Assembly (NCBI GenBank): GCA_023269615.1
Contig: JAHFSY010000008.1
Span: forward strand, 68,052-132,051
Source: Verrucomicrobiota bacterium
Lineage (GTDB): Bacteria; Verrucomicrobiota; Verrucomicrobiia; JABWAM01
Direction of reading: 5' to 3'
DNA length: 64,000 nt
Part shown: positions 1 through 64,000 of the stretch, one piece after another
Position numbering within the stretch: position 1 is the stretch's first letter
Layout of the letters: each line of letters opens with the position of its first letter
The notes under the pieces: generated by a model
Seen by the model: the letters and a program-made list of their open reading frames with translations, nothing else
What the model was told of the DNA's origin: nothing
Database searches by the model: none
Made by a program: the position numbers and the translations under genes

Positions 1-509
1 AGCGAAGGGCCAAGGTCGTTTATGGAAACGACCTGGTGAATGCAAAATCGGACGACGTGATGCTCGGCGATTTGAACGCCGAATATGCCAGCGCGGCTGA
101 CAAAAATGGCGAAGTCGTCGAACAATCCCGCCTGCGCATGCCCACGCCGAAGAACGCCCCGGAATTGAGCAATCCCATCGCCGAGCTCGCGAAAACCGGT
201 GTCGGCGCACCGACCAGGGTGCAGAAGGTGACCGACCCGCAGCATCAATACGATGGCACCCGTTGCCACGTGCACTTTGATCCCGTGGCTGGCGCGAAGA
301 CTTACGACGCGTGGGTAAGCGCCTACCCCGATGGCCGGGGCGCATTGCAGCTGGGCAAGGATTTGACCGAGTCCGGAAAACTCATCGAAGGCATGCGCCC
401 CGACGTGGAGTTTTACCTCTTCGTGGTTTACACCGACAAGGACGGCAAACTCTCCAAACCCTCCGAGCCCTTCAAGTTCATGCTCAAGGACCGCTTCGGA
501 TACAAGTGA
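1..509 (+). CDS. hypothetical protein, 5'-truncated at the window edge (C-terminal 157+ aa)
   Basis: The reading frame is open from position 3 with no upstream stop and ends at 509. I recognise no catalytic motif. The protein is acidic and hydrophilic. Confidence 0.4.
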   Translation, partial: RRAKVVYGNDLVNAKSDDVMLGDLNAEYASAADKNGEVVEQSRLRMPTPKNAPELSNPIAELAKTGVGAPTRVQKVTDPQHQYDGTRCHVHFDPVAGAKTYDAWVSAYPDGRGALQLGKDLTESGKLIEGMRPDVEFYLFVVYTDKDGKLSKPSEPFKFMLKDRFGYK

Positions 510-610
510 TCACGAGCGCAACGAGGTGGGAGGCGACGCTGGCGGCGACTGCCCGAACATCACGAACTTGCCCTTCATACACGATGTGATAATCTAAAAG
601 GATGTTGCGC

Positions 611-700
611 GGAGGAGTGGCTGAGCCCGGTTTAAGGCACTCGACTTGAAATCGAGCGATGGGAAACCATCCGTGAGTTCGAATCTCACCTCCTCCGCCA
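611..700 (+). tRNA. tRNA-Ser (anticodon UGA)
   Basis: A 90-nt cloverleaf: GGAGGAG acceptor stem, long variable arm, anticodon loop CTTGAAA (anticodon TGA), T-loop GTTCGAATC and encoded 3' CCA. It is nearly collinear with E. coli tRNA-Ser(UGA). Confidence 0.85.
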
Positions 701-811
701 GCTTTAAAGCTGGCGCCCCCGTGAGATGAGAACGCAGTTCGATCCGAGGCGTGGGGAACGCCGGGAAGGACAACAAAGTTGGTCCTCGCGGCCGCGAGGA
801 TAAAGTAAGTG

Positions 812-1684
812 TCAGCCGAGGGACTGGATGAACTGATCCACTTCGCGATTGAAACGGTCGGACCCCTCGAGAAATGGGCAATGGCCGCTGTTCTCAAACA
901 CGATTAACCGGGAGGAGGACAGGTTCTTGTGGAGATGCTCGCCGCCCGCGACCGGAATCAGTTTCTCGTCGCGCCCGAAACACAACAGCGTCGGCACGGT
1001 GACCTTCACCAGGTCGGCGCGGTAATCTTGCACGGTCTGGTCAAACAGGATGCTGCTCGCGATGGATTCGGGAAGGCGGGTGATCTCGTCGAACATCCAG
1101 TGCGCATCCTGCTTCGAGGGAGGATCCTTGAACATGAGGGGGATGAACGCTTTCACGAAGGCGGCCCGGTCCGTCTGCACATCGCGCATCATGCCGCACA
1201 AACCCGGGAAATCGGCGATGCCGTTGGGCCAGTCCGCCCATTTGAAATCGGAAGCGGACTCCTCAACAACCACCGTGCCCCGGATGTTTCCCACTCCGAA
1301 CTGGCGGATGTAATCCCAGAGGACAAATGCGCCCATGGACCAACCCACAAGCACGACGTCCTTGAGTTTCAGCTTGTGGACAAGATCGTGAAGATCACGC
1401 GCGTACTGCGCGATGGTGTGACCTGAGTGGACATGCTGGGAGCGTCCGTGTCCGCGAAGGTCCGGCGCGATGAAGCGGTAACCCTTGGAAAAATGCGGCT
1501 TCTGTTTTTGAAAGAAACGGCTGCTCATCCAGACCCCGTGGATGAAAATCACGGGACGGCCTTTGCCGGCGTCCTCGTAATGCAACCGCGTGGTCTTGAG
1601 ATCGAGCTTGGGCATGGTGGCTGGCAGATGGAATGGCGCCCCGATGATGGTGGGTTTCGGTTCGAAAGCAACGCGCAAAACCAC
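812..1684 (-). CDS. alpha/beta-fold hydrolase
   Basis: HG oxyanion motif (IFIHGVWMSS) and nucleophile elbow GWSMGA. 290 aa. Confidence 0.8.
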   Translation of the reverse strand: MVLRVAFEPKPTIIGAPFHLPATMPKLDLKTTRLHYEDAGKGRPVIFIHGVWMSSRFFQKQKPHFSKGYRFIAPDLRGHGRSQHVHSGHTIAQYARDLHDLVHKLKLKDVVLVGWSMGAFVLWDYIRQFGVGNIRGTVVVEESASDFKWADWPNGIADFPGLCGMMRDVQTDRAAFVKAFIPLMFKDPPSKQDAHWMFDEITRLPESIASSILFDQTVQDYRADLVKVTVPTLLCFGRDEKLIPVAGGEHLHKNLSSSRLIVFENSGHCPFLEGSDRFNREVDQFIQSLG

Positions 1685-1719
1685 GTCAACAGGGTGTCAC
1701 AAATCCCATCTGGGTATGT

Positions 1720-3198
1720 TCATTGTAGATTGCGCTTGGTGGAATATCGTGAAAAATCAGTCTTGTCTCCGTTGTCGTCCTCATTCTTTGTTTCAGAACT
1801 GGAACGGCGCGTCTTGTTGGCAGATTTTTTTTTGGGGTTCTCTTCAGTCTGTACGACTTGATTGGTCGCTCCAGCCTGGGAAGCGCCAGATTTGGTGGAT
1901 TGTCCCTTGCCGTTTTTCGCTGATGAATTCACCATCCAGAAGATGATCACAGCCAGCAGGAGTCCCCCTCCAATTCCAATCCTGGCCCAAATGCCCCAGG
2001 GGAGCTGAGCCGGCCCGGGCTGCGCCAAAATACGGGAGAGCCATGATGAATTCTCATCGGATGGCTCAGCGCTTGTTGCATCGCCCGGGCAGGGGTCCGT
2101 CGTCAGAGGAAGGCTGAATGGAACCGGGGCCGGACGACCGGTACGAGGCTCGTCCAAAGTCGTTGGAGCGGTCGGGGAGGATGTGAAAGGAACCGCTGAG
2201 ACATGGGTGGTGGCGATGGGACGTGGTATCGGGTCACCCTGGCTGGCAGAATCCCCCTCCGAAGCGCTACGGGCCATACCCGATTCAAAAAGCGGAAGAG
2301 TAGTGGAGAATTCAGGTGCCTGTCCGGCGCGCACCATCTCCAAGATCTTCACCACTTCCTCCATGCTTTGAAACCGCTCCTTGCGCTCTTTGGCCATCAT
2401 CTTGTAGAGAACCCGGCAAAATCCCTTGCTGAGAGCAGGATTGATGGATTGTGGCCACGGCAAAGGGACTGTGAGATGATTGGACATGATTTCGGCGGCT
2501 GAGGAACCGCTGTAGGGCACCTTGCCGGTCACCATGTGAAACAGTGACGCTCCCAACGAGTAAATGTCGGTCCTCGCATCCACATCCTTGGAGCCTCGAA
2601 TTTGTTCGGGTGAAATATAATAGGGACTTCCCATCACCGTTCCGGACAAGGTCAGAGTCTGGTCCTGTTGATCAATTTGTTTGGCCAACCCCAAGTCGGC
2701 AACCTTGAGTTCCCCGTTCCCACCCAAAATCAAATTCTCGGGTTTCACATCGCGGTGAATGATGCCGTGTTGATGAGCATAGGCCAGGGCATGGGCCGCC
2801 TTGATTCCTTGCCCCAACGCCTCCTCTTCACTGAATGGTTTTCCATTCTTGAGGATCTTGCCCAAATCCTGCCCATCAATGTATTCCATCACGAAGTAGT
2901 AAACATCATCAACCGCCCCCGCATCGTAAACGCCAATGATATTGGGATGATTGAGATGCGCTGCGGCGCGCGCTTCGCGCAGGAAACGCGTCACGTAGTC
3001 GGCGCTATGGGAAAGTTGAGGGGAAAGAAATTTGATGGCCACGTTTCGTTCGAGCGTCACATGGCGTCCTTTGTACACGGATCCCATCCCCCCGCGCCCC
3101 AAGAGCTCGGCAATCTCATAATTCCCGATGAGTTCCCCTGTCATTGGATTGGCAGTCGGCATCGCCCAAGACTGTAGCATCTTGTCTAAAAACCACAA
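1720..3198 (-). CDS. Ser/Thr protein kinase with Pro/Thr-rich linker, one TM helix and a Lys-rich tail
   Basis: Gly loop GRGGMGSVYKG, VAIK, catalytic HRDVKPENL, DLGLAK and SPE motifs. A TM segment lies near the C-terminus. Confidence 0.85.
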   Translation of the reverse strand: MWFLDKMLQSWAMPTANPMTGELIGNYEIAELLGRGGMGSVYKGRHVTLERNVAIKFLSPQLSHSADYVTRFLREARAAAHLNHPNIIGVYDAGAVDDVYYFVMEYIDGQDLGKILKNGKPFSEEEALGQGIKAAHALAYAHQHGIIHRDVKPENLILGGNGELKVADLGLAKQIDQQDQTLTLSGTVMGSPYYISPEQIRGSKDVDARTDIYSLGASLFHMVTGKVPYSGSSAAEIMSNHLTVPLPWPQSINPALSKGFCRVLYKMMAKERKERFQSMEEVVKILEMVRAGQAPEFSTTLPLFESGMARSASEGDSASQGDPIPRPIATTHVSAVPFTSSPTAPTTLDEPRTGRPAPVPFSLPLTTDPCPGDATSAEPSDENSSWLSRILAQPGPAQLPWGIWARIGIGGGLLLAVIIFWMVNSSAKNGKGQSTKSGASQAGATNQVVQTEENPKKKSANKTRRSSSETKNEDDNGDKTDFSRYSTKRNLQ

Positions 3199-3327
3199 TG
3201 CGTCAGGTTGGAAACTGGCAGCTGCCCTGCATTGACCATGTCACTGGTCGCTTTCAAACTTCCTTGCTGGGTGTCCGGATCACCTGATGGGCGCGGGTGA
3301 TCATACAAGTGTCCGACGCAACTTTCT

Positions 3328-3798
3328 TCAGAGGCCCTGGTCATCGACAGGGATGCCGCAGTGAGTGCAGTGATGGATCTTGAAGTTGCGCTTTTGGGAT
3401 TTGCCGGATCCAACCACCAGGCTCCTGTTGCAACCGCTACATTCCGCACTGGTGCCCCAGAACAGGAGATTGCGCAGTAATCCACCGCATTCAGGGCAGA
3501 ATTTGTCGAGGGTGAATCCCACTTGATTCAGGCAGGCGGGGCACTTTGGAATCCGGGGAATGCCGAACATCACAAGAAAGGCCATGGCCAGCAAAAACGG
3601 GCTCCAACACACCCACGAGTCGATGAGTTTCGAGAGGATCAATGAGATCATCCCTATTCCAACCAGTATCAGGGCGATGAATGGATCGCGACGCATTTTC
3701 CCCCTGTATTTTTCCGCAGCCGGACGAAATGCCTCCTTGAAGGCTTCCAACTCCGTAACGGAGTAATCTTCCACGGTTCGACGCGGTTCCAGCATCAC
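3328..3798 (-). CDS. membrane protein with C-terminal zinc-ribbon motifs
   Basis: Central hydrophobic helices followed by CPAC..CPEC and CSGC..CTHC cysteine pairs. The family is not recognised. Confidence 0.4.
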   Translation of the reverse strand: MMLEPRRTVEDYSVTELEAFKEAFRPAAEKYRGKMRRDPFIALILVGIGMISLILSKLIDSWVCWSPFLLAMAFLVMFGIPRIPKCPACLNQVGFTLDKFCPECGGLLRNLLFWGTSAECSGCNRSLVVGSGKSQKRNFKIHHCTHCGIPVDDQGL

Positions 3799-3882
3799 TC
3801 CTCATTCCATCACATCGCCTTCCGGTCAAGCTTCCCGATGCATTTTCTCGATCTCCTGCACGGTATCCGCAGGTAGATACAA

Positions 3883-3940
3883 GTGTCAGGCCACAATCCG
3901 TTAAGATTTGAACATGACTTAACGGATTGCGGCCTGACAC
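3883..3940 (-). terminator. 23-bp-stem hairpin overlapping the stop codon of the esterase gene
   Basis: GTGTCAGGCCACAATCCGTTAAG, a 12-nt loop, then CTTAACGGATTGCGGCCTGACAC (one G-U mismatch). It sits at the 3' end of CDS 3919..4806. No clear U-tract follows. Confidence 0.35.
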
Positions 3941-4806
3941 CTGAACACATGTTGTTTTAGAAAAGCCAAAACGCGGTTGAAAACCCCGGAAGCTATGGCA
4001 TCGAAGCCGTGGCCACCCCCGAAAATGGTGATCAATTCGTGCTCCACGCCGGCGCTTGAAAGTTTCTCCGCCATCAGGACCGATTGTTGATAAGGCACAT
4101 CTGCATCCTGATCACCGTGAAGCAGCAAGGTGGGGGGATAGTCGGGGGTGACATTGCGAACAGGACAGAAGCAATCGAATGCATTCGGCTCAGTATGGGG
4201 ATCGTGACCGGTCACTTCCTTTGGCAAAAGCCCCTGTTGACGACAGTAGAGGTAGAATTGGCCTCGGTTATTTTGGCCTGAGTCTTCAGAAATGATTCTC
4301 TTACCAACCGCTCGATATGCTTCCTCCTTCGTGACAAGAGGCTGCTGGCAATACAAGGGATAGGGGGTGGAAAGCCAGGGTCCATCAATGTCGCCGTAAC
4401 CACAGAATGAAACCAGCGCTTTGGGACGAGGGACCACGCAAAAACCCGTCATCAACGTGAGATAACCCCCAGCTGAACCACCAATTACCGCGACTCGATC
4501 TGGATCAATTCGAAAAAGTTTGGGGCCTTTTTCGAGCAACCACCGGTAAGCATCCTGAATATCCTCAATGATCCCTTTTAACTTTGTTTCCGGTGCCAGA
4601 CGATAATCAACTGAAACGACGGTGTAGCCGGCCTCCAGATACAAATCGAATTGATCGGGAACAATCGCTCTCCGATCGGTCTTCATCAATGCTCCCCCAT
4701 GGATCCACAAGATGACTGGTCGAATGGCGCGATCCGAGGCTCCATACACATCAGCCTGAATTTTGCACTCGCCGATCGTCTTGTAAATGTATGTTTGCTT
4801 GTTCAC
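3919..4806 (-). CDS. alpha/beta hydrolase, esterase/lipase (Aes-like)
   Basis: HGGA box (LWIHGGALM) and GGSAGG serine motif. C-terminal HGF segment. Confidence 0.8.
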   Translation of the reverse strand: MNKQTYIYKTIGECKIQADVYGASDRAIRPVILWIHGGALMKTDRRAIVPDQFDLYLEAGYTVVSVDYRLAPETKLKGIIEDIQDAYRWLLEKGPKLFRIDPDRVAVIGGSAGGYLTLMTGFCVVPRPKALVSFCGYGDIDGPWLSTPYPLYCQQPLVTKEEAYRAVGKRIISEDSGQNNRGQFYLYCRQQGLLPKEVTGHDPHTEPNAFDCFCPVRNVTPDYPPTLLLHGDQDADVPYQQSVLMAEKLSSAGVEHELITIFGGGHGFDAIASGVFNRVLAFLKQHVFRCQAAIR

Positions 4807-4959
4807 TCCATCAATGGACTGGCGCTTGAATTAGAAAGGCAGTGAAGAGGCTGTTCAGAAGTGATTATAGACGAAAATGGCTGCATCGAGAATCGCATCA
4901 ACGATGGCGATCAGTTTTTTCCATCAATCATGGTTCATGTTGCGATGAAAATTCAGATG

Positions 4960-5847
4960 CTATCGCCCAGGGGTTGATGTTCGTGGACCCGGTGTCCAGT
5001 TTTGATCCGTTTGAAAATTGAGAATATCCTCCACGCGTCCTGGTCGAACCAACGGCCACCCTTTGTGCACCCCCGGCCGGTTCTCGTCGGTATTATACGC
5101 CACAATCGACGCACGACGATCATAAGGAGACAAATTATGACCGGAGGAATGCATCAGGTTACAATCAAAGAAAATGCAATCCCCGGGCGCACACGTGATC
5201 GGCAAAGGCTTGATCCTGGCGCAAACCTCTTTCATGGTTGAATTTGACAGGAAGGTCATCGTCAGTCCCCCGCCCGTGTCGCCGTCCTCCCGGTGGGGAA
5301 GCCGCCCTAATTTGTGGGAACCTGGTAGAACGGTGAGGCACCCATTTTCAGGCACCGCATGATCCAGAAATACCATCACAGAGAACATGTCGGGTTTGAC
5401 ACTCCCCATGCCCTGCCAATAGCCATAATCCTGATGCCACAGCCATGCAATGCCATCGAACGCCTTTTTATTCATGAACTTGCAGTGATGAATGTACTGT
5501 TGCTCTCCAAAGAGCTGGAAAGCCGGATCGATGATCCGCGGATCCCGACACATCGCCTCGAATGCGGTCCCCGTATGATCCAACCCCGCGTAGATGGACA
5601 TCGTTTGACCGGACGCATTGTTGTACATGAAATACTGCTTTTGATCGATGGCCGATGCCTCCTTGCATCGTTTTGCCGCCAATTCGCCATCTTGAAGGAG
5701 CCTGTCAACTTCCTGGGTGCTGAACACGCTTTTGCGCACGACAAAACCTTCTTCTTTCCACTGCGTCAATTCAGCAGGTGTAAAGCGAAAGTCCCGGGTT
5801 GTTGATGTTTTCACGGTTGCACAATTCAAGGATATTTCCAGGTCCAA
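4960..5847 (-). CDS. phytanoyl-CoA dioxygenase (PhyH) family Fe(II)/2-oxoglutarate oxygenase
   Basis: [11 protein letters not shown]-x-D motif and a distal His (LMHSSGHN). 295 aa. Confidence 0.6.
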
Positions 5848-6662
5848 AGATTGGTGCCGGAACCGCCTGGGAAGCCGGCGGCGGGCCGCATTGCGGCAAT
5901 ATGGCCGTCAAGGTAGAGTATATTTGCCCGACCCCCTGGATGCCGAAATGCGTAGTAAGTTCCAAAGCCGACGGGCCATGCGTACCAATCATTCAGAGTC
6001 AGAGGGTCAATGTGATAGCTAAATTCGGGTGCCTGCCATCCATCACCATAATCGGGGCAGTCCATCATAAAACTTACCTGGGCCGCATCATAGACTCGAC
6101 CAATGGTAGGATAATCAAGGGTCAGGTCCCCGGTGCGCTCTCCGAATTTCGCTTTGGAGATGGTGTTGATCGGGATACCAGGAGCAAGGGTCATCCCAAA
6201 GTTCATCGCATAGCTCGATGGGATGAGATAACTGTCATAATATTTGACCGTGGCGGTATACCCGCCGCTCAGATTGGCGCCCTTTTCCGCCGGACATTGG
6301 AGGACTTCATAACGCGGGCCATTGGCCGGTGCCGGGTAACCGCCGGGCGCGGTCGGATAAGGCCACTCGCCGGGGCCGAGGTAGGCTTTGCCCATGATCG
6401 TCCAGTAATAGTCCCATAGGAGTGGCTGGGTAGACCCATTCCTACAAGTTGGAGGGATCGCACCATTGTAGTCGTTTGCATACGCGGCAAAAGCAATGTA
6501 GATCTGATGCAAATTGTTCATGCACACGACGGATTTTGCCGAGGCTTTGGCATTTTTAAGGGCTGGCAATAAAAGCGCTGACAGAATTGAGATGATGGCA
6601 ATGACAACCAACAGCTCGACCAAGGTGAACCCCGCTCTGAGCGGGGTAAAGCTTGTCTGCAT
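5826..6662 (-). CDS. DUF1559 protein with prepilin-type N-terminal cleavage/methylation signal (H-X9-DG type)
   Basis: [26 protein letters not shown]-terminus and a C-terminal LYLDGH motif. I chose the start at the ATG encoding MQTSF; the ORF extends to 6740. Confidence 0.75.
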
Positions 6663-6736
6663 TCGCCGGTGGCCGTGCGGTTCACCCCGTGGCGTGTGAG
6701 GCGAGAGACGGATTGCAAAGCTTTCCTGGATCATGT

Positions 6737-7609
6737 TCATGGAGTCGCCTGCCTTTCAGGCCTGGTCCATTGGGAGGCTTGTCTTTGCTCCGTGTCGGTG
6801 AATGGATCGCGCAAATGGCGCAGATCACCTCCGAAGCGTCGGGTCAAATCCGCACCAAACCGTTTCATCACCTTCAGAAAATAAATATCATGACGGATGA
6901 AATCATCCGCCACGCCAACGAATGTCCGATTGGCGCTTAAACCGGCGGTGGCGGTGCCTTCGGAAGGAATGTGGGCAGTCAGCGCATTGACGCCGTCCGC
7001 TGTGATGCAAAAGGTCCGGCCATGCCGCTCCCTGGCGATTACTTTTTCCTGGCGATGGACGTAGACGGCAAAAGGCCATGCCGCCTTCGGCGTTCCATAA
7101 TGGACCATGGCGATCTGGCATCCCCGCCGGTGAGCGGCCCGAAGGCTCTCGGAAAGCGTTGACAATTCCTCGGGCCAACCTGAGACGAGGAGATATCGCT
7201 TTGCGTCATGAACAAGGTTCAGGATCTTGTCTTCGATTTCATCCCATCCATTGAGGTTCCAGATGAGTTCGTTGTCGACCCGTTTCGGAGATTGCGCGAG
7301 AGCTTCAATGAGCTGGTCCCCCAATCGCTTCTGACGCGACGTCGTATCGGAAACGAATTTTTCCGCCGATATCGCAGCGTAGATATGCCCGCGACCATTG
7401 CCATCGCCCAGTCTCGAAACCATCTTGCGTCGCTCAAGCTTCTGCATCGTCTGGTAGATCTTGGATGTGGGAACGCTTGCAGCCTTGGCCACGGCATAGG
7501 CGCTGGCCGTTCCGGTCCCCAAGAGCGCAAGATAGGCGCGGCTCTCGTATTGGGGAAGGCCGAATCCCATGAGAAAATCAACGAGTCGCGAACTTCTGGT
7601 CATGAGCAC
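6737..7609 (-). CDS. TrmB-family transcriptional regulator
   Basis: N-terminal winged HTH ([47 protein letters not shown]). The length and C-terminal sensing domain are typical of TrmB-like sugar regulators. Confidence 0.65.
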
Positions 7610-7635
7610 CTCATGTTTTGACCTGACCTAGCATC

Positions 7636-7649
7636 CACTACCTTGGTAG
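7636..7649. promoter_or_regulatory. perfect 14-bp palindrome ACTACCTTGGTAGT upstream of the TrmB-family gene
   Basis: Seen directly in the sequence. It lies about 30 bp upstream of the regulator start codon. It is a candidate autoregulatory operator. Confidence 0.3.
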
Positions 7650-7753
7650 TCAATACCGAATACAGCCGTCTTGCATGAGCATAAAAATCTTTCGACAGCG
7701 ATACTCCCACTCCTTTAGGCAGTTTTGCGACCCCGGTAAATTCTTGGCATCAA

Positions 7754-8797
7754 TCAGGCCTTGATCCGGTCGCGCAGGCCTCCAAACGTGAAAGTTCGCA
7801 CCATCTCCACGTCCAGGAAGTCGTGAGGGAATCCAAGCGACACCTTGCTGGCCTCGTCGAGGCGGCGGAGTTGGCCTGCGGAAAAGGTGATTTCAAGGCT
7901 CTTGAGATTGTCTTCGAGTTGCCTGAGTTTTCTCGCTCCGATGATTGGGATGACCGGAACGGAACGGTGACGGAGCCATGCGAGGGCAACCTGGGCCGAA
8001 GTGACGCCCATTTCTTTGGCCAATGCGACGACTTCGCGTACGATTCGACGACCTGCCTCGTCCAACGTCGCAAAACCTTTCATCATCTCCGAATTGAGAC
8101 GGGCCTCCTTGCTGTTTGTTTCTTCATTTTCAGGAAGATATTTCCCGGTGAGCAAACCGCTGCGCAAGGGCGACCAGGCTAAAATGGTCATCCCCTGGTC
8201 CTTGGCCACAGGAAGCAATTCACGCTCCACCGTGCGTTCGAGCAGGCTGTATTCGATTTGGAGCCCGACATAGCGGGTCCAACCCCGAATCTCCGCCATG
8301 GTATTGGATTTGGCAACGACCCAAGCGGGTGCGTCGGAGATTCCAATATAGAGGATCTTTCCGGAGCGTACGAGATCGTCGAAGGCCCGCATGACCTCTT
8401 CAGCCGGGGTGATCTGGTCCCAGATATGGAGCCAGTAGAGGTCGATGTAATCAGTCCCAAGCCGCTTTAAACTCGCCTCGACCGCCTGGATCATATTTTT
8501 GCGCTGGTTGCCGCCGGCATTGGCATCCTTGCCGGGGGCAGAATTGGTGTATTTCGTCGCCAAAACGACTTCCTGCCGGTGATTGGCGATGAATTCTCCG
8601 ACGAAGCGTTCGCTGGTTCCTGCGGTGTAAAGGTTGGCTGTGTCAATGAAGTTGCCGCCTGCTTCGCGGAAGGCGTCGTAAATTTTCCGCGCTTCATCTT
8701 TGGCAGAACCCCAGCCCCAGTCGTCACCGAAGGTCATAGTACCCAGGCAGAGGTCGGAGACCCGGAGGCCGCTGCGGCCGAGGAGTTGGTAGTTCAT
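7754..8797 (-). CDS. aldo/keto reductase (NADP-dependent oxidoreductase)
   Basis: GTMTFG and IDTANLY signatures; AKR fold throughout. Start chosen at MNYQLLGRSG; the ORF extends to 8863. Confidence 0.85.
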   Translation of the reverse strand: MNYQLLGRSGLRVSDLCLGTMTFGDDWGWGSAKDEARKIYDAFREAGGNFIDTANLYTAGTSERFVGEFIANHRQEVVLATKYTNSAPGKDANAGGNQRKNMIQAVEASLKRLGTDYIDLYWLHIWDQITPAEEVMRAFDDLVRSGKILYIGISDAPAWVVAKSNTMAEIRGWTRYVGLQIEYSLLERTVERELLPVAKDQGMTILAWSPLRSGLLTGKYLPENEETNSKEARLNSEMMKGFATLDEAGRRIVREVVALAKEMGVTSAQVALAWLRHRSVPVIPIIGARKLRQLEDNLKSLEITFSAGQLRRLDEASKVSLGFPHDFLDVEMVRTFTFGGLRDRIKA

Positions 8798-8994
8798 GGG
8801 AGGCTGTCTATTTTTAATGGAAATTGAGTAACTAAAAATGCGTATTGCCGCTGGGCGTGTCAACTCGAAGAGTGCAGGTTATTGTGGTTTCTCGGGATCG
8901 AATACGTGTGGATCGATTGGGAACACTGCAACGAAGCGGGCACCATTTCTGAAACCATTCTCTTCCGCGATTTTGTTCTCTCCTCCTGGCTGCG

Positions 8995-9798
8995 TCACAA
9001 GTTATAATGCGTTCCCATCGCGCCGGGCCCCATCTCCTCGTCCTTGCGCTGGTAACGGTTGTCGCATGAAAAGCGGAGACGGTCGCCCGTGACATTGGGC
9101 AGCGCCTTGTGAATCGTGTGGGAGTGGAACACGAGGAAATCCCCGAGGCCAAAATCACAGGCCTGCCACTCGGTCCCATCCTTCGGCATGGCCTCCTCGG
9201 TCACACCCATGCCCGCTTAGATGCGAACCTTGTTGAGCTGGTGCTCGATGAAGCCGGCGCGGTGAGAGCCCTTCAGCACCGCGAGGCCGCCCAACTCCAA
9301 CGGGCATTCGCCGATCGGCATCCACAGGGTGAATGTGCGCGGCGTTCCGCGGATGTACTGGAAATCCTGGTGCGCCGGCGTCGTTTGTGCCGTGTTGTTT
9401 GGGAATGTGACCCGCCCCATTTTGCGACGGTGCAGCAGCACCTCGCCGCCAAGGATCCTCTCCATCAACTTCATCAACCCTTCATCCTCGGGAAGCCCCA
9501 GGAAGGAGGGAATGTTCAGCATCTTTTTGTAGACCGGCATGTATTCCGGATCGCCCTCCCCGAATGGCCCAACGCCCGTCCAGATCGCGTCCAGGGAACT
9601 CCCATTCGCCCTGGCCCATCCGACGTCCCGACAAAGTTTCAGAATATCCCGCCGCGCCCGCAGTACTTTCTCCTTCGGCGCCATGCCCCGGAAATAGAGA
9701 TAACCATCCTCGTCCAACAAACGGTTCAACCCCACCGGGTCGTTGAAAACATCATTCGCAATCGCAAGAGGTTGATAAGCGGCCATGGTGGTGGTCAT
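8995..9798 (-). pseudogene. PhyH-family dioxygenase, copy 1, interrupted by an in-frame TAA
   Basis: ORFs 9217..9927 and 8995..9210 are collinear with the intact paralog at 20313..21113. A TAA (minus-strand codon at 9217-9219) replaces the paralog's Tyr codon: ...KVRI*AGMGV versus ...KEHKYAGMGV. Confidence 0.55.
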
Positions 9799-9923
9799 GC
9801 GCACAACATACCCCAACCCGCCGCGTGTGAAAATGGACGGACGTGCGAATATATGGACAATCCAGGCATGTTTGCGAACATTTGGAGTCTGGCAGCCCCC
9901 CTCTACCACCACACCGCTTGATA

Positions 9924-10736
9924 TCACAATGACCCGGACTTCTCCTGGGATGCCAGTACGACCAACATCTGGTAGAATCTGAAGGTGTGATTGTCATCCG
10001 GGCTTTGGGCTGTTTCGGACTGGTAGCGATTCAACACATCCTCAATAAACGTCGCCCGCCTGGATTCGGGGATGAGCCGCGTCCATTCCACGAAAGTAAC
10101 CTGGCAGAATCCGGCGAACGCTTCGCGGGTTTTGAAATCCCAGGCCCTGTCCATCAGCTCGATCCGCACGACACGGAACCCGGCCCGCTCAGCCATGACC
10201 CGGTACTCTGCCGGGGGATAATGCGCGTACGGTTTTCGATAGTCCGCGAAATATTCCGTCCAAGTCTTGGACCTTCGAGTGTCTTCAATCACATCTTCGA
10301 GGCTCTTGCGGTCACCTTCCGGCACAAACCTGAGAAGTGCGGAACCCCCGGGCTTCAATGCCTGGAGGATGGCACGGAGCGCCTTCTCTTGTTCGGGAAC
10401 CCAATGCAGTGCGTTGAATGAGATCACGAGGTCAAACTGATTCCGGTAGGTCATCGAGCGCACATCCGCCACTTTGAAATGAAGATTGGGGTGACCCGCC
10501 GGATCAAAGTGGCCGGACGCAAATGCAATCATCTGGTGGGACGGGTCAACACCGAGGGCCGAGCCCCGGGGCAGGCGTGCGACTACCTTCGCCGTGATTT
10601 TCCCATCTCCGCACCCAACATCCAGGATATGCTCCCCTCCCTTGAATTCCAAATGTCCCAACTGCTCCTCAGCCATGGCTTCCTGAAGGCTGGATTGTTG
10701 CGAATACTTAAGAGCGTTCCATTCCGTCATATTCAT
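9924..10736 (-). CDS. class I SAM-dependent methyltransferase (trans-aconitate methyltransferase-like)
   Basis: Motif I ILDVGCGDGKIT and acidic motif II; Tam-like overall. Confidence 0.8.
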   Translation of the reverse strand: MNMTEWNALKYSQQSSLQEAMAEEQLGHLEFKGGEHILDVGCGDGKITAKVVARLPRGSALGVDPSHQMIAFASGHFDPAGHPNLHFKVADVRSMTYRNQFDLVISFNALHWVPEQEKALRAILQALKPGGSALLRFVPEGDRKSLEDVIEDTRRSKTWTEYFADYRKPYAHYPPAEYRVMAERAGFRVVRIELMDRAWDFKTREAFAGFCQVTFVEWTRLIPESRRATFIEDVLNRYQSETAQSPDDNHTFRFYQMLVVLASQEKSGSL

Positions 10737-10801
10737 CCTCCGTTTTCCCCGTCAAAGGTTCCGAAGCACCGACCGCTTCTCGATGGTCCGCGCGCGTGTG
10801 T

Positions 10802-12181
10802 TTATCCGCCGATCTGGCGGAGGGGCTTTCCACCCATAAGATTTTTTTCGATCTGCTCCAGCGAAACCCCCTTGGTTTCCGGACAGAACTTGAAGAAGAA
10901 AATAATGAACGACGCGTTGAGGGCGGCAAAGAGCCAGAACGTACATGCGTCTCCCAACACATGCTTGATGGAGAGGAACGACGCGCCGATCAGGGTGTTG
11001 CCGATCCAGTTGGTCATGGTGGAAACCGTCACGCCAAGCTCGCGACCCTTGAGGGGAAAAATTTCCGAGCACAGAATCCAGATCACCGGGCCGCTGGACA
11101 TGGCAAATCCCACAACGAAGAGAACCAATCCCGCCACCATGAAAGCCTGCCCGATGCCGCTGTCGGCGCCCCTGTAAAACATCAACCCCACCACGGCCAT
11201 GGAGACGGCCATGACGGCTTGTCCCACATAAAGGATGGGCTTGCGTCCCCAGCGGTCCACAAACGCGATGGCAATGAAGGTGGCGAGGACGTTCACGGCA
11301 CCGATCAGAACCGTACCCAGCATCGGGTTGCTCAGGTGCGCATCCTTGAAGATGGCTGGCGAGTAATACATCATGACATTGATGCCGGTGAGCTGCTGAC
11401 AGATCTGAAGGCCCATGCCCAGCAGGAGTGCCCTCCGAAAGTTCGGGTTGTGCAGCAGGGTGAATCCCGCTCCCGCATCATCTTGCAGCATGGCATTCTT
11501 GATGTCCTTGATTTCCAGATCAACCTCCCCATCCGAGGAGCGCAAATCCCGGAGCACGGCCCGCGCCTGCTTCTCCCGGTTGTTGAGGACAAGCCAGCGG
11601 GGAGATTCGGGAAGGAACAACACCCCGAAAAACATGCACACGGAAGGCACGACAACAATGCCCAGCATGATGCGCCAGTTGAGGGCGTCGTTCGTGATCC
11701 AATGCTTGATGGCCCAGTCGCTCAGGAACGCGCCGAGAATGCCGATGGTGATGAGCAGCTGGTACATCGAGATCAGCGACCCACGCTGACGCTCGGGCGC
11801 CATTTCGGAAAGATACAGAGGAGCGGTAAACGAGGCAATGCCCACGCCGACGCCCAGGACAAGGCGAAAGACGATCAACGCCCCGGTGCCAAAGGACAGG
11901 CTGCTTCCGGCTGCGCCAATGGTGAAAATGATCGACGACAGGAGGATGGCCTTCTTGCGGCCGAACACCCGAGACACCCTGCCGCTGGCCAGCACGCCCA
12001 GCACGGCTCCAACCGTGACCATCGAAACAATCTGCTCCTGGACGAACTTGTCAGACGTGATGTGATAATGGGTCGAAATGAACTTGAGCGCACCCGAGAT
12101 CACGCCGACATCGAGCCCGAGTAGCAACCCGGCCAGCGCCGCAATCAAGGCGACGACATAAATCTTCATTCCATTTTTCAT
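10802..12181 (-). CDS. MFS sugar porter family transporter
   Basis: 12 TM helices, GR(K/R) motif GRKKAILLSS, PESPRWL signature, PETKG near the C-terminus. Confidence 0.85.
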   Translation of the reverse strand: MKNGMKIYVVALIAALAGLLLGLDVGVISGALKFISTHYHITSDKFVQEQIVSMVTVGAVLGVLASGRVSRVFGRKKAILLSSIIFTIGAAGSSLSFGTGALIVFRLVLGVGVGIASFTAPLYLSEMAPERQRGSLISMYQLLITIGILGAFLSDWAIKHWITNDALNWRIMLGIVVVPSVCMFFGVLFLPESPRWLVLNNREKQARAVLRDLRSSDGEVDLEIKDIKNAMLQDDAGAGFTLLHNPNFRRALLLGMGLQICQQLTGINVMMYYSPAIFKDAHLSNPMLGTVLIGAVNVLATFIAIAFVDRWGRKPILYVGQAVMAVSMAVVGLMFYRGADSGIGQAFMVAGLVLFVVGFAMSSGPVIWILCSEIFPLKGRELGVTVSTMTNWIGNTLIGASFLSIKHVLGDACTFWLFAALNASFIIFFFKFCPETKGVSLEQIEKNLMGGKPLRQIGG

Positions 12182-12338
12182 CGGATGCGAGGCACAGTCG
12201 TCATGTTTTTTAAAACGCTATGGCCCGCCCTGGGTGAAGTAAATGACAAACTATGAAGCCTTCATGATTCAGGCTTTCTCTTGCCTGGATGCTCTGGTAT
12301 TGCTGCCAAGACACCTTTGAAATCAGCCAGAAAATTTT

Positions 12339-13106
12339 ATGAAACTTGCCGGAAAAACTGCCATCATCACGGGGGGCGCCCAGGGAATCGGACGCGCCGT
12401 TGCCATCCGGTTTGCCAGGGAAGGTGCGGATGTGGTCATTGACGACCGCATTGCGGCCGGCGGAGCGCAGGACACGCTGGCCGAGATCCAGAAACTTGGG
12501 CGCAAAGGTTGCGTGATCGCAGCGGACATCGCCTCACTCGCCGACAACCGGCGGATGATCCAGGAAGCCGCTGAAAAAATGGGCGCGCTGGACATCCTGG
12601 TGAACAACGCAGGCGTGGAGCGACGCGGATCTTTCTGGGAAGTGACCGAAAAGGATTTTGATTTCGTGATGAACATCAACCTGAAGGGGCTTTTCTTCGC
12701 CACGCAGGCCTTCACACAATACCTCATCTCCGCCAAGCGCCCTGGAAAAATCATCAACATGAGTTCCGTGCACGAGGAGCTCCCCTTCCCCCATTTTTCC
12801 ACCTACTGCGCCAGCAAGGGCGGCGTGAAGATGCTCACACGAAATCTATCCATTGAGCTGGCGCCGTTCGGCATCACCGTCAACAACATCGCCCCGGGAG
12901 CCATTGAAACCCCCATCAACACCAAGCTGCTGAACAACCCTGATCTCCTGAAAGCACTCCTGGACAACATCCCCCTGGCCCGACTCGGAAAGCCTGAAGA
13001 CGTTGCCGGCCTCGCCGCTTTCCTGGCATCCGCGGACGCAGACTACGTCACCGGAGCCACGTACTCCGTTGACGGCGGACTGCTCTGGAACTATTCAGAA
13101 CAGTAG
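12339..13106 (+). CDS. SDR family oxidoreductase (glucose 1-dehydrogenase-like)
   Basis: TGGAQGIGRA cofactor motif, NNAG, and catalytic Y-x3-K (YCASKGG). Confidence 0.85.
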   Translation: MKLAGKTAIITGGAQGIGRAVAIRFAREGADVVIDDRIAAGGAQDTLAEIQKLGRKGCVIAADIASLADNRRMIQEAAEKMGALDILVNNAGVERRGSFWEVTEKDFDFVMNINLKGLFFATQAFTQYLISAKRPGKIINMSSVHEELPFPHFSTYCASKGGVKMLTRNLSIELAPFGITVNNIAPGAIETPINTKLLNNPDLLKALLDNIPLARLGKPEDVAGLAAFLASADADYVTGATYSVDGGLLWNYSEQ

Positions 13107-13117
13107 GAGACGTCAGC

Positions 13118-14170
13118 ATGAACATCACCAGCGAACCGTGGGGCATGCATGACGGAAAGAATGTCGAGCTGTTCACGCTTGAAAACAAAAACGGCGTCAG
13201 GGCAAAAATCACAAGCTACGGAGGAACCATCGTATCGCTGAAAGTGCCGGACAAGCAGGGCCGGTTTGCCGACGTGGTGCTGGGCTACGACAAGCTGGAG
13301 GATTATGTGAAGAGCCATGCGTTTTTCGGCGCGATCGTCGGCCGTTATGCAAATCGCATTGCGAATGGAACATTCACGCTCGAGGGCAGGGAATACAGGC
13401 TGGCGGTCAACAACGGCCCGAACTCGCTGCACGGCGGAAAGGTGGGGTTCGACAAAAAAGTGTGGTCCCCGCAGAAAGCCTGTCATCCCAGCGCAGCCGG
13501 CTTGGAACTCACCTACACCAGCCCCGACGGCGAAGAGGGCTATCCCGGCACCCTCAAGTGCAAGGTGACCTACCTGCTCACCAACGACAACGAACTGCGC
13601 ATCGAATACCACGCGACGACCGACAAGGCGACGGTGTTGAATCTGACCAACCACAGCTATTTCAACCTCGCGGGCGAAGGCAGCGGCTCCGTCCTCGACC
13701 ATCACATCATGATCAACGCCGATTACTTCACGCCCGGCAACGCGGACCTCATCCCCAGCGGCGAGAAGGAGTCCGTGGCCGGAACACCCATGGACTTCAC
13801 GAAGATGCGGTGCATCGGAGAGCGCATTGATGAAGACTACGAGCCGCTCAAGTTCGGCATGGGCTACGACCACAACTACATCATCTCGGGCGGGTCCGGC
13901 CTGAAGACTGCAGCAAGGGTATGGGACCCGCAATCCGGCCGTACAATGACCGTGGAAACAACCGAACCGGCGGTGCAGTTCTACACAAGCAATCACTTGA
14001 AGAAAATGACCGGCTGCAAGAACGGCCACGCCTACGACTTCCGCGATGCGCTCTGCCTGGAGACACAGCACTACCCTGACAGCCCCCATCATCCGAATTT
14101 TCCATCGACGGTGCTCGTCCCCGGTGACACCTACCAGCAGTCGACTGTTTATGCTTTCACCGCCGATTGA
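13118..14170 (+). CDS. galM: aldose 1-epimerase (galactose mutarotase)
   Basis: Mutarotase signatures (NNGPNSLHGG, EEGYPG, conserved His/Glu region). It follows the SDR gene by 12 bp. Confidence 0.85.
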   Translation: MNITSEPWGMHDGKNVELFTLENKNGVRAKITSYGGTIVSLKVPDKQGRFADVVLGYDKLEDYVKSHAFFGAIVGRYANRIANGTFTLEGREYRLAVNNGPNSLHGGKVGFDKKVWSPQKACHPSAAGLELTYTSPDGEEGYPGTLKCKVTYLLTNDNELRIEYHATTDKATVLNLTNHSYFNLAGEGSGSVLDHHIMINADYFTPGNADLIPSGEKESVAGTPMDFTKMRCIGERIDEDYEPLKFGMGYDHNYIISGGSGLKTAARVWDPQSGRTMTVETTEPAVQFYTSNHLKKMTGCKNGHAYDFRDALCLETQHYPDSPHHPNFPSTVLVPGDTYQQSTVYAFTAD

Positions 14171-15347
14171 CTCCGTCCCTGCGGAGTTGGGGCAGGATGT
14201 TTTGGTGGATATATTCGCTGATGAGTTCTCCGGCGCAGCGATGTCCATTTTCATTCCAATGGCCACAGCCCAGGGTGGTGTTGGAAAATCCATGCAGGAA
14301 GAGATGCTCACGATCCGCCAGCCGTTGAAGCGGGCGTACAAGCGACAACTCCGCGATATGGTTTCGACGGCAAAATTCCTCGATGCGATCATCGGGATAA
14401 AACAGGGAAGCCGCCAGCCTCGCTCGCAACGCGCAGTCGGGATGGACCTGGATGGGATTGCTGAGGGTGACCACGAGGAGCCTTGACCCATCGGCCTTCA
14501 CCTCTTCATCGAGCTTTGCAATGAGCGCTTCGGTTACACGCCACGCATCGGACCACGCCTCATCGTGGGGTTCCAAATAGACGCCATCATTCAGGCCGCC
14601 CGGATTATTTCCTGCCGGGTGCATTGCCTGAACGAATCGAGATTTATACTCGTAGGCAAATTGAGCCAGATAGGATGCGTCCAGTATATGCTGAATGAAA
14701 CGGGTGCGTCTCGAAGTAAGCTGCCGGTATTGGGGCGACGCGAGAAAGGAATCATCCTCTTCCAGTCGATTTTCATGACAAACGAAAAATGGGCGTGTGC
14801 GTTCGCGCTCAAGCGCACGCGAGTTTTCGCGGATGTCATTGCCAGTGAAGACGGCAAGAACGACCAGGTCCGGCGAATAATGACGGACGCAGTGTCGATA
14901 TGCGAGCAACTCCTGGGCCGTACCGTAGCCGGACACTCCGAAGTTCAAAACCTCCACGGGATCGTGCTGGGAGTCCACGGCGAGACGCTTGATCAAATCA
15001 CCTCCAATCACCTGGCAAAGCGAATTTTCCCAAGAAACATGAAATGCCTCCACGAACGAATCGCCGAGCACGGCGATGCGCAACACTCCGCGTGTTTTTT
15101 TGAGCGAGCGCTCCCGATCATGCCAACCCTGGCTGTTGATTTGCACATGGGAATGCCCCTCCTTGGAGTAGGATGCGCAGATGCCTGGTCGTAGCGACGC
15201 GCCCAGATGCAGGTCTGGCCTGTAGAAACCCGGGTAGGAAATCCCCATGAGCCGCAACGCAATTTCCAGAATTCCCATTCCCCCGATCAAGCCGATCGTG
15301 ATTGCCACACACCGGAATATGACTGGCTTGTGGTAGGGCGCGACCAC
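14157..15347 (-). CDS. SGNH/GDSL-type hydrolase with N-terminal TM anchor
   Basis: Block I VLGDSFVE, block II GVSGYG, block III GND. The ORF runs to 15740, but that would overlap the upstream gene (which ends at 15436). The likely start is the GTG at 15345-15347 just before the TM helix, though it is uncertain. Confidence 0.5.
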   Translation of the reverse strand: MVAPYHKPVIFRCVAITIGLIGGMGILEIALRLMGISYPGFYRPDLHLGASLRPGICASYSKEGHSHVQINSQGWHDRERSLKKTRGVLRIAVLGDSFVEAFHVSWENSLCQVIGGDLIKRLAVDSQHDPVEVLNFGVSGYGTAQELLAYRHCVRHYSPDLVVLAVFTGNDIRENSRALERERTRPFFVCHENRLEEDDSFLASPQYRQLTSRRTRFIQHILDASYLAQFAYEYKSRFVQAMHPAGNNPGGLNDGVYLEPHDEAWSDAWRVTEALIAKLDEEVKADGSRLLVVTLSNPIQVHPDCALRARLAASLFYPDDRIEEFCRRNHIAELSLVRPLQRLADREHLFLHGFSNTTLGCGHWNENGHRCAGELISEYIHQNILPQLRRDGVNRR

Positions 15348-15419
15348 CGGGCGCACCGCTGCGCAGAGGACGGCCCGGCGGTCCGTCCCTACCTCGGCGC
15401 GGCTATTTTCCGGACACGC
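15332..15419. repeat. GC-rich palindromic repeat, family GGTAGGG...CCCTACC, copy A
   Basis: About 90% identical over ~88 bp to 36828..36915. The arms are GGTAGGGCGCGACC(A/G)CCGGGC and GCCCGGCGGTCCGTCCCTACC. Confidence 0.7.
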
Positions 15420-15435
15420 ACTCAGGGGGATCAGA

Positions 15436-16146
15436 TCAATGGATGAAATAGTTGCAGTACCCAACCTGCCAGAACAGATCCAGGGGCTTGTCCATCCAAG
15501 CCACATGGCGGTCCCAGATCTTCTTGGACACAGCCGCTTTCCGTCCCGCATCCAGGGCTGCCTTAAATCCCCGGCCGGCCTCCGTCGCCGCCCGCCGGCT
15601 GGTTTTGATGTCCAATACATTGACCGGCGTTCCGTCTTTGCGTTTGAACACATGGTTGGCAGTCTGATCCACGAGCACCCACTTGCCGCCGACGAAAACC
15701 TCTGCAACGACATGCCCCTTCTTGCTGCGCATCCCGGCAAAGACCAGTCGTGAAGGCATGCCCAGGATCTGGGTCAATGCCACCAGCACCCGCGCCTGTT
15801 CGTTGCACCAGCCATGTCCGGAAAACAGAAGTTCCTCCTCGGACCCTCCCCGGTTTCCAACCCCTTCAAAATCCAGCTCCACATAGTGGTTCATCTGTTT
15901 CACCAGCGCGTTCACGCACCTTTCAAGGGTCGCCAAGCCAGGTTTGCCAGTCACTTTTTTCCGCGCCAGAAACTTCTCCAGCCTGGGTCGCGAACCCCGG
16001 CGGTAAAAAACCTGCGGATAGGTGAAAGACTCATAAAACCAGCGCAACGGAATTCCGCCTGAATCCGCGTAGTTCAGCGACTGTTCCAAGTCTCTGCCGC
16101 AGACCGGCGGCACATAACGGCCCTTAATCTGAGGAAATTTTTGCAT
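15436..16146 (-). CDS. transglutaminase-like superfamily protein
   Basis: GHGWCNEQARV (Cys nucleophile) and GHVVAEVFVGGKWVLVDQT (His/Asp) arrangement. Confidence 0.6.
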   Translation of the reverse strand: MQKFPQIKGRYVPPVCGRDLEQSLNYADSGGIPLRWFYESFTYPQVFYRRGSRPRLEKFLARKKVTGKPGLATLERCVNALVKQMNHYVELDFEGVGNRGGSEEELLFSGHGWCNEQARVLVALTQILGMPSRLVFAGMRSKKGHVVAEVFVGGKWVLVDQTANHVFKRKDGTPVNVLDIKTSRRAATEAGRGFKAALDAGRKAAVSKKIWDRHVAWMDKPLDLFWQVGYCNYFIH

Positions 16147-16278
16147 GGATCATCCTTTTGTAAAAAATAGGCCCTATCCATCAACCTTGAGGGTCAAATG
16201 ACCCCATGTCACGAACGGTTTACGGCCCCGGTCATTTTTGGCTTTAACCGGACGCATGGTTCCTCCACTTCTATTCAT

Positions 16279-16938
16279 ATGAACAAACAACTCCTTCGCT
16301 CCGTTGCACTCCTCATCCTGATTCCTGTTCTTCTCGGGGCCGCGTCGAAGAACAAGATTTCGCCTGAGATTGCGCTGAAACGGTTGATGGATGGAAACCG
16401 TCGGTTTGTCGCTGAAGCCATTACCGGTCCCCATCGAACTGCGGAGCGGCGGAGCGAGGTGGCGTCCAACCATGCGCCGTTTGCCTCCATCCTCAGTTGC
16501 TCTGATTCCCGCGTACCACCCGAACTCCTGTTCGACCAGGGCTTCGGCGATCTCTTCGTGGTCCGCAATGCCGGGAACATCGAGGATGACATCGTCCTCG
16601 GCTCGCTCGAATATGGGGCGGAACATCTTCACGCCCCATTGATTCTGGTCCTCGGGCATAAAAGTTGTGGCGCAGTGACGGCCGCGGTGCATGGCGGCAA
16701 CCACAACAACCATATTGACGACGTGGTGAATGCCATCGAGCCAGCGGTGGAGGCCGCGAAGGAGCAACATCCTGGTGACGTGGACGCAGCCACCCGCGCC
16801 AATGCGCGCCTTGTCGCCAGGCGCCTCGCCGAAAAAAGCAAAATTCTCTCGCACCTGATCGAGAGTGGAGAACTGAAGATCCTCGCCGGGTATTACGACA
16901 TGGATACCGGCCGCGTGAAGCTTCTGTCCGATGAGTGA
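16279..16938 (+). CDS. beta-class carbonic anhydrase, secreted
   Basis: CSDSRV and HKSCGAV zinc-ligand motifs. Signal peptide MNKQLLRSVALLILIPVLLGAAS. The ORF extends upstream to 16198. Confidence 0.85.
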   Translation: MNKQLLRSVALLILIPVLLGAASKNKISPEIALKRLMDGNRRFVAEAITGPHRTAERRSEVASNHAPFASILSCSDSRVPPELLFDQGFGDLFVVRNAGNIEDDIVLGSLEYGAEHLHAPLILVLGHKSCGAVTAAVHGGNHNNHIDDVVNAIEPAVEAAKEQHPGDVDAATRANARLVARRLAEKSKILSHLIESGELKILAGYYDMDTGRVKLLSDE

Positions 16939-17827
16939 CCCGCTCGCCGAGGCTGTCGCGATGTTCCTCACGCAGGTGAGGATCGAGAAGGGGCAATCCG
17001 ATCTCACGGCGCGCACCTACCAGCGTCACCTCGACGGTTTCCGTGCGTTTGCGCGAAAGGTCGGGCGCGCGTCATGGGGCGATGTGACGGTCGAGGACGC
17101 GCAGGCGTGGCTGGCGCAGTTGAAGAAGCGAGGTTTTCACATCAACACGCTGTACATTGCGCTTGCCTCGCTCCGCGCCATGTTCAAGTACACGCACACC
17201 GAGGGATGGACCCAGGATTTTTCACAGGTGCTCGACCTGCCGCGACGCTGGGAAAATCTTCCCCACGCGCTGGACCCCACGGACATTGAAAAACTGTTGA
17301 ATGCCGCCGAGCTGGACACGGATCGCGGCGTGCGGGATCGCGCGATCCTCGAATTATTTTATGCGTCCGGACTGCGGCTGGCCGAGCTGGCGCGCCTGCA
17401 ATTGGGCGACGTGCAATGGGAACTCGGCGTGGTGCGGGTGACCGGCAAGGGGGGCAAGCAGCGCGTGGTGCCCGTGGGAAAGCAGGCCATCGGCTGGCTG
17501 AAACGTTATCTCCGCGACATCCGTCCGAATTTCGTCACGGAGCGAACCGGCAGCAACATGTTCCTGAGCCGGCGCGGGACGGGGGTCAGCCGTGAAACCG
17601 TTGCCCTCACGGTGCGTCGCCTTGCCAAGCGGGCAGGGATTGGGAAGCGGGTGACCCCGCACATGCTGCGGCATTCTTTTGCCACCCACTTGCTGGCCGG
17701 CGGCGCGGATCTGCGCGTGATCCAGGAAATGCTCGGCCACAGCAGCATCGAGACGACGCAAATTTATACGCACGTGGACCGCGGCCAGTTGCAAAAGACC
17801 CACCGCGATTTTCATCCACGCGCGTGA
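16931..17827 (+). CDS. xerD: tyrosine recombinase XerD-like (chromosome dimer resolution)
   Basis: RHRY-family catalytic residues: ...ELARLQLGDV, HMLRHSFATHLL, LGHSSIETTQIYTHV. It is closer to XerD than to XerC. Confidence 0.8.
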   Translation: MSDPLAEAVAMFLTQVRIEKGQSDLTARTYQRHLDGFRAFARKVGRASWGDVTVEDAQAWLAQLKKRGFHINTLYIALASLRAMFKYTHTEGWTQDFSQVLDLPRRWENLPHALDPTDIEKLLNAAELDTDRGVRDRAILELFYASGLRLAELARLQLGDVQWELGVVRVTGKGGKQRVVPVGKQAIGWLKRYLRDIRPNFVTERTGSNMFLSRRGTGVSRETVALTVRRLAKRAGIGKRVTPHMLRHSFATHLLAGGADLRVIQEMLGHSSIETTQIYTHVDRGQLQKTHRDFHPRA

Positions 17828-17913
17828 AGTCTTTTTCAGCTTCCGCAAGTTGACCCGGCACCCATGACGAATTAGATTGTGCAAGCCGCTCCAATCCTTC
17901 CCCTTCGAATCAT

Positions 17914-20325
17914 GTGAAACGACCATCCCCCACCTACCGTCACGGCGCCGATCCATTCCTGCCGCTCGGGCCGATCGTGTGGGAGGGAAAACGCGATCGG
18001 GTGGTGCTTTCGCCTGCAGACGGCGGACGCGTGATTTCATGGCGTCACGGTCGCGCGGGCGAACTCGTGCGCGGGCTGGATGTCGCTGATGGAGGATTGC
18101 TGCGCGTGCTGCTTGGCGAGGAACGGTATCCCGGCGCGAGCTACGTGACACCCCACCTCGTGCACGTGCAGCGCCAGGACGAGCGGGGGTTCCGCGCACA
18201 CATGCGCTACATCTGGAACACGCCCAACGCAATTGCGTGGCTCCTGGGGTGGCCGGACAAGGTCAATCCCGTGTACCTCGACGGGCTGCAGCTCGACAAG
18301 ATCGTCACGTTCGATGCGGCGCAGTCGGTCTTTCTGGTGGAACTTTCCATCGCGAATTACTCGGGAGAAATGCGAAAAATCTCACCGTGGCTTCACAACA
18401 ATTTCCAGGGCTGGGTGGACCAGGGCTTTGTCGTGCGCGGGGGACGCGAAGAGCCCTATACCTGGCACGATATTTATTGGGCCGGGCACCATCCCCTGCC
18501 GGGTAAAACAATGCGACTCGTGCACGCGGACCGTCGCGGCTCGCTCTTCGCCGTGCTCGGCTCCGGCCCATCGTTTCTGGCGGGCATGGCTTCTTACACG
18601 CACGCCGATTTTGGGGAAGGCAACACCGAGGGTTGCATGGAGCTGCGTGGAAAAACCCTGTCGCTCGCGCCCGGCACCCGCTGGTGCGGCACGGCATTTC
18701 TCGCCATGACCCAGGGCCCCGAAAGCTGGCGACGATGGGCCGTGAAATCACCCCTGCCCCTCGTCAGCTTCGTGGACGAAGCGGCGGCCAGTTACATCGA
18801 GCCCTCGTCCGTCGCCCCCCTCCTTCATCACTGGGCGCTGCCCGAGGAACGTCGCAAGGGGCTCATGGCGATCTCCTGGCTCGACAAAATCCCGTTCACA
18901 TCGGCGAGCCGGTACTCGGCGTCAAACACCTTCGCCGGATTTCATCCGGGCCGCAGCGGGCGCGCACAGGCATCCGTGGGACTTGTTCCGCTGCGCATGC
19001 TCGACCCATTGCGCGTCGAATTGCGCGGTGGGCGCGGATGGAATCTTGTCGCAGAACACGAACGGGGCCGGTGCCTGACGGTGCCCATGACGACGCATCA
19101 ACCGGTTCGCCTTCTCCTGGAAGGGCCATCCCATCTCACGGGAAGAGAATCCGTGGAAGTCCATCTCTCGACACCCAGGGAACGGCTGGTGGTTTTGGGT
19201 GTGCCACGCGATGCAAGCGTGGGGCCGCGTCACCCATACCAGGTCAAGCAGGTTTCATCCTATCTCGAGGATCGCTTTTGGGCCGAGAAAGATTCTTGCG
19301 CCGGGAGAACCACCGCCGAGTCACGGCGCTGGCAGGCGAAGGCGAGAAGGCGTTTGCTTCAATGGGCGCGCGATGCGGTGACCGAGCCATCCCCTCTCGC
19401 GCCACGCCTGATGGAACGCCAGGTTGGGCCTCATTGCGTGCGTGAAAAAATCCTGATCCAGACGGAACCCGGGATCTGGATGCCGATGTACCTGGTGTAT
19501 CCGCGAAATGCGGGCCGCAAAAAAATCCCGGCAATCCTGTTCCCTCATGGCTCCGGCCCGGGAAAACTCCGTTTCGCGCCGGACGAAACAGCCGATGTGC
19601 AGCATCGCTCTCATTTGAACCGCTGGCCTTCACCCTACCAACTGGCGCATCAACTCGGTTGCATCGTGCTGCTCCCGGATCGCAGGGGCTGGGGCGAATG
19701 GTCGGAGGCCAACCACGGCCAGCGCCCGCACCGCGCCGAGCGCGCGGGCTACAACATCACCGCCATGGAAGCGTGGGACCATCTCCGCGCCGTGGATTTT
19801 CTCGTGTCGAACAGGAACGTGGACACGCGACGCATTTTCAGCATGGGCAGTTCCGGCGGAGGATGGCTGACGCTCCTCCTCATGGCGGCGGACGTGCGCC
19901 TAGCCGGCGGCATCGCGAGCAGTACGCCAACCACCAAGCCGAGTCTGCCCGAGCAATATTTCTACCAGGTCTTCGAAAACGAGGAGGATGAGGTGGATCC
20001 CACCTCGAGTCTCCCGATGTCCACGGCAACCATCGGCTGCCTCGCCGCGCCGCGTCCGCTGTGGGTGATGGACGGACGCTGGGACCGCCAGATGATCCCG
20101 CCTCCACCGCACACCGAGGCGGAGGAGAAATCGCTCTTTGCACGAAACCAGGCCCGGGCCAATGCTGGACGCGAGGAAATCGGGCGACTGTATCGAGCCC
20201 TTGGCGCATCAAGCCGCTACGAGGCAAGCTGGTTCGACGGCGGACACATGGCGGGGTTCACCTTCCGCAACATCGCGAAGTGGCTGGGCAAACACTTTGG
20301 AATTTGCTCGCGTCACAGATTATGA
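17914..20325 (+). CDS. large hypothetical protein with C-terminal alpha/beta-hydrolase domain
   Basis: 803 aa. The C-terminal ~300 aa carry GSSGGGW (GxSxG) in a dienelactone-hydrolase/acetyl-xylan-esterase-like context. The N-terminal 450 aa are unassigned. Confidence 0.55.
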   Translation: MKRPSPTYRHGADPFLPLGPIVWEGKRDRVVLSPADGGRVISWRHGRAGELVRGLDVADGGLLRVLLGEERYPGASYVTPHLVHVQRQDERGFRAHMRYIWNTPNAIAWLLGWPDKVNPVYLDGLQLDKIVTFDAAQSVFLVELSIANYSGEMRKISPWLHNNFQGWVDQGFVVRGGREEPYTWHDIYWAGHHPLPGKTMRLVHADRRGSLFAVLGSGPSFLAGMASYTHADFGEGNTEGCMELRGKTLSLAPGTRWCGTAFLAMTQGPESWRRWAVKSPLPLVSFVDEAAASYIEPSSVAPLLHHWALPEERRKGLMAISWLDKIPFTSASRYSASNTFAGFHPGRSGRAQASVGLVPLRMLDPLRVELRGGRGWNLVAEHERGRCLTVPMTTHQPVRLLLEGPSHLTGRESVEVHLSTPRERLVVLGVPRDASVGPRHPYQVKQVSSYLEDRFWAEKDSCAGRTTAESRRWQAKARRRLLQWARDAVTEPSPLAPRLMERQVGPHCVREKILIQTEPGIWMPMYLVYPRNAGRKKIPAILFPHGSGPGKLRFAPDETADVQHRSHLNRWPSPYQLAHQLGCIVLLPDRRGWGEWSEANHGQRPHRAERAGYNITAMEAWDHLRAVDFLVSNRNVDTRRIFSMGSSGGGWLTLLLMAADVRLAGGIASSTPTTKPSLPEQYFYQVFENEEDEVDPTSSLPMSTATIGCLAAPRPLWVMDGRWDRQMIPPPPHTEAEEKSLFARNQARANAGREEIGRLYRALGASSRYEASWFDGGHMAGFTFRNIAKWLGKHFGICSRHRL

Positions 20326-21113
20326 TGCGTCCCCATTGCGCCCGGCCCCATCTCCTCATCCTTGCGCTGGTAACGGTTGTCACATGAGAAGCGCAGGCGA
20401 TCGCCGGTGACGTTGGGCATCGCCTTGTGAATCGTGTGGGAATGGAACACGAGAAAATCCCCGAGGCCGAAATTGCCTTCATGCCACTCGGTGCCATCCT
20501 CCGGCATGTCCTCATCCATGACACCCATTCCCGCATATTTATGTTCCTTGTTGATCTTATGCTCGACGAACCCCTCGCGATGCGAACCCTTGAGCACGGC
20601 AAGCCCGCCCAGCTCGATGGGGCATTCGCCGATCGGCATCCACAAGGTGTAGGTGCGCGGCGTGCCACGGATGTACTGGAAGTCCTGGTGCGCCGGCGTG
20701 GTCTGGGATGTGTTGTTTGGAAACGTGACGCGTCCGATCTTGCGGCGATGAAGCAGCACCTCGCCTCCGAGGATCCGTCCCATCAACTTCATCAACACAT
20801 CGTCCTCCGGAATCTGGAGGAAGGACGGAAGGTTCAGCATTTGCTTGTAAACGCCCATGTATTCCGGATCGCCCTCGCCATAAGGCCCCACCCCGCTCCA
20901 GACCGCGTCCAGCGTATCCCCGTACGGCTTGATCCAGCCCGCATCAAGGCAGAACTTCAAGATATCCCGCCGCGCCTGCAGGACTTTTTCCTTTGGCGCC
21001 ACGCCTCGAAAATAAAGGTAACCATGTTCGTCCAGCAGGCGGTTCAGTCCCGCCGGATCGTTCAAGGCATCGTTCGCAACAATGAATGGGGAATGGGCAA
21101 TGGTGGTTGTCAT
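20313..21113 (-). CDS. PhyH-family Fe(II)/2OG dioxygenase, intact copy 2
   Basis: AHQDF H-x-D and HSHTIHKA motifs. Paralog of 8995..9798. Start chosen at MTTTIAHSP. Confidence 0.65.
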   Translation of the reverse strand: MTTTIAHSPFIVANDALNDPAGLNRLLDEHGYLYFRGVAPKEKVLQARRDILKFCLDAGWIKPYGDTLDAVWSGVGPYGEGDPEYMGVYKQMLNLPSFLQIPEDDVLMKLMGRILGGEVLLHRRKIGRVTFPNNTSQTTPAHQDFQYIRGTPRTYTLWMPIGECPIELGGLAVLKGSHREGFVEHKINKEHKYAGMGVMDEDMPEDGTEWHEGNFGLGDFLVFHSHTIHKAMPNVTGDRLRFSCDNRYQRKDEEMGPGAMGTHHNL

Positions 21114-21185
21114 GGAACGCAACATACGCGCAAGCGCTGCCCATGGGAATGGACGCCTCTGCGAATACATGGACATTTCAAAAAC

Positions 21186-22118
21186 TCACCTCCACCGCTG
21201 CTTGTGGCGGAACTGCGAGGGGGCGTTGCCGAAGTGATGGCGGAAGACCCGTGAAAAATAAAGCGGGTCCTCGAATCCCACGGCATCGGCCGCCTCGCGG
21301 ACGTTCAGGCGTCCTTCGATCAGGAGCCGCCTTGCCTGAAGCAAGCGCTGTTGCAAGACATGACGACGAAAGCCCATGCCGCGGATCTGCTTGAAGAAAT
21401 GGGCGAAATGATCTGCGCTCACACCGGCCCTGCGGGCGAGTTCCTCCAAGGAGGGTGGTTGGCGGAGGTTTTGCAGGATGTGATGCTCCGCGTCGGCGAC
21501 CACCTGACGATGCAACGCCGAGGCAATCGTCGTCTTCCGCCCAGTCAACAACAGATCCTGCCACGACTGGATGAGCAACAAAAGCAAACCTCGCTTTTCA
21601 AACAACCTTCCCTCCGGATCGGCAAGATGGGACAGGACCAGCGATTCGCAATGCTGACGGAAACCGCTCACGAGCCCGGGTGACGCCTTGGTCGGAGGCG
21701 CGGGTACGAGCGGGCAGACCGGCATGCCGCGCGCAAATACAAATTTCGTCTCCGACAAACGCGGAACCTCCGGGGCGGTCAGATGGATGTCCTGCTCGCG
21801 AAACAAAAAATGAAATCCGATGAGGCGGAGCGGACGGTCCCGGCTGGAGCGAATCGCATGGCGGACATTGGGGCAGTAAAAAAACATGTCGCCGGCCTCC
21901 ATCGTATGCATTTTGCCTCCGATCTCAGCCTCACCACAACCCGCCTGGACAAAATGGACCTGGAAATCGCGGGCGTACCGCGGCCCGAATCCCCCGCACG
22001 GTTTCGCGTCATAAAACGCCGCAAAATACAACCGGGGCGTCAGCACCCGGTCCGCGCTCCACGACGTCGCGCTCTGGCTTGCTTTGGGCATGATGATAAG
22101 CAGCTGCTCCATTCCCAT
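21186..22118 (-). CDS. AraC-family transcriptional regulator with N-terminal cupin-like sensor
   Basis: C-terminal double HTH (LEELARRAGVSADHFAHFFK...DAVGFEDPLYFSRVFR). The start ATG overlaps the kinase stop (ATGA). Confidence 0.8.
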   Translation of the reverse strand: MGMEQLLIIMPKASQSATSWSADRVLTPRLYFAAFYDAKPCGGFGPRYARDFQVHFVQAGCGEAEIGGKMHTMEAGDMFFYCPNVRHAIRSSRDRPLRLIGFHFLFREQDIHLTAPEVPRLSETKFVFARGMPVCPLVPAPPTKASPGLVSGFRQHCESLVLSHLADPEGRLFEKRGLLLLLIQSWQDLLLTGRKTTIASALHRQVVADAEHHILQNLRQPPSLEELARRAGVSADHFAHFFKQIRGMGFRRHVLQQRLLQARRLLIEGRLNVREAADAVGFEDPLYFSRVFRHHFGNAPSQFRHKQRWR

Positions 22119-24262
22119 CAGTGCCGAGGCCGCCCTCCGCCCCCAGGTCCGCCGGGCCCTCCGCCACCCCCGCGCCCCTGCGCGCGGCCGCAGTTCATCA
22201 TCATCTTCATCGCCAGGGAAACCCGTTGTTTTTCAAAATCAGCATTCGATAATTTTCGTGCTTCATCCATCACCTTGCCATTATCGTTCAATGCCTGCGT
22301 CAAGGCACTTGACTCCCTGGCTCCACGGTTCAGCAATGCCTCCTTCATCATGGACAGCTCATCTTTTCTGACCTGCGACCAGTCGTGGTCGGAAGCCGCG
22401 CGCGCCGTGGCCAGTAATTCATCCATGTGCTGGGCTCCCTCCTGCATTTCATGCGGCAGATTGGCGAACAGGTTGCTTCCCTTCCCGGAATCATCCCCGC
22501 CCGGCGGAGGGCCATCCGGCGGTCCGCGCGATCCGCCACCCTCACCAGGGGGGACGCGTGGCGAATCGGGGTTGAAAGGCGTCTCGGTGTCCATGTTGCC
22601 CGACGGAGCGTGCGGCTCCTGGTGTGACACTTCCACCGGCTTCGGCATCGCCGCGAGTTTCACCGTTCTCACGGCGGAAACCTCCTTCAGCGACGCGGTG
22701 AATTTGGCCTCCTGATAACCTTCCATTCTCAACATGCAATCCACCGATTCGCCATCACCACCTTGCAGCACATAAGGAGTCTTGTCCTTGAGCTCGCCAT
22801 TGACCAGCACGTCGGCGCCCGGAGGATCACTTTCGATGGTGATGCTGCCGGGAATCCGCTTCAACGTTTCGTTGACCTCCACCAGTTCTCCCTCCTTGAT
22901 CTCCACATCCATGTCCATGTCGCGATAGCCCGTCATCCGAATCTTCAGCCTGTAATTCCCCTCTTTCATGTCGTTGAACGTGTGGGGCGAGATGCCGGTC
23001 GCCGCTCCAAAAAGAACGGTCGCCTTTTCTGGCTGCGTCCGCACAAACAAACTCCCGTTCTTCACTTGAGGCGGTGGTGGAGTCACCACGGCCACTGGCG
23101 GCACCACGGGGACCGCTGCCGGCGCGGGCGCGCTCGCCGCAACCGCCGGGGCTGGCGGCTCTTTGTGCCGCGCCTTCATGCTCCAACCCCAGATCATTAA
23201 AAGCAAAACCGCAACCGCAACCGCAGCCCATGCGCCCTTCCGCTGCCAGAACGATGGAGCCGTTGGCGAAACGGTCGCGCCTGCCGCCATCACCGGCGCA
23301 ACCGTCGGCGGAGGCGCCTCCACAGTCAGATCAAGATCCACTTCCAACACGCTGATGCCCTCCTTTTCAAGCAGGCTGGCCACCGTGCGCTCATGAAATC
23401 CCACACGCGAAAAAATCTCCTGCGACGCCACGTCCATGGGATAGCTCGCCAGCCACGGCTCGACCGCCTGCTTCAGTTCCGTCGCTGTTTGAAATCGCTC
23501 GTCACGGTCTTTGGCCGTCATCTTCGCAATCAAGCCATCCAGGGAAGCTGTCATCTCGGGATCGGAAAGTCCCACCGATGGAATCGGTTCGTTCAAGTGG
23601 GCCACGCACACTGCGGCGGCCGAAGTTTGCTGGAAGGGAACATGTCCCACCAGCATCTGGAAAAAACTGATCCCCAGCGCGTACAAATCGGAACGATGAT
23701 CCGCCGTCTTCGAGTCATTGATCTGCTCGGGACTCATGTAATGGGGCGAGCCCATCACCATCCCCGTCTGCGTCATCCCCTGGTCCGCCTCGAAATGATC
23801 CTTCGCCAGCCCCAGGTCCATGATCTTGAGCCCGCCCGAGGCGTCTATCATCATGTTCTCCGGTTTGATGTCGCGATGGATGATGCTCTTGCCGTGGATG
23901 TATTCCAACCCCACGAGCGACTGGCCCAGCCAGTACAACGCCAGCGGCAGGGGCAGCGCTCCGTTCTGGCGCAAAATCTGGCCCAGAGTCATCCCTTCGA
24001 CGTACTCCATGGCAATGAAATACTGGTCCTCGAACTTGTCGCAGTCGAACACGCTGATGAGATTCGGATGGGCCAGGGCGGCCGTCGCTCGCGCCTCGCG
24101 GAGAAAACGGTCCGCGGCATCCTTGTCCTTCGAAAACTGGGGAGTGATCACCTTGATCGCGCAGTAACGCTTCAAGGTTTTTTGACGCGCCAGGTACACG
24201 GCCCCCATCCCTCCCTGGCCGAGTTTCAGCAGCAAATTGTATCTACCAAAGCCAAGCATCAT
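22118..24262 (-). CDS. Ser/Thr protein kinase with C-terminal PEGA domain and Gly/Pro-rich tail
   Basis: GQGGMGAVY, AIK, HRDIKPENM, DLGLAK and SPE motifs. TM helix. PEGA module (GSITIESDPPGADVLVNGE). Confidence 0.85.
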   Translation of the reverse strand: MMLGFGRYNLLLKLGQGGMGAVYLARQKTLKRYCAIKVITPQFSKDKDAADRFLREARATAALAHPNLISVFDCDKFEDQYFIAMEYVEGMTLGQILRQNGALPLPLALYWLGQSLVGLEYIHGKSIIHRDIKPENMMIDASGGLKIMDLGLAKDHFEADQGMTQTGMVMGSPHYMSPEQINDSKTADHRSDLYALGISFFQMLVGHVPFQQTSAAAVCVAHLNEPIPSVGLSDPEMTASLDGLIAKMTAKDRDERFQTATELKQAVEPWLASYPMDVASQEIFSRVGFHERTVASLLEKEGISVLEVDLDLTVEAPPPTVAPVMAAGATVSPTAPSFWQRKGAWAAVAVAVLLLMIWGWSMKARHKEPPAPAVAASAPAPAAVPVVPPVAVVTPPPPQVKNGSLFVRTQPEKATVLFGAATGISPHTFNDMKEGNYRLKIRMTGYRDMDMDVEIKEGELVEVNETLKRIPGSITIESDPPGADVLVNGELKDKTPYVLQGGDGESVDCMLRMEGYQEAKFTASLKEVSAVRTVKLAAMPKPVEVSHQEPHAPSGNMDTETPFNPDSPRVPPGEGGGSRGPPDGPPPGGDDSGKGSNLFANLPHEMQEGAQHMDELLATARAASDHDWSQVRKDELSMMKEALLNRGARESSALTQALNDNGKVMDEARKLSNADFEKQRVSLAMKMMMNCGRAQGRGGGGGPGGPGGGGRPRH

Positions 24263-24327
24263 AACGCCCCCGACACTACAGGAGGCAGACTGGTTTTAAA
24301 AGCAACAAACGGACGCCCACTCCGTCC

Positions 24328-24714
24328 TCACTTGATCCAGCGCCGGATCTCCGTGATCAATGCGTCGTAATCCTCCACCGGCTTCGTCATGTATCCCTCC
24401 GCTCCCGACGCCTGCAAAAACTGCTCGCGTTCGTCCCGCATCGCATGAGCCGTCGCCAGTAATACCGGGATGCGCGACGTCCTGGAATCCGCCTTCAAAC
24501 ACTTCGTCAAATCCACGCCGCTGACCGGTTTGCCCTCGAAAAAGGTGGCGTTGAGCTGGATGTCCATGATCACCAGGTCCACCTTGCCTTCCCGGCACAG
24601 GCGGATGACTTCATCCCCATTCACGCAGATCGCACAAAACATCCCGGCTTTGCGGTCAAGATACAGCCGCAGCAGCTCTGCGTTCTCCACGCTGTCTTCC
24701 ACGATCAGGATCAT
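24328..24714 (-). CDS. response regulator, receiver domain only
   Basis: CheY-like receiver: IVEDS, phospho-acceptor context DLVIMDIQL, and a conserved Lys. Confidence 0.85.
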   Translation of the reverse strand: MILIVEDSVENAELLRLYLDRKAGMFCAICVNGDEVIRLCREGKVDLVIMDIQLNATFFEGKPVSGVDLTKCLKADSRTSRIPVLLATAHAMRDEREQFLQASGAEGYMTKPVEDYDALITEIRRWIK

Positions 24715-26183
24715 GTCTCCACCTCTTCACGCTCCATCGTGAAACTCACGGTCGTCCCCCTGCCCTCGCCTTCGCTGTGCAACTCGATGCCTCCGTGCAT
24801 GAGTTCCAACAAGGTCTTTGAAAGCGCAAGCCCCAGCCCGCTTCCCCCAAAGTGGCGGGTCACCGATCCATCCGCCTGCACGAACTTCTGAAACAACAGC
24901 GACTGCTTCTCCTGCGGGATGCCGATGCCGGTGTCGCGCACGGTGAACACCACGCGGTTGACACCCCCGCCACGCGCCGCCCCCACTTCAATCCTGCCCG
25001 AATCGGTAAACTTGATCGCGTTGCCGACAAGATTGAGAAGCACCTGGGTGAGACGCCCCGGATGGGCGTGAACACGCAAGTCAGGCTCCTGCAGCGAAAC
25101 CATGAGACTCAATCCCTTGGCCTGTGCCGGTAATCTCATGTGGCCCTCCACCTGCTGAAAAACCTCCTTCACCAGCACCGGCTCCAGGTCGAGCTTCATC
25201 TGCCCCGCCTCGATGCGCGCAATGTCCAGCACATCGTTGATCAGCGCCAGCAGGTGCTTTGAGCTCTGCTGGATCGTCTCCAGGTACTTCATCTCCTCCT
25301 CGCGGTTGCGCGCCAGCCCGTCGAGGATCAGTCTTGAATATCCCATGATCGTGTTGAGCGGAGTGCGCAGCTCGTGGGACGTGTTCGCCAGAAATTCAGT
25401 CTTCAGTTCGCTTGCCTGCACCGCGATGCGCCGCTGCTCCTCCAGCGCCGCCGTCCGCTCTTTCAATGACTGGCTCATCTCGTTGAATGACCGCGTCAGC
25501 CTCCCGAGCTCATCCTCGGACATCACCGCCACCGGCTCGAACCGCCCTCCCGCCACTGCATTCGTCGCCTCGACCAGCCGGTCCAGCGGCTTCTTCACAC
25601 TGCGAATCACCAGCCAGCACGTGAAGAGACCGATCACCAGCGCCACCGCGCGCAACAACCACGCCAGGTCCCCCGCGTGATCCACCATCTTGACGGACCG
25701 GTCGTAGCTGTCCTTCAATTCGGCCCGCTGCTGCGTGATGAGCACATTGTAAAGAAATCGCACCTTGTCCGCCGAGGGAGGATCCGCCTTCCGCCCCGCC
25801 TTGATCTCATCCAGCGATATTTCCACGCGGTCCATCCAGTCAAGCGACTGCCGCACCACGCGCTTGAAAACCAGGCTCGTCTGGTCGTTGCGAATCACCT
25901 CGCGCATCTGCCCGACCAGCAGCATCCATCGTTTCTTCGCATCGCGAAAATGACGGTGAACAGACTCGTCACGGGTCACCCGGTAGTTCCACGTCATGGA
26001 CTCCATATCAATGAGGATCTTTTCCATCTGGTCGGTGAGATCCATCGAAACCAGTTCCTGGTCGCGCAACACCCGAAACGCATCCGTGATTTCCGCGTAA
26101 TTCAAAAACGTCGGGATGCCGCTGACCGAAATCAGGACGAAGACCAGAAGGAACCCAAGGAGAATTTTCTGCCAGATTTTCAT
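24711..26183 (-). CDS. sensor histidine kinase
   Basis: N-terminal TM, HisKA H-box ANTSHELRTPLN, and HATPase N, G1 and G2 boxes. It overlaps the receiver gene by 4 bp. Confidence 0.85.
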   Translation of the reverse strand: MKIWQKILLGFLLVFVLISVSGIPTFLNYAEITDAFRVLRDQELVSMDLTDQMEKILIDMESMTWNYRVTRDESVHRHFRDAKKRWMLLVGQMREVIRNDQTSLVFKRVVRQSLDWMDRVEISLDEIKAGRKADPPSADKVRFLYNVLITQQRAELKDSYDRSVKMVDHAGDLAWLLRAVALVIGLFTCWLVIRSVKKPLDRLVEATNAVAGGRFEPVAVMSEDELGRLTRSFNEMSQSLKERTAALEEQRRIAVQASELKTEFLANTSHELRTPLNTIMGYSRLILDGLARNREEEMKYLETIQQSSKHLLALINDVLDIARIEAGQMKLDLEPVLVKEVFQQVEGHMRLPAQAKGLSLMVSLQEPDLRVHAHPGRLTQVLLNLVGNAIKFTDSGRIEVGAARGGGVNRVVFTVRDTGIGIPQEKQSLLFQKFVQADGSVTRHFGGSGLGLALSKTLLELMHGGIELHSEGEGRGTTVSFTMEREEVET

Positions 26184-26257
26184 GAATGAATCTCTCGCAG
26201 CTTCCCCCTCTTTCTTTCAACTTTCAACTTTCAACTTTCGCCCGTACTCTGTCGCCC

Positions 26258-28831
26258 ATGTCCGAAACCCTCACGCCCATGATGCAGCAGTACCAGCGCG
26301 TCAAACGCGAAATTCCACCCGACACGCTCCTGCTCTTCCGACTCGGCGATTTCTACGAGATGTTTTTCGATGACGCCAAGGCCGCCGCCCAGCTTCTCAA
26401 TCTCACGCTCACCCAGCGCAACGGCACCCCCATGTGCGGCATCCCCCACCACGCCGCCGAGGGCTACATCGCTCGCATCATCCGCGCCGGCAAACGCGTC
26501 GCAATCTGCGACCAGCTCGAGGAAGCCGGTGAATCCAAGGGCATCATCAAGCGCGACATCACCCAGATCCTCAGCCCGGGCACCGTGATGGCCGACCGCT
26601 ACCTCGCGGCACACCAGAACAACTTCATCGTCAGCATCTGCCCGGATTCCTCAAACGCCCCGGGCGATTTTGCATGCGGCCTCGCGCTGCTCGACATCAC
26701 CACGGGTGACTTCCGACTTACGGAACTCCCCGACACCCGCAGCCTCATCTCGGAACTCAAGCGCGTCGGCCCCGCCGAACTTCTCATCCCCTCCGACCAT
26801 CCCGACCTCGCCGGCCGCCTGTCCGACTACAGCTCCAAGTTCAGCCCGCACGACGCCTGGGCCTTCGAGCATGAAACCGCCTTCTTCGCCCTCCGCGATC
26901 TTTTCAAGACGCAGTCGCTCGACGGCTTCGGCTGCCAGGAAATGAAGTGCGCCATCCGCGCCGCCGGCGCCATGGTTCATTATCTCCAGACTCAATTGCG
27001 CCGCCCGCTTAACCACGTCCACGGCATCCACGTGTATCAGCCCGGCGATTACATGCTGCTCGATCTCCCCACGCAGCGAAATCTCGAGCTCGTGGAACCG
27101 CAACGCCCCTCCGACCGCCCCGCCACGCTCGTCTGGGCCCTCGACCGAACCGTCACCGCCATGGGCGCACGCATGCTCCGCGACTGGGTCTCCCACCCGC
27201 TCCGCTCCGTGCCGCGCATCACCGCGCGCCATCAAGCCGTCGCCGAGTTGCTTTCCGATACTTCGCCGCTCACCGAGCTCCGCGAAAAACTCCGCGATGT
27301 GAAGGACCTCGAACGCATCATCGGACGCCTCTCCACCAGCAGCGGCAATGCGCGCGACATGATCGGCCTCAAGCTTTCCCTCCTCTGTCTGCCCGACATC
27401 CGACGAATCACCGGACAGTTGCATGCTCCCATGTCCGTTGAGCAGCACACCCGCATCCGCGAATTCCCCGAGTTGGCCGACCTCATCCAGCGCGCCATCG
27501 TGGACGAGCCGCCCCTCGCCCTCAAGGAAGGTGGACTCATCCGGGAGGGCTTTGATCCCGCGCTCGACGAACTTCAATCCGCAATGCGTTCGGGCAAGGA
27601 CTGGATTGCAAAACTCCAGACGCAGGAAATTGAGCAAACTGGCATCAAGTCTCTCAAGGTCCGCTTCAACTCGGTCTTCGGCTATTACATCGAGATCACC
27701 AAATCCAATCTCGCCCAGGTCCCGCCCCATTACATTCGCAAGCAAACCGTCGCCACGGGCGAACGCTTCATCACGCCGGAGCTCAAGGAGATGGAAAATA
27801 AAATCCTCGGCGCCGAGGAGCGCGCCGTGAAGCTCGAATACGAACTCTTCCAGCGCGTGCGCGAACAGGTCTCCGCCCATTCCGCCACCATCCAGGAAAG
27901 CGCCCGCGCCATCGGCACGCTCGACGCGCTCGCGTCGTTCGCCGAGGTCGCGCGCCACCAAAGTTACGTCCGACCCTCAGTCGAGGATGAAGGCGTGATT
28001 GATATCACCGATGGACGCCATCCCGTGCTCGAGCAGGTGATGCAAACCGACCCCAGCCACATGGGCAAAGGTGGTTTCGTGCCAAACGACACACGTCTCG
28101 ACCGCGACCAGAACCAGATCATTCTCATCACCGGCCCGAACATGGCCGGCAAATCCACCTACATCCGCCAGGTCGCCCTCCTCGTGCTCATGGCGCAGAT
28201 CGGATCATTCGTCTCTGCAAAAGCCGCCCGCATCGGAATCGTGGACCGCATCTTCACCCGCGTCGGGGCCTCGGACGATCTTTCGCGCGGCCAAAGCACG
28301 TTCATGGTGGAAATGAACGAAACCGCCAGCATCCTCAACAACGCCACCGACAAGAGCCTCGTGATCCTCGACGAGATCGGACGCGGCACAAGCACCTACG
28401 ACGGCATCTCGATCGCCTGGGCCGTCGCCGAATACCTGCACGAACGCATCAAGGCCAAAACACTTTTTGCCACGCATTACCACGAGCTGACCGCGATGTC
28501 CCGGCGATATAATCGCGTAAAAAATTTTAACGTAGCCGTCCGCGAATGGAACGACCAGATCATCTTCCTGCGAAAGATCCAACCCGGCGGCGCCGACCGA
28601 AGTTACGGAATTCAGGTAGCCCGCCTCGCCGGTTTGCCGCGCGAAGTCATCGAGCGATCCAAGGAAATGCTCAATCACCTCGAAGCCACCGACCAGGCCG
28701 AGTTGCAAAAAGACGCCTCCACGAAAAAATCCTCAGTCAAAGAGAAATCCTCCAAGCGCAAAAAACCAATCAAGCCCACCACCCAAATGCTCCTCTTCGC
28801 CTCCACCGTAAAAGAAAACGAGCCCTCTTGA
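26258..28831 (+). CDS. mutS: DNA mismatch repair protein MutS
   Basis: N-terminal MMQQY...LLFRLGDFYE mismatch-binding motif, Walker A GPNMAGKST, ST(F/Y)MVEM and DE(I/L)GRGT. Start chosen at MSETLTPMMQQY. Confidence 0.9.
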   Translation: MSETLTPMMQQYQRVKREIPPDTLLLFRLGDFYEMFFDDAKAAAQLLNLTLTQRNGTPMCGIPHHAAEGYIARIIRAGKRVAICDQLEEAGESKGIIKRDITQILSPGTVMADRYLAAHQNNFIVSICPDSSNAPGDFACGLALLDITTGDFRLTELPDTRSLISELKRVGPAELLIPSDHPDLAGRLSDYSSKFSPHDAWAFEHETAFFALRDLFKTQSLDGFGCQEMKCAIRAAGAMVHYLQTQLRRPLNHVHGIHVYQPGDYMLLDLPTQRNLELVEPQRPSDRPATLVWALDRTVTAMGARMLRDWVSHPLRSVPRITARHQAVAELLSDTSPLTELREKLRDVKDLERIIGRLSTSSGNARDMIGLKLSLLCLPDIRRITGQLHAPMSVEQHTRIREFPELADLIQRAIVDEPPLALKEGGLIREGFDPALDELQSAMRSGKDWIAKLQTQEIEQTGIKSLKVRFNSVFGYYIEITKSNLAQVPPHYIRKQTVATGERFITPELKEMENKILGAEERAVKLEYELFQRVREQVSAHSATIQESARAIGTLDALASFAEVARHQSYVRPSVEDEGVIDITDGRHPVLEQVMQTDPSHMGKGGFVPNDTRLDRDQNQIILITGPNMAGKSTYIRQVALLVLMAQIGSFVSAKAARIGIVDRIFTRVGASDDLSRGQSTFMVEMNETASILNNATDKSLVILDEIGRGTSTYDGISIAWAVAEYLHERIKAKTLFATHYHELTAMSRRYNRVKNFNVAVREWNDQIIFLRKIQPGGADRSYGIQVARLAGLPREVIERSKEMLNHLEATDQAELQKDASTKKSSVKEKSSKRKKPIKPTTQMLLFASTVKENEPS

Positions 28832-28894
28832 TTCACCGCAGGCTGTAGGTGGCCTCGCTGAGGCCGCCCTCTTCCCCCCGCATAGCAGTGAATT

Positions 28895-28979
28895 CTTGTA
28901 GGAGCGGCTGTCAGCCGCGACCGGGAGACAGGGCAACCGGGGCCCTCGCCCCGGTCGCCGATGGCATCGGCTCCTGCAA
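28895..28979. repeat. REP-like palindromic repeat, family CTTGTAGGAGCSGCTGTCAGCSGCGACCGG
   Basis: Two head-to-head palindromic units, GCGGCTGTCAGCCGC and GCCGATGGCATCGGC, in convergent intergenic DNA. Same family as 61567..61643. Confidence 0.65.
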
Positions 28980-28996
28980 CCCGCATCGGAGGCAGG

Positions 28997-30100
28997 TCAA
29001 GTGTCGCCGCCCGGGGATGTGTCCGTGGATTCCGTCGTCGCCAGACTGTAGGTGATGCCGGCTTCCTTCTCGAGCTGCTTCAGATAATTCTGCATGCCCG
29101 CGGCGCTTTCACGCTCCTTCAGGTATTCCGCAATGTGCGACCGAACCTCGTCCAGCGAGGCGGTGGATGCGGGCTTGATGTCGATCACTTTCACAAAGTG
29201 AAAGCCATAGGGGGTTTCAAACACCGGACTCACTTCGCCTTTCTTCGTTTTCGCAGCGGCCTGGTCAAACTCAGGAACCATTTCCCCTTGGGCAAAGAAG
29301 CCAAGGTCTCCGCCTTGAACGGCGCTGGCTTTGTCATCCGAGACTTCCTTCGCCACCGCTGCGAAGTCTTCTCCCTTGATCACCCGCGCCCGTGCGGCTT
29401 CGATTGTTTTCTTCTTCTGGGCCTTTACTTCGGATGTCGAATCCTTTGGAACAAGCGTGAGCACATGGCTGGCCCGGATCGCGGACGGCTGGGCAAATGC
29501 GGCCTTGTGATCGTTGTAGTACTTTTCGACATCCCCCGCGCTCGGGTCGGTCACTTTGGGCACATGGGCGGCAATCGCTTCCTGCATGCGAATCTGCTGG
29601 CCCAGGGTTTCCTTCACCTGGTCGAGCGTCAAACCGGCCTTTGCCAGTTGCTCATGAAAAGCCGCTTCATCCTTGAAGCGGGACTGAAGCTTTGCAATTT
29701 CGGCCTGGATTTTGGAATCAACACCCTGGATTTTGGTGTGATTTGCCACCTGAAGCAGCAAGGCCTCGGAGACGAGCCCTTGCAGGATGGATTTCTGGAG
29801 GGACGCGAGTCGTTCCTTGGGAACGGCGTCCCGCTTCACTCCCATCTGCGCGAGGAATGCGATCTCGGCTTTTTCCAGATCTGTGCGGGTGATCTGAACG
29901 CCCTTGCCCTGGGCGACCACGTCACAGGCTTGGGAAGCCGCCTTGCCGCAGCACGAGGAAGTGCCCGCCGTGCCCTGGACCGTGACGATTGCCGCGATCG
30001 CAAACCAAGCGATGGCCAACACCGTCCGCGGATGCGAATGCACAAGGGGAGGTTGATGAAGGTTGATGGATGATGTCTGGGATATGGGGTGTGTTTTCAT
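28997..30100 (-). CDS. peptidyl-prolyl cis-trans isomerase, SurA/PpiD/PrsA-like (parvulin domain)
   Basis: Signal/TM sequence, SurA-like N-domain, and parvulin signature FETPYGFHFVKV. The ORF extends to 30139 with a GTG. Confidence 0.7.
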   Translation of the reverse strand: MKTHPISQTSSINLHQPPLVHSHPRTVLAIAWFAIAAIVTVQGTAGTSSCCGKAASQACDVVAQGKGVQITRTDLEKAEIAFLAQMGVKRDAVPKERLASLQKSILQGLVSEALLLQVANHTKIQGVDSKIQAEIAKLQSRFKDEAAFHEQLAKAGLTLDQVKETLGQQIRMQEAIAAHVPKVTDPSAGDVEKYYNDHKAAFAQPSAIRASHVLTLVPKDSTSEVKAQKKKTIEAARARVIKGEDFAAVAKEVSDDKASAVQGGDLGFFAQGEMVPEFDQAAAKTKKGEVSPVFETPYGFHFVKVIDIKPASTASLDEVRSHIAEYLKERESAAGMQNYLKQLEKEAGITYSLATTESTDTSPGGDT

Positions 30101-30306
30101 GGGTATGTGTTGTTGTTGGACATACCCTCGTTCCCCCACCTTAAACCGGGATTAAATCAGGATTAGTTTTCTTTCATCCAGTCGGTTCGCTGACAACGAC
30201 CTGAAAGCGCAGGGATCCCGGGGGATCAAGCATGCGTCCCCAATCCGATGTAGCCACGCTCGCCAAAGCGTGGCCCCCGCCCCCATCCGCGTTCTGGCGA
30301 ACGCGG

Positions 30307-31209
30307 CTACATGTTCCGCAACCGAACCAGCCTCTCCGCGTTGCGATGGTAAATCTTCTCAACGACCTCCGACGGGAGGTCGAGCGTTTTCATGAAATCG
30401 TGCAGATCCTGCCCGTAATAATCCCGCGCGAAAAACAGGCGGTCCTGGTAACGCTTCAAAAATTCCACCGCATGAACGGGGTCTCTTTTCAATGCCGCCA
30501 ATCCCGACCCCGCCGAAAGGTCGGCGTATAAATTGGGACTCCTGTCGAGCAAGTCGTAAAGCCTCCCCCTTCCCTTGATCGGGCCAGACGGATACATCAC
30601 CGGATGATCCGCCGCATCGCCGCTGATTTCCCTCCAAAAGCCCGGCGCGTGACCGATGAAAATCGTTTCGGGACACGCCTTCAACGCGCGCTCCAGGTTT
30701 TCCGCCGTGCCACCGTACCAGTCGGGTTGATACACGCTTTTTCCATCGATCCGCAGGTAGGGAACATCCAGATGCAGCACGACCGGCAACTTCAACTCTC
30801 CGGCCACGCGAAACAGCTCCAGCGATCGCGGATCATCAAACGGGATTCGAAATTTCCATTCGCCGCACACGCGCACATCGTGGGTCTTCACCGCCTCGCG
30901 CAACATCGCGGGCGCGCTCGGGTTGGCGGGATGCGGACAATATCCCACCACAAATCGATCCGGATAATGCTGGCGCGCCAGAAGCAGGTCCCGCAACAAA
31001 ATCCCCGCATGCGTCCCGTCCTCGCGCATATTCAGCGGGTTGAGACACTTGTGGTAGACCTCGTTGTCCTCGCAACGCGGAATCTCCCAGCTCAAGAGCC
31101 ACGCGTACTCGATCCCGTGCGCGTCCATGTCCGCAATGAGACCCTTGTCATCCCTCCCATGCCAGAACACATGCTGGTGCGTGTCAATGATGCGCGATGG
31201 TTTGATCAT
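30307..31209 (-). CDS. amidohydrolase-family metal-dependent hydrolase (TIM barrel)
   Basis: DTHQHVF metal-binding HxH at the N-terminus and a later HxxxHLD...D pattern. The ORF extension to 31302 crosses a repeat element and is judged non-coding. Confidence 0.7.
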   Translation of the reverse strand: MIKPSRIIDTHQHVFWHGRDDKGLIADMDAHGIEYAWLLSWEIPRCEDNEVYHKCLNPLNMREDGTHAGILLRDLLLARQHYPDRFVVGYCPHPANPSAPAMLREAVKTHDVRVCGEWKFRIPFDDPRSLELFRVAGELKLPVVLHLDVPYLRIDGKSVYQPDWYGGTAENLERALKACPETIFIGHAPGFWREISGDAADHPVMYPSGPIKGRGRLYDLLDRSPNLYADLSAGSGLAALKRDPVHAVEFLKRYQDRLFFARDYYGQDLHDFMKTLDLPSEVVEKIYHRNAERLVRLRNM

Positions 31210-31228
31210 GATGAGAAAGCCGATTTTC

Positions 31229-31342
31229 GCCACGGATGGAACAGGGATGAAACACGGATTTCGTTCCGCCACGGCGGGAGTGCGACCCATTGATGAGAAC
31301 AAGGGATTCCGTATCCGTGTTTCATCCGTGTCAATCCGTGGC
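31229..31342. repeat. MITE-like element with inverted terminal copies of GCCACGGATGGAACAGGGATGAAACACGGAT
   Basis: Terminal copies at 31229-31259 (+) and 31311-31342 (inverted) flank a 51-bp spacer that contains CCGCCACGGCGG. Confidence 0.55.
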
Positions 31343-31356
31343 TGAATCCCATTTCT

Positions 31357-32610
31357 TCATTCCCTTGAAAAATGTCCGGCGACCTTGCGGATGGCCTCCG
31401 CAGTGCCGTCGATCCATTTTTCATCCATCGCCTCGTTGAACGGCATGAGCACGCAGTTGGCAATGATTTCCTCCGTCCGCGCGCATGATACCTTGGTGTA
31501 ATCCATCGAGGTAAGCCCCATCTCCCGGATCGGCCAGCGACCCGCGAAGAAGTTCTGCTTCTGGAAGATCGGATACTTGTAAAGCGGCATCGCGATGTAA
31601 CCCTCGCTGCAAGGAACACCCTCCGCCTTCAACGCCTCCACAAATTCCTTGCGGCTGCATGACAACGCACGGAAATCCGGATGCAGGATGTAAAACCAGA
31701 AACTGCAACGGTTTCCTTCATTCACTTCGTGCGGATGAATTCCGTGGATATCCTCCAGCCTGGACGTAAGCCGAAACCCCATGGCGGAGCGCTTCTCCAC
31801 GATCCCCTCCAAGCGCGTCAACTGCGCCGCCGCCACAGCCGACTGCGGTTCGGTAATGCGATAGTTCGGCGCGAGAAATTCCGGCGTCCTCGTCCCGCCC
31901 ACGCGGTCATACGCCTTGTCACCGAACTTCTGGAGCACCGGCCCAAAACGCCCGTCGTTCGACGCCACGATCCCGCCGTCACCGCACCCGATGTGCTTGA
32001 AATCGTTCAGCGAAAAACAGGCGATGTCCCCGACGGTCCCCAACGGTTTCCCGCGAAACTTCGCGCCCCATGCCTGCGCGCAATCCTCGATCAGCACCAG
32101 CTTGTGCCGGTCCGCCAGGTCGCGGAGTTCATCGATACGGCATGGGTTTCCCATCAGATGAACGGCGATGATCGCCTTCGTTCGCGGCGTGATTTTTTTC
32201 TGAACATCCGACGGGTCCGGATTGCACGTGTACCTCTCGAGGTCGGCAAAGACCGGCACGCCCTGCTGGTAAAGAATCCCGATCACCGTCCCCATGTCCG
32301 TGATCGCCGTGGTAATTACTTCATCCCCGGGACCGATTCCCGCCGCCGCCACCGCGATGTGCAACGCCGCCGTCCCGGAGGAACAGGGCATCACATGCTT
32401 CAAAGGATAAAGTTTCTGGAAGCGCTCCACCAACAGCCGGGTCTGCGGCCCGTTCCAGTAAAACAACGACTTCTGTTCCAGCATCTCATCCAGCTGGCGC
32501 TTTTCGATGCCACCCCATCGAACGGGCTGTGGAAATGGCTGCGTGATCGCGGGTTTGCCGCCCCGAATGGCGAGGCCCTCCTTCTTCTTCGCTGCGATGG
32601 TGGCGCTCAT
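31357..32610 (-). CDS. DegT/DnrJ/EryC1/StrS-family PLP-dependent sugar aminotransferase
   Basis: Family fold with AAL..., the DE..A motif and a C-terminal region. Start chosen at MSATIAAKKKEG; the ORF extends to 32874. Confidence 0.8.
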   Translation of the reverse strand: MSATIAAKKKEGLAIRGGKPAITQPFPQPVRWGGIEKRQLDEMLEQKSLFYWNGPQTRLLVERFQKLYPLKHVMPCSSGTAALHIAVAAAGIGPGDEVITTAITDMGTVIGILYQQGVPVFADLERYTCNPDPSDVQKKITPRTKAIIAVHLMGNPCRIDELRDLADRHKLVLIEDCAQAWGAKFRGKPLGTVGDIACFSLNDFKHIGCGDGGIVASNDGRFGPVLQKFGDKAYDRVGGTRTPEFLAPNYRITEPQSAVAAAQLTRLEGIVEKRSAMGFRLTSRLEDIHGIHPHEVNEGNRCSFWFYILHPDFRALSCSRKEFVEALKAEGVPCSEGYIAMPLYKYPIFQKQNFFAGRWPIREMGLTSMDYTKVSCARTEEIIANCVLMPFNEAMDEKWIDGTAEAIRKVAGHFSRE

Positions 32611-32615
32611 GATTT

Positions 32616-33884
32616 TTATCCGAGCAATTCCCCATGCACGCGCCGAACCATGGCCGCCATGTAATCCCCATCCTCCTCCGAATACAGAACCCCGATCGGC
32701 ATGGCGAGGAAACGGCAGATCAATCCCTCGGTCCTTGGAAAATCCTCCTTGCGATAGCCCTTTGCCGGCCACTCCTTGAATGACGCGAACGGTGACGCCG
32801 AGGGCGAGGAGGCCTGGCGCTGAACACAATACTCGCGTCCGTAGTGGCAGTAGGTTCCCGTCGTCTTTTCGCAATTCACGTTGAGGGCGTTCAGCCGCGC
32901 ACCAAACTTCGCCGCCAATTCGGATGTCTCCAGGTACAAATACACCTCGATCCCGGAATCACCTTCCGGATCGGGAATGTGCCGGTATCCGATTCCTTTC
33001 AACTTCCCCATCCCTCTCCGGACACGATCCTGCACGCTTCGGCAATGTGCGCGCACACGATCAAGCCTTCTCAACTGCGCCAGCGCGACGGCCGCTGACA
33101 GCTCCGTCATGCGAAACTGGCTTCCGGAAAAGGACGGAACCTGCGGGGGAACGATCTGTGAATGATAAACTCTCATCTGTCCGATGTCGTGCATCCGCAC
33201 CGCGCGCTCGTACAACACGGGATCATTCATTACCACCATCCCGCCCTCGCCGCTCGTCATCGTTTTCTGGTATTGAAAACTGTACGTGCCGATGTCCCCC
33301 ATCGAGCCCACGCGACGACCGCGATAAATCACCCCCGGACTTTCCGCGCAATCCTCGATCACCCGGATCCCCGCCTTGCGCGCCTCGGCAAGGATCGCAT
33401 CCATGTCCGCCGCGACGCCCTGATAATGCACCACCATCACCGCTTTCGTCCGCGAAGTCTTCAACCGCGCGATCTCTCCCGGTGCGAGGCAGAAGGTTTC
33501 GTCAATCTCCGCGAGCACAGGCAGGGCGCCCATTCGCACCACTGCCGTAAAACACGAAATCCAGCTCCACGCAGGCACGATCACCTCGTCGCCCGGCCCG
33601 ATCCCCAATGCGCCGAGAGCCACTTCGAGGGCAGCCGTCCCGCTCGTCACCGCCAGTGCATACTTCGTCCCCATCATCGCGGCAAATTCGTTTTCGAGCG
33701 TCGCCGCCATCGCCGGCGGATTTTTCGGATCGCGCCCGTAATAACGAAATAGCTCCTTGCGCTTCAGGACATCCATCACGAGTTCCTCCTCCTCGCGCCC
33801 GATCCAGACCGCGCCCAAGCCGGGACGCGGCCGCGCGCGAAGCGTGACAGAAGGAGAGACGGCCGGTTCAGAAACAGCGCTCAT
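32616..33884 (-). CDS. DegT/DnrJ/EryC1/StrS-family PLP-dependent aminotransferase (second copy)
   Basis: TSGTAALE and VIEDCAE motifs. It is adjacent (5 bp gap) to the previous gene. Confidence 0.8.
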   Translation of the reverse strand: MSAVSEPAVSPSVTLRARPRPGLGAVWIGREEEELVMDVLKRKELFRYYGRDPKNPPAMAATLENEFAAMMGTKYALAVTSGTAALEVALGALGIGPGDEVIVPAWSWISCFTAVVRMGALPVLAEIDETFCLAPGEIARLKTSRTKAVMVVHYQGVAADMDAILAEARKAGIRVIEDCAESPGVIYRGRRVGSMGDIGTYSFQYQKTMTSGEGGMVVMNDPVLYERAVRMHDIGQMRVYHSQIVPPQVPSFSGSQFRMTELSAAVALAQLRRLDRVRAHCRSVQDRVRRGMGKLKGIGYRHIPDPEGDSGIEVYLYLETSELAAKFGARLNALNVNCEKTTGTYCHYGREYCVQRQASSPSASPFASFKEWPAKGYRKEDFPRTEGLICRFLAMPIGVLYSEEDGDYMAAMVRRVHGELLG

Positions 33885-33950
33885 CGAGGGATGTAGGATT
33901 TCATATCGGAAGTACGGATTGCAACAACGAAGCAAGGCTGCGTCACACTT

Positions 33951-34799
33951 TCATCTCCCCTTCGCAGATGCATACTCCTCCGGCTTTACGCTCTCTCCAA
34001 AAAGCGCCTTCGCGCAGCCGTCCATGTCGAACTTGAACATCGCCTGCGTCGCGAGATCCACGTCAATGTCGGCCACCACGAGCTGCTCCTTTTTCAGTTC
34101 CGCTTGCGCGTGAACCTGGCCGTCGGGGGCGATGATCATCGAGCGGCAGTTTTGATGCTGCTCCTGGCAGATGTTGCATGACGCAAACCAGATCGTGTTC
34201 TCCGCCGCGCGCGTCGTGATCATCGCGTGGTGAACGGGAATCTTCCAGTCATTCGGACGCGTGGTGTTGTTCTGCGGGTGGAACACGAGCTGCGCGCCCT
34301 GGCGCACGCATTCGCGCGTGGACTCGGGGAAGCGGAATCCCTCGAAACAAATCACCACGCCCACCTTCACGCCGAAGAGATCGAATGTCTCGATGGTTTT
34401 GCCGGGCGTGTATCCCACGGCGTCGAGCGGCGTGAGCTTCGTCTTGTGATGCACGCCCAGGAATTTTCCCCCGGGTGAAATCACCAGCGCGGAATTGTAG
34501 GGCTTTCCCTTCACCGGATTGGATTCAATGGGGACCTCAGTGCCGAGGATGCAGGCCATCTTGTGTTGTCGACAACGCTCCGCGACCTTGCTGTGAAGCT
34601 CGTCGAGCTTCTTCACCTGGACCGGAATGTCGGGGAGCGCGATGTCCACGCGATATCCCTGCGTCTGCGTCTCGGGAAAGCAAAGGATCTGCACGCCCTG
34701 CGCGGCGGCTTCATCCATGTGACGGAAAATGATCTCCGCGTTTTTCTCGATCGAGTCGGTTTGTTTCGTCTGGGCGAGTGCGATTTTGAGTTTTTTCAT
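33951..34799 (-). CDS. carbon-nitrogen hydrolase (nitrilase superfamily)
   Basis: Catalytic Glu (LCFPE), Lys (HHKTKL) and Cys (VVICFEG) triad in the canonical order. Confidence 0.8.
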   Translation of the reverse strand: MKKLKIALAQTKQTDSIEKNAEIIFRHMDEAAAQGVQILCFPETQTQGYRVDIALPDIPVQVKKLDELHSKVAERCRQHKMACILGTEVPIESNPVKGKPYNSALVISPGGKFLGVHHKTKLTPLDAVGYTPGKTIETFDLFGVKVGVVICFEGFRFPESTRECVRQGAQLVFHPQNNTTRPNDWKIPVHHAMITTRAAENTIWFASCNICQEQHQNCRSMIIAPDGQVHAQAELKKEQLVVADIDVDLATQAMFKFDMDGCAKALFGESVKPEEYASAKGR

Positions 34800-35014
34800 C
34801 GGAAGGGCAAGTTAGCCGCAAAAGAACGCAAGGAGCACGACGAAATCAGCAGAAGCCGGCATGCGTCCAATTGTTTGAGGAAATCAAGGCAGGATGTCCA
34901 TCGAAGATCATCAAAAATCAACGTAGATGAATTCCGAGTGATGACCGCCTGAGAAAAGCACGACCAGGAGGATCACAAGAAAGAGCACCAGCCCCCATGC
35001 CAGGTTTCGCCAGT

Positions 35015-36181
35015 TCATCGCAGGCCTCCCATTTTCGAAAGCGCCACAAACGCCGCCTGCAACGAGGGCGCGGCGAAGAAGACCCAGCCGACGCACACAA
35101 AGAGAAAGGTTGCCACGCGCGACAATCCATCCCAAACCATCGCACCCGGCCATGGCGCGCGCCCCCCTCGCCACGTGCGGAAGGCATGCCACGCCACCAG
35201 CCCGGCACCATGCCATAATCCCCACGCAACGAAATTCAATCCCGCGCCATGCCACAGGCCGCACACCGCCATCACGAACGCGAGATTGAAAATCACGCGT
35301 CCCCGAGAGGTCCGGCTTCCGCCCAGTGGAATGAAAAGATAATCACGGATCCAGCTGCTCAACGACATGTGCCAGTTCCGCCAGAACTCGGAGATGTTCC
35401 GGCGCCCGTACGGAAAATTGAAATTCTCCGGCAGCCGGTAACCCAGCAACAAGCCGCACCCGATCGCGATGTCCGAATACCCCGAGAAATCAAACAGGAT
35501 CTGCACCGCGTACGCAAATGTCGCCTTCCACAAATCTCCCGCGCTCGCCGCGGCCGGGTCGGCGAGCGCCTTCGCGAGAAGCGCAAATGTGTCGGCCAGC
35601 ACCAACTTCTTGAACAATCCCTGCGCGATCCGCCATCCAGCCTCGGTCCAGGGCACATCCCCCGCCGCCAACGCCTGCTGCCGTTGCGCCTCGAAAAACT
35701 GCCAGCGTTTGATCGGCCCGCTCACCATCGAGGGAAAAAAGAAAATGAATGTCATGTACGGCCCCAGCCGTCCCGCCGCCGCGCGCCCCATCCGCACGTC
35801 CACGAGATAATGAACAAACTCAAACGTAAAAAATGAAATCCCCAACGGCACCAACCCCATCGGAATTTTTTTTGAATACGCCGCCTCCCAATCCCCCCCG
35901 GCCATCGCGCCAAAAAAATGACGGTACTTGAACCACGCCAGCACACCGACGCAACCTGCCAGCGCCACCATCCACCGGCCCCGCCCCGCCTCGCGCGCAG
36001 CCCACCACGTCAACAAAGTCACCGCCAGCAACAGTGGCAGAAAGGGCGGATAGGCGTAGCCGAAAAAAAAGACCCCGCTCGCCGCGAGAAATCCCTGGCG
36101 CCATCGTCCCGACGGCGAAATCCAGAACCCGGCGCACACCAGGCACATGAACAAGGCAAAACTCCACGTATTGAAGATCAT
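35015..36181 (-). CDS. MBOAT-family membrane-bound O-acyltransferase (AlgI/DltB/PatA-like)
   Basis: Multi-TM protein with the conserved His region (WRNWHMSLSSWIRDYLFIPLGG). Its start overlaps the stop of the SGNH gene (ATGA). Confidence 0.8.
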   Translation of the reverse strand: MIFNTWSFALFMCLVCAGFWISPSGRWRQGFLAASGVFFFGYAYPPFLPLLLAVTLLTWWAAREAGRGRWMVALAGCVGVLAWFKYRHFFGAMAGGDWEAAYSKKIPMGLVPLGISFFTFEFVHYLVDVRMGRAAAGRLGPYMTFIFFFPSMVSGPIKRWQFFEAQRQQALAAGDVPWTEAGWRIAQGLFKKLVLADTFALLAKALADPAAASAGDLWKATFAYAVQILFDFSGYSDIAIGCGLLLGYRLPENFNFPYGRRNISEFWRNWHMSLSSWIRDYLFIPLGGSRTSRGRVIFNLAFVMAVCGLWHGAGLNFVAWGLWHGAGLVAWHAFRTWRGGRAPWPGAMVWDGLSRVATFLFVCVGWVFFAAPSLQAAFVALSKMGGLR

Positions 36182-37473
36182 TGTTTCCCCTCCTTGTCCA
36201 CCCAACCCAACTCCCGGATCTTTCGCTCCATCAGCGGCATCATCACATCCGCCATCCGACGGTGCCCCTCGTCGGTCAAATGCAGGTTGTCGTAAAACAG
36301 GGAGGAATCCAGCGCACCGAAAAGGTTCTCGAAATCTGACGTCCGCTGCTTCGTCCAAGCCACCTCCTGCGCCACCACCGTCTTATATTCGGATTCCTTC
36401 ATCGCAGTCTTCAGCAGCAACGGATTGACGGGACAAAGATAAACAAGCGACTGCGCCCCGCCTCTCGCTTTCACGTCCGCAAGCAACCGCTCGAGACAAA
36501 TGTGGTCCGTGGAACCGGTCTCGATCCGAAATGGATGCTCGCGACGGAATCTTTCGAAGCGCGCCTTGTCCCACAATTCCGGCCTCCACGTCTCGGAACG
36601 CGATTTGCGCGTCAGCCATTCCGCCCATACATCCGGCATCCATGAAGCCTGACGAAACCGGTCCCGTGAAACCAGCGTCCCGCCCGCATCCGTGCCGCCG
36701 AAAAGAAACATGTTCATCCGCTCGCGATAGCGGATCATCGGAATCCAGCGCTCCGCCACGCGCGACAATTGCTCCTCGTTCTCCCCTCGCCATTTCATCC
36801 ATCCGGACTGCGTCTGCTCATTTAAAGGTAGGGCGCGACCGCCGGGCGCGCCGCTGCGCAACGGACGGCCCGGCGGTCCGTCCCTACCTCGAACGGATGA
36901 TTCCCCGGACACGCTCGCGCATTTCTCCAACCACGACGTCTCGGCAAGCGGCCCATCCGTCCCATGGGCCCATTCATCCGGGCGAATCTGCAAAATCACC
37001 AGCGCACCAGACGGCAGATCAAGCTGGCGCAACAACGCCAGCTTTTCCGGCGCATTGGCCCCGGCCACGGAAAAATTGTCCACCGCGATGTCGTCCGACG
37101 GAAACCGTTCCCGCAGTTTCTTCTCAAGCAGCGCGCAAAATGTTTTGGAAGCCGGCGTGCGCCCGCCAAAACTCACGGAATCGCCGATCCACACGATGTG
37201 ATGCCCCCTGTCCAGACGCCTCCAGGCGCGAAACGCATTCCAGCTTCGTTCATCCGAAATCCCAAAGGCACGGTCCATGGTACGAAGATGCGGATTCAAC
37301 CGCGAAAAAAAATCATCGCCACAAAGCGCCAGCCAGGCATTGAGCAGGACGACAAACAGAAGGGCCCACAACCAGACGGCACGGCGCAAAAAGGGCGCGG
37401 CGCGCCATCGCGCCTCGGCAGGCCGCGCCACCGCAAAATCAGTTTCGGGAAGAGGCTGGCTCATGGTTTCCAT
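36178..37473 (-). CDS. SGNH-hydrolase-type partner of the MBOAT (AlgJ/DltD/PatB-like), carrying an in-frame repeat insertion
   Basis: N-terminal TM anchor, IVWIGDSVSFGG block I, and a C-terminal DNLHLTDEGH block. Residues 194-214 are encoded by the palindromic repeat 36828..36915. Confidence 0.6.
   Translation of the reverse strand: METMSQPLPETDFAVARPAEARWRAAPFLRRAVWLWALLFVVLLNAWLALCGDDFFSRLNPHLRTMDRAFGISDERSWNAFRAWRRLDRGHHIVWIGDSVSFGGRTPASKTFCALLEKKLRERFPSDDIAVDNFSVAGANAPEKLALLRQLDLPSGALVILQIRPDEWAHGTDGPLAETSWLEKCASVSGESSVRGRDGPPGRPLRSGAPGGRALPLNEQTQSGWMKWRGENEEQLSRVAERWIPMIRYRERMNMFLFGGTDAGGTLVSRDRFRQASWMPDVWAEWLTRKSRSETWRPELWDKARFERFRREHPFRIETGSTDHICLERLLADVKARGGAQSLVYLCPVNPLLLKTAMKESEYKTVVAQEVAWTKQRTSDFENLFGALDSSLFYDNLHLTDEGHRRMADVMMPLMERKIRELGWVDKEGKQ
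36828..36915. repeat. GC-rich palindromic repeat, family GGTAGGG...CCCTACC, copy B (inside a CDS, in frame)
   Basis: GGTAGGGCGCGACCGCCGGGCGCGCCGCTGCGCAACGGACGGCCCGGCGGTCCGTCCCTACC plus a shared 3' flank. It matches 15332..15419. Confidence 0.7.
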
Positions 37474-37547
37474 TCCAGATTCCCCTCATCCGAATCCCAT
37501 TTCACCGGATTGTCGAGGATGTACTGGCAGACATGTGCGGGAAACGC

Positions 37548-38132
37548 CTACTTGCTGCCGGGCTTGATGGCCGGGGTGGACTTCAAATCTTCGGGGACCT
37601 GGTCGGCGGGGAATGTTTCCACCTGCATTTTCACCAATGCGTGAAACGGAACGCCGAAATCCACCGGTGTCGTCGAACGATCCACAATCACAGCCACCGC
37701 GCTTACGATTCCTCCATGCGCGCGCACGATCTCGATGGTTTCCTTCACCCGTCCGCCCTGCGTCACCACATCCTCCGCGACGAGAAAGCGCTCCCCTTTT
37801 CCAATCTGGAATCCGCGGCGCAGGACCAGTTTGCCCTCCTCCTTCTCGACAAAGATGTGGCGTTTGCCGAGGGAGCGCGCCACCTCCTGTCCCACAATGA
37901 TGCCGCCCAGCGCGGGTGAAATCACGGAATCCACCTTGGAAGCGTCCACGCGTTTGGCGAGTGCCTCGCACAACCTCGCGGCGACGGTGGCGTGTTGCAG
38001 GACAATGGCGCACTGGAAGAACTGGCGGCTGTGCAGGCCGGAGCGCAGGACGAAATGGCCGTCGAGCAAGGCGCCGGCCCGGCGGAATTCCTGCAGGACA
38101 TCCTCGGCCTTCACTTCACTTCCTCGTACCAC
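37548..38132 (-). CDS. pyrE: orotate phosphoribosyltransferase
   Basis: LLDGHFVLRSGLHS N-terminal motif and PRPP-binding loop (VAEDVVTQGG). Confidence 0.8.
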   Translation of the reverse strand: MVRGSEVKAEDVLQEFRRAGALLDGHFVLRSGLHSRQFFQCAIVLQHATVAARLCEALAKRVDASKVDSVISPALGGIIVGQEVARSLGKRHIFVEKEEGKLVLRRGFQIGKGERFLVAEDVVTQGGRVKETIEIVRAHGGIVSAVAVIVDRSTTPVDFGVPFHALVKMQVETFPADQVPEDLKSTPAIKPGSK

Positions 38133-38314
38133 GCCATCTGGATGGATTCCAGGCGGGCTTCGTTCGACGCATTGGGATCACCGCCAAAATCCGCAAGCTC
38201 GAGGATCATTTTGTGAAGCGTCGGAAAACTGAGCTTCAACGGATCCTGGTCGGGGAACTTGTCCATCAACGCAAACGCAACATCCTCGGCATCATTCCAA
38301 TCAAGCTTGTTCAT
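38111..38314 (-). CDS. IscX/YfhJ-like small acidic protein
   Basis: 67 aa. FPDQDPLKL and FGGDPNASNE segments are collinear with IscX (YPDLDP...FDDDPQASNE). It overlaps pyrE by 22 bp. Confidence 0.55.
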   Translation of the reverse strand: MNKLDWNDAEDVAFALMDKFPDQDPLKLSFPTLHKMILELADFGGDPNASNEARLESIQMAWYEEVK

Positions 38315-38338
38315 GGGGAAATGAGAATAAGAATTTTA

Positions 38339-38368
38339 GCCACAGATGCACACGGATGAAACACGGAT
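38339..38368. repeat. solo copy of the CACGGATGAAACACGGAT motif (GCCACAGATGCACACGGATGAAACACGGAT)
   Basis: It lies 25-54 nt upstream of the iscX-like start codon, in the same orientation as the other copies. Confidence 0.55.
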
Positions 38369-38404
38369 ATTTTTTTATTCCGCGCTCCACGTTCCGCGTT
38401 TCCA

Positions 38405-39535
38405 TCATCCCGCTTCGGATGCCGCCTTGATCAACTCCTCCTCCGTCCATGGCTGGCCCTTGGGGGTACGGACATTGGGCAGCGCGGACATGCGCTTGAT
38501 GAGGTCGTCCTTCACCACGCACTTCTGGTATGCCTCCATCGGTTCCACCATTCCCTTGGACACATAATCGAGGAGCGAATCGTTGAGCGAACACATGCCC
38601 TCCTTTCGCCCGGTCTGGATCAGCATCGGGATCTGGTGAATCTTGCCCTCGCGGATGTTGGCGCCAAGGGCATGGCTGCCCATCAGAATCTCCAGGGCGG
38701 CCACGCGGCCTCCACCCTTCTTCTTGCAAAGCGTCTGGGCGATGACACCCTTCAAACCCTCGGCAAGGCCCGAACGCACCTGCTGCTGTTGCTCGGTCGG
38801 AAACTGGTTGATCAAACGGTCCACGGTCTGCGCCGCCGTGGTCGTGTGCAGCGTTCCAAACACAAGGTGGCCCGTCTCCGCCGTCTCGAGGGCGATCATG
38901 ATCGTCTCCAGGTCGCGCATTTCACCGACGAGCACGATGTCGGGGTCCTCGCGCAACGCGGCGCGCAGCGCGCGCTTGAAACTGCCGGTGTGCTCGTGCA
39001 CCTCGCGTTGGTTGACGAGGCACTTCTTGTTGGGATGCACAAACTCGATCGGGTCCTCGATCGTGAGGATGTGGTCCTCTCGGCTGTCATTGATGAAATC
39101 AATCATCGCCGCCAGCGTGGTGGATTTTCCGCTGCCCGTGGGGCCCGTCACAAGGACCAATCCCTTGGTAAGGAAACAAAGTTTCTTGATGGGTTCCGGC
39201 AGGTGCAGATCGGCAAAGGTCAGGATTTTTGATGGAATCAGGCGGAAGACGGCGCCGATGCCCTTGCGGTCGGCAAAAATATTGCAGCGATAACGAGCCA
39301 CGCCTTCGAGCGAATAGGCGAAATCGGTGTCCTTGCATTCCTCCCATTCCTGGCGGTTGCGCTCGGGAAGGATCTCGTAGATGAGGGACTTGACGATGTC
39401 GGTGGTGAAAAGCTGGTCGCTCACAGCCGTCATGGTCCCCGAAATGCGGAACATCGGAAAATGCTCGCTGGAAAGGTGAAAGTCGGAGGCCTTTTGTTCA
39501 ACCATCGCGCGAAAGTAATCATCGAGTGCAGCCAT
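38405..39535 (-). CDS. pilT: type IV pilus retraction ATPase, PilT/PilU family (paralog 1)
   Basis: PilT N-terminal domain (ASDFHL), Walker A GPTGSGKSTT, Asp box, Walker B and His box. Start chosen at MAALDDYF. Confidence 0.85.
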   Translation of the reverse strand: MAALDDYFRAMVEQKASDFHLSSEHFPMFRISGTMTAVSDQLFTTDIVKSLIYEILPERNRQEWEECKDTDFAYSLEGVARYRCNIFADRKGIGAVFRLIPSKILTFADLHLPEPIKKLCFLTKGLVLVTGPTGSGKSTTLAAMIDFINDSREDHILTIEDPIEFVHPNKKCLVNQREVHEHTGSFKRALRAALREDPDIVLVGEMRDLETIMIALETAETGHLVFGTLHTTTAAQTVDRLINQFPTEQQQQVRSGLAEGLKGVIAQTLCKKKGGGRVAALEILMGSHALGANIREGKIHQIPMLIQTGRKEGMCSLNDSLLDYVSKGMVEPMEAYQKCVVKDDLIKRMSALPNVRTPKGQPWTEEELIKAASEAG

Positions 39536-39587
39536 GAAATCAAAAATTACCAGACCACCCCGATTTGTCACCCCAAAACTGGTGTGG

Positions 39588-39793
39588 AAGCACGGATGCG
39601 GAGCCCTGGGTCCAGTTTCTCCGCAGATTAACGCAGGATCACGCAGATTTCTGAACGGCATTCAACCGTGCCATTTTCAAGCGTCACCTCGGTGGCGGTT
39701 GAAAATGACACGGTTGGGATCAAGGGCAGGCTTTGCGACTTTGCGACTTTGCGCGAAACCTTCTGAAAATCTGCGTCCATCTGCGAAATCTGC
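39588..39793. repeat. ~200-bp nested imperfect palindrome with GACTTTGCG direct repeats (MITE-like)
   Basis: Outer arms CTCCGCAGATT...CGCAGATTTC and GAAAATCTGCG...ATCTGCGGAG; inner arms CCGTGCCATTTTCAA and TTGAAAATGACACGG; three copies of GACTTTGCG; then CTTTGCGCGAAAC. Confidence 0.55.
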
Positions 39794-39826
39794 GGAGAAC
39801 CCGGGACCAAGGGCTCCGGTCCACAC

Positions 39827-40273
39827 TTACTTCGCAGCAGTGTGCTTTGCGATTTCCTCGACGTAGCGGTCGTTGGATTGCCGCAGATGATCGAGCACGG
39901 TCTTCAACAGCTGGATCGTGACGTACGCGGGCTCCTCGTTCAGGGCCCGCAACAGGACCGTGCTGGGGATTTTCGCAATGTGGACAAAGGAGGCCGCCAC
40001 CGCCGACGCGCTGCGCGGCTTGTCATCCAAAATGCCCATTTCGCCAAAATATTCCCCCTCGTTCACCGTGGCGATCGTCACGTCCTTGCCATCCTTGACG
40101 CTCTTGACCAAATCCACTTTTCCCTCGATCAGCAGGAAGACCTGGTCGGAAGGATCGCCCTCCTTGAACAGGATCGTCTTCTCATCGCAAAAAAAATCCG
40201 ACGCGTACTCGGCCAGCGACTTGGCGCGCGCCTCGCTGAAATAAGTGAAGAAGCGATGGGAGAGCAGGTTCAT
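39827..40273 (-). CDS. stand-alone cyclic-nucleotide-binding domain protein (no DNA-binding domain)
   Basis: cNMP-binding beta-roll signature (GEYFGEMGILDDKPRSASAVA). 148 aa. Confidence 0.75.
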   Translation of the reverse strand: MNLLSHRFFTYFSEARAKSLAEYASDFFCDEKTILFKEGDPSDQVFLLIEGKVDLVKSVKDGKDVTIATVNEGEYFGEMGILDDKPRSASAVAASFVHIAKIPSTVLLRALNEEPAYVTIQLLKTVLDHLRQSNDRYVEEIAKHTAAK

Positions 40274-40365
40274 GGGATTGGGGGCGTTGGATGAAGGAAC
40301 CCTAGATCATCCCACGGAAAGTTTCAAAGAAAAAGGCCTCCATCGAATACCGCACCTTCATCTTT

Positions 40366-41496
40366 TCATTTCCCCTCGGCCGAGGCCTTGACCAGCTCAT
40401 CCTCCGTCCATGCCTTTCCACCAGGCCCCCGCACATTGGGCAGATCGCCCATGCGCTTGATCAGCTCATCTTTCGCCACGGCTCGGCGGTAGGCCTCGGT
40501 GGGCTCGATGACCCCCTTGGAAACATAATCCAGCAGCGCGTCGTTCAGCGAACACATGCCTTCTTTTCGCCCGGTCTGGATCAGCATGGGAATCTGCTGG
40601 ATCTTGCCTTCGCGGATGTACGCGCTGAGCGCCGCGCTGCTGAGGAGAACCTCCATGGCGGCCACACGGGTGCCGTCTTTCGTCTTGCACAGGGTCTGGG
40701 AAATCACACCCCTTAATCCCTCAGCCAGCGCAACGCGAACCTGAGATTGCTGGTCGGAGGGGAACTGGTTGATCAGTCGGTCAATCGTGCCGGGCGCCGT
40801 CGTGGTGTGCAGCGTCCCGAATACCAGGTGCCCCGTCTCCGCGGTCTCAATCGCAATCATCACGGTCTCCAGGTCGCGCATCTCACCGATCAGCACGACA
40901 TCCGGATCCTCTCGCAGCGCCGCCCGCAGCGCGCGTTTGAAGCCGTCGGTGTGAATGTGCACCTGACGCTGGTTGACAAGGCACTTTTTGTGGGGATGAA
41001 CGTATTCGATCGGATCCTCGATCGTGATGATGTGATCGCTGCGGTTTTGATTGATGAAATCAATCAGCGTCGCAAGCGTGGTGGTTTTGCCGCACCCGCT
41101 CGGCCCCGTGGCCAGCACAAGCCCCTTCGTGAGAAAGCAAAGTTTCTTGATGCACTCGGGCAGGCGCAGCTCCTCAAAGGTAAGCACACGCGATGGAATC
41201 AGGCGGAAATTTGCCCCGATCCCATCCTTCGTCTGCGATACATTGCAGCGATAACGCCCCACATCGGGAATGGCATATGCAAAATCCGTGTCATGCATCT
41301 CCTCCCATTCGAGGCGATTGCGCTCCGGCATGATCTCGTAAATAAGCTGCTGGGCCATCTCGGCCGTCACAATTTCATCGCTGACCTTCGTGATCACCCC
41401 ATAAATGCGGAACATGGGATAATGCCCGCTGACCAGGTGAAAGTCAGACGCCGTCTGGTCCACCATCGCGCGAAAATAATCGTCAAGTGCAGCCAC
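40366..41496 (-). CDS. pilT: PilT/PilU-family ATPase (paralog 2)
   Basis: Collinear with paralog 1 (MAALDDYFRAMVDQTASDFHL...GPSGCGKTTT...). Confidence 0.85.
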   Translation of the reverse strand: MAALDDYFRAMVDQTASDFHLVSGHYPMFRIYGVITKVSDEIVTAEMAQQLIYEIMPERNRLEWEEMHDTDFAYAIPDVGRYRCNVSQTKDGIGANFRLIPSRVLTFEELRLPECIKKLCFLTKGLVLATGPSGCGKTTTLATLIDFINQNRSDHIITIEDPIEYVHPHKKCLVNQRQVHIHTDGFKRALRAALREDPDVVLIGEMRDLETVMIAIETAETGHLVFGTLHTTTAPGTIDRLINQFPSDQQSQVRVALAEGLRGVISQTLCKTKDGTRVAAMEVLLSSAALSAYIREGKIQQIPMLIQTGRKEGMCSLNDALLDYVSKGVIEPTEAYRRAVAKDELIKRMGDLPNVRGPGGKAWTEDELVKASAEGK

Positions 41497-41660
41497 GGGT
41501 GAGATCAGCTACAAGCCATAAGCTTTAAGCTGTAAGTTTCTGAATTCGGATTTGTTCTCTGCATGGTTAAAATCATTCGAAGGGCAAGTCATTGATCTGG
41601 AATAATCATATTTTCATAAAAGCTTATGGCTTAAGACGTATAGCTTACAGCTCTTTCCCC

Positions 41661-42788
41661 TCACTCCTCGGCCGCCGCCTTGATGAGGGCGTCCTCGGTC
41701 CATGGCTGCCCCTTGTGATCGCGGATGTTTGGAAGGGCCGCGATGCGCTTGATGATGTCATCCTTCACCACGGCTTTCTGGTACGCCTCGGGGGCTTCCA
41801 CGATACCCTTCGAAACGTAATCAATGAGCGAATCGTTCAGCATGCACATGCCCTCCTTGCGACCGCTCTGCATGAGCATCGGGATCTGGTGAATCTTGCC
41901 CTCGCGGATGTTCGCGCCCAGCGCGTGGCTGCCCATCAGGATCTCCAGCGCCGCCACGCGCCCGCCCCCCTTCTTCTTGCACAAGGTCTGCGCCACCACG
42001 CCCTTCAACCCCTCCGCCAGGCTCGCCCGGATCTGTGGCTGCTGCGGCGCGGGGAACTGGTTGATCAACCGGTCCACCGTGCTCGGCGCGGTGGACGTGT
42101 GCAGCGTTCCAAACACCAGGCTCCCCGTCTCCGCCGTTTCCAGGGCGATCATGATCGTCTCCAGGTCGCGCATCTCACCGACCAGCACAATGTCCGGATC
42201 CTCGCGCAACGCCGCCCGCAACGCGCTCTTGAAGCTCTTCGTATTCACGTGAACCTCCCGCTGATCCACCAGGCACTTCTTGTGCGGATGCACAAACTCG
42301 ATCGGATCCTCGATCGTGATGATGTGATCGGTCCTCGTATTATTGATGAAGTCAATCATCGCCGCCAGCGTGGTGGACTTGCCGCTGCCCGTCGGCCCGG
42401 TCACAAGCACCAGCCCCTTCGTGAGAAAACAAAGCTTCTTGATCGCCTCGGGAAGATTCAACTGCTCGAAGGTCAGGATCTTCGATGGAATCAGGCGAAA
42501 GACTCCGCCAATCCCGTACTGGTCCGCAAAGACGTTGCACCGATACCGCCCCACTCCCGTCACCTCATAGGCAAAATCCGTGTCATGCGATGTCTCCCAC
42601 TCGACCCGGTTGCGCTCGGGCAGGATTTCGTAAATCAGGCTGCGCACATCCTCCTCCGAAAATGCCTGGTCGCTCACCGGCGTCATGGTGCCGGAAATTC
42701 GGAAATTCGGAAAGGTGCCGCTGGTCAGGTGAAAGTCCGAAGCCTTCTGATCCACCATCGCTCTGAAATAGTCGTCGATCGCCGCCAT
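41661..42788 (-). CDS. pilT: PilT/PilU-family ATPase (paralog 3)
   Basis: MAAIDDYFRAMVDQKASDFHL...GPTGSGKSTT...; full length. Confidence 0.85.
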   Translation of the reverse strand: MAAIDDYFRAMVDQKASDFHLTSGTFPNFRISGTMTPVSDQAFSEEDVRSLIYEILPERNRVEWETSHDTDFAYEVTGVGRYRCNVFADQYGIGGVFRLIPSKILTFEQLNLPEAIKKLCFLTKGLVLVTGPTGSGKSTTLAAMIDFINNTRTDHIITIEDPIEFVHPHKKCLVDQREVHVNTKSFKSALRAALREDPDIVLVGEMRDLETIMIALETAETGSLVFGTLHTSTAPSTVDRLINQFPAPQQPQIRASLAEGLKGVVAQTLCKKKGGGRVAALEILMGSHALGANIREGKIHQIPMLMQSGRKEGMCMLNDSLIDYVSKGIVEAPEAYQKAVVKDDIIKRIAALPNIRDHKGQPWTEDALIKAAAEE

Positions 42789-42941
42789 GCGACAAAAGCT
42801 AAATTACACTTCAAATGAAGTCAGCCAAAAACTTCACTTTCCAGCCGGTCGGCGACCCGTGATGCAGGCATTTTTTGACAGGATTTACAGGACGAACAGG
42901 ATTTTCGGGGCGGCAATGATTGTGGCAGGATCCACGGGATT

Positions 42942-42995
42942 GCTTCGCGCACCGGATATCGGGACGCTGGCGTCCCGATATCCGGTGCGCGAAGC
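42942..42995. repeat. perfect 54-bp palindrome (25-bp arms, 2-nt centre)
   Basis: GCTTCGCGCACCGGATATCGGGACGC-TG-GCGTCCCGATATCCGGTGCGCGAAGC. It lies between the thioredoxin-like gene and pilT paralog 3. Confidence 0.7.
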
Positions 42996-43065
42996 TGGGT
43001 TGGTCTAAAATCCAGTGAATTCTGTAAATTCTGTCAAAAAAAAATCAGGAGTCCGTAGAGACAGA

Positions 43066-43824
43066 CTACTTTGCGGGGGTCTTCTTCGAGCCGGCCAGCG
43101 TGTCGGTCGTGTCCTTCAGGACCTTGTTCGGGCCCACATAGTTGCCTCCCACATAGCTGTCGGAAACCACCTTCCCCTCCGCATCCAGCAATACCAGGCA
43201 GGGGATTCCGGGGCCGCACAAGGGCTGCAGCGGAGATCCCTTGATTTCCGAAAATTGAACGGCGCTCCAGGGCATGCTCGTCTCGTTCATGTACTCCGTC
43301 TGTTTGGCTTCCGACTCGTCGCTGCTCACGAAGATCAGGTCCAGGTTCGGCGATTTGTTCGCGTTATAAAACTCCACCAGCTTGGGAGTGAAGGCGCGGC
43401 ACGGGGGACACCAGTGCGCCGAGAAATAAACCAGCACGTACTGGCTGCTGGCGATGTGCGAGAGACGGTCCGCGGACAGCTTCTGGCCACCCGCCGCAAC
43501 CAGCGAGTCCCGAACGTCTTTGTAAAGCTTCGACGCCCCAAATCCCTTCACCGCCTTGCCGCCGCCCTTGCCGACATCCGACCCGAGGCACAACGCGGAA
43601 ATGACCTTGCCATCCGGAGCCTTGAATTTCGCAATGACCATTCCATCCGAAGCCACCGTGTCACCCACCTCCAGGTCACTCCCCGCCTTGAACTCCCCGA
43701 TCTGCTTGGAGGAATTACTGATGTCGAACGCGGGAACGGCTTGCTCGCAATGAAACGTCCCGGCGCGGGCAATTCCAATCCCGAGGCAAAGCAACGCCAG
43801 GATCACCCCATGTAGCTGCTTCAT
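43066..43824 (-). CDS. secreted thioredoxin-fold protein (TlpA/ResA-like thiol:disulfide oxidoreductase)
   Basis: Signal peptide and a WCPPC CxxC motif in a thioredoxin context. Confidence 0.7.
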   Translation of the reverse strand: MKQLHGVILALLCLGIGIARAGTFHCEQAVPAFDISNSSKQIGEFKAGSDLEVGDTVASDGMVIAKFKAPDGKVISALCLGSDVGKGGGKAVKGFGASKLYKDVRDSLVAAGGQKLSADRLSHIASSQYVLVYFSAHWCPPCRAFTPKLVEFYNANKSPNLDLIFVSSDESEAKQTEYMNETSMPWSAVQFSEIKGSPLQPLCGPGIPCLVLLDAEGKVVSDSYVGGNYVGPNKVLKDTTDTLAGSKKTPAK

Positions 43825-43829
43825 GGCGG

Positions 43830-44267
43830 CTACTTCTTGAGCTTCTCCAACTCGGCCACAAACGCCGAAGGCCCGCCCTGCATGTAACCAAGCTGGCCGA
43901 TTTGTTTTCCCTCGGAATCCAGCACGATCACCGTCGGAAAACCCTCGACCTTGTATTCCTGCATCAGCTTTTCATTCTGCTTCGTGAGGAGCTGGGTGAG
44001 CTTTTTCTTCTGCGGAAAGTCGAGTTTCAGGAGAACAAGATTCTTGTCTGCGTATTCCTTGAAATCCTTCTGGTCAAAAACCTCCTTGTCGAGCTTGATG
44101 CACCATCCGCACCAGTCCGACCCCGTGAAATCCATCACGACCATCTTCTTGTCAGCCTTCGCCTTTTCAAGCGCCTTGGCGTGGTCCGTCATCCATCCAT
44201 CATCCCCCGCCATGAGAGAGGAACTAAACACCGTCAAAGCAAGCAGAGTCATAAACCGATTTTTCAT
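43830..44267 (-). CDS. secreted thioredoxin-like protein
   Basis: Signal peptide MKNRFMTLLALTVFSSSLMA and a WCGWC motif. The ORF extends to 44336. Confidence 0.65.
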   Translation of the reverse strand: MKNRFMTLLALTVFSSSLMAGDDGWMTDHAKALEKAKADKKMVVMDFTGSDWCGWCIKLDKEVFDQKDFKEYADKNLVLLKLDFPQKKKLTQLLTKQNEKLMQEYKVEGFPTVIVLDSEGKQIGQLGYMQGGPSAFVAELEKLKK

Positions 44268-44360
44268 AAAGGCCTTTCGATTGAATGTTGTATCGGGGTA
44301 GCCTAAACGAGAAAGCAGTCCTGTCAAGCATCCCAAGGCTTACGCATCTAAGAACGGGAA

Positions 44361-44390
44361 GCCACGGATGAACACGGATGAAACACAGAT
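44361..44390. repeat. solo copy of the CACGGATGAAACACGGAT motif (GCCACGGATGAACACGGATGAAACACAGAT)
   Basis: It lies upstream of the thioredoxin-like gene and downstream of the giant gene. Confidence 0.5.
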
Positions 44391-44427
44391 AAGCCAGTGC
44401 TTGGCACGCCAATGGTTCCCACAAACA

Positions 44428-47400
44428 TCATTCCTTGGCCCCCGCTTGTTTCAGGGCATCTGCAATATCCGCGCGCTTGATCCGGATGGCGATGGAAAGC
44501 GGCGTTTCACCTCTTTGACTCCGGGCGCGGGCGTCCGCGCCGGCCTTGAGCAGTAACCGTACGATCAGCAGGTCTCCCTGTTCCACCGCAGCCATCAACG
44601 GGGTTGTCCCATCGGAATCAGATACGTTCGGTTTAGCCCCCTTCTCCAGAAGCAGCATAAGGAGCTCAGGATGTTTGCGCGTGATGGCGCTCAGGAGCAT
44701 CCGCCCTCCCAAACCTTTTACGTCCGCCCCCGTGTTGATCGCCGCTTCCGCCTTCTCATAACTTCCCTCCGTCACGGCGGCATCCAGGTCCGTGGATGCC
44801 TTAAACAACACATCCCCGCTTTGGGCACCTGCCTTCTTGAGAATCTCCGCGACTTCAGGGTGCCTCTGCTGTCTGGCCACATCCAGGGCTGTGCAAGGCG
44901 AAAAAATCGCGCCATTGTCATAGCAGGCGAGAAAGTCGGGGTTGGCTCCCTTGGAAAGCAGCAGTTTCACGTTTTCCGTTGCTCCGAAGGCGGCCGCATT
45001 GAAGATCGCGGTGCGTCCCCCATCGCCGCGCGAGTTCACATCGCCGCCCTGCTCAATCAAGTATTTCAACCCTTCGGATTTCTGTTGCTTGACAATTTCC
45101 TGCATGGGCGGCCCCGTCTTCGCGCCCTTGGAGATCAGGAATTTCGCAATTTCCCATTGTTGATTCAATACCGCAATGCAAAGCGGCGTCAGTCCTTCAA
45201 CCGTGCTTTCCGTCTCATTGTAAGCCATGGGCGCATCCAGTTGCGAACCACGGTCAATCAAAAACTTCGCCATCTCGAGATGTCCATTTTCCGTCACGGT
45301 ATGGAGCGCCGTGCAACTTTTGTTTGTCTTTGAATTCACGTTGGCGCCATGGGCAAGAAGCGCTTCCACCACTTCGGGATGGCAGCCATCGGCCGCAAAC
45401 ATCAGCGGCGTGCAGCCGATCCTGGACCTCGCATTTACATCCGCACCCTTTTCCAAGAGCAACTGAACCATCTCGAGGTGCCCCGCAGTTGAAGCGAAAA
45501 TGAGCGGCGTCCAATCATTCTCATTCCGCCCATCCACCTTCGCCCCCTTTACCAGCAACTCTCTGACCCCAGCCAGGTCCCCTTTCTGGGCGGCGGCAAG
45601 CAACGCCATGCCCAGATTTTCCGCAGTCACCTTCACCCCGGCCTTCTCCAACATTGTCATGATTTCCGTCTCGTTGTCCCTCTTGTTGTCCGGAGCCGTC
45701 CCTTGCGCGATGGAAAGGGCGTTCTTCCCATCCTTGTTGCTGACATTCACATCGGCACCGGCCTCGATCAGCACGCGAGAGATCGAGAGATTGGAGGATT
45801 CCACGCCGGCGAGAAACGGGGTCATTCCCTCGGCGTCAACCGCATTGAGGTTTGCGCCCTTGGCCAGCAGGAACTCAACGCTTTCCAGGTTGCCATGCCT
45901 TGCGGCAAGGATCAGAGACGTCGAGTTCTTCCCGTCGTGAGCGTCCACCTGGGCGCCACGGTCGAATGACGTTTTCAACTTCGGCACATTACCCGTTTCT
46001 GCGGCGTCCAACAGGGCCTCATCCGCAGTCTCGATAGGCGGGACGGATTTCGACAGGCCCGATTGGTGCCACCACTGCTCCCACAGGGCATAATGATCAC
46101 CAAACGCCTGGCCCGTCAGTTTCTCCAGGGCGTCAATGAGTTCATTCTGCACCGCCGGCTTGTTATACACGATAGAACCGTTGAGAAACGTGCTGGAGGC
46201 ATCGTCCGGCCTCCAAAACACCTCCAATAAATACGGAATGGCCGCCGGATCACCGATCCGGCCCATGGCCCCGGACACTTTCTCCTCGGAAAAAGCGTCT
46301 CGGGTCAGCGGTTTTGCGACAATGGGAATCAGCCTCTTCTCCGGGAAATACTTTCCGATATTGTCAACGACTTCTCGTGCGCGGGGGTTTTTCGCCGCGT
46401 CCCGCATGGTTTGATCCAGATAGGCCAGGGCATCCGAATCACCCGCCCTGCACAAGACCGCCAGCAGGATCAAATCCGCATCGTAACCGTCCTTGTAACT
46501 GCGGGACGATTTGACGATGGAAATGATTTCCGGGTCATAGTCGCCCGCCATGAGCAAATCCAATGCCGCCTCGTTGCAAGGCGGGGAATTGCGATCATTC
46601 AAGATGGCCCGAAGGCGGGGCTTCGCTTCCACGCCGCCCAGCAAAATCACCGCGCGAACGGCCTCCTGACGCACTCCAACATCCGGATCGCCGAGAAGCA
46701 CGGCCACCTGATCGAGATGATCCCTGCTTTTCAGCTTTCCAAGTTGTCTCACGGCAATACCCCTCACACGGGGTTCCGCATCCGACAAGTACCCGAGAAA
46801 GTCGGGAACGAATGATTTCAAGCAGATCTCGCCGAGGACATCCAGCGCCTCGGCACGCGCGTCCCCACTCTCGGAGCGGCTCGCCGCAATCTTGATCAGA
46901 TAGGGAACAGCCCTCTCCCTGCCTTTGACGTCCGGGTAGCGAAGGCCCCCAAGCAGAAACCGGCGTCTTTTCTTATCACCTCCCGCGTCTTGAGTAATCG
47001 CAATGAATTCATCCACATGGCCTAGACCTCCTTTCCCTCCGGAGGTTGTCACAAGCATACTTGCCTCAAATTTCTCCAGGGAAACCATGTGGGAAGGCGC
47101 GGCATGGTTGAAGCTGCGAAAATCCTCAATAGGAAGGGGCAGCACCTCGCGGGGAACGAATAAAATACACTTGTTTTGAGGGTCATATACCATGCTGGGA
47201 ATTTGCCCGTTGAAATCCGCTTCCATTTCGATGGAAGACAAGGATCTTCGGAGCACCGTCCCGTTGTCCCTCGACAACTCGAAGAGTTCGCCAAGGGAGT
47301 TGCCCACGTAAATCCTCCCCCCCAGAGCCACAGGCACGGCAATGGGTGTCCAATCCTCAAACTTCCACCGGACCTTGCCCGTGGCACGATCCAGGGCGTA

Positions 47401-50400
47401 GAGAACTCCGTCCAACATGCTCGGAAAAAGAATCATGTCCCCATCGAACACGACACATGCGGCCAGGACATCAAGGTCCGTGTGCGTTCGCATGATATCG
47501 TGCCGCTCCTTCAGGTAAGGACGCCCCGGGTGGGCATCATGGCTCCACAAGACCGTCTTGCCCGTTGAGTCCCTGTATGTCAGCACTCCGCTCTCCGACA
47601 CATCATACTGGGATGCACCCTCCTGTCTTTCCGGATCAGGGACTTTTGAGGTCACCGGCAACGGATTTCTCCCGATTGTCCCTTCCGCAGTGGCTGTCAT
47701 GGTCACGGGCACTCCAGCTTTGAAGTTCAATATCGCCAAACAACCCTGTCGAATCACATCTGCCTGGTCTCCCTTCACCGTCTGTTTCTCAACCGCTTTG
47801 AAGTATTCTTCAGCCTTTTCATCGTTGCCCGAGACCCGATGCATCATCCCCAACGCTTGAAGTGCTTGCATGCATTCCAGCGTGTTGGGATGTGCCTGCA
47901 CCACTTCCTCAAGCTGTTTTGCCATCTGTTCCTGTTGCGGATTCAGCTGGGCGGCCGCGCTTGTCTTGGAAGGTTTGCGCGGGACGGATTTGGAATTCAA
48001 CACCATCGAACAACTCTCGCGGATCTTGTCCGCCTTTTCCCCTTTCACCGCCTGTTTCACAACGGCCTGAAAGCATTCCGCGGACTTTTCAGCGTGCCCC
48101 ATCCTACGATGCATCCACGCCAGCTTTTCGAGCGCTTGCATGCATTCGAGCGTGTTGGGATGCGCTTGTGCCACCCCTTCAAGAAGTTTCATCACCTGTT
48201 CTTTTTCCGCGCTCGATTCGGCTTTCTCGGCAGCCATCATCACCACTTCAGGGTCGCTGGTGCCGATGGAGAGAAGTTCCTTCAAGGCCTTCCCCGCCTG
48301 GATCGGTTTCTGTTTTGAAATGTTTTTGCTTACCGCCTTCAACAGCTCGATCTTCCGGGGATTCGGTGATGTACCCATCAAACGGATGATGGCAGCATAA
48401 GAAGGGGTCAAGGTATCAATCACCGGCGCCCGGTTCCACGCTGGCGATGGAGGCGTGATGACCCATGGAAGGTTCAGATACACACGGAGCGCCGCCGCAC
48501 GATCTCCCAAGACTTCGTACAGCCTTCCGCACTCATAAGAGGGGGTTTTGACCCTGCCGAGCGTTGCCAGCGCGTCACTTGCCCTCCCCAACTCCTGCTG
48601 GGCCCGGGCTAGGTTGAACCTTGCGATGTCCGCATCGACTCCGCGCTTCGCACGATCCGCCAGGGCCCTCTTCCACAATTCCTCCTCCTCTGTGGTCCTC
48701 TTGAGTCTTCTCAAAATTCCACCCGCGGCTTCATAGTATGGCCATGGGTCATCCTTCGCTTCCGCAATCTTCATTCCCTTGTAAAAGCTCGACAACGCCT
48801 CTTCATCCTCCTCCTGCTTCAGGTACTCGGTGCCCATCTTGAAATGATAATCCGGAGTGTCCGGAGAAACGTACGCAGCGGTTTTCACCTCCTTCATCTT
48901 GTCAGCACCCCCGGTGTAAATTCTCGACTCGAGCCAGCTCATGAACGGATTTCGTGCGGCGTCATCCCCGGCGCGCGATGGTTTTCCCAAGGCGGAGGCC
49001 AGTTGTCGGCCCAGCGCGTCAAGATCATCCAGCTTGCCCTCGACATCCACCACGTTGAGCAGGGCCCCTTTCTCCACGTCAATCAGACGGGCCGAGATGG
49101 CGATTTTCCCCTCCTTGAGCCCGTAAAACCCGCTGACGATGGCGTTGGCCTTGAGCAACCCGCCCAGCTTCAACGCCGTCGCCTCGTCCGCAACCGCCTG
49201 AATCCCCTGCTCCTTGAGGACGGATTTGATTTTTTCCCGCTCCACCACCCTCATGGTTTTCCCGGATGACAACGCCGTGATCAGCACATCGTCAATCGCC
49301 CCATCAGACAACGATGCCCCCTCCAACGTCAGCGGATGAAATCCGGTGACCGCGATGGTCTGGACCGGCAACTGCTCCTCCCCGCGCTTCGCGGCGGAAT
49401 CTCCCCCCTCCACAGGAAAACGTTTTTTTATTTCATCCAGCAACATGGAAGCTGTTTTCTCCTCGTCCATGTTTTCCACTGGAACACTCACCAACCGTTC
49501 CCGCCTCGAATTTTTGAAATCATCCATCCAGACGTCCAGAACACGCGAGTAGCCCGCATTCCGTCCCCCGACGTGCAGGACCAGGTCTGCGGTCAACGCG
49601 TTCTTGAAACTCTTCACCTCGTCACCCTCCGCCTCGGAACCCAGCTGGGCCAGTTGCTTCTCATCGAACAGGGAGGATGCCGTGGTTCTTTCCACAAGTT
49701 CGAGTCCGGGAGTGTTACTGAGATATTGAAGAAACTTGGCGTGAGCTGAATTCACGCGTATATCCGCGCCAGCATCTGAGACCAGCGACACACGCAAGGG
49801 ACGCGCCGGGGTCGGCACCGCAATCACCGGGTAACCGCTGAACCCGGGAATCATCCTCACCCGCACGGGCAGGTTGTGCTCGTAGGCGCCCACGTCCGCA
49901 AGCCAACTCGTCGCGCGCGTCACGCCGGTCACTTCCAGTGTGTAAAAGTACGCGGTCCCGTTACGGACATCCTTGTCCACATACTCTGTCATGTTGGCCC
50001 GGGTTCGAAAAATCTCACGGTCCGGAGAAACCTGGAGCTTGTTGGCCCGTATCGTCGCATGACTCTGATCCGTGCGCCGGAGCACGAAGTAAGGACCCTC
50101 CGCCCAGTCTTTTTCATTCCATGGGAAGGAATCCCAACGCAACCGGACCTGTCCATCGTCCGCCCATGCGACCAATCCCGTCGGCAGCGGGTTCCTCACC
50201 GCAGAAACTGTCGCGGTCCGCATCTCCTTCTTGTCCGGGCCGCCCCAGTGGAAAACATAGTCGCAACGCTCGGAAAACCCAGGCCACTCGTAATAATTCT
50301 CATTCTGCCAGTCATTGCGGTCCAAAAATTTCCCGAAAATCCCTCGACGACCCTGGACCTGACTGTTGATTTCAAACGTCCAACCCTTGTGACCCAACGT

Positions 50401-51603
50401 GCCCAATACCCCGTAGATGCCTGAATCCTGGGGCGTTCCAGGAAAAGCGTCACGGGCGCGGATTTTGTCCGGGGATTCGTTGGCATTGGCCGAGGATTCC
50501 ACGAGGATGAACCCGCGTGATCTCCACGGGGGGTTGCTTGAACCCTTCGCTTCCGGCGCCGCAAAATCCACCCTCTGCTGGACGCGATTGCCCGCAATCA
50601 CCGTGCTAGCGCCTTCTTTCATGCTCCACGTGTCCTTGCGAATCAACACATCCAGGGCGACAACCAACATGGGCTCGCCACCAAGGGGAGAGGTCGCCTT
50701 GACCGGCACCTTGAAACTGCCGGCCCCAATGGGAAACCGGGCGAGTTCGTGAACGGGCTGCCACGATCCATTCTGCCAACACGCAAGATCCACAGTCAGC
50801 CTCGATTCGCTGAGCAGTCCGTCGGATTTGAAGGCAATCGCATCCCAGTCCAGGTGGGGATGACCTTCGCCATCCAGCTTCATGCGTGCGCGCGGCACCG
50901 GCATCGGTATGGTCGAACAGCAACCGCTCTCCCCAACCGGCCCCTGCCCCGCATGAAGCAGGCGAACCTTGTAGAAATACTTCGTCCCCGCCTCGACATG
51001 CGGATCCACCATGGAAAACTCAAACACATGTTTCGCCTTCTCGTCGGATTTCTGGACAGGAGCCGGGCTCACGACCTTGGGAGCGATCGGCTTCAAGCCC
51101 CCCAGCTCCACTTTCCCCAACGAGCCCGCTTCCTTGTATTCCCCATCCGCTCGGATCGAGCGCATCAACTGGACCCCAGTCACTTTCGACCCAATGCCGG
51201 ACTCCGACGTTCCACCCCCCATTTCCAATCGCACACTGACACGGACTGCGGCCGCCGGCGGCACAGGAGTGGGTGGGGCTGCGGCATGACGAGACCGCTC
51301 GAAAGCCTCCATCATCTCACTTCCATCATTCCCCCCTCGTCCCAGAAATGTGGGGCTTCCCGTGGTGAAAGGGCACGGGGCGGCCCATACCTTCCAGTCC
51401 AACAACTCCAGATCCTTCGCATCGACAACACCCACCGGCTGAGCTTCCGTTGCCCGCTCCACGGACTGCGCCGCCCGATCACGCAACTCCGACGAAAATG
51501 TCGGTTGGTCGTTCAAAGTCCGGTACGTGCTCCAACCCGCCAAACCGATCCCGATCACCGCAAGCACACCGATGATGATTCTTGTTGAACGGTTCAATTT
51601 CAT
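44428..51603 (-). CDS. giant (2391 aa) multi-domain envelope protein: N-terminal TM, CsgG-like domain, beta-propeller, HEAT-like and ~15 ankyrin repeats
   Basis: N-terminal TM anchor. A CsgG-like segment (IAVTGF...VVEREKIKSVLKEQ) lies at ~aa 740-850. A PQQ/WD-like segment follows (GKVRWKFEDW...IYVGNS). HEAT/PBS repeats follow (VRGIAVRQLGKL...VRQEAVRAV). The C-terminal ~600 aa consist of ankyrin repeats (G-TPL--A---GH-E-V--LL--GA). Confidence 0.8.
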   Translation of the reverse strand: MKLNRSTRIIIGVLAVIGIGLAGWSTYRTLNDQPTFSSELRDRAAQSVERATEAQPVGVVDAKDLELLDWKVWAAPCPFTTGSPTFLGRGGNDGSEMMEAFERSRHAAAPPTPVPPAAAVRVSVRLEMGGGTSESGIGSKVTGVQLMRSIRADGEYKEAGSLGKVELGGLKPIAPKVVSPAPVQKSDEKAKHVFEFSMVDPHVEAGTKYFYKVRLLHAGQGPVGESGCCSTIPMPVPRARMKLDGEGHPHLDWDAIAFKSDGLLSESRLTVDLACWQNGSWQPVHELARFPIGAGSFKVPVKATSPLGGEPMLVVALDVLIRKDTWSMKEGASTVIAGNRVQQRVDFAAPEAKGSSNPPWRSRGFILVESSANANESPDKIRARDAFPGTPQDSGIYGVLGTLGHKGWTFEINSQVQGRRGIFGKFLDRNDWQNENYYEWPGFSERCDYVFHWGGPDKKEMRTATVSAVRNPLPTGLVAWADDGQVRLRWDSFPWNEKDWAEGPYFVLRRTDQSHATIRANKLQVSPDREIFRTRANMTEYVDKDVRNGTAYFYTLEVTGVTRATSWLADVGAYEHNLPVRVRMIPGFSGYPVIAVPTPARPLRVSLVSDAGADIRVNSAHAKFLQYLSNTPGLELVERTTASSLFDEKQLAQLGSEAEGDEVKSFKNALTADLVLHVGGRNAGYSRVLDVWMDDFKNSRRERLVSVPVENMDEEKTASMLLDEIKKRFPVEGGDSAAKRGEEQLPVQTIAVTGFHPLTLEGASLSDGAIDDVLITALSSGKTMRVVEREKIKSVLKEQGIQAVADEATALKLGGLLKANAIVSGFYGLKEGKIAISARLIDVEKGALLNVVDVEGKLDDLDALGRQLASALGKPSRAGDDAARNPFMSWLESRIYTGGADKMKEVKTAAYVSPDTPDYHFKMGTEYLKQEEDEEALSSFYKGMKIAEAKDDPWPYYEAAGGILRRLKRTTEEEELWKRALADRAKRGVDADIARFNLARAQQELGRASDALATLGRVKTPSYECGRLYEVLGDRAAALRVYLNLPWVITPPSPAWNRAPVIDTLTPSYAAIIRLMGTSPNPRKIELLKAVSKNISKQKPIQAGKALKELLSIGTSDPEVVMMAAEKAESSAEKEQVMKLLEGVAQAHPNTLECMQALEKLAWMHRRMGHAEKSAECFQAVVKQAVKGEKADKIRESCSMVLNSKSVPRKPSKTSAAAQLNPQQEQMAKQLEEVVQAHPNTLECMQALQALGMMHRVSGNDEKAEEYFKAVEKQTVKGDQADVIRQGCLAILNFKAGVPVTMTATAEGTIGRNPLPVTSKVPDPERQEGASQYDVSESGVLTYRDSTGKTVLWSHDAHPGRPYLKERHDIMRTHTDLDVLAACVVFDGDMILFPSMLDGVLYALDRATGKVRWKFEDWTPIAVPVALGGRIYVGNSLGELFELSRDNGTVLRRSLSSIEMEADFNGQIPSMVYDPQNKCILFVPREVLPLPIEDFRSFNHAAPSHMVSLEKFEASMLVTTSGGKGGLGHVDEFIAITQDAGGDKKRRRFLLGGLRYPDVKGRERAVPYLIKIAASRSESGDARAEALDVLGEICLKSFVPDFLGYLSDAEPRVRGIAVRQLGKLKSRDHLDQVAVLLGDPDVGVRQEAVRAVILLGGVEAKPRLRAILNDRNSPPCNEAALDLLMAGDYDPEIISIVKSSRSYKDGYDADLILLAVLCRAGDSDALAYLDQTMRDAAKNPRAREVVDNIGKYFPEKRLIPIVAKPLTRDAFSEEKVSGAMGRIGDPAAIPYLLEVFWRPDDASSTFLNGSIVYNKPAVQNELIDALEKLTGQAFGDHYALWEQWWHQSGLSKSVPPIETADEALLDAAETGNVPKLKTSFDRGAQVDAHDGKNSTSLILAARHGNLESVEFLLAKGANLNAVDAEGMTPFLAGVESSNLSISRVLIEAGADVNVSNKDGKNALSIAQGTAPDNKRDNETEIMTMLEKAGVKVTAENLGMALLAAAQKGDLAGVRELLVKGAKVDGRNENDWTPLIFASTAGHLEMVQLLLEKGADVNARSRIGCTPLMFAADGCHPEVVEALLAHGANVNSKTNKSCTALHTVTENGHLEMAKFLIDRGSQLDAPMAYNETESTVEGLTPLCIAVLNQQWEIAKFLISKGAKTGPPMQEIVKQQKSEGLKYLIEQGGDVNSRGDGGRTAIFNAAAFGATENVKLLLSKGANPDFLACYDNGAIFSPCTALDVARQQRHPEVAEILKKAGAQSGDVLFKASTDLDAAVTEGSYEKAEAAINTGADVKGLGGRMLLSAITRKHPELLMLLLEKGAKPNVSDSDGTTPLMAAVEQGDLLIVRLLLKAGADARARSQRGETPLSIAIRIKRADIADALKQAGAKE

Positions 51604-52571
51604 TCGGGCGCACGGTTTTTGAGCGATTCCTGTCGCTCGGCCTCATTCTCGACCTCCTCAATGACTTTCATCACCTCGGGATGTTCATTCATGCTGGCAT
51701 GCTTGTGGGCCGAACTTCCATCCCGGTCGGTTTTGCTCCAGTCGGCGCCCTTGCCGAGGAGATACTTCACGATCTTGACGTGGCCTTCCTGCGACGCAAA
51801 CATCAAGGGCGTCTGCCTGAGCTGGTTCAGGGCATTGATGTCCGCCCCCTTGTCGATCAAAAACTCCAGGACTGCCGGATGATTGTTCGACGCGGCGATG
51901 ATTGCAGCCGTGTTGCCGACGTCATTTCTTCCCTCGAGATCAGCCCCGCCGGCAACCAGGAGCTTCACCACCTCCAGATGTCCGTTCGCCGCGGCCGCGA
52001 CAAGTGGGGCGATCCTGCCTCCCTTGGCGCTTGCATCCGCCCCCTTGGCGAGAAGTAGTTTGGCCATTTCCACGTTTCCCGTCTGAGCCGCCATGTTCAT
52101 CGCAGTGCCGCCATCGAACTCGATGGCCTTGGGATCGGCCCCCTTCTCGAGTAGAAATTCCGCGATGGCGAGATGTCCCTGGTTGGCCGCCATCGCCAAC
52201 GGCGTCGATGCCTTTGCGCCTTTTGAATTCACATCCGCACCCTTCGCCACCAGGAGCTTCACAATTTCCATCTGGCCGATGAACGCGGCCTGAGCAAGAA
52301 CGCTGCCTCCCGTCTTCCGCTTCACATGCACATCCGCGCCGGCGGAGATCAAGACCTGCGCAACTTCCAAATGTCCATACTTCGCAGCAAGGCAAAGAGG
52401 CGAACTCCCCTCTTCATCCTGGACATCAATCTTCGCACCTTTCTCAAGCAGGATCTTCACCTGCGCCGCATCCCCGTCCTTCGCCGCCGCAAGCAGTTGC
52501 GCATCCTGATCCTGCCCAAACAAAACGCCCGCAGCCAGGACCAGAGCGAGGAATACGATGCAGGCTTTCAT
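51600..52571 (-). CDS. secreted ankyrin-repeat protein (323 aa)
   Basis: Signal peptide MKACIVFLALVLAAGVLFG, then 8-9 ankyrin repeats. It overlaps the giant gene's start by 4 bp. Confidence 0.85.
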   Translation of the reverse strand: MKACIVFLALVLAAGVLFGQDQDAQLLAAAKDGDAAQVKILLEKGAKIDVQDEEGSSPLCLAAKYGHLEVAQVLISAGADVHVKRKTGGSVLAQAAFIGQMEIVKLLVAKGADVNSKGAKASTPLAMAANQGHLAIAEFLLEKGADPKAIEFDGGTAMNMAAQTGNVEMAKLLLAKGADASAKGGRIAPLVAAAANGHLEVVKLLVAGGADLEGRNDVGNTAAIIAASNNHPAVLEFLIDKGADINALNQLRQTPLMFASQEGHVKIVKYLLGKGADWSKTDRDGSSAHKHASMNEHPEVMKVIEEVENEAERQESLKNRAPE

Positions 52572-55500
52572 CGTTTGCCTCCCCCGGTTTTTTCACGAAA
52601 TTCCTGTTCCGTGACGGTGTCGGAAACCCACCGGCTGGGCGGAATGGAGAGGAGCTGTTGTTTGTCCACTTCCAGAAGCGGGCTGATGAGATGGGACAAC
52701 GGGCCTTCGAGACCAATCCATAATTTCCGACTGGAAACCGCCAGTGAGGACACCCGCCGGGGAACGGCAAAGCATCCCACCCAACGGCCGCTTGGCTTGT
52801 GGAGGAGATATACCCGATGTTGTGCTTTTTCGAAGATGATCATCGAGTCCGTCTCGTCGCCCCCGCTCCCGGTTTGATTCCACCGTTCGCCGTTCGTCGT
52901 CGCCCCGACCCACAGGAACTCACCGTCGCTGGCCAGCGCGGTCACCGACCCCTGCAGCCGTGTAAATGGGTAAGTCCCGGCGGGCAACTTCCCGCCCTTC
53001 GAAAATTGCGCGATCCGCTCGACGGTTTTTGGCTTCTCCCAGATGCCCATGTCGGGATCTGAAAACCATGTCTGGATTTTGTTCCTCGTGGGGTTGTAGC
53101 GGATGAGACCACCGGTGATTCCAAGCCACAAACCAGAATCATCCTTCTCCACCGCATATAGAAAGGGAGGCCATTTCCCCGCGTATGACTCCGCGGCTGT
53201 TTTCGGCCGCAAATACCCCTGGAGCAATTCCCCGTCCAGATTGGTCCACTTTCCGGTCTTCAGATCCATTTTTAGAATATTTGCATCCCGCCATTGCGCT
53301 ATTTGCGACGACGCCCCGACGATCAGACTCTGTTCAAAAATCCCCATTCGCTGAATTTGCGGCAGGACTTTGCTCTCACAATACACACAGCGATCCACCA
53401 CCGTCTGGTCCACATCCAGCCGCTTCCACGTGCCAGCCTTGGGATCATGGACGTTCACCAATCCGATCTCAGGCTCCCCGCCGGCGAAATACAATCTGCC
53501 GCCCTCCTCCGCCCCGGCGAACATCAGCGGGGAAACCACCCCTTCCTTGTCGCCAAACCGCCTCACCTTGAAATCCCGGTCCACGCTCCACACGCCGCCA
53601 TCCATAAGCGTCAACCACATCTGCCCCTGATACGGCGTCATCGAGGTCACCTTCGACTTGCAGCCGATCTTCTCGGAGACGGGGGCCAGGTCCCGCCCAT
53701 CCTCCCCGCAAATCCAGAGCGAATCCTCCACGGAGGACTCAATCAAGTAGGCCAACTGGAAGTTCAGTCCCGGGCTTGAATTCCGGAAACCCTTCCTCCC
53801 GCTGATCCACAACCGGTTCTCATGAAACAACAGCGTGACGATCCCTGTGATGGGCGGTTTCGAGGGAAAAACCACGGAACGAACGGGGGCATCCAGCACG
53901 GGCGGGTGAAAATCAAGCGTCACGAGTTCCATCGGAGGCGCGGGCGCGGGCGCGGGCTTGGGTGGCATATTCTTTTCCTCGATGACCACGGTATCTCTGT
54001 ACTTTTTAGCCATCTCCGCACCTTTCGCCGTCGCGTCTACGGCGGTGAATGTCTGCTGGATTCCCTTCATATATTCCTGATGATAATATGACCGATCAAA
54101 ATCCGCCGCGGTCGACTTCCCTCCTCCCTGGAGCGCGGTCTGGCGCATGTAGGTTTCGTGCGCGAGAAGAAAGGGCCAGAGCGCCTCGACCGCGCGGGCC
54201 CTCAGGCGGGCGTCCCCGATTTTGAACGCCGTGCGCATGTTCTGCTGGAAGTTGGGGAGGGCGGAGTAGCGCTCCTCGTCGGGAATCCCCTCCCGCCCGG
54301 CGACTTCCTTGCTGATCAGGATGACCTTCTCCCCGAATTCCCTTAAAAATTGCTCCCGCCATTTTTCGAGAATCTCGGGCGGCGCGTCCCTCGGAAAACC
54401 GGAAACATCGGAGTTGTTCGGCGCGTCGCATGCGAACACAAAACTGGCCAGCAATCCCACCGAGCGCACGGCCGCCATGCTATCGAAATCCGGGGACTGA
54501 ACACCGTCCAGCCCACCCATCGGAAACAATCGCGCGAGAAGTTCCCCGTCCACCGTCGAAGGGGGATGATATCCAAACCGCGCCAGGAACGCGTTCCACC
54601 GCAGCAGCCTTCCCCAGTAAAATCCGAATGTGTTGGGATCCTCACTCCGGTTCCTCGCGATCGCATCCCCGCCCTTGAGTGTTCGATACCAATCCCCCTC
54701 GCAGAAGATCAGCTTGCGGTTGATCTCGTAGGACTCCGGCTCGAAGAAGCGCGCCGCCACATACATGTTCAACGCCTGCCGCCAGAGCCTCTGGCCGTCC
54801 TGCGTCCGAAAAAGCGCGGGCGAACTGGTGAACCGCCCCTCAATGTCCGTCCCGCGCATCACCAGCTCGCGCGCGACCTTGTGACGGACGGCGTCGGCGG
54901 GAGCCTGCTTGTGATAAGCCTTGATCGCGTCTGCCAGATGAGCGGCGAGTTTTTGTTTGAGCCCCTTCAACTGGGCAACGGTGCCGGTTTCGGCAAACGT
55001 CTGGATCTCTCCATGCCCATCCCAGATGTTCATCGTGGCCTTGACCGGCGTCTGTTCAAACGAAACATCGTTGCCCACCTTGTCTTCCGCAAAATCGCCC
55101 CATACAAACAGGTCTGCAACTTTTTGCCATGCATTGGCATCGGCTTCGACAAGGCCGCCCACCACCAGGTCCGCCTCGTCGGAGGATTCCGACGCCTTCG
55201 GAAAGCGGATCACACGCGCCGATTGGGAAGCTGCCGCCGTTTCCTGGAATGCGGCCAGCAACTCTCCCTCGAAATAATCCAGACGTCGGGATGCGTCGCT
55301 ATTGCTGAAAAACAGGGGCGCCACCACCAGCTTGTTTCTGACCTGCTCAAGTTTTTTTCGCGCCTCTTCCAGCGCCTGCTTCGACAACCCGACCGCCGCA
55401 TTCACGTCCTTACCCGAGATCGCGAGCGGTTCCTTCTCCGACCCGCTGATCGGAAGTGTTTTTTCCGCCAACACGTCCGCGTGATCCAGGTCAACGACCT

Positions 55501-55867
55501 CGATGCGCAGAAGCCGTCCCTTGCCCTCTTGAATTTCGAAATGCCCGAGGATGAGCAGGTCCGCCTTCAGCCATTTGCCGATGCGCAGGGCGGTCGCCTT
55601 CGAATCGAACCCGCTCACGTAATAATTCAGCTCGTGGTCGGCGGCCTCCAGTTGCGACCGCTCCACCCACTCCACCCCGGTCTTCTCCTGCGACAGCGCC
55701 GCCTGGAGAGCCGTGGAAAAGGTGGAGGCGGCGACGGAACTCCGGTAGGAATTATCGTCCACCGAGAATTCCCCGATCGCGACGCGGAGAGGCTTGGCGG
55801 TTTCCGCGGCGCAAGCCGATTCCAGCATCACCCCGATCGCCATCAAGGACATCGCAACCCATTTCAT
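52568..55867 (-). CDS. large secreted protein (1099 aa) with N-terminal CsgG-like domain
   Basis: Signal peptide. CsgG-like motif (LRVAIGEFSV...VEWVERSQLEAADHELNY). The remainder is unassigned and may be a beta-rich or repeat region. It overlaps the flanking genes by 4 bp on each side. Confidence 0.6.
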   Translation of the reverse strand: MKWVAMSLMAIGVMLESACAAETAKPLRVAIGEFSVDDNSYRSSVAASTFSTALQAALSQEKTGVEWVERSQLEAADHELNYYVSGFDSKATALRIGKWLKADLLILGHFEIQEGKGRLLRIEVVDLDHADVLAEKTLPISGSEKEPLAISGKDVNAAVGLSKQALEEARKKLEQVRNKLVVAPLFFSNSDASRRLDYFEGELLAAFQETAAASQSARVIRFPKASESSDEADLVVGGLVEADANAWQKVADLFVWGDFAEDKVGNDVSFEQTPVKATMNIWDGHGEIQTFAETGTVAQLKGLKQKLAAHLADAIKAYHKQAPADAVRHKVARELVMRGTDIEGRFTSSPALFRTQDGQRLWRQALNMYVAARFFEPESYEINRKLIFCEGDWYRTLKGGDAIARNRSEDPNTFGFYWGRLLRWNAFLARFGYHPPSTVDGELLARLFPMGGLDGVQSPDFDSMAAVRSVGLLASFVFACDAPNNSDVSGFPRDAPPEILEKWREQFLREFGEKVILISKEVAGREGIPDEERYSALPNFQQNMRTAFKIGDARLRARAVEALWPFLLAHETYMRQTALQGGGKSTAADFDRSYYHQEYMKGIQQTFTAVDATAKGAEMAKKYRDTVVIEEKNMPPKPAPAPAPPMELVTLDFHPPVLDAPVRSVVFPSKPPITGIVTLLFHENRLWISGRKGFRNSSPGLNFQLAYLIESSVEDSLWICGEDGRDLAPVSEKIGCKSKVTSMTPYQGQMWLTLMDGGVWSVDRDFKVRRFGDKEGVVSPLMFAGAEEGGRLYFAGGEPEIGLVNVHDPKAGTWKRLDVDQTVVDRCVYCESKVLPQIQRMGIFEQSLIVGASSQIAQWRDANILKMDLKTGKWTNLDGELLQGYLRPKTAAESYAGKWPPFLYAVEKDDSGLWLGITGGLIRYNPTRNKIQTWFSDPDMGIWEKPKTVERIAQFSKGGKLPAGTYPFTRLQGSVTALASDGEFLWVGATTNGERWNQTGSGGDETDSMIIFEKAQHRVYLLHKPSGRWVGCFAVPRRVSSLAVSSRKLWIGLEGPLSHLISPLLEVDKQQLLSIPPSRWVSDTVTEQEFREKTGGGKR

Positions 55868-57507
55868 TCGAGACCTCCATTCTTCCTCAACAACGCTTTC
55901 ATTTCCGCGCGCCCAAGTTTTCCAGCCAGCGCAAGCGGCGTGCGGCCCTCCGCATCCTTCGTATTCACATCCGCTCCCGCCTTGATCATGGCCTCGACCA
56001 GGCTCGCGTTCCCGTATCGAACGGCGCGATGAAGGGCGCGCTCCGTCGGGCCATCCTTCGATGGGCTTGACGTCACGGGCGCGCCCTTGGATACATAGTA
56101 GCTGGCGATGGCCACGCTATTGGAGCACCATGGAAACTGCGCGTAGTGGAGGGACAGATCGAGCGGCGAATAGCCCGCCGAATCGCGCTCGTCAACCTTT
56201 GCGCCTTTCTCCACGAGGAATTGAACCCGGGTGAGATCATCCTCGGCGGTAGCCTGAAAGAGCGGATTCGGCAACTGAAACCCCTTCGCATCCACGGACT
56301 TTGCGCCGGCCTTTCGCAACGCGTCGGCGATTTCCGCTCGAAATCCATTCTCGGCGTACGCCAGCGCCGTGGCGCCACTCTGGTCCCTGCCCTCGACGCC
56401 GGCGCCCTTCTCCAACAGTAAGCGCACAGCTTCAAGGCTCCCGCTCCTTGTGGCCGCGATCAGCGGGGTGGCACCCTGGGCGTCCGGGGCATCCGGCTTC
56501 GCGCCCTTCGCGAGCAAAAACTTCATCATTTCCGTCTGGCCCAACGATGCCGCCATGGCAAGCAACGGGACGCCCGCTGCTGTCACTTCGTTCGGGTTTG
56601 CTCCCCTCTCCAACAGGAAGCGCACCACTTCGGCCCGGGGAGGGTTGGAAAAGAAAGCGACCTGCAGAAGGCTGTTACCCCCGGCATCCTGTTCGTTCAC
56701 ATCCGTCCCGGCATCCAGAATGGACTTTAATCCGGACACGTTGCCCGATTGAGCGGCCTGATGAGCGGAGTGGACCCTCGCAAACGTCTCGATGATCGCC
56801 CTCACCTCGGGATGATGGCCCCGGTCGCACTGACGTATGGCCGTGCCTCCGTCCTTGGCGACTTTCTTCCAGTCAGCACCGTGCTCAAGGAGAAGACTGG
56901 CGATGTCGCCGTGGCCCTTCTCGGCGGCAGCCATCAAGGCCGTCTGGCCGAGTTCGTTCTCATAATTGACGTTGACTCCTTTGTCGATCAAGAGCCGGGC
57001 AATTTCCAGGTGTCCCATCAGAGAGGCGTGGTCCAACGCGGTGGCACCATCGTACTCAATGGCCTTGGGGTCGGCCCCCTTCTCCAGCAAAAATTCCACA
57101 ACGGCGAGATGTCCCTTGTTGGACGCCATCGCCAGCGGCGTGGATGCCTTGGGACCTTTGGCATTCACATCCGCTCCCTTCGCAACCAGGAGTTTCACAA
57201 TCTCAAGGTGCCCACCCAGGGCGGCATTGGCCAGAATGCTCCCGCCCGACTTCCTTTTCACCTGCACACTCGCACCGGCATCGATCAAAACTTTCACCGC
57301 TTCCAAATGTCCCTCCATCGCAGCAAGGCAGAGAGGCGAGCCCCCTTCTTCATCCTGGACATCAATCTTCGCGCCTTTCCCAAGCAGAGCCTTCACCTGC
57401 GCCGCATCCCCGGCCTTCGCCGCCGCAAGCAGTTGCGCATCCTGATCCTGTCCCAACAAAACGCCCGCAGCCAGGACCAGGGCAAGAAATGCGATGCAGG
57501 CTTTCAT
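55864..57507 (-). CDS. secreted ankyrin-repeat protein (547 aa), paralog of 51600..52571
   Basis: Its N-terminal ~150 aa are nearly identical to the 323-aa protein, including the signal peptide. About 14 ankyrin repeats. Confidence 0.85.
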   Translation of the reverse strand: MKACIAFLALVLAAGVLLGQDQDAQLLAAAKAGDAAQVKALLGKGAKIDVQDEEGGSPLCLAAMEGHLEAVKVLIDAGASVQVKRKSGGSILANAALGGHLEIVKLLVAKGADVNAKGPKASTPLAMASNKGHLAVVEFLLEKGADPKAIEYDGATALDHASLMGHLEIARLLIDKGVNVNYENELGQTALMAAAEKGHGDIASLLLEHGADWKKVAKDGGTAIRQCDRGHHPEVRAIIETFARVHSAHQAAQSGNVSGLKSILDAGTDVNEQDAGGNSLLQVAFFSNPPRAEVVRFLLERGANPNEVTAAGVPLLAMAASLGQTEMMKFLLAKGAKPDAPDAQGATPLIAATRSGSLEAVRLLLEKGAGVEGRDQSGATALAYAENGFRAEIADALRKAGAKSVDAKGFQLPNPLFQATAEDDLTRVQFLVEKGAKVDERDSAGYSPLDLSLHYAQFPWCSNSVAIASYYVSKGAPVTSSPSKDGPTERALHRAVRYGNASLVEAMIKAGADVNTKDAEGRTPLALAGKLGRAEMKALLRKNGGLE

Positions 57508-57538
57508 CTGGATGAATTTGTCGTCGCAAATCCACCCG

Positions 57539-58471
57539 TTATTTGGCCACCAACGGAATCATCCGCTCGGCCAGTTCCTGTGCGGCTTTCTGGAGGGCGG
57601 TCTTCGCGGCGATCTGTTCGGAAAGGTCCACGGCCACGCAGGTTTGACGGTCCACGGCCAGGATTTTTCCGGTTGCCTTGTCGATTGCCTTCAGCTCCAC
57701 GCGGCCTTTGCATGACACCAGGTTGCCTTTGCGCATTCCGAATTCGCTCAATGCTTCGCCCTTGAACTCGATGTCCGCTTTTCCGCCCGTTTTGTCATCG
57801 ATGAGGGTGAAGCCGCATTTCTGCAGGATGAAGCTGATCTCGGTCTGCGCCGCCGGATCAATCGTGATGCCTCCGAAATGACGCTCGGGGATGTTCACTT
57901 CCACGGTTGGAAGTTTGTCGGCCTTGATGGACTTGCGGATCCGCTCGATCCGGTCCTCGGGCTTTTCCACCTTGGCCACGAGGTCCTCGGTATTCTTCGC
58001 AACGGTGTCGGCAATTTTTTTGGCGAGGTCTGTCGCGCCGTCGGCGATGGAGCCGGCTGCCGGCATTTTCGTCACGGCCCCGTACACGCGGCTTGTCTCC
58101 GTGCCGATCACCTTGGCCACCATCATCGTCTCCTTGTCCACTTTGAATACTTTTCCCGTGATGAGCACCTTCGCGCCGGTCAGGTGTCCGACCTTTGCCG
58201 CGGTCTCGGGCTGGATCGTTCCCGAAAGGCCGAGTTCCTGCTCGCCCAACGCCTTCTCCAATTCCGCGCGTTCCACGGTGATGATCCGCGCGTCGGCGGA
58301 AAGGTTCGCTGTCACGAGGTCCGACACTTTCGCGCCCAGATCGCGCGCGTCGCTGTCGGTGGATTCAAAATTGAAGACGGCGACGGTGAGGATTTCATCC
58401 TTCGCATGGACGGTGAGGGCGGCCAGCGCGAGAGCGGTGGCGATGAGGAGGAATGGTGATTTGATTTTCAT
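57539..58471 (-). CDS. secreted CsgG-like domain protein
   Basis: Signal peptide MKIKSPFLLIATALALAALTVHA. Motif LTVAVFNFESTDSDARDLG...IITVERAELEKALGEQELGLSG, typical of the CsgG/LpoB-like fold. The ORF extends to 58585. Confidence 0.55.
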   Translation of the reverse strand: MKIKSPFLLIATALALAALTVHAKDEILTVAVFNFESTDSDARDLGAKVSDLVTANLSADARIITVERAELEKALGEQELGLSGTIQPETAAKVGHLTGAKVLITGKVFKVDKETMMVAKVIGTETSRVYGAVTKMPAAGSIADGATDLAKKIADTVAKNTEDLVAKVEKPEDRIERIRKSIKADKLPTVEVNIPERHFGGITIDPAAQTEISFILQKCGFTLIDDKTGGKADIEFKGEALSEFGMRKGNLVSCKGRVELKAIDKATGKILAVDRQTCVAVDLSEQIAAKTALQKAAQELAERMIPLVAK

Positions 58472-58523
58472 GGGATTACCTTGATGGATTTGATTTTTGT
58501 AAATGGGAACGCAGAAATTTTTT

Positions 58524-58636
58524 GCCACAGATGGACACGGATGAAACACGGACTTGTTGGCGCTTGCCACGGCAAGCGCCGTCATGCTGAATCAGCTTGC
58601 TGAGCATCATCCGTGTAAATCTGTGTTGATCTGTGG
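58524..58636. repeat. MITE-like element with inverted terminal copies of the CACGGATGAAACACGGA motif
   Basis: GCCACAGATGGACACGGATGAAACACGGA at 58524-58552 and its inverse ATCCGTGTAAATCTGTGTTGATCTGTGGC at 58608-58636. They flank the hairpin GGCGCTTGCCACGGCAAGCGCC. Confidence 0.55.
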
Positions 58637-58659
58637 CTGTTTTCATTCTTTTGCGGAAA

Positions 58660-59661
58660 TCATTTGCTTGGGTCGGAAAGGATCGTGTCGGGGCTTGTGG
58701 CAATGCGGGCCAGCTCGAGAAGGCGGAGCTGGGAGAGGGGCGTTTCTGCGAGATCGGAAATCATCGCGGGACGCGCCAGCACGAGTACGCCGGCGCCCAT
58801 CCGCGTGGCACTCGCCGAGAGAGCGGCGTCGCTGAAGGGCTGGATCCACACGACGCCTACACCTCGCTCCGCCAGCTTCTTTACATTTTCACGGAAACCA
58901 GATGGCATTGTATCCTTCGTGGGAAATGGGCCGAGGATGGCGAGCTTTCCGTGGAATGCGTCGAAGCTCGTCCCCGCCGTGAGATCCTCGACCTCAACCT
59001 TGAGCGCTTCGAGGAGTGGTTTCATTTTTCCCGATGGATCCCAGATGCCGATGGGCTTGTCACCCCCGAGCGTCTTGAGCGTCTTGAGGGCATCGGCGGG
59101 ACATGCAATCAGGTCGGTTTTTCCGAGACGTCCATCCTTGTCATCCGTCCATTGCAACTGGAAGCGCAAGATGGTTTTTACCTCGGGGCAGTTCACCTCG
59201 AAATTTTCAAGGACGGTCTGGCCGGCGAGGATTTCAAGTTTTTTCCAGCCTTGGACCTCGCCCACGGGGGCCAGCGAGGAGGAGCTGGCTTGGAAGAGTC
59301 TCGTGCGAATCTCCGTTTCGGATTTCTGGCCGCCCCGGTTGTGAAACGTCACATGGATCGTTTGCGCCTTGCCGGCAAAAACAACCTGCGGAGTTTCATC
59401 AGGAACGAGTTCGATCTGTGCGTGGGTGGCGAGGGGCAAGATGAGAAGAAGGCATGCGAACACGGTTCCGAAAGGTAGGGCGCGCTCGCCGAGCGCGCCG
59501 TGGGGTTGCAGGGAAAAGAGCGACTCTACCAAATTTGACGCCTTCTCCCCAATACGGCGCGCTCGGCGAGCGCGCCCTACCAGGAATGTGGATTGAAGTG
59601 GGTGATTTTTCATGAAAACCTGATGGCTGAGAGCTGATGGCTGAGAGCTTCTTCCGATCAT
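58660..59661 (-). CDS. secreted hypothetical protein
   Basis: Signal peptide FGTVFACLLLILPLATHA. No recognisable domain. The start is uncertain because the 5' region contains palindromic repeat 59474..59581. Confidence 0.45.
   Translation of the reverse strand: MIGRSSQPSALSHQVFMKNHPLQSTFLVGRARRARRIGEKASNLVESLFSLQPHGALGERALPFGTVFACLLLILPLATHAQIELVPDETPQVVFAGKAQTIHVTFHNRGGQKSETEIRTRLFQASSSSLAPVGEVQGWKKLEILAGQTVLENFEVNCPEVKTILRFQLQWTDDKDGRLGKTDLIACPADALKTLKTLGGDKPIGIWDPSGKMKPLLEALKVEVEDLTAGTSFDAFHGKLAILGPFPTKDTMPSGFRENVKKLAERGVGVVWIQPFSDAALSASATRMGAGVLVLARPAMISDLAETPLSQLRLLELARIATSPDTILSDPSK
59474..59581. repeat. palindromic repeat of the GGTAGGG...CCCTACC family (variant with 26-bp arms)
   Basis: Arms GGTAGGGCGCGCTCGCCGAGCGCGCC and GGCGCGCTCGGCGAGCGCGCCCTACC, separated by 56 bp. 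Confidence 0.65.
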
Positions 59662-60251
59662 ATGGATGTGTCGAGCTTCTGCGCCTCGATGTGAAAGCTT
59701 TCGCCGGGCTTGCGGGTTTCCTTGCTGTGCCAGTAGAGGGATTTGCCCACGACCATCACGTTTCCTTGTGCATCCAGGAGCACTTCGTACGTCTTCCCGT
59801 CGAGCTGCACCTGCTGCCCGCTAAAGGTGATGACATCGTGGCAGTTCTTCCCATCACAAATTTTCAGAAGGAGCGGGGCGGACGATGGCGCTTCCTGTTT
59901 GTCGGCAAGAACGAGACGGACGCCGTGCTCGTCCGAGATGATGGCGCGCACCTGGTTGGGAAACAGGGAGGCCACTTCCTTGAATAGCTTGCGGTTTTGC
60001 GCAAGGGGGCTTTCCGTCACGCTTTTGGGCATTCCGTGCCAGTGTCCAAGCGCGAAGCCGAGGATGAGGCACGCGGCGGCGAAGCCAAGTCCCCAGGAGA
60101 AGGGAAGACCGCGACTTGTTTCGGGGGGGCGTTCCGCCGTCTGCAGGCGCGCGAGGACGCGGGCGGGGAAATTTTCCCAATAGCCGGCGGAGCGTTCCGG
60201 CACGCGGACGGAGCGGAGCAATTCGTCGAGTTGGGGATCGGATGGTTTCAT
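59658..60251 (-). CDS. putative anti-sigma factor (single-pass membrane protein)
   Basis: Short N-terminal cytoplasmic region, one TM (FAAACLILGFALGHWHG), and a C-terminal extracytoplasmic domain. Its start ATG overlaps the sigma-factor stop (ATGA). The ORF extends to 60368. Confidence 0.55.
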   Translation of the reverse strand: MKPSDPQLDELLRSVRVPERSAGYWENFPARVLARLQTAERPPETSRGLPFSWGLGFAAACLILGFALGHWHGMPKSVTESPLAQNRKLFKEVASLFPNQVRAIISDEHGVRLVLADKQEAPSSAPLLLKICDGKNCHDVITFSGQQVQLDGKTYEVLLDAQGNVMVVGKSLYWHSKETRKPGESFHIEAQKLDTSI

Positions 60252-60775
60252 GCGGGGGCTTGTAGCAGGCGTTTCAACTCCCTTTTGGCGATGAACAACC
60301 GCCACGAAACGGTGGTCTCGGAACATCCAAGCGCCCGGGCTGCGTCGGCGTGGTTCATTCCTTCGCACAGCGTGAGAACGACTGCGGCCCGCTGTTTGGG
60401 TTTCAATTGGAGAAGCGCCTGCTGGACGCGTTCCGATGCGCCTTCGTGATCGCGGGGCGCTTCGGTCACCGCGCCTAATTCCTCGTGGAAACGTTCGCGG
60501 CGGTCATGGCTCTTCCTCCAGTTGAGGCACTGGTTGACGGCGATGCGATGGAGCCACGAAGCGAAACGGGCATCGCTGCGGAACGAGCGGATCTGGTGAA
60601 AGGCTCGGATGAAGACTTCCTGCGCAAGGTCCTCGGCGTCGCTGAGGGAACCCGTCATGCGGTAGGCAAGGGAGTGGATCATGCGTTGGTGGAGTTGGAT
60701 GAGTTTCCCAAAAGCCTCATGGTCGCCCTTCTGGCTTCGTCGGATCCAATCGGTTTCCTGGTCGGGCTCGGCCAT
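60248..60775 (-). CDS. ECF (group IV) RNA polymerase sigma factor
   Basis: Region 2 (DLAQEVFIRAFHQIRSFRSDARFASWLHRIAVNQCLNWRK) and region 4 HTH (ARALGCSETTVSWRLFIAKRELKR). Start chosen at MAEPDQE; the ORF extends to 60940. Confidence 0.8.
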   Translation of the reverse strand: MAEPDQETDWIRRSQKGDHEAFGKLIQLHQRMIHSLAYRMTGSLSDAEDLAQEVFIRAFHQIRSFRSDARFASWLHRIAVNQCLNWRKSHDRRERFHEELGAVTEAPRDHEGASERVQQALLQLKPKQRAAVVLTLCEGMNHADAARALGCSETTVSWRLFIAKRELKRLLQAPA

Positions 60776-60958
60776 GGGTTGGGATTTACCTGATATGACA
60801 ACTGAAAACGACGTATCCTTTGAAAAAAATGATGGCCAATGCACAATTATGAAATCCAATTTTCTTGCTCTTTGGCTGAAGGCTGGTAAAAGTTGGGGAC
60901 ACCGCAATCCGTACACTGATCGTGCGTTGCGGCTTTTCAATCAACCGAAAGCAACATT

Positions 60959-61549
60959 GTGAGCGAATTCTTTTTCTGGCAGGCCATCGGTTTCATGGGT
61001 GGAGTCGTCTATTGCAGCTTCTTTGAATGGACGCTCCACAAGCACATCATGCACACGAACCTGAAGTGGTTCGACTACCCCTTCCAGGCCCATGCGGTCA
61101 CTCATCACGGCATCTTCAAATCGGATCATACCTATCACCTCCAGGAACCAGCAGACCGCAAGACCGTCCCGATGGCATGGTGGAATGGTCCGGTCATGAT
61201 CCTGCTTCATGTCCCCCCCTTTCTGCTCGTGCAGTGGCTGGTGGGGCATGGCATCCTTTGGGGCGGCCTCCTCGCGATGAGCGCCTACTACGCCACCTAC
61301 GAATACATTCACTGGTGCATGCACGTGCCCAAGAAGCGCAATGTGGAACGCTCAGGAATCTTCTTCCGCCTGAACGGACACCACCTGCTTCATCACCGTT
61401 ACATGAACAAGAATCTGAACGTGGTGCTGCCCCTCGCCGACCTCATGCTCGGCACGCTCGTTCCGCGCTCACCCATTTCCTTCGCCCAGGCGCGCGGCCC
61501 AACCATCCCCAACGTCCAGCCTCATTTTGGCGCGCCCCAGCCCGGTTGA
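60959..61549 (+). CDS. fatty acid hydroxylase / sterol desaturase superfamily membrane protein
   Basis: Histidine boxes HAVTHHGIF, HWCMH and HHLLHH. Several TM helices. Confidence 0.8.
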   Translation: MSEFFFWQAIGFMGGVVYCSFFEWTLHKHIMHTNLKWFDYPFQAHAVTHHGIFKSDHTYHLQEPADRKTVPMAWWNGPVMILLHVPPFLLVQWLVGHGILWGGLLAMSAYYATYEYIHWCMHVPKKRNVERSGIFFRLNGHHLLHHRYMNKNLNVVLPLADLMLGTLVPRSPISFAQARGPTIPNVQPHFGAPQPG

Positions 61550-61566
61550 TTGCCTCCGTTTTCGCC

Positions 61567-61643
61567 CTTGTAGGAGCCGCTGTCAGCGGCGACCGGGGAA
61601 CAGGCCGACCCCGCGGATCGCCGCTGACAGCGGCTCCTACAAG
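61567..61643. repeat. REP-like palindromic repeat (CTTGTAGGAGCCGCTGTCAGCGGCGACCGGGG ... inverse)
   Basis: Near-perfect 32-bp inverted arms with a 10-nt loop. Same family as 28895..28979. Confidence 0.7.
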
Positions 61644-61654
61644 ACCAAAATACA

Positions 61655-61921
61655 ATGAAAGTCCTGAAACAGCCCAAGGCGATCTCGCTTTATTCGCGCG
61701 CCATGTGCGGATGGTGCATTGACGCCAAGGAATGGCTCGACCTCATGGGCTGGAAGTACGAGGTGCACGATACCGGCAAGGACCCCGCCGCACGGCAAAA
61801 AGCGATTGAACTCAGCAACCAGACCCTCGTCCCCGTCATCGAGGTGGACGGCCATGTGCTGGGCGATTTCGACACCGGCCAGCTCGAAACATTCCTCAAG
61901 AAAAACGGCTACCTGGAGTAA
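61655..61921 (+). CDS. glutaredoxin-like protein (NrdH/Grx family)
   Basis: CGWC active site near the N-terminus, a TVP motif (QTLVPVIEVDG) and GGxdD-like C-terminus. 88 aa. Confidence 0.75.
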   Translation: MKVLKQPKAISLYSRAMCGWCIDAKEWLDLMGWKYEVHDTGKDPAARQKAIELSNQTLVPVIEVDGHVLGDFDTGQLETFLKKNGYLE

Positions 61922-61929
61922 GGATTTCC

Positions 61930-62085
61930 GGATGTCTCTCGCAAAGACACCAAGTCGCAAAGTTTCCGCATCGGACGGTCTCCCATGGTCCCAAGCGTGC
62001 CATTCCGATTGAAAGTCGCTTTCAATCGGAATGGCACGCTTTCATGCCTTTTTCAGACTTTGCGACTTGGCGTCTTTGCGCGAAA
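61930..62085. repeat. ~155-bp nested perfect/imperfect palindrome (MITE-like), related to 39588..39793
   Basis: Outer arms GTCTCTCGCAAAGACACCAAGTCGCAAAGT and ACTTTGCGACTTGGCGTCTTTGCGCGAAAC. Inner perfect arms AGCGTGCCATTCCGATTGAAAG and CTTTCAATCGGAATGGCACGCT. Confidence 0.6.
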
Positions 62086-62103
62086 CATTCCGAATAATCT
62101 GTC

Positions 62104-62895
62104 CTATTCCTTCTTCGGCTTCACTTCCGCCTTCTCCGCCGGGACTTCCCGGTAGCCATCGGCTGTCATCGTCTGGCGCTCGCGGATGTGGCTCAGGAAC
62201 AAAATCCGCACGAGGTAGTAAACCTCCATGCTCTTCGGCAGCCAGACTTTGTTCTCGTGGAACACCGTCTCGTACTGGATGCGCAGGATGCGCAGGCTCA
62301 CCAGGTCGAGCCATGCAAAAGGCATCGGCCGCACCAGGGAGCAATCCGCCTTCATGATCGCGAAGTATTTCGGATGAATCCAGAGGCGCCCGTGCAGGCG
62401 GGTGAGCACCTTCTGCTTCTGCCCCTCCGCCTTCTCCTCCATGTCCGGCTTCGGCTCAAAGTCGAGCATCCAGACTTTTTCGCCATTCAAATCCCCCTCG
62501 CCCACAAGTGAAAAAACATAAAACGGCTGCAGCTCGCGCATCTTCAGGGCCTCGGAAAACTTCCCCTCCTTCTCGTCATCCTTGTCATTCGAAAGCCCGA
62601 TGCCCACCTCGGCCTTGTCGCCCTGGTCCTTCAAGCCGCCCACGCTGAAACTCAGCTTCCCTTCCGGACGATAGGTGATCGTCTTCGTCTTCTCGCTCTT
62701 CACCTTTTCGTCGCCGTCGAGGCGTTGCGTGACGAGGTGCTGCTCAAATTCCCAGTTTTTCGCCTTCTCGTAATTGAGGTCCTCCTGCGCAACCACCTTC
62801 TCGATGATCTGGTCGGCGGTCGGCATCTCCGCCGCGCAACACACCGCAAGCGTGAAAGCCGCGATCGTTGTCCTTGCCAGCAAAGTTGCTCTCAT
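62104..62895 (-). CDS. secreted protein, possibly LolA-like outer-membrane lipoprotein-sorting fold
   Basis: Signal peptide MRATLLARTTIAAFTLAVCCAAE. Composition and length are consistent with COG2834-type proteins. The assignment is weak. Confidence 0.4.
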   Translation of the reverse strand: MRATLLARTTIAAFTLAVCCAAEMPTADQIIEKVVAQEDLNYEKAKNWEFEQHLVTQRLDGDEKVKSEKTKTITYRPEGKLSFSVGGLKDQGDKAEVGIGLSNDKDDEKEGKFSEALKMRELQPFYVFSLVGEGDLNGEKVWMLDFEPKPDMEEKAEGQKQKVLTRLHGRLWIHPKYFAIMKADCSLVRPMPFAWLDLVSLRILRIQYETVFHENKVWLPKSMEVYYLVRILFLSHIRERQTMTADGYREVPAEKAEVKPKKE

Positions 62896-62928
62896 TTAAC
62901 TTCGGCTCCTCATTGCAATTTTTTACTT

Positions 62929-64000
62929 ATGAAATCGTCCCACACCAAGCTCTTCATCCCCGGCCCCGTCGAGGTTTCTGAAAAAACTTTCCGCGCCTTT
63001 TGCAAACCCATGGTCGGCCACCGCGGCACCTCGTTCCAGGACCTTTATGCCTCGATCGCGCCCCAACTGCAACAATTGCTCTACACCAAAAATCCGGTGT
63101 TCCTCTCCACGTCGTCCGCATGGGGCGTGATGGAAGCCGCCATCCGCAACCTCGTCCGCCCCGGCAAAAAAGTCCTCTGCTGCATGTGCGGGGCGTTTTC
63201 CGACAAGTGGTTCGACGTCGCCACCTCCAACGGCCTCGCTGCTGAAAAGATCCAGGTCGAATGGGGCCAGCCCATCCTCCCCGAAATGATTGAGGCGAAA
63301 TTAAAGCTGGGGGGCTTTGACGCCTTCACGCTCATCCACAACGAAACCTCCACCGGCACGATGAGCCCGCTCGCCGACATTGCGAAGGTCATGCGCTCGT
63401 TTCCCGAGACGATGTTCATCGTGGATTCCGTCTCCTCAATGACCGGCGTGAAGATCGAAATGGACACCCTGGGGCTGGATGTTTTGCTCGCGGGCACGCA
63501 AAAGGCCTTCGCGCTTCCGCCGGGACTCACGGTCTTCGCTGTTTCAGCACGCGCCATGGAGCGCGCGAAGTCGGTTCCAAACCGAGGCTACTACTTTGAC
63601 TTCGTGGAGTTTTTGAAGAACCACGAGAAAAACATGACGCCTTCCACGCCCTCGATCGGGCACATCAACGCCCTGCAGTCCAAGCTGGAGGATATTTTCG
63701 CCGAGGGGCTCGACCGACGGTTCGCGCGCCACATGCAGATGGCGCAGATGACGCGGAAATGGGCGAAGGATCGCGGCTTTGAAATGTTCCCGAAGGCCGG
63801 CCATGAATCGATCACCCTGAGCTGCGTGGCCAACACGCGCAAAGTGGACGTCGCCGCATGGATCAAACGTCTCAAAGACAGGCACCAGTGCATCATTGAC
63901 GGCGGCTACGGAAAACTCAAAGGCAACACCTTCCGCATCTCGCACATGGGGGATGAAACGCCGGAGACCATCACCGCATTGCTCGGGTGGCTGGATGAAA
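62929..64000 (+). CDS. class V aminotransferase (serine-pyruvate/alanine-glyoxylate/phosphoserine aminotransferase family), 3'-truncated at the window edge
   Basis: The frame is open from the ATG at 62929 to the window end. It is not in the ORF track because no stop lies within the window. Motifs: FIPGPV, SSAWGVMEAA, NETSTG, and the PLP-lysine context LLAGTQKAF. Confidence 0.75.
   Translation, partial: MKSSHTKLFIPGPVEVSEKTFRAFCKPMVGHRGTSFQDLYASIAPQLQQLLYTKNPVFLSTSSAWGVMEAAIRNLVRPGKKVLCCMCGAFSDKWFDVATSNGLAAEKIQVEWGQPILPEMIEAKLKLGGFDAFTLIHNETSTGTMSPLADIAKVMRSFPETMFIVDSVSSMTGVKIEMDTLGLDVLLAGTQKAFALPPGLTVFAVSARAMERAKSVPNRGYYFDFVEFLKNHEKNMTPSTPSIGHINALQSKLEDIFAEGLDRRFARHMQMAQMTRKWAKDRGFEMFPKAGHESITLSCVANTRKVDVAAWIKRLKDRHQCIIDGGYGKLKGNTFRISHMGDETPETITALLGWLDE

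Follow-up and report, generated by a model that had tools for sequence, protein, structure and literature searches.

Two PhyH-family dioxygenase genes in the 64-kb stretch of DNA analysed here (the window) are best read as old paralogues in ordinary chromosomal DNA, one of which, copy 1, was recently inactivated by a nonsense mutation. We put the probability of this overall reading at roughly 0.85.

The gene pair and the extent of similarity

Both genes were found on the minus strand at the positions given by the initial annotation, with a start-to-start distance of 11,318 nt (Table 1). The coding DNA was measured at 79.7% identity (638/801), lower than the approx. 85% first estimated. The whole alignment of the copies (869 nt) and the encoded proteins were each 79% identical. 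When the copies were aligned with their flanks, the similarity ended 3 nt after the stop codon and not about 40 bp past it as had been thought; no alignable sequence was detected between the copies in the 40-60 nt 3' of the stop codons. Instead, the extra similarity was located 5' of the start codons, where approx. 62 nt (9799..9859 versus 21114..21175) were 69% identical. The longest exact tract common to both copies was 25 nt, followed by tracts of 23, 21 and 21 nt. A consensus terminator scan found none 3' of either copy.

Long plus-strand ORFs running across both copies (9109..9921 and 20427..21254) were rejected as genes. They are in-register shadow ORFs, accounted for by a GC3 of 0.73-0.77, and the antisense stops are placed differently in other homologues.

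Table 1. Features of the dioxygenase gene pair, the block between the copies and the adjoining regulator (positions in the window).
Feature	Position	Strand	Remarks
PhyH-family dioxygenase copy 1	8995..9798	-	267 codons, interrupted at codon 194; from translation
Residual 71-codon ORF after the TAA	8995..9210	-	ATG two codons past the stop; distal His (FHSH) and conserved C-terminus
In-frame TAA	9217..9219	-	TAT in copy 2; 100% identical DNA in L001-L003
Bipartite motif TGTCCATATATTCGCACGTCCGTCCATT, putative AraC-type operator	9832..9859	-	upstream of copy 1
Class I SAM methyltransferase	9924..10736	-	
MFS sugar porter	10802..12181	-	
SDR	12339..13106	+	
Aldose 1-epimerase	13118..14170	+	
GDSL/SGNH-like hydrolase	14157..15278	-	weak match
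Transglutaminase-like	15436..16146	-	
Beta-carbonic anhydrase	16198..16938	+	
Xer-type tyrosine recombinase, housekeeping type	16931..17827	+	NCBIfam PRK00283; 79%-identical orthologue near the L004 cluster
Alpha/beta (S9-like) hydrolase, 803 aa	17914..20325	+	convergent with copy 2, 13-nt overlap at its 3' end
PhyH-family dioxygenase copy 2	20313..21113	-	266 aa, intact; PF05721; exact protein P0001
Bipartite motif TGTCCATGTATTCGCAGAGGCGTCCATT	21148..21175	-	upstream of copy 2
AraC-family regulator (cupin ligand domain and HTH_18)	21186..22118	-	directly upstream of copy 2

Age of the pair and selection

The comparison of copy 1 with copy 2 resulted in a dS of 1.02, a dN of 0.11 and a dN/dS (omega) of 0.11; for the part after the stop omega was 0.09. 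In the tree the two copies were sisters, and the homologue P0002 from L004, the sole moderately close relative in the collections searched, was placed outside both. With L004 as the outgroup, 19 unique amino-acid changes were assigned to copy 1 and 16 to copy 2. Judged by these values the pair is an old duplication (dS approx. 1, with identity below 80%), an outcome that the initial annotation had itself named as speaking against its interpretation. For the date of the duplication and for what stood ancestrally at the copy 1 locus, the evidence is three sequences with near-saturated dS. Because the pair is old, the unique changes are near-equal in number and dN/dS is as low as 0.11, the stop would be recent. 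At 82 family-conserved columns copy 1 deviated seven times and copy 2 twice, and copy 1 may thus have undergone relaxation or functional divergence before the stop arose.

The 3' third of the two copies was more alike than the remainder. The proportion of synonymous differences was 0.37-0.45 at codons 180-260 and 0.48-0.73 elsewhere, and dS was 0.70 in the C-terminal part compared with 1.17 in the N-terminal part. Such a pattern would result if part of the gene had long ago undergone conversion between the copies, but we consider this unlikely. The 3' part holds only about 46 synonymous sites, it is the region most conserved in the protein and in copy 2 the convergent hydrolase gene runs into it, so that constraint and codon bias could suffice. 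As dS is 0.7 even there, any conversion would have to be ancient.

The upstream motif and predicted regulation

The 28-nt motif GTCCAT-N14-GTCCAT had exactly two occurrences in the 64 kb, one ahead of each copy, where 0.05 were expected. It was also found upstream of the L004 orthologue and is thus conserved in three promoter regions. Two further matches in JGI metagenome contigs were dismissed as chance, being located in ORF-poor DNA without PhyH, AraC or S9 homology. An RNA element behind the upstream conservation was rejected as well, since there was no Rfam match and the fold z-scores (+1.97, -0.95 and +0.35) came with no common structure.

The stop codon of the AraC-family regulator gene lies 10 nt ahead of the copy 2 motif, and the motif is probably the operator of this adjoining regulator, to which binding is predicted. 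In class II activation by AraC/XylS-type proteins, as at araBAD, half-sites in direct repeat, about two helical turns from each other, reach into the -35 region. The arrangement found here resembles such systems in three respects: the gene directly upstream of copy 2 codes for an AraC-family regulator that has a cupin ligand domain, the two GTCCAT half-sites are in direct orientation and 20 nt apart start to start, and the proximal GTCCAT touches a weak -35-like hexamer or runs into it. It differs in that one presumed target, copy 1, is 11 kb off and a pseudogene, and in that the operator here is a putative one. For copy 1 a weak promoter was read by hand as TTTTCA (9833..9828), a 17-nt spacer and TATGTT (9810..9805), with 6 nt to the ATG. 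The corresponding reading for copy 2 was TTCCCA (21149..21144), a 17-nt spacer and TATGTT (21126..21121), with 7 nt to the ATG. Both hand-read promoters were below the threshold of a consensus promoter scan and were not called. From these arrangements we infer AraC binding, the promoter hexamers and the trans-regulation of copy 1.

Enzyme family, iron site and the interruption of copy 1

Copy 2 matched PF05721 (PhyH) with 66.4 bits (cut-off 22, E 5.6e-18), and the truncated 236-aa product of copy 1 (P0015) also carries PF05721. The score above the gathering cut-off likens the pair to the wider group of PhyH / ectoine-hydroxylase-like Fe(II)/2-oxoglutarate dioxygenases. The best match among solved structures was PtlH, the 1-deoxypentalenic acid 11-beta-hydroxylase of Streptomyces avermitilis (PDB 2RDN; E 6e-19, residues 15-260). 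The NCBIfam PtlH equivalog was matched with 84 bits where 550 are needed, and the gene pair is thus not a PtlH orthologue. Moreover, PtlH acts in a setting of terpenoid biosynthesis, whereas the surroundings of the gene pair are sugar metabolism and hydrolases. As assigned by profile, the pair is a PhyH-family Fe(II)/2-oxoglutarate dioxygenase without an equivalog-level match, and its activity is predicted. The neighbourhoods of PhyH homologues at 57-63% identity (L006, L007 and L009) were discarded as a clue to function; they were not conserved and contained neither AraC nor the motif.

In copy 2 the metal ligands of PtlH are matched by HQD (HxD motif) and by the second His of FHSH, so the facial triad is present. 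Copy 1 reads KVRI-stop-AGMG where copy 2 reads KEHKYAGMG, and the in-frame TAA opposite a Tyr codon (TAT) that had been annotated initially was confirmed. Among 60 homologues, 51 have Tyr194 and 52 have Lys193. In the alignment to PtlH, the distal iron-binding His comes after codon 194 of the 267, where the TAA lies. As HQD is encoded 5' of the TAA and the distal His 3' of it, no single product of copy 1 would contain the full triad. A truncated product without the third iron ligand argues that copy 1 is, by its predicted products, a real pseudogene in the sampled population.

Copy 1 could still work as a two-piece enzyme, if translation stopped at the TAA and resumed at the ATG at 9210..9208, or by readthrough of the stop codon, but we regard this as very unlikely. 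In its favour, the ATG follows two codons past the TAA, the 71-codon ORF beyond the stop is unbroken and encodes both the distal His and the conserved C-terminus, neither the upstream motif nor the hand-read promoter is damaged, and the TAA allele was present in every sample where the strain was found. However, this ATG is Met197 and is present in the intact copy 2 too, so no new start has been gained, and the low omega of the 3' part would reflect the history before the stop. TAA is also an ordinary stop in 7 of 44 other long ORFs of the window. The conserved Lys beside the stop was lost (K193I), and copy 1 has extra deviations at conserved columns. We know of no precedent for a jelly-roll dioxygenase split between its metal ligands, which was counted against a functional copy 1. 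A more specific proposal is barely credible: copy 1 would be made as two polypeptides (1-193 and 197-267, with reinitiation at the ATG 6 nt past the stop), still controlled by the shared AraC-type operator, and the pieces would come together again as a dioxygenase with an active or a regulatory role. If true, it would explain why the TAA allele is the only one in every sample.

The block between the copies

Every gene that the initial annotation had listed between the copies is present. No mobile-element gene was detected among the intervening genes at 9924..16938, which lie on mixed strands. The recombinase scored 311.8 bits against PRK00283 (Xer subfamily, cut-off 279) and just below the cut-offs of both the XerD equivalog (309.2, cut-off 329.6) and the XerC equivalog (295.4, cut-off 335.2). 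By this profile assignment it is Xer-type, at the level of the subfamily, and not the integrase of a mobile element.

In L004 the AraC-PhyH-S9 order is kept at 72-74% amino-acid identity (AraC 72%, convergent S9-like hydrolase 73%), with the Xer orthologue nearby (79%). L004 shares the S9/XerD/carbonic anhydrase end of the block, and its contig coverage stops short of the copy 1 end. A scan of the GTDB species genomes with copy 2 resulted in one distant match (34%) from Latescibacterota and no synteny-informative relative. For the copy 1 locus, a search in relatives for methyltransferase homologues gave thousands of matches at 58-64% across taxa but no close orthologue, and the best homologue sits in an unrelated context.

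The copies are direct repeats with a tyrosine recombinase between them, and one exact tract, of 25 nt, comes near the shortest length at which RecA-dependent exchange occurs in E. coli. That they serve as recombination substrates or recombinase targets, through which the approx. 10.5-kb block can be excised, deleted or amplified, is nevertheless highly improbable. The copies differ by approx. 20%, with exact tracts of just 25, 23, 21 and 21 nt. Homeologous exchange is suppressed by mismatch repair, and a full-length mutS is located in the same window (26186..28831). A dS of approx. 1 indicates very long coexistence without homogenisation or deletion, and the Xer-type recombinase is found near the same cluster in L004 too. 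Recombination drops log-linearly with divergence and becomes marginal in B. subtilis transformation once approx. 15% is exceeded (PMC4824099; bioRxiv 10.1101/2020.05.13.090589).

No recombinant junctions were detected in the assembled contigs; all contigs of the five assemblies were parental. No hybrid copy 1/copy 2 protein was on record in the protein clusters. A search for att-like exact repeats found none; the diverged gene pair was the sole long direct repeat, and the other repeats were 30-34 nt long and 71-75% identical. There was no flanking tRNA, the sole tRNA of the window being at 611-700, and the GC content (0.54-0.64) showed no step at either block boundary. The recombinase lies approx. 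2.5 kb inside the block and not at its edge, as the integrase of an element would.

Same-orientation repeats that bracket approx. 10.5 kb with a tyrosine recombinase are a likeness to direct-repeat deletion or amplification units and to integrase islands. Such units use near-identical IS, rrn or att repeats, whereas the repeats here are 20%-diverged paralogous genes. No tRNA target, compositional signature or variant junction was found here, and the Xer-type recombinase is internal. With diverged old paralogues, a recombinase of Xer type, no mobile hallmarks detected and only parental junctions in public contigs, the excision, amplification or deletion envisaged initially is not supported.

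The interrupted allele in other assemblies

DNA base-identical to copy 1, including the TAA, was found in three other assemblies (ERZ27280176, ERZ27297344 and Logan SRR14366769). For Logan SRR14366772 the comparison covered the gene call, which was the same one of 236 aa. Several samples and at least two sequencing runs are represented among these contigs, and they were built by two assemblers (MEGAHIT-style k141 contigs next to Logan). A literature search for the run accessions returned nothing. A SNP at 18385 separates one of these samples from the window, and the consensus sequences are thus not mere copies of one another. The protein clusters, 5.8 billion in number, contained no intact copy 1 allele. 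Beneath the consensus sequences of the assemblies an intact minority allele may still exist. That copy 1 is intact and the TAA stems from a sequencing or assembly error is extremely improbable: a one-base change to TAT would restore the conserved Tyr, and apart from the TAA the ORF is unbroken and bears signs of selection, but an error would have to recur in the identical contigs of three other assemblies and in the same truncated call of a fourth. Of the initial alternatives, pseudogene or sequencing error, the former stood and the latter fell, as the TAA recurs in other assemblies and the distal His is lost.

Proposed history and implications

Under the reading of old paralogues with a recent nonsense mutation, copy 2 would occupy the ancestral context of AraC regulator, PhyH gene and convergent S9-like hydrolase, and copy 1 would be a dispersed duplicate inserted into a run of sugar-metabolism genes that point the same way. 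Purifying selection would have acted strongly on both copies for nearly all of the time after duplication, and both would have retained the same 28-nt upstream motif. The AraC-family regulator beside copy 2 may drive both copies in trans, from promoters that would be activator-dependent with a very short leader or none. A recent single TAT-to-TAA change beside K193I would then have cut copy 1 before its distal His ligand. The similarity presumably hugs the gene because only selected sequence remained alignable; its ends would not be the edges of a mobile or recombining unit.

The significance beyond annotation is little. In annotation, copy 1 should become a single pseudogene entry in place of its split gene calls (236 aa and 71 aa, with a spurious N-terminal extension). 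What appears in raw sequence as a direct repeat around a recombinase can be old paralogues beside a housekeeping Xer gene. For the AraC-PhyH-hydrolase module, the upstream motif is a testable candidate operator in a lineage barely sampled in public data.

Two paralogous PhyH-family genes

Two same-strand genes, copy 1 and copy 2, encode PhyH-family proteins (PF05721 score of copy 2, 66.4 bits; cut-off 22); ORF listing, translation and pairwise BLAST agreed on them, and the genes that the initial annotation had placed between them were all correct. It had put their DNA identity at about 85%, whereas we measured 79.7% in the coding sequence (638/801); in the pairwise BLAST alignment of 8992-9859 with 20310-21175, 683 of 869 positions were identical (79%). 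When the copies were aligned with their flanks, the similarity did not extend about 40 bp past the stop codon, as had been claimed, but ended 3 nt after it, with the next 40-60 nt unalignable. The actual extension was upstream of both start codons, where about 62 nt were still similar (69% identity).

Features of the window discussed in the text
Feature	Position	Strand	Remark
BD-FAE/S9-type alpha/beta hydrolase	3919..4806	minus	adjoins distant PhyH gene
Distant PhyH-family gene	4960..5814	minus	PF05721 E 3e-30
Copy 1, PhyH-family gene	8995..9798	minus	
ORF over copy 1	9109..9921	plus	antisense
MFS sugar-porter gene	10802..12181		
Tyrosine recombinase	16931..17827		Xer subfamily model 311.8, cut-off 279
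S9-like hydrolase	17914..20325		convergent with copy 2; overlaps PhyH 3' end by 13 nt
Copy 2, PhyH-family gene	20313..21113	minus	
ORF over copy 2	20427..21254	plus	antisense
AraC-family gene	21186..22118	minus	by copy 2
Ser/Thr protein kinase	22118..24262	minus	PEGA domains
mutS	26186..28831		complete
DegT/DnrJ/EryC1-type aminotransferase ORFs	31357..32874; 32616..33935	minus	adjacent
T2SSE-type secretion/pilus ATPases	38405..39661; 40366..41496	minus	paralogues
Large ORF region	44428..57507	minus	
Ankyrin-repeat protein	51600..52571		within large ORF region
CsgG-like gene	57539..58585		

In a neighbour-joining tree of 60 homologues the copies were sisters, and P0002, the PhyH protein of L004 (a Logan contig of the one moderately close relative found), fell outside both. 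The proteins were 79% identical to each other and each 73% identical to P0002; between the copies the Nei-Gojobori method gave dS 1.02, dN 0.11 and omega 0.11. Orthologues in the window and L004 were 72% (AraC), 73% (S9 hydrolase) and 79% (Xer) identical, which puts the duplication at roughly the time when these two lineages separated.

Copy 2 sits in exactly the gene order of L004: AraC, PhyH, convergent S9-like hydrolase. Of the two copies it is probably the one with the ancestral surroundings. The co-directional genes around copy 1 are MFS porter, methyltransferase, copy 1 itself, aldo-keto reductase and TrmB regulator; no relative spanning this locus was found among GTDB species genomes or by a homologue search with the adjoining methyltransferase.

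The kinase gene ends where the AraC gene begins (1-nt overlap), which suggests co-transcription of the two, possibly with copy 2. The third, distant PhyH gene is only about 22% identical to copy 2, in a local match. A PhyH gene beside an alpha/beta hydrolase recurs, in copy 2 with its S9-like hydrolase and, with DLH/Abhydrolase, at L009, the locus of a more distant PhyH homologue; this may hint at a functional pairing. Between L004 4845..9672 and window 16198..20325 the order differs: in L004, M50B-peptidase, RmuC and rhomboid genes separate the S9 hydrolase from the carbonic anhydrase-Xer pair, and that pair has the opposite orientation with respect to the hydrolase, evidence that one of the lineages underwent a rearrangement beside Xer. 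In the 562-aa L004 'rhomboid' call, the N-terminal 260 residues correspond to antisense translation of the window carbonic anhydrase gene, so the call probably runs through a carbonic anhydrase gene on the opposite strand.

The stop codon in copy 1

Codon 194 (of 267) of copy 1 is TAA (9217-9219), as initially annotated, and its copy 2 counterpart TAT. Position 194 is Tyr in 51/60 homologues; the preceding residue is Lys in 52/60, and Ile in copy 1 only. Of 44 long ORFs in the window, 7 end in TAA, so this organism uses it as a normal stop codon.

A pseudogene or a sequencing error had been proposed. P0015, the 236-aa gene-caller product of truncated copy 1, was recorded from the 278,792-bp source contig (assembly ERZ27296333), from contigs of ERZ27280176 and ERZ27297344, and from the Logan assemblies of runs SRR14366769 and SRR14366772. 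The three contigs with retrievable DNA matched the window at 100% across 2.2-4.0 kb, including the TAA. These assemblies were not copies of a single consensus, because contig L012 (ERZ27280176) differed by C/A at 18385 within the S9-like hydrolase gene, the sole variant in about 18.6 kb compared across samples. Neither the copy 2 homologues nor the protein-cluster members included an intact allele of copy 1. Random sequencing error was effectively excluded, and the pseudogene reading stood.

The best solved-structure match was PtlH (2RDN; E 6e-19), to which both HQD and the distal His of FHSH could be aligned. This His is encoded downstream of codon 194, past the TAA in copy 1; no single copy 1 product holds the complete iron triad.

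Omega for the segment past the stop was 0.09. With L004 as outgroup, the amino-acid changes unique to one copy numbered 19 in copy 1 and 16 in copy 2; if non-synonymous changes accumulate about 9 times faster in a pseudogene, so small an excess would mean that copy 1 had lacked constraint during just a few percent of its history as a duplicate. At 82 family-conserved columns copy 1 deviated 7 times and copy 2 twice, which may point to slight relaxation, or to divergence, of copy 1. We concluded that copy 1 was inactivated recently by a genuine nonsense mutation.

Proposed recombination between the copies

It had been proposed that the repeats, bracketing a block with a recombinase gene, could support its excision, amplification or deletion; our results supported neither this nor a mobile unit. 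The longest exact tracts common to the copies were 25, 23, 21 and 21 nt, at about 20% divergence. The window carries a complete mutS, and mismatch repair suppresses homeologous exchange. A dS of about 1 implies that the copies coexisted for long without homogenisation or loss. Recombination is reported to become log-linearly rarer as divergence rises and, in B. subtilis transformation, to be marginal past about 15% (PMC4824099; bioRxiv 10.1101/2020.05.13.090589).

The recombinase passed the Xer subfamily cut-off, falling slightly under the XerD and XerC equivalog cut-offs, and in L004 a 79% identical orthologue is located a few kb away from this PhyH cluster. GC content showed no step at either block boundary, the only tRNA in the window is at 611-700, and no att-like exact repeats were found flanking the block. 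Independent contigs tiled the entire block in window order, with both copies in parental junctions, and no hybrid copy 1/copy 2 protein is on record.

Contig L001 (ERZ27280176) joins the window at 11501, inside the MFS sugar-porter gene; its positions 1..96 had no match in the 64-kb window and the rest was identical. This end could be chimeric; alternatively, the sample could carry a structural variant or an insertion there.

Conserved upstream motif and other features

The upstream regions of copy 1, copy 2 and L004 have in common TGTCCAT-N-T-N-TTC-N-C-N5-CGTCCATT, after which a conserved TATGTT lies 6-7 nt ahead of the ATG. GTCCAT-N14-GTCCAT occurs exactly twice in the 64-kb window (0.05 expected), upstream of the two copies, and a window scan with the longer consensus at up to 3 mismatches returned only these sites. 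Loci of more distant homologues had neither the motif nor an AraC gene. A 1-nt indel between the two upstream regions shifts the reading frame, so the conservation is at the DNA level and not a protein extension. An RNA element was rejected, with no Rfam match and no common or unusually stable fold.

The motif is best read as a putative operator for the AraC-family regulator, with two direct half-sites 20 nt apart. The proximal half-site would abut a weak -35 (TTCCCA or TTTTCA) of a putative promoter, with a 17-nt spacer and TATGTT as -10. These hexamers fell below threshold in a consensus promoter scan, as would be expected of an activator-dependent promoter.

In public annotations copy 1 begins at GTG 9927 (236 aa), and some assemblies have copy 2 beginning at ATG 21176 (287 aa). 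The extensions, 9799..9927 and 21114..21176, cross the conserved non-coding motif; PhyH homologues begin at MTTT, and both extensions are probably wrong. The plus-strand ORFs over the copies share the register of the sense codons, and only a single TCA codon per gene yields an antisense stop. We rejected them as shadow ORFs due to high GC3; antisense stops in other homologues lie at other positions.

Elsewhere, the aminotransferase ORFs are a further pair of tandem paralogues. After them come CN-hydrolase, MBOAT and GDSL-like genes, and the region looks like a sugar-modification cluster. The two secretion/pilus ATPase genes lie close together. A 2391-aa ORF, the ankyrin-repeat protein, 1099-aa and 547-aa ORFs and the CsgG-like gene succeed one another in a large co-directional cluster.

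We concluded that the feature is real but ordinary: the two genes are old paralogues coding for an uncharacterised PhyH-family dioxygenase, and both copies still bear a conserved operator, probably of AraC type.

Follow-up and report, generated by a model that had tools for sequence, protein, structure and literature searches.

Inverted three-box repeats in intergenic spacers of a Verrucomicrobiota bacterium as probable gene-less derivatives of a GxxExxY cassette family

Short motifs that recur between unrelated genes may mark a mobile element, a control site for the neighboring genes, or neither, and this is the question raised by a 30-bp motif in the genome of a Verrucomicrobiota bacterium (GCA_023269615.1). 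The stretch analyzed here, referred to as the window, comprises 64,000 nt (JAHFSY010000008.1:68052-132051), with positions counted from its first nucleotide. The original prediction had noted six copies of the motif, arranged as two inverted pairs and two solo copies, and had interpreted them either as a MITE with ~30-bp terminal inverted repeats or as a shared operator/promoter. All six copies were located, and none is expected by chance: a 30-nt pattern with up to three mismatches gave 4 matches in the window versus 0.00 expected, and the 18-nt core CACGGATGAAACACGGAT gave 6 matches versus 0.05 expected. Each copy (hereafter, arm) is 29 to 31 nt long and consists of GC followed by three direct CAC(A/G)GAT boxes with a period of 10 to 11 bp, in agreement with the direct repeats that had been predicted within the motif. 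The arms occupy four loci, besides which there is one locus of a sister dialect, and each inverted pair measures 114 nt. While the predicted plus-strand positions of the pairs were borne out, the minus-strand arms begin at 31313 and 58609, not at 31311 and 58608. The relevant features of the window are as follows.

31207-31228: outer extension of pair 1, of ATGAGAAAGCCGATTTTC type, weakly inverted with respect to 31343-31364 and resembling 38317-38338.
31229-31259, plus strand: gene-proximal arm of pair 1, 31 nt, GCCACGGATGGAACAGGGATGAAACACGGAT, three boxes, the middle one CAGGGAT; 19 nt separate it from the downstream amidohydrolase ATG (31209).
31260-31312: spacer of pair 1, 53 nt, with a CCGC-CACG-GCGG hairpin at 31266-31277.
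31313-31342, minus strand: distal arm of pair 1, with 14 nt between its GCC end and the stop codon of DegT (31357-31359).
31343-31364: distal outer extension of pair 1, TGAATCCCATTTCTTCATTCCC, including the DegT stop codon.
38339-38368, plus strand: solo arm, located upstream of the iscX-like ATG (38314) at a distance of 24 nt; the PilT-like gene ends (38405) 36 nt away.
39619-39648 and 39769-39797: inverted arms of a probable sister element, with CGCAGAT boxes of 11-bp period and a 120-nt spacer.
39729-39757: period-8 CGCAAAG arm nested in the spacer of the probable sister element.
44361-44390, plus strand: solo arm, located upstream of the thioredoxin-like ATG (44267) at a distance of 93 nt; the giant ORF ends (44428) 37 nt away.
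44401-44412: TTGG-CACG-CCAA hairpin beside the preceding solo arm.
58524-58553, plus strand: gene-proximal arm of pair 2, 52 nt upstream of the CsgG-like ATG (58471).
58554-58608: spacer of pair 2, 55 nt, with a GCGCTTGC-CACG-GCAAGCGC hairpin at 58560-58579.
58609-58637, minus strand: second, diverged arm of pair 2, GCCACAGATCAACACAGATTTACACGGAT; a stop codon (58660) lies 22 nt away.
61926-62094: further CGCAAAG pair.

Folded as single-stranded DNA, each pair yields a long hairpin (pair 1, -37.1 kcal/mol and z = -7.0; pair 2, -35.8 kcal/mol and z = -6.5), and the solo copies remain unfolded (z = -1.1 and +1.0). The small hairpin predicted in the ~50-bp spacers is real. It has the form stem-CACG-stem, with unrelated stem sequences, and is found in both pair spacers and beside the solo arm at 44361; it was not encountered among the 73 pairs of other genomes and hence is peculiar to the window genome. 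The extension at 31207-31228, which overlaps the neighboring start codon, likewise represents a genome-specific lengthening of the inverted repeat. Neither of the window solo arms has an inverted box within 450 nt; elsewhere, ~40% of solo arms keep a degraded partner within that distance.

All six arms are intergenic and lie in short spacers between co-directional genes. The neighboring genes (Amidohydro_2, DegT aminotransferase, IscX-like, PilT-like ATPase, thioredoxin-like, and CsgG-like) are functionally unrelated. The plus-strand copies do lie upstream of minus-strand ATGs, as predicted (19, 24, 52, and 93 nt), but this results from the fact that every neighboring gene is on the minus strand. 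The position would suit a shared operator or promoter that is bound by a common regulator and controls the downstream genes, as would two properties of the arms themselves. Their outer flank is often GGCTAAAAT, which resembles a -10 hexamer, and their seven conserved and four variable bases, with an 11-bp period on one helix face, recall PhoB/OmpR operators such as the Pho box. The direct repeats recognized by response regulators indeed consist of 7 conserved bp plus a 4-bp linker, with the same 11-bp period. Unlike these operators, the arms have no fixed promoter position or orientation and no regulon, and the likeness is one of binding geometry only.

The positional statistics point the same way. 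Genes in the other loci were called with a custom codon-statistics caller, the orientations from which are reliable and the start codons approximate. One of 138 elements was inside a called gene. Solo arms, at distances of -46 to 610 nt from a gene, faced a gene start in 29 cases and a gene end in 27, thus showing no preference relative to start codons; in co-directional spacers, the two orientations numbered 15 and 14. Many arms adjoin stop codons, 13 of 27 lying at most 20 nt away. The pairs were found between co-directional genes in 61 cases, convergent genes in 9, and divergent genes in 3 (baseline, 462, 97, and 99) and are therefore depleted in divergent-promoter regions (3 seen versus ~11 expected). 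The motif is also missing upstream of orthologous genes: 63 metagenomic loci with amidohydrolase orthologues (up to 75% identity) had 1 arm in 287 kb, compared to 6 in the 64-kb window, and no arm was present in any of the 16 orthologue upstream regions read. Finally, a scan for sigma-70-like promoter hexamers was empty at the window copies, and the neighboring genes have no function in common. The operator/promoter reading is not supported and is already largely refuted; we consider it extremely improbable. Two other binding sites were considered: a CsrA-type RNA site, the SELEX consensus of which is similar to ACA-GGAUG in the arm, and a DnaA box, which the GGAT core resembles. Both were dropped, as the elements are scattered and solo arms may point either with or against transcription.

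More than 119 stretches from species-representative genomes contain the exact 18-mer and, among the first 80 matches listed, 47 were from Planctomycetota, 29 from Verrucomicrobiota, 2 from Gallionellaceae, 1 from KSB1, and 1 from an unclassified source. The loci plus the window contained 216 arms, with three boxes in 185, two in 27, and four in 4; the reversed-sequence control for the arm search gave 0 arms. Across the 119 loci, neighboring arms formed 78 plus-minus pairs with their GCC ends outward, 4 minus-plus combinations, and no plus-plus combination, and all four minus-plus neighbors belong to a single tandem array with a 121-bp repeat (L064). The spacers of the pairs are 6 to ~400 bp long and mutually unrelated in sequence. 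At its outer end, the conserved block reads (A-rich)TTTTA directly followed by GCC, the outer end of the arm being (T)AGCCAC. The flanks of the pair are inverted too (TTTTAGCC...GGCTAAAA), so that the TA beside GCC/GGC is part of a symmetric TTTTA-GCC...GGC-TAAAA flank, seen at about half of the ends. In some lineages, including the window genome, the inverted repeat reaches ~20 nt further outward.

A comparison of the DegT-amidohydrolase junction between species points to insertion of the element. In L208 (Verrucomicrobiae, GCA_028687435.1), the stop-start gap is only 2 nt (TGAccATG) and there is no arm, compared to 147 nt in the window, 114 of which correspond to the pair. The 138-nt spacer in L209 contains a different inverted element, made of AAGGC/CTTAGG units, and no arm of the window type, while L133 has a solo arm of the CGCAGAG type. 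These differing contents indicate that the junction was filled independently by different members of a wider class. Apart from an identical protein, the best matches to the DegT protein are from Verrucomicrobiae, with up to 71% identity, so that the window belongs to a Verrucomicrobiae-like organism. The amidohydrolase on record is extended through the element (327 aa versus 300), and no exact-protein record was found with the start at 31209. What points to mobility is this between-species comparison of filled and empty sites only: strain-level presence/absence polymorphism was not observed, near-identical contigs (L183 to L189 and L207) being 100% identical across the element.

Target-site duplications flanking the pairs, which the original prediction had suggested checking, were not found in 80 pairs. 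Direct repeats of 2 to 8 bp at offsets of 0 to 6 did not exceed permuted controls, and the same dinucleotide was present on both sides in 18 of the 80 pairs versus 18.5 expected. This absence of target duplication is more compatible with a homing- or recombination-type copying than with DDE transposition.

The pairs with the longest spacers (375 to 521 bp; L003, L014, L077, and L110) provided a clue to the origin of the arms. Each encloses one ORF of ~122 aa in the order plus arm, gene, minus arm. The ORF matches PF13366 PDDEXK_3 (E = 2e-34) and NCBIfam TIGR04256, "GxxExxY protein" (E = 3e-35), a family with function listed as "Unknown" in a survey of the PD-(D/E)XK superfamily (PMC3424549). 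The catalytic E...D...(E/D)xK residues are invariant in GxxExxY proteins, and the predicted model (pLDDT 93.8) has a PD-(D/E)XK fold; the nearest solved folds, those of Cas4 and of Hjc, a Holliday-junction resolvase, are generic for nucleases of this type. The full-length relatives with the same arms encode GxxExxY, a predicted nuclease and not a known transposase.

The association of gene and arms was consistent in both directions. In the arm-selected loci, 11 of 12 tblastn matches to GxxExxY were within 100 nt of an arm. Since these loci had been chosen for their arms, the converse was examined with homologues picked by protein search alone, and all three (P0101, P0081, and P0087, on contigs L198 to L200) had arms on both sides, 1 to 70 nt away. 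No gene type other than PF13366 PDDEXK_3 was enclosed by arms in the 119 loci. Some cassettes interrupt tight operons, as between moaC and moaD in L203 or between dciA and gyrB in L198 (arm, 9956-9984; gene, 10001-10357; arm, 10374-10402), and L199 has the same plus arm, gene, minus arm arrangement as L198. A profile search additionally detected N-terminal GxxExxY fragments (HMM positions 1-48, 3-32, and 7-32) in L013, L053, and L087. Those in L053 and L087 are inside pairs with 184- and 191-bp spacers, and the one in L013 adjoins an arm; a C-terminal fragment (profile positions 95-122) is located beside an arm in L200. The presence of fragments in shorter pairs indicates that intermediate pairs are deletion derivatives of gene-carrying pairs.

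Based on these data, the window copies are probably gene-less and solo derivatives of a GxxExxY cassette family, with the arms as the cassette ends. The complete cassette is composed of an arm (AGC-CACGGAT-N4-CACGGAT-N4-CACGGAT), a ~122-aa GxxExxY/PDDEXK_3 gene 1 to 100 nt inside, and the same arm inverted, and the window copies would be two MITE-like inverted pairs (53- and 55-nt spacers) plus two solo arms from which the gene has been lost. No GxxExxY gene or fragment was detected in the 64-kb window by profile search of the six-frame translation, and so the copies are callable as derivatives only. Some loci count against the cassette reading. In L183, the gene is outside the neighboring pair, between a minus arm and a plus arm, and both L200, a duplicated or nested version of the cassette, and L064 resemble products of duplication or unequal recombination, not of clean transposition. 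The L064 array and L200 indicate that unequal recombination between arms also occurs.

The sequence of the arms varies with the protein that they flank. A second GxxExxY subfamily is ~35% identical to the first, and its representative at one end of L015 has upstream of it an arm that is built in the same way but from CACGAAT boxes. L202, L203, and two L206 genes have AACCACGAAT.GACACGAATGAACACGAAT-type arms on both sides, 1 to 100 nt from the ORF, so that AACCACGAAT-type arms accompany five of five second-subfamily genes (L015 included). An apparent extra 3' fragment in L202 turned out to be only a frameshift in that gene copy. In L133, the start of a GxxExxY gene is preceded, at ~80 nt, by an arm of a third dialect, CGCAGAG with an 8-bp period. 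The occurrence of dialect arms with diverse GxxExxY genes indicates that the association is a property of the family and not of one lineage.

Because the start codon assigned to these ORFs is often an ATG within the arm, N-terminal leaders in the databases report the dialect. When the GxxExxY profile was run against 1.84 billion cluster representatives, 30,179 matched at E <= 1e-3 and 10,888 at E <= 1e-10. A start of the form M[NDKGYH][TA][DN] was present in 24 of the best 150 50%-cluster representatives, versus 0.34 expected from internal frequencies. All 11 subfamily 1 leaders were of the TD/HG type (CACGGAT) and 0 of the TN type (CACGAAT), compared to 5 and 45, respectively, in subfamily 2; the mapping of dialect to subfamily is thus not strictly one-to-one (5 of 50 subfamily 2 leaders being of the other type).

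The arms are also under strong constraint. Across 11 complete subfamily 1 cassettes, DNA identity is 63% for the genes and 90% for the arms; in the same genes, codon positions 1 and 2 are 75% identical and position 3, near saturation, 40%. The higher conservation of the arms relative to coding positions indicates stronger purifying selection on the arms, which argues for a sequence-specific factor and against mere recent copying. Arms from the same pair are no more similar to each other than arms from different genomes (identity, 0.904 versus 0.899 +/- 0.008). Each arm thus appears to be kept to the consensus independently, the pairing itself not being maintained, and selection for arm-to-arm pairing was accordingly rejected.

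The latter result bears on a possible role at the RNA level, whereby the arms would pair in the transcript into a ~30-bp stem that brackets the nuclease ORF or sits between cistrons, acting as an RNase III site, a transcript insulator/stabilizer, or a terminator, like REP/BIME hairpins or rRNA intervening sequences. Such a role would be in line with the strong folding of both window pairs (z ~ -7), the preference of the elements for co-directional spacers and their depletion from divergent regions, and the location of cassettes within tight operons (moaC-moaD and dciA-gyrB). Yet the within-pair similarity gives no sign of compensatory pairing maintenance, and a stem needs neither three phased direct boxes nor 90% conservation across phyla. 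Solo arms, moreover, are common in both orientations relative to transcription, no T-tract or intrinsic terminator was found in a scan of the window copies, and Rfam at gathering thresholds returned nothing, hence no RNA family, on the window copies or six cassette loci. A selected RNA-level function appears quite unlikely, and any such effect may be a side effect of the elements.

The three boxes, one helical turn apart, would be binding sites for a sequence-specific protein. The likeliest binder is the cassette's own nuclease, which could bind as a multimer on one face of the duplex DNA. Recognition of the arms by the nuclease is suggested by their co-variation and by the constraint on the arms, although co-variation alone could reflect co-inheritance instead of recognition. 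This protein would promote the spread of the cassette, by copying or insertion, through a process that resembles homing or recombination and leaves no target duplication. Gene-less pairs would then arise by internal deletion and might be mobilized in trans; whether those in the window are inert or trans-mobilizable would depend on a matching nuclease in the genome.

Counting against recognition by the nuclease is that the protein consists of a 122-aa catalytic core alone and shows no obvious additional domain with which to read three head-to-tail boxes. The arms could instead be the cis sites of another protein, host-encoded or separately encoded, such as a recombinase, a transposase, or a nucleoid protein, the GxxExxY gene being a mere passenger (e.g., a defense or addiction gene) without a role in the spread of the arms and the window copies being sites or relics of that factor. 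Among the sampled loci, pairs that lack the gene are roughly 10 times as numerous as those that carry it, and the window has no GxxExxY gene, both as would be expected of a passenger. Multiple head-to-tail end sites are typical of DDE transposons like Tn7, Mu, and IS21, the transposases of which are far larger than 122 aa. Against this account, the arms enclose no different type of gene in the 119 loci, the target duplication expected of DDE transposition is absent, near-identical arms are found in two phyla, and the arm dialect tracks the GxxExxY subfamily, which would require a host factor to co-vary with a passenger. We therefore regard another protein as a rather doubtful owner of the arms.

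If, as we favor, the window copies derive from GxxExxY cassettes, their practical effect is probably limited to a strong palindrome and some extra spacer between formerly close-packed cistrons. At a broader level, it is conceivable, albeit more speculative, that GxxExxY/PDDEXK_3 proteins are the enzymes of an unrecognized class of minimal selfish elements that read their own dialect, spread without target duplication, move between Planctomycetota, Verrucomicrobiota, and further groups, and have left thousands of gene-less pairs and solo arms in intergenic DNA, those of the window included. BLAST gave no match indicative of plasmid or phage carriage, and in IMG/VR only 11 stretches have the motif, none of them with a GxxExxY gene.

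Compared with known systems, the element is MITE- or REPIN-like yet lacks defining features of each. The part of the MITE prediction that stands is that the copies are smaller than ~600 bp, multicopy, and intergenic, form inverted pairs, are absent at orthologous sites, and have full-length relatives with the same ends. As in Correia elements of Neisseria or ERIC/IRU of enterobacteria, they are 70 to 150 bp of noncoding DNA with ~30-bp inverted repeats, often located between co-transcribed genes and capable of forming strong hairpins. What does not fit is the missing target-site duplication, the unconserved interior, the composition of each terminal repeat (three phased direct boxes), the conservation of the ends in two phyla, and the nature of the full-length partner, a 122-aa PD-(D/E)XK nuclease and not a DDE transposase. 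REP/REPIN sequences with their RAYT proteins are also abundant short extragenic repeats, single or in inverted doublets, that flank one small gene thought to mobilize them, with co-variation of repeat and protein. However, the REP unit is an imperfect palindrome, whereas the arms are not self-complementary and start with GCCAC; RAYT is an HUH/Y1 (IS200/IS605-like) transposase and not a PD-(D/E)XK nuclease; and REP sequences are species specific, while the arms are ~90% identical across phyla. REPs have a conserved GTAG or CGTC head (PMC3733652), in contrast to the (T)AGCCAC outer end of the arms. Classical REPs of the GTAG type (PMC3733652) are also present in the window.

The ends of Tn7, Mu, IS21, and Tn552 are similar in having several short direct binding sites each and in being mutually inverted, but these elements are kilobases long, with large DDE transposases, TG...CA termini, and 5-bp target duplications, none of which is seen here. 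Free-standing homing endonuclease genes, such as that for the PD-(D/E)XK enzyme I-Ssp6803I, share with the cassette a small selfish intergenic nuclease gene, the lack of target duplication, and decay into fragments. They differ in that conserved inverted arms of 30 bp do not normally bracket them and in that each has a single cognate target site, in contrast to the many unrelated sites of the GxxExxY cassette, the nuclease activity of which is a prediction.

Taken by itself, the repeat in the window is short, extragenic, and of a familiar kind, and the new point is the gene that the arms flank. The GxxExxY orphan family, with its 30,179 representatives (E <= 1e-3), gains a defined DNA partner that is more conserved than the protein and changes with the subfamily, which opens the function of the family to direct assay. 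The arms also account for peculiar peptides ("MNTDKHG...", "MDTNEH...", and "IRVHPW...") in annotated Planctomycetota and Verrucomicrobiota genomes, as well as for gene starts that were placed too far upstream, and the element marks sites at which a strong palindrome has divided a tight operon. Nothing relevant on the motif, on GxxExxY (PF13366), or on MITEs of these phyla was identified in the literature searched, and neither the motif nor its association with GxxExxY genes was described there; the coverage was incomplete, so that an earlier description is possible.

A further pair of arms in the window, at 39619-39648 and 39769-39797, had been missed in the original prediction. Judging by its architecture only, it is a probable sister element, in which CGCAGAT takes the place of the CAC(A/G)GAT box, and a CGCAAAG arm is nested in its spacer. 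With the additional CGCAAAG pair at 61926-62094, the co-occurrence of CGCAGAT, CGCAAAG, and CAC(A/G)GAT arms in the window indicates that several dialects coexist in this genome.

Rearranged cassettes, in which the inverted arms and the GxxExxY nuclease gene no longer follow the simple layout, were found in comparison loci from other genomes. In L064 (positions 372-760), a unit composed of arm+, a 31-nt spacer, arm-, and a 27-nt linker is repeated in tandem every 121 bp, in three and a half copies, and a complete GxxExxY gene (821-1186) directly adjoins this array. L200 carries a duplicated or nested cassette (9859-10600) in the order arm+, 5' gene fragment, arm+, full gene, arm-, the right flank repeated as a 33-nt copy together with a 3' gene fragment, and a final arm-. 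This duplicated/nested order of arms and gene fragments suggests that the layout arose via recombination between copies. The L200 contig is planctomycete-like and also encodes an Acido-Lenti-1 sRNA (Rfam RF01687, 46.2 bits; 8597-8651) ~1.3 kb upstream of the cassette. Among the 150 best family representatives (P0361-P0510), about 30 are proteins of 250 to 295 aa with two GxxExxY domains, apparently corresponding to an adjacent cassette pair read through as a single ORF.

L183 possibly represents an insertion into a defence locus. Its DUF1016 gene (2535-3011) is shortened to the N-terminal 158 aa and stops where the arm and GxxExxY gene start, the site being adjoined by an MmeI-type restriction-modification gene.

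Inverted elements of probable sister dialects, i.e., variants of the box sequence, are present in the window:

39619-39648 and 39769-39797, arms of a CGCAGAT-box inverted pair, 11-bp period, between a PilT-like gene and the next gene
39729-39757, period-8 arm GGCTTTGCGACTTTGCGACTTTGCGCGAA, within the 120-nt spacer of the CGCAGAT pair
61926-62094, inverted arms with CGCAAAG-type boxes, 38 nt each, 8-bp period

Because the period-8 arm sits in the spacer of the CGCAGAT pair, 39619-39797 looks like one element nested inside another. The arms at 61926-62094 are 87% complementary, lie 93 nt apart, and enclose a perfect 23-nt palindrome (61993-62041). The same style of arm (CGCAGAG type) is found in L133 (around 4900-5010), where it lies 5' of the start of a GxxExxY gene.

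Three of the window arms have a small hairpin 6 to 10 nt inside them; the hairpins share the same CACG loop and have unrelated stems, and none was detected in 73 pairs from other genomes.

31266-31277, stem CCGC/GCGG
44401-44412, stem TTGG/CCAA
58560-58579, stem GCGCTTGC/GCAAGCGC

Two further repeat families in the window start with GTAG (GGTAGGGCGCGC... and TGTAGGAGCCGCTGTCAGCGGCGA...):

15329-15419, 36824-36914, and 59471-59582; also 28894-28979 and 61560-61650, GTAG-family repeats

Several are perfect inverted pairs of 28 to 33 nt, and both families resemble the classical GTAG-type REPs reported from the PVC superphylum (PMC3733652). The DegT|amidohydrolase junction, where window pair 1 lies, is occupied in a relative's genome (L209, 2645-2782) by a different inverted element, made of AAGGC/CTTAGG units (AAGGCCCAAGGTTCAAGGCATAAGCC ... 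CCTTAGGTCTTAGGCCTTGCACCTTAAGCC). Between convergent ORFs of the window lies another inverted repeat (42942-42995), whose perfectly matching 26-nt halves (GCTTCGCGCACCGGATATCGGGACGC / GCGTCCCGATATCCGGTGCGCGAAGC) are separated by a 2-nt loop.

Repeated genes and repeat-rich ORFs also occur in the window:

38405-39535, 40366-41466, and 41661-42788, three consecutive PilT/T2SSE-type ATPase paralogues
44428-51603, giant 2391-aa ORF
51735-52488 and 55864-57507, neighbouring ORFs

The ATPase paralogues share 70 to 80% DNA identity across long stretches. In the giant ORF and its neighbours, 99-nt (33-aa) periodic repeats abound, a period consistent with ankyrin-type repeat proteins.

Follow-up and report, generated by a model that had tools for sequence, protein, structure and literature searches.

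In a 64-kb stretch of DNA from a Verrucomicrobiota bacterium (64,000 nucleotides, referred to here as the window), an 88-nt repeat with a palindromic core lies inside the coding sequence of an SGNH-fold protein. This raises the question of what the element is, how it could have reached this position and whether the gene that carries it can still give rise to a working enzyme. The best explanation, to which we assign a probability of about 0.85, is that a REPIN landed in a length-variable region of a DltD-like SGNH gene, where it is tolerated as a passenger loop. The central reading of the first-pass annotation, that of a GC-rich palindrome which lies in frame and lengthens the protein by about 21 residues between conserved blocks, is supported by the present analysis. 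The features are collected in Table 1.

Table 1. Positions of the repeat copies, their parts and the neighbouring genes in the window
Feature	Position	Strand	Description
Host gene	36178..37473	-	431-aa membrane-anchored SGNH-fold, DltD-like protein
MBOAT-family O-acyltransferase gene	35015..36181	-	PF03062, 65.5 bits
REPIN core	36827..36888		62 nt; two GTAG-headed REP units in inverted orientation; halves 48/62 self-complementary
Left REP unit	36827..36853	+	GGTAGGGCGCGACCGCCGGGCGCGCCG; GTAG head, 9-bp stem with A.G mismatch, 3-nt loop
Spacer between REP units	36854..36861		CTGCGCAA, 8 nt
Right REP unit	36862..36888	-	GGTAGGGACGGACCGCCGGGCCGTCCG, read on the minus strand; second stem variant
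Tail beside the 36827 core	36889..36914		26 nt; minus strand encodes ASVSGESSVR
Second REPIN core copy	15332..15393		Units 15332-15358 (+) and 15367-15393 (-), spacer CTGCGCAG
Tail of the second copy	15394..15419		26 nt
Second SGNH/GDSL gene, start uncertain	14157..15308	-	First start past the element is GTG 15306-15308
Third REPIN, same family	59474..59581		Arms GGTAGGGCGCGCTCGCCGAGCGCGCCGT at 59474-59501 (+) and 59554-59581 (-)
ORF with signal-peptide-like segment just after the third REPIN	58660..59661	-	Pfam: no match

The 88-nt repeat has two copies in the 64-kb window, at 36827-36914 (previously given as 36828-36915, one base off) and at 15332-15419. Aligned without gaps, they agree at 75 of 88 positions (85%; blastn E = 6e-24), and their 62-nt palindromic cores agree at 58 of 62; the identity of about 90% reported earlier is therefore right for the core alone and too high for the full length. 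The core can be read as a REPIN, that is, two inverted GTAG-headed REPs (repetitive extragenic palindromes) of 27 nt each which stand 8 nt apart, and since the right unit is a second stem variant the doublet at 36827 is a hetero-dimer. In the third copy 28-nt arms, perfectly complementary, are separated by a 52-nt spacer. All three copies are inverted doublets, no other doublet of this REP family being visible in the window, and the GGTAGGG termini that had been described as common to them were found at the opening of all six units, in each case ahead of a GC-rich hairpin with a 9-bp stem and a 3-nt loop. The core folds as a long hairpin (-63.5 kcal/mol for the coding-strand RNA, z = -4.5), and the hairpin of the third copy reaches -86.5 kcal/mol (z = -11). 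There are four exact matches of GGTAGGGCGCG in the window, every one at the three named sites, and with one mismatch allowed the count rises to 5 (1.3 expected), a number that no shuffle out of 100 attained. A generic scan for GTAG followed by any hairpin, which gave 28 matches against about 46 in shuffles, proved too loose a criterion.

The same REP unit was found at no fewer than 117 loci, as at least 128 units, mostly in Verrucomicrobiota, Lentisphaerae and Kiritimatiellae; spread over more than 100 other genomes, it also lies between genes and is arranged as singlets, doublets and tandem (head-to-tail) arrays. Among the matches listed, an inverted head follows within 124 nt for 57 of 125 units (46%), compared with 4.6% in random windows, and the lengths of the doublets elsewhere peak at 54-63 nt, the element in the window measuring 62 nt. 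Among the same matches, the variant met most often in Verrucomicrobiota genomes other than this one is a 26-mer identical to that of the left unit, and the arm of the right unit shares first place among the partner arms with one further variant (4 of 55). The stem was examined in 41 distinct partner arms from other genomes, a sample independent of the search pattern. The head does not vary among them, the 9-bp stem is 76.7% paired (56.9 +/- 1.8% in shuffles, 0/500) and 74 double-sided changes occur (27.5 in shuffles, 0/500). The stem covariation score is 0.455, and no slid register exceeds 0.233. At the 117 listed loci, 28% of the units lie 100 or more codons deep in an open frame; for positions drawn at random from these loci the figure is 53%, so that the unit is depleted deep within ORFs. 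In other genomes, in-frame copies of this family fall within Pfam domains, namely those of PepA, AcrB, a GH106 enzyme and a carboxyltransferase, and one intragenic REP singlet has been retained at orthologous positions in two genomes. The host proteins are mutually unrelated and between them use the unit in three different reading frames. The sequence of the unit itself is almost identical across several PVC lineages.

No gene for a REP-associated tyrosine transposase (RAYT) is present in the 64-kb window; two of the loci that carry the REP in other genomes link the family to such genes. At one of them (L031) an ORF of 162 aa (6896-7381) is flanked by REPs on both sides, at 6869-6894 (+) and 7382-7407 (-), and at another (L100) a homologous ORF has a REP 21 nt upstream of its start. 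With Pfam Y1_Tnp the candidates are marginal (19.9 and 30.2 bits, and no match for L100); their identity as RAYTs is settled by the NCBIfam equivalog model NF047646, which gives 85.0 bits for L031, 83.9 for L100 and 91.5 for the ORF of a further locus, L052, at a cut-off of 80. Additionally, the L031 ORF matches E. coli TnpA-REP (PDB 4er8) at 3.8e-8.

REPINs are non-autonomous and, where studied, are copied in trans by a single-copy RAYT of the Y1/HUH type, to which the single-stranded REP hairpin and its GTAG head are bound; REPIN-RAYT systems are currently regarded as lineage-specific and extragenic. The element described here resembles these systems in that its inverted doublet forms one long hairpin, in its GTAG head and in the presence of REP-flanked RAYT genes (L031, L100). 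It is unlike the systems studied in Gammaproteobacteria, where REPINs are described as essentially extragenic, in having an intragenic copy, and unlike them also in its 8-nt spacer and in the one-sided flank outside the doublet which is common to two copies. The Rickettsia palindromic elements (RPEs), with which the element had been compared before, are palindromic repeats found in frame inside functional genes of AT-rich alphaproteobacterial genomes, to whose products they add a peptide. The comparison is apt for the behaviour, an in-frame palindrome that adds a peptide, and fails for the identity, which is that of a GTAG-headed REP doublet of a RAYT-associated class. Short RPEs carry a CGTC tag (Di Nocera et al. 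2013, PMC3733652) and the tag here is GTAG, so judged by the tag the element does not belong to them. For REPIN-RAYT systems in general we refer to Bertels and Rainey 2011 (PMC3116915), and for E. coli TnpA-REP and BIMEs to Messing et al. 2012 (PMC3479197), where it is described that TnpA-REP binds and cleaves single-stranded REP and that a RAYT needs the conserved GTAG head for both binding and cleavage.

The closest precedent is found in the survey of Di Nocera, De Gregorio and Rocco (2013, BMC Genomics 14:522, PMC3733652), which described intragenic GTAG REPs. These are most numerous in the verrucomicrobium Opitutus terrae (families GTAG-17 to -20), and over half of them are dimers or groups coding in frame for 20-30 aa. 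As in those REPs, the unit here is a short stem-loop, rich in GC and tagged with GTAG on the 5' side, that occurs as singlets, dimers, clusters and hetero-dimers, and the distribution likewise appears mostly intergenic with many in-frame intragenic dimers, in a host of the phylum Verrucomicrobia. The O. terrae peptides (e.g. VGPALAAG...PPY) are of the same type as the VGRA... and ...GRALP stretches found here, the families being compared through the listed peptides only. The differences lie in the stem, which reads GGTAGGG-CGCGACCGCCGGGCGCG-CC or GGTAGGG-ACGGACCGCCGGGCCGT-CC, in the genome, which is a different one from an uncultured organism, and in the DltD-like SGNH host gene, which is not among the genes listed in that study. 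The locus is therefore a clean new example of an in-frame behaviour already described for this bacterial group.

The element is located, as had been claimed, in the middle of a single uninterrupted ORF of 431 aa, and the public gene call (P0001, 366 aa, starting at M66) also reads through it. Reading-frame preservation was likewise confirmed: the element starts exactly on a codon boundary and the conserved blocks continue in the same frame on both sides. Read on the minus strand, the doublet accounts for residues 196-216 (GRDGPPGRPLRSGAPGGRALP, 21 residues). It is flanked in one frame by the conserved SGNH positions, with S99 of the GDS block and N133 on one side and D395/H398 on the other, and homologues match residues 85-160 and 233-420, also in one frame. 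In an alignment of 29 homologues (A1) four residues (G97, S99, H398, G403) do not vary, and three more (D98, N133, D395) are nearly invariant. The characteristic features of the SGNH family are thus present, namely the GDS serine of block I, the Gly and Asn of blocks II and III and the DxxH of block V. The Pfam matches of the protein fall just under the cut-off (32.5 against 32.9 bits); its AlphaFold model (pTM 0.74) has a DltD-like SGNH alpha/beta fold, and its best PDB matches are the DltD structures 3bma, 6pfx and 6o93 (E about 1e-5). The MBOAT gene lies immediately downstream and overlaps the host stop, and its product is likely a functional partner of the SGNH protein.

None of the 29 aligned distant homologues carries the peptide of residues 196-216. 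The region is length-variable among them and several have long inserts of their own there. In the loop modelling suggested in the first-pass annotation, AlphaFold predicts disorder (pLDDT under 50) for residues 196-228, the drop setting in precisely with the first REP codon, and a model from which the 21 residues were deleted folds equally well (pTM 0.73, same order of elements). The nearest homologues are 23-44% identical: a word-indexed search, run both with the complete protein and with a version lacking the 21 residues, and an exhaustive phmmer search of 1.84 billion representatives both returned only the protein itself and homologues of at most 44% identity. Since no orthologue above about 45% identity offers an empty site, we infer the insertion event from the distant alignment and from the presence of the element elsewhere.

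On these grounds the following course of events can be proposed. A RAYT would have mobilised the doublet in the source genome, and one copy may have landed in, or been copied into, the length-variable surface region of the SGNH gene. This copy could survive because the putative insert leaves the reading frame intact (63 nt, or 21 codons, if the T after CCCTACC is counted with it, 62 and 88 not being divisible by 3), because the frame used has no stop codon, and because the Gly/Arg/Pro-rich peptide forms a predicted disordered loop that would leave the fold undisturbed. With frame kept, stop avoided and loop disordered, the gene most likely still makes a working enzyme with a passenger loop, its expression and the neutrality of the loop being presumed.

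It has to be considered whether the gene is instead dead or impaired, the REPIN having been inserted recently, with a frame that stayed open by luck and a protein that is misfolded, unstable or poorly translated. The open frame alone is weak evidence against this: the doublet has two open frames out of three on either strand, the remaining one carrying TAG, and a random insertion would leave the gene in frame and free of a stop in about 2 of 9 cases. Moreover, the strong mRNA hairpin of about -60 kcal/mol is real and long-term retention of the insert is shown by no orthologue. We nevertheless regard this alternative as unlikely, since the catalytic and oxyanion residues are all intact, frameshifts and stops are absent on both sides of the element, the insert occupies a region that varies freely in length and in which some homologues have long inserts of their own, and the protein gives equally good models with and without the 21 residues. 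Furthermore, the two close copies differ at 4 of 62 core positions, which indicates that the insert is not brand new, and the same REP is kept in essential-type enzymes of relatives and at the orthologous site in two genomes. That the hairpin has been recruited, as an mRNA stabiliser, a pause or termination site, a gyrase or IHF site, or as a selected protein loop, is less probable still. Such roles have been assigned to REPs in other bacteria (Di Nocera 2013, PMC3733652), the unit is near-identical across several PVC lineages and the intragenic singlet mentioned above is kept in two genomes; against this, Rfam finds nothing at the element (the only gathering-level match in the window is a tRNA at 611-697), and the unrelated host proteins and the use of three frames argue against a specific peptide function. 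Termination in particular was rejected, as the hairpin is not followed by a terminator-like T-run.

The remaining alternatives concern the origin of the sequence. The terminal inverted repeats of MITEs match those of DDE-type IS elements, and MITEs make target-site duplications. The present element resembles bacterial MITEs (Correia/NEMIS, ERIC, RUP, Nezha) in being small, non-autonomous, hairpin-forming and at times located in or overlapping ORFs, and one might see in it a classical MITE that arose by deletion from a DDE-type IS, instead of a REP/RAYT element: it has inverted-repeat termini, its 62-108 nt overlap the sizes of small MITEs and the one-sided tail could be internal MITE sequence. 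This origin is very improbable, given that none of the three copies is bordered by direct repeats, whether the 62-nt or the 88-nt boundaries are taken, that the supposed terminal repeats are themselves self-complementary GTAG-headed hairpins which also occur as singlets and in head-to-tail arrays, and that the sole transposase found adjoining them is a Y1 RAYT. A 7-of-8 match of GCTCATTT and GCGCATTT beside the 88-nt unit at 36827 was treated as chance because it does not abut the unit and is not repeated at the other copies. The idea that the segment is a native Gly/Arg/Pro low-complexity linker, alike in the two genes through convergence or through gene conversion between SGNH paralogues, could draw on the association of both close copies with SGNH genes and on the varying length of the region among homologues. 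It is effectively refuted by the more than 100 REP copies in other genomes, which like the third copy are unrelated to SGNH and are often intergenic; in addition, the copy at the paralogue lies upstream of the transmembrane start, in a non-homologous position and a different frame, the peptide occurs in 0 of 29 homologues, and a 62-nt near-palindrome is unexpected for a linker.

The insertion of a REPIN into the length-variable region is thus the preferred reading for the host gene, and the other two copies have a different gene context. The second follows the stop of a transglutaminase-like gene (15436) and precedes the transmembrane start of the second SGNH gene, with in-frame GTG codons inside the element (15354-56 and 15345-47) and 24 nt after it (15306-08). 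At the third copy the candidate starts are ATG 59661 and ATG 59613 before the element and GTG 59463 after it, and depending on the start used this REPIN is either in a 5' leader or in an N-terminal extension. The overlap of the second copy with a GTG start and the position of the third within an ORF, both proposed previously, therefore depend on start codons which the sequence cannot fix.

One property, the one-sided 26-nt tail shared by the two close copies, is not predicted by a plain REPIN model. The tails match at 17 of 26 positions and share an identical terminal CCGGACACGC, a word with no further occurrence in the window. Of the 118 loci listed with the REP, none shows the core-plus-tail pattern, and neither this pattern nor that of left arm plus spacer was found in the JGI metagenome contigs searched.

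The known behaviour of such elements is unchanged by this finding. It adds a well-defined REP family with RAYTs (L031, L100) that could serve for studies of REPIN biology outside Proteobacteria, and the locus would be a natural example of a protein that tolerates a 21-residue insertion from a mobile hairpin. It is conceivable, though doubtful, that the near-invariant GGTAGGG-CGCGACCGCCGGGCGCG-CC REP and its RAYT constitute a superphylum-wide REPIN lineage that seeds loops, or a horizontally moving REP/RAYT pair; this would follow if the pattern is due to selection and not to drift plus vertical descent, and if true the tail common to two copies would point to a mode of transposition in which flanking DNA travels with the element. 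The motif spans several Verrucomicrobiota orders and extends into Lentisphaerae and Kiritimatiellae. Copies of the REP were repeatedly seen in frame, in PepA, AcrB, carboxyltransferase, GH106 and rhamnosidase genes as well as in the DltD-like protein described here.

For annotation it follows that GRALP, VGRA and GRARSPSAP stretches in conserved proteins of the PVC group are REP-derived and should thus be taken neither as domains or functional low-complexity linkers nor as evidence of homology between unrelated proteins. The REP-derived peptide also swamps word-based protein searches: with the whole protein at least 8,000 candidates were returned, and 3,353 without the 21-residue peptide.

The in-frame palindromic repeat described by the first-pass annotation was confirmed as an observation, and the analysis supports this reading with the family corrected to a GTAG-REP doublet (REPIN, an inverted pair of REP units). 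The host ORF (36178-37473, minus strand, 431 aa, SGNH-fold and DltD-like) is indeed unbroken across the element, and the public gene call, 366 aa from M66, likewise reads through it. Distant homologues align to residues 85-160 and 233-420, which flank the element and share one frame. Across an alignment of 30 sequences no variation is seen at G97, S99, H398 or G403, and little at D98, N133 and D395; as read from this alignment, the conserved residues form the full SGNH catalytic set. The first base of the element is a codon boundary, and residues 196-216, GRDGPPGRPLRSGAPGGRALP, are encoded by it. This REP peptide was present in none of the homologues of the alignment, and its site is a stretch of freely varying length where several of them carry unrelated inserts. 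The AlphaFold model of the host protein (pTM 0.74, mean pLDDT 75), whose best solved-structure matches are DltD D-alanyl transferases, has a confidence below 50 over residues 196-228, beginning at the first REP codon, and removing the 21 residues gives an equally good model (pTM 0.73, same order of helices and strands). An MBOAT gene directly follows the host gene, a neighbour that the DltD-like fold would fit by analogy with the DltB/DltD pair. A word-based protein search with the REP peptide gave at least 8,000 candidates and 3,353 without it, which implies that very many database 'proteins' hold REP translations.

The repeat spans 36827-36914, starting and ending one base before the 36828-36915 assigned at first, and matches the 15332 copy ungapped (blastn E = 6e-24). 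The approximate 90% identity claimed for this pair compares with 75/88 over the whole repeat and 58/62 over the 62-nt near-palindrome that forms its first part; the second part is a 26-nt one-sided tail (17/26) with an identical end, CCGGACACGC, found nowhere else in the window. The proposed third relative, at 59474, was borne out as two 28-nt arms, perfect complements of each other, with a 52-nt spacer between. All four exact matches of GGTAGGGCGCG in the window lie within these three sites, and five are counted with one-mismatch matches included, against 1.3 expected. Every core is predicted to fold into a single long hairpin, with -63.5 kcal/mol (z = -4.5) for the 36827 copy as coding-strand RNA and -86.5 kcal/mol (z = -11) for the 59474 copy. 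At the 15332 copy, the GTG named in the table is the first start codon past the element and begins the transmembrane segment that a second SGNH gene encodes. In-frame GTGs are also present within the element, so that the start overlap proposed at first is one of two possible arrangements. The ATG upstream of the 59474 copy overlaps the upstream stop as ATGA at 59658-59661, and this copy may lie either in a 5' leader or in an N-terminal extension.

Each core consists of two inverted 27-nt units with a spacer between them, and all units follow one plan, in which G-GTAG-GG leads into a GC-rich stem of 9 bp, frequently with an A.G mismatch, and a loop of 3 nt. The REPs that RAYTs (REP-associated tyrosine transposases, of Y1/HUH type) recognise are defined by their GTAG, conserved at the 5' foot of a hairpin that is short and imperfect. 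In E. coli, binding and cleavage need all four GTAG bases (Messing et al. 2012, PMC3479197). Assignment of the element family to GTAG-REP doublets, REPINs in the sense of Bertels & Rainey 2011 (PMC3116915), is supported at the sequence level. The 26-nt tail falls outside the usual REPIN definition; it was absent beside every unit of other genomes among the loci listed, and from JGI metagenome contigs.

Scanning one genome per species with the pattern GGTAGGGCGCGNNCNCCGNGCGCNCC gave at least 128 units in at least 117 loci. The great majority of those listed come from Verrucomicrobiota, Lentisphaerae and Kiritimatiellae MAGs and a few from other phyla, and their units are found singly, as inverted doublets and in tandem arrays. 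Among the same listed loci an inverted head lies at most 124 nt downstream in 57 of 125 units, compared with 4.6% for random windows; doublets are most often 54-63 nt long (62 nt in the window element); the right arm of the window element recurs exactly as the joint commonest partner arm (4/55, tied with one other variant); and units are depleted at deep ORF positions (28% versus 53% of random positions). The 41 distinct partner arms offer a fair test of structure, since they were not picked by the search pattern. Their GG-AGGG head positions are invariant, 9-bp stem pairing reaches 76.7% against 56.9 +/- 1.8% in shuffles (0/500), double-sided changes number 74 against 27.5 (0/500), and the covariation score is 0.455, any shifted register giving at most 0.233. 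Beneath the fixed head, the conserved feature is therefore the hairpin, and not its exact sequence. A variant of the GGTAGGGCGCG unit was also seen in Rhodocyclales MAGs, where its partner is a GGTAGGGCGGTTTCTCCGAAACCGCC arm; this may reflect a related REP family beyond the PVC group, or else mis-binned contigs.

E. coli RayT, used to probe every open frame in the window and in the loci, matched three ORFs, in L031, L100 and L052, which score 85.0, 83.9 and 91.5 bits, respectively, above the 80-bit NCBIfam equivalog cut-off for REP-associated tyrosine transposase. The L031 protein matches E. coli TnpA-REP (PDB 4er8, E = 3.8e-8), and the REP unit found here directly flanks its ORF on either side as an inverted pair (6869-6894, plus; 7382-7407, minus); L100 has a close homologue with the same REP 21 nt upstream of the start. 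The same probe found no RAYT-type gene in the 64-kb window, which is unsurprising for a single-copy gene. In L031 (6839-7963) a single stop-free frame spans the RAYT gene with the REP on either side of it and runs into a cytochrome-c-like (CxxCH) coding region, and the same bridging was seen for pxpA/B/C-like domains in L021; REPs can thus make adjacent genes look like a single ORF, which can mislead gene callers.

In the best reading, a working gene would have received a REPIN copy in a tolerant loop, resulting in a passenger loop of the host protein. The insert would measure 63 nt, equal to 21 codons, if it includes the T that follows CCCTACC in both the 36827 and 15332 copies. On either strand the doublet can be read without a stop in two of its three frames, the third being closed by the TAG of the head; as the length must also keep the frame, about 2/9 of insertions should leave the protein intact, so such events would not be rare. 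We infer this copying from sequence comparison; no orthologue closer than about 44% identity, and thus no empty site, was found among 15 billion proteins, whether or not the query included the REP peptide. A native linker sequence is excluded, since more than 100 genomes have copies in settings that are unrelated and often intergenic. Silent inactivation of the host gene is disfavoured: its catalytic residues are intact, the insert sits in a loop, the 36827 and 15332 copies already diverge at 4/62 positions, and the same REP is kept inside conserved enzymes elsewhere.

The element might alternatively be a classical MITE, which is not supported, given that no target duplications were found at the copies, that the termini are independent hairpin units occurring singly too, and that the sole associated transposase is of Y1 type. 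Against a regulatory RNA or a terminator stand the lack of an Rfam match and of a T-run after the hairpin, respectively.

Coordinates of the repeats, genes and loci (window positions unless a locus is named)
Feature	Location	Details
Left unit	36827 copy	GGTAGGGCGCGACCGCCGGGCGCGCCG
Spacer	36827 copy	8 nt, CTGCGCAA
Right unit	36827 copy	GGTAGGGACGGACCGCCGGGCCGTCCG, read on opposite strand
Second REPIN copy	15332-15419	within 127 nt between stop of transglutaminase-like gene (15436) and GTG 15306-15308
Third REPIN copy	59474-59581	between ATG overlapping upstream stop and GTG 11 nt past element
Second GTAG-headed REPIN family	61571-61650, 28894-28980	
Third GTAG-headed inverted doublet	30250-30311	ATGTAGCCACGCTCGCCAAAGCGTGG facing CATGTAGCCGCGTTCGCCAGAACGCGG; outside any long ORF
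Dispersed short non-GTAG repeat	31239-31343, 38339-38369, 44361-44391, 58524-58553	CCACGGATGAACACGGATGAAACACGGAT; both orientations
Dispersed repeat	39731-39779, 61926-61963, 62057-62094	CTTTGCGACTTTGCGACTTTGCGCGAAA-like
Inverted repeat pair	42871-43041	GACAGGATTTACAGGA-type, around perfect 26-nt palindrome 42942-42995
PilT/T2SSE-family ATPase genes	38405-42800	three tandem paralogues, 70-80% DNA identity
Very long coding region(s)	44600-57300	minus; 99-nt periodic ankyrin/HEAT-type repeats
RAYT ORF	L031 6896-7381	162 aa; HUH motif PDHLHAL
Leucyl aminopeptidase, Peptidase_M17	L029 5313-6869	same REP family in frame, single Pfam envelope
AcrB	L010 1302-4613	same REP family in frame, single Pfam envelope
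GH106 rhamnosidase	L096 4060-7764	same REP family in frame, single Pfam envelope
Carboxyltransferase	L028 4555-6234	same REP family in frame, single Pfam envelope
GGTAGGGCGCG/GGTAGGGCGGTTTCTCCGAAACCGCC pairing	L030, L070, L079, L087	Accumulibacter MAG
GGTAGGGCGCG/GGTAGGGCGGTTTCTCCGAAACCGCC pairing	L035, L068, L105	Zoogloeaceae MAGs

Prokaryotic REPs have been sorted into GTAG- and CGTC-tagged superfamilies (Di Nocera, De Gregorio, Rocco 2013, PMC3733652). The PVC group has GTAG REPs, and dimers or groups encoding 20-30 aa make up more than half of intragenic REP inserts (PMC3733652), so in-frame intragenic behaviour of GTAG REPs is already known for this group. The supplementary table of that study has 70 O. 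terrae rows, and by the listed peptides the intragenic REP peptides of O. terrae are of the same type as that of the window element. The earlier comparison with Rickettsia palindromic elements was right on behaviour and wrong on family, since RPE-4 and RPE-6, short Rickettsia elements, are CGTC-type REPs (PMC3733652), whereas the present element is of GTAG type. The four in-frame enzyme hosts of the table belong to other PVC genomes. Two 95%-identical rhamnosidase orthologues carry a singlet at the same linker site (L019 6332-6357, L042 4378-4403) with different hairpin-top variants, CTCG versus ATCA. These data may be of use in the annotation of PVC genomes, and provide a defined REP/RAYT pair outside Proteobacteria.

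Among the other repeats of the window, one copy of the second REPIN family is a perfect doublet with CTTGTAGGAGCCGCTGTCAGCGGCGA arms and a 25-nt spacer and the other a hetero-doublet with compensating stem changes, neither being deep within a long ORF. The CTTTGCGACTTTGCGACTTTGCGCGAAA-like repeat includes an inverted pair around a perfect 23-nt palindrome (61993-62041), and the GACAGGATTTACAGGA-type pair stands directly downstream of the pilT-like gene cluster, among whose three ATPase genes there is a cNMP-binding gene. The public call for the very long coding region includes a 2391-aa product.

Follow-up and report, generated by a model that had tools for sequence, protein, structure and literature searches.

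The analysed window comprises 64,000 nt of a Verrucomicrobiota bacterium (assembly GCA_023269615.1, contig JAHFSY010000008.1, positions 68,052-132,051 of the forward strand). On its minus strand four genes follow one another head-to-tail, in the order pilT-A (41661..42788, ATG start, 375 aa), pilT-B (40366..41496, GTG start, 376 aa), a gene for a stand-alone cyclic-nucleotide-binding (CNB) domain protein of 148 aa (39827..40273) and pilT-C (38405..39535, 376 aa). The three pilT genes encode PilT-type ATPases of near-equal length and equal domain layout, with amino-acid identities of 82% (A-C), 73% (B-C) and 70% (A-B), and the CNB gene is placed between the second and the third motor copies. 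The mechanical open reading frame of pilT-C extends to 39661 (418 aa); we set the start at 39535 because of the shared MAALDDYF N-terminus and the orthologue at locus L091. The first-pass annotation had put the array at 38405-42788, which agrees exactly with the gene ends, and its description of head-to-tail genes on one strand is matched by the open reading frame list and the sequence. As synteny anchors 3' of pilT-C we used an IscX-like gene (38111-38314, 67 aa, PF04384) and a phosphoribosyltransferase gene (PRTase, 37548-38132, PF00156), and on the upstream side of the pilT-A/pilT-B pair two genes for thioredoxin-like proteins (43066-43824 and 43830-44336, Pfam thioredoxin families), all of them on the minus strand.

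Regarding the identity of the ATPases, all three passed the curated cut-off (319.1 bits) of TIGR01420, the model of the PilT/PilU family of type IVa pilus ATPases, with 442.4 (pilT-A), 423.6 (pilT-B) and 445.8 bits (pilT-C), covering positions 2-342 of the 343 of the model (pilT-A, pilT-B) or 2-339 (pilT-C), and all three matched PF00437. Furthermore, the scores against P. aeruginosa PilT (3JVU) were higher than those against PilU (9N32), namely 365 and 257 bits for A, 341 and 246 for B, and 375 and 231 for C. In a neighbour-joining tree they fell inside a Verrucomicrobia PilT clade (bootstrap 100), which joins the canonical PilTs and the first genes of pilT-pilU pairs, and the PilU-type second genes of those pairs branched apart from this clade; the base of the paralogues had bootstrap values of 11-59. 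PilU, PilB or GspE identity was therefore rejected on the basis of the tree, TIGR01420 and the higher PilT than PilU scores. A pilT-pilU operon was rejected too, because the second and third genes are PilT-type. Three full-length PilT paralogues had indeed been proposed before, and the model coverage, the tree and the scores against the PDB entries agree on this; the phylogeny that had been recommended as a check put them with PilT and apart from PilU. The C-terminal AIRNLIRE, which we take to be the PilT signature motif, reads ALGANIRE in A and C and ALSAYIRE in B, with the A, I, R and E retained and other residues in between. Elsewhere in the alignment this region was A(V/I)RNLIRE in canonical PilTs and LISDLIRK or LMADLIFK in PilU-type proteins. 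The entire verrucomicrobial PilT clade also ends in a conserved extension of ~30 aa, which is missing from canonical PilTs.

The sole domain match of the CNB protein was PF00027 (E = 4e-22, 78.3 bits against a cut-off of 27.5). Its phosphate-binding cassette, for which the criterion was F-G-E...R-[ST]-A, reads FGEMGILDDKPRSAS and is intact, and across 22 relatives G77, E78 and R87 were invariant and S88 nearly invariant. The AF2 model (pLDDT 90.6) shows a beta-barrel and a long C-terminal helix (116-147), and the best Foldseek matches were cAMP-bound M. tuberculosis CRP and GlxR (TM 0.80-0.82). Thus the earlier description of a 148-aa protein made only of a CNB domain holds, with PF00027 alone, a complete cassette and a confident fold. 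The gene is under purifying selection (dN/dS 0.09-0.14) and therefore it is not an artefact, which the first-pass annotation had named as the outcome that would speak against its reading.

We found no helix-turn-helix Pfam match in the CNB protein, whose chain ends at residue 148 after the C-helix, and its NCBIfam CRP match spans CRP positions 29-135 only. The barrel, the cassette and the long C-helix are those of CRP/FNR regulators (M. tuberculosis CRP, GlxR, Vfr) and of the stand-alone CNB structures 3GYD and 2PQQ; unlike these regulators, however, the window protein has no helix-turn-helix domain, so the identity as a CRP/FNR transcription factor was rejected. For the same reason the public annotation of the orthologue P0004 as 'Crp/Fnr family transcriptional regulator' is unsupported with regard to DNA binding. 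No HisKA, HATPase_c or other kinase domain, and no output domain, was found in the CNB protein, and it was rejected as a CNB-sensor histidine kinase because HisKA and HATPase_c, present in P0207, P0219 and P0233, are absent. The sensor module of these soluble CNB-HisKA-HATPase_c kinases aligns with the whole 148-aa protein, including the MNLL.HRFF motif at the N-terminus, at 50% identity at most (50% over 138 aa with the N-terminus of P0207, which has CNB and HATPase_c domains), whereas the window protein ends just before the phospho-acceptor domain and has no kinase core. Many matches of 360-380 aa show this CNB-HisKA-HATPase_c architecture, and the counterpart of helix 116-147 in the kinases is the helix through which the chain enters the dimerisation domain. 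The CNB protein is thus a predicted cNMP sensor module, formed by a CNB barrel and a signalling helix, without an output domain, and the alignments suggest that its gene goes back to soluble CNB-histidine kinases, of which it represents the sensor module.

In the spacer between pilT-B and the CNB gene, ~25 nt 5' of the CNB start codon, there is a promoter-like TTGAAA-N17-TAGGGT (40299..40327, minus strand). The pattern TTGAAA-N16-18-TANNNT had a single match in the window, yet at least one match was obtained in 35 of 100 shuffles. Although the corresponding spacers of L001, L002 and L091 have diverged elsewhere, TTGAAA is unchanged in them, as are the T, A and final T of the second hexamer; we infer a putative promoter function.

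The PilT neighbourhoods were compared in a set of 80 loci fetched from other genomes, in which the window's own species is absent. There were many pilT-pilU pairs, and pilT-pilU-pilU-like triples in 5 loci. An adjacent pair of PilT-type genes was found in only one of the 80, L005 (GCA_016198745.1), as well as in the separately fetched L085/L086. Triple PilT arrays had been called uncommon, and this is borne out, with PilT-type genes side by side in 1 of the 80 loci from other genomes. In the other fetched loci the second and third genes of the tandems are PilU-type, whereas those of the window are PilT-type, and none of these loci had a CNB neighbour of tandem pilT genes.

The gene orders of the relatives fall into a series: pilT-(iscX)-PRTase in L006, L007 and L087; Trx-A-B-PRTase without a CNB gene in L085 and L086, both with a homologous thioredoxin 5' of the pilT pair; A-B-CNB in L001, where pilT-C is not nearby; and B-CNB-C in L091 and on a 2243-nt contig. 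In the tree pilT-A grouped with the first pilT of L001 and L085 (bootstrap 92-100) and pilT-B with the second pilT of L001 (bootstrap 100), and pilT-A and pilT-B orthologues persist in separate genomes. In every genome with a PilT-linked CNB gene (P0001-P0004 type), this gene lies directly 3' of pilT-B, and the adjacency is kept with short spacers in 4-5 populations, whose proteins are as little as 72% identical. In this uncultured verrucomicrobium the PilT-type retraction ATPases of type IV pili have thus undergone an expansion specific to its lineage. Gene order and tree together suggest that pilT-C is the ancestral copy, as positional orthologue of the single pilT in related genomes, that the extra paralogues pilT-A and pilT-B are older insertions on its upstream side, and that one narrow sub-lineage later acquired the CNB gene between pilT-B and pilT-C. 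The linkage of CNB and pilT is effectively one evolutionary event in this lineage.

The core of the secretion-superfamily ATPases comprises the Walker A lysine, an atypical Walker B followed by the catalytic Glu, the acidic residues of the Asp box and two His-box histidines (PMC5065972, PMC5424180). Judged from sequence only, all the core motifs are present in pilT-B and pilT-C, the Walker A of pilT-B being GPSGCGKTT against the usual GPTGSGKST. In the His box of pilT-A, ETGSLVFGTLHT, the first His is replaced by Ser and the second histidine, whose equivalent contacts the gamma-phosphate in PilB, is retained. Among the 120 listed verrucomicrobial PilTs covered by the motif survey, both the His-to-Ser change of the pilT-A type and the Walker A GPSGCGK of the pilT-B type were confined to genomes bearing the CNB gene. 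At positions conserved in at least 90% of 114 other PilTs we counted 2 replacements in pilT-C, 7 in pilT-A and 15 in pilT-B, and therefore pilT-B is the fastest-evolving paralogue and pilT-C the most conservative. The dS between paralogues was ~1.1, similar to the orthologue distance to L001. With dN/dS of 0.05-0.09 for the PilT genes (0.06-0.09 for pilT-B), all four genes are maintained under purifying selection (0.05-0.14).

Several PilT-like ATPases in one organism are on record. In the pilT-pilU tandems of Pseudomonas aeruginosa, Vibrio cholerae and Acinetobacter two hexameric ATPases are stacked under the platform protein and jointly retract one pilus (PMC6762196, 10.1101/2025.10.30.685630), and stacked or cooperating retraction motors have been described (10.1101/2025.10.30.685630, PMC13584747). 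Like these tandems the locus has adjacent PilT/PilU-family genes on one strand; however, there are three copies, all of them PilT-type, and a CNB gene is interposed. Geobacter sulfurreducens has PilT1-4, with 43-52% identity (PMC5065972), Myxococcus xanthus has PilT and four paralogues, the extra copies lying outside the pil cluster (PMC13584747), and Neisseria has PilT, PilT2 and PilU (PMC10790696). The window resembles these sets, in which one ATPase is the main motor and the others tune force, speed or conditions, but its paralogues are closer (70-82%) and a nucleotide-sensor gene is embedded among them, for which those sets have no reported counterpart.

With regard to second messengers, cAMP acts on type IV pili via the transcription factor Vfr/CRP. 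Direct control of pilus motors by c-di-GMP occurs via MshE and FimX-PilB (PMC4624765, PMC5595344, PMC7096442). The likeness to FimX-type control is that a second messenger sets pilus dynamics and that a separate receptor can dock on the motor ATPase. However, the known direct control is that of c-di-GMP on extension ATPases, whereas the window has a candidate CNB receptor without a DNA-binding domain beside retraction ATPases. A search of the full-text literature found no description of a CNB protein paired with a retraction ATPase.

The reading that we tentatively prefer, with a confidence that stays a little short of even, joins the PilT expansion with a CNB protein acting as a cNMP switch of a flanking PilT motor. 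PilT-C would be the motor for basal retraction, and PilT-A and PilT-B specialised or accessory hexamers, with a role like that of PilU or of alternative PilTs elsewhere, which might stack on PilT-C or compete with it for the platform. A probable dimer via its C-terminal helix, the CNB protein would take up cAMP or cGMP and in the loaded state dock on a flanking PilT, most likely B or A, turning the motor on or off. We propose that the strength or mode of retraction would therefore track the cyclic-nucleotide level. The recurring gene order in a few close relatives, together with the motif changes of the flanking PilTs that coincide with the CNB gene, suggests cAMP/cGMP control of pilus retraction, and a PilT motor may plausibly be under the direct control of a cNMP. 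The most specific version, a direct cAMP/cGMP switch which docks on PilT-B or PilT-A and chooses the hexamer at the platform, we regard as unlikely. If true, this would be the first case in which a monocyclic nucleotide, and not c-di-GMP, controls a retraction ATPase post-translationally. Against the preferred reading are the nearest multi-domain CNB relatives, which are histidine kinases and not ATPase partners, the CNB gene of L001 without pilT-C nearby, and the remoter CNB family members (44-56% identity), which lie in unrelated contexts without a pilT neighbour. The single origin of the CNB-pilT linkage, the low bootstrap values at the base of the paralogue tree and the absence of pilB, pilC, pilM-Q and cyclase genes from the 64-kb window also speak against it.

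Since histidine kinases are the multi-domain proteins nearest to the CNB protein, a partner from a two-component system is a real alternative, although we consider it somewhat unlikely. The CNB protein would then be a detached kinase sensor module whose helix pairs with a CRP/FNR-type protein or a histidine kinase, and not with PilT, and it would modulate a two-component or transcriptional pathway, pili-related or not, its location being the legacy of a landing site. This would fit the 50% identity to P0207, the many matches of the same architecture, the helix matching the one that enters the kinase dimerisation domain, the promoter-like element of its own, and the contexts of the remoter family members; furthermore, the L089 orthologue lies directly 3' of a hybrid histidine kinase (HATPase_c and receiver). 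However, the position after pilT-B is kept across the populations despite the divergence of the proteins, both PilTs upstream of the CNB gene show changes of catalytic motifs that go along with its presence, and there is no histidine kinase within 13 kb of the CNB gene in the window.

Quite improbable, in our opinion, is that the ATPases serve a different filament machine of the type IV class, be it a verrucomicrobial variant, a DNA-uptake pilus or a T2SS-like pseudopilus, in whose control the CNB protein takes part. No pilB, pilC, pilM-Q or cyclase gene lies within the 64-kb window, where the sole pilin-like or T4P match is a prepilin-type N-methyl protein (5826-6740); nevertheless, pilT genes are often unlinked from the pil assembly genes. 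The C-terminal extension of the clade would also agree with another machine, as would P0178, a CNB paralogue whose gene is divergently oriented to a gspG-pseudopilin-gspK-secretin operon, but this T2SS adjacency is a single case, with co-occurrence at the level of the same two samples. Moreover, no other secretion ATPase is nearly as close to A, B and C as the experimentally characterised PilTs are, and they have A-L-x-A-x-I-R-E, a version of the presumed PilT signature. It is very improbable that the three pilT genes are redundant duplicates without division of labour and the CNB gene a neutral passenger since, in spite of 70-82% identity, a common length and a common domain layout, the paralogues are old (their dS is similar to the orthologue distance to L001) and under strong purifying selection, have orthologues of A and B persisting in separate genomes, and carry their own replacements at otherwise conserved positions.

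Finally, three spacers of the locus contain palindromic elements. The spacer between pilT-A and pilT-B (41497-41660, 164 bp; its counterparts in L001 and L085 measure 50 and 17 bp) has an AT-rich palindromic insertion at 41507..41652, with perfect 14-nt arms at 41513-41526 and 41619-41632; the GC content is 36% in the insertion and 38% in the spacer, against 58% in the window, and the spacer folds with -39.5 kcal/mol (z = -2.8). This is the weakest of the three hairpins, the two stronger ones having escaped the first-pass annotation. The spacer between the CNB gene and pilT-C (39536-39826, 291 bp; L091 has 45 bp here, a second population 66 bp) has a nested element of ~220 nt at 39599..39818, with the inverted repeats I3, I5, I13 and I15 and a fold of -134.6 kcal/mol (z = -7.4); an element of similar build is also found at 61926-62094. 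Upstream of pilT-A, in the thioredoxin-to-pilT-A spacer (277 bp against 83 bp in L085), a nested element at 42871..43041 has perfect 26-mers as inner arms (42942-42967 and 42970-42995), and the region 42789-43065 folds with -113.6 kcal/mol (z = -8.6). The repeats are thus palindromic elements of several intergenic regions of the window, absent from the short spacers (17-66 bp) of the relatives. Therefore, the repeat at 41507-41652 that the first-pass annotation had pointed out exists and is AT-rich, but it is not a regulatory feature specific to this locus.

We confirmed that three tandem PilT-type retraction ATPases, with a stand-alone predicted cNMP sensor between the second and the third, are present in the window. 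According to the ORF list and the sequence, the four genes lie head to tail on the minus strand and are, in transcription order, pilT-A (42788..41661, 375 aa), pilT-B (41496..40366, 376 aa, with a GTG start), the gene of the cyclic-nucleotide-binding (CNB) protein (40273..39827, 148 aa) and pilT-C (39535..38405, 376 aa). ORFs, coordinates and TIGR01420 matches all agree with the first-pass annotation, which had described three full-length paralogs in tandem on one strand and a protein made only of a cNMP-binding domain between two of them. Regarding the starts, the mechanical (longest-ORF) prediction of pilT-C, 38405-39661 (418 aa), begins 42 codons too early, because the MAALDDYF N-terminus, common to all three copies and to the orthologue in the related locus L091, places the start at 39535. 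The public gene calls for pilT-B and pilT-C are ten codons late (366 aa, at MVDQ/MVEQ); the same conserved N-terminus fixes both starts. At the protein level A and C are 82% identical, B and C 73%, and A and B 70%.

The three proteins score 424-446 bits with the PilT/PilU family model TIGR01420, whose cut-off is 319, and the models of GspE, PilB, DotB, VirB11 and TraJ score far under their own cut-offs, so that these identities were rejected. The best structural match is P. aeruginosa PilT (365, 341 and 375 bits for A, B and C), the PilU structure scoring clearly lower (257, 246 and 231 bits). In a neighbour-joining (NJ) tree of PilT-family genes from 18 loci with 100 bootstraps, all three copies fall inside a Verrucomicrobia-specific clade (bootstrap 100). 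This clade joins the PilT genes that come first in pilT-pilU pairs, and the PilU-type genes that come second branch apart from it. The tree and the structure scores therefore rule out a PilU identity for any copy, and the phylogeny proposed as a check puts the paralogs with PilT rather than with PilU. The verrucomicrobial clade has a variant of the PilT signature, A-L-x-A-x-I-R-E, in which the middle residues differ from those of canonical PilTs. Furthermore, all PilTs of this clade, including those of seven other verrucomicrobial loci (L006-L012), end in a conserved extension some 30 residues long (KDDLIKRM.ALPN.R.PKGQPWTEEELIKA), which is missing from canonical PilTs; it occupies the last ~35 codons of pilT-A, pilT-B and pilT-C (for instance, 38405-38510 in pilT-C). 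As the C-terminal tail of PilU mediates the PilT-PilU contact in other bacteria (10.1101/2025.10.30.685630), the extension could, by analogy, be a docking element. The AlphaFold model of PilT-C has low confidence (pLDDT 65.6) and is too weak to judge it.

The array is uncommon, as had been supposed. Among 80 loci from species-representative genomes, fetched with pilT-B as query, many contain a pilT-pilU pair and five, all gammaproteobacterial, contain pilT-pilU-pilU-like triples. At least two adjacent PilT-type genes were found only in the lineage of the window, that is, in the window, in its species from another sample (L004), in L001/L005 and in L085/L086, while L006-L012 have one gene of the verrucomicrobial PilT clade each within 8 kb.

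Synteny and the groupings of the NJ tree suggest how the locus was assembled. The order is pilT followed by a phosphoribosyltransferase (PRTase) gene in L006 and L087, pilT-iscX-PRTase in L007, thioredoxin-pilT-pilT-PRTase in L085/L086, pilT-pilT-CNB-epimerase in L001, (pilT-B)-CNB-pilT-C in L091 and a 2243-nt contig of ERZ27296333, and thioredoxin-A-B-CNB-C-iscX-PRTase in the window. The tree unites A with the first pilT genes of L001 and L085 (bootstrap 92-100) and, at bootstrap 100, B with the second gene of the L001 pair; C joins the lone pilT of L006 weakly. B and the second pilT of L085 also have in common the derived strings QTKDGIG.NF and EYVHPHKKCLVNQRQVH. By position, then, C looks orthologous to the single pilT of the ancestor, A and B appear to be older extra paralogues, and the CNB gene seems to have arrived after B in one sub-lineage. 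The order of the duplications is inferred, since bootstrap at the base of the tree is 11-59. A recent origin of pilT-C from pilT-A is not supported, as the tree has no C-A grouping and dS between them is about 1.1.

Judging by their sequences, all four genes are functional. The dN/dS of the PilTs against their orthologues is 0.05-0.09, and the CNB gene, compared with orthologues that are 86% and 72% identical, gives 0.09-0.14, a purifying range, so this ORF is not the artefact that the first-pass annotation had allowed for. At positions at least 90% conserved among 114 other verrucomicrobial PilTs, C has two replacements, the A lineage seven and the B lineage 15. In the A lineage the first histidine of the His box, invariant elsewhere, is a serine, and in the B lineage Walker A is GPSGCGK(T/S)T, the usual sequence being GPTGSGKST. 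Within the set of the 120 best verrucomicrobial PilTs, this serine and the variant Walker A occur only in CNB-bearing genomes. In PilB the histidine in contact with the gamma-phosphate is the second one; the first packs on a threonine at the subunit interface (PMC5424180). By analogy, PilT-A may thus have retained ATP hydrolysis, but with a changed cooperativity.

PF00027 is the sole domain match of the CNB protein. The protein has a complete phosphate-binding cassette, FGEMGILDDKPRSAS; across 22 relatives, G77, E78 and R87 do not vary and S88 hardly does. The AlphaFold model (pLDDT 90.6) is a beta-barrel with a long C-terminal helix (116-147), and the top structural matches are cAMP-bound CRP of M. 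tuberculosis and GlxR (TM 0.80-0.82). We found no DNA-binding or output domain in the protein, and thus the public label of the orthologue P0004, 'Crp/Fnr family transcriptional regulator', is overstated. The PilT-linked type is rare, with four sequences (72-100% identity) among 5.8 billion proteins, and there are about eight stand-alone relatives at 44-56% identity. In an exhaustive profile search many of the top full-length matches were soluble kinases of ~365 aa; those that were scanned have CNB, HisKA and HATPase_c domains in this order. One of them, P0207, is 50% identical to the CNB protein over residues 1-138, MNLL.HRFF N-terminus included, and helix 116-147 is the one normally leading into the kinase dimerisation domain. 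As these kinases are its closest multi-domain relatives, the 148-aa protein is suggested to be a sensor module that has become detached from a cNMP-regulated histidine kinase.

Understanding of how bacteria control the timing and force of type IV pilus retraction is incomplete; the direct inputs to pilus motors known so far are c-di-GMP receptors on extension ATPases, and cAMP acts via transcription. In the reading that we tentatively prefer, with slightly less than an even chance for the whole of it, C would be the ancestral main motor, A and B would be specialised accessory PilTs, and the CNB protein would couple cAMP or cGMP to A or B. In its favour, all populations that have the PilT-linked type (P0001-P0004) carry the CNB gene immediately after pilT-B, separated from it by 74-92 bp, and the catalytic motifs of the flanking PilTs are altered in the CNB-bearing lineage. 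Furthermore, a promoter-like TTGAAA-N17-TAnnnT is invariant in the spacer between B and the CNB gene of three diverged lineages. It has one match in the window and support for it comes from this conservation, because 35 of 100 shuffles also give at least one match; a simple consensus scan of 38000-43300 found no sigma-70 promoter and no excess of terminators.

The main rival, which we regard as rather unlikely, is that the target of the CNB protein is a histidine kinase or some other partner, its site among the pilT genes being incidental. It draws on the facts that the linkage is effectively one evolutionary event and that distant stand-alone relatives lie elsewhere: beside an aldo-keto reductase gene (L003), beside IF-2 (L090), after a hybrid kinase (L089) and divergent from a gspG-pseudopilin-gspK-secretin operon (L088). 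No CNB neighbour of pilT was found outside the lineage of the window in the 80 genome loci fetched with pilT-B, nor was a PilT or T2SS neighbour of the CNB family in any of 80 metagenome loci, and no description of the pairing was found in the literature searched. The claim of linkage is limited to gene order in one narrow lineage. An anti-phage defence system was rejected, as PADLOC gave generic P-loop and CNB matches alone.

Regarding L088, its CNB gene (6319-6762, protein P0178, a 53% identical stand-alone paralogue) diverges from an operon at 1-6252 with gspG, minor pseudopilins, gspK, L/M-like genes and a secretin. It links the CNB family to type IV filament genes for a second time, although as a single case, found in the same two samples as the genome of the window. 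Tetranucleotide composition does not separate close relatives, and therefore does not distinguish L088 from the genome of the window.

Multi-PilT sets and second-messenger control of pilus motors are already known kinds. The locus, a conserved set of genes with a bare predicted cNMP sensor among three PilT-type motors, is a concrete and testable candidate for direct cyclic-nucleotide control of retraction, and it is also a natural PilT-only multi-motor set whose origin is independent of PilU. Coming from gene order in one narrow lineage of uncultured Verrucomicrobia, the case is for now a generator of hypotheses and not a discovery.

The AT-richer spacer with inverted repeats reported between two paralogs is present between pilT-A and pilT-B (41497-41660, 38% GC, fold z = -2.8). 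Nested palindromes that are much stronger occupy the spacers upstream of pilT-C (39599-39818, z = -7.4) and of pilT-A (42871-43041, z = -8.6), the latter with perfect inner arms of 26 nt. Other intergenic palindromes are at 61926-62094 (similarly nested), 59474-59581, 61560-61650 and 36826-36889. Some have near-perfect GC-rich inner arms of 23-28 nt, enclosed by imperfect outer arms in which short motifs such as CGCAAAGTCGCAAAG are repeated. No spacer element is a copy of another. As the corresponding spacers of relatives are short (A-B 17-50 bp, CNB-C 45-66 bp) and lack them, the palindromes behave like MITE- or REP-like insertions foreign to the pilT module; transcripts may nevertheless be interrupted or stabilised by them. 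This absence, with the similar palindromes elsewhere in the window, led us to reject locus-specific regulatory hairpins, and Rfam gave only sub-threshold miRNA-like hairpin noise in place of a riboswitch or known RNA. A short motif, ATCCGTGTnCATCTGTGGC, has five copies at no more than three mismatches (31324-31342, 38339-38357, 44361-44379, 58524-58542 and 58619-58637) against 0.02 expected. The copies are found within or close to gene spacers, in some cases as inverted pairs, and may be a terminator-associated or REP-like repeat.

The 64-kb window has no other pilus, secretion or cyclase gene; its sole pilin-like gene, at 5826-6740 (minus), encodes a protein of 304 aa whose N-terminus has a prepilin-type methylation motif. 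The neighbours are thioredoxins, the IscX-like gene, the PRTase, sugar-modification enzymes and a giant ankyrin/HEAT/CsgG-like cluster. This last is a run of unusual large genes at 44428-58585, all on the minus strand. One product, of 2391 aa, combines a CsgG-like segment with HEAT repeats and numerous ankyrin repeats; the genes at 51600-52571 and 55864-57507 encode two more ankyrin proteins, the one at 52568-55867 a protein of 1099 aa that matches no Pfam family, and the one at 57539-58585 a CsgG-like protein. The giant ankyrin-rich proteins and the adjacent CsgG-like components may together make up a module with a role at the surface or in secretion. Finally, an XerC/D-like tyrosine recombinase of the phage-integrase family (16931-17827, plus) adjoins a higher-GC stretch (62-64% at 17-20 kb).
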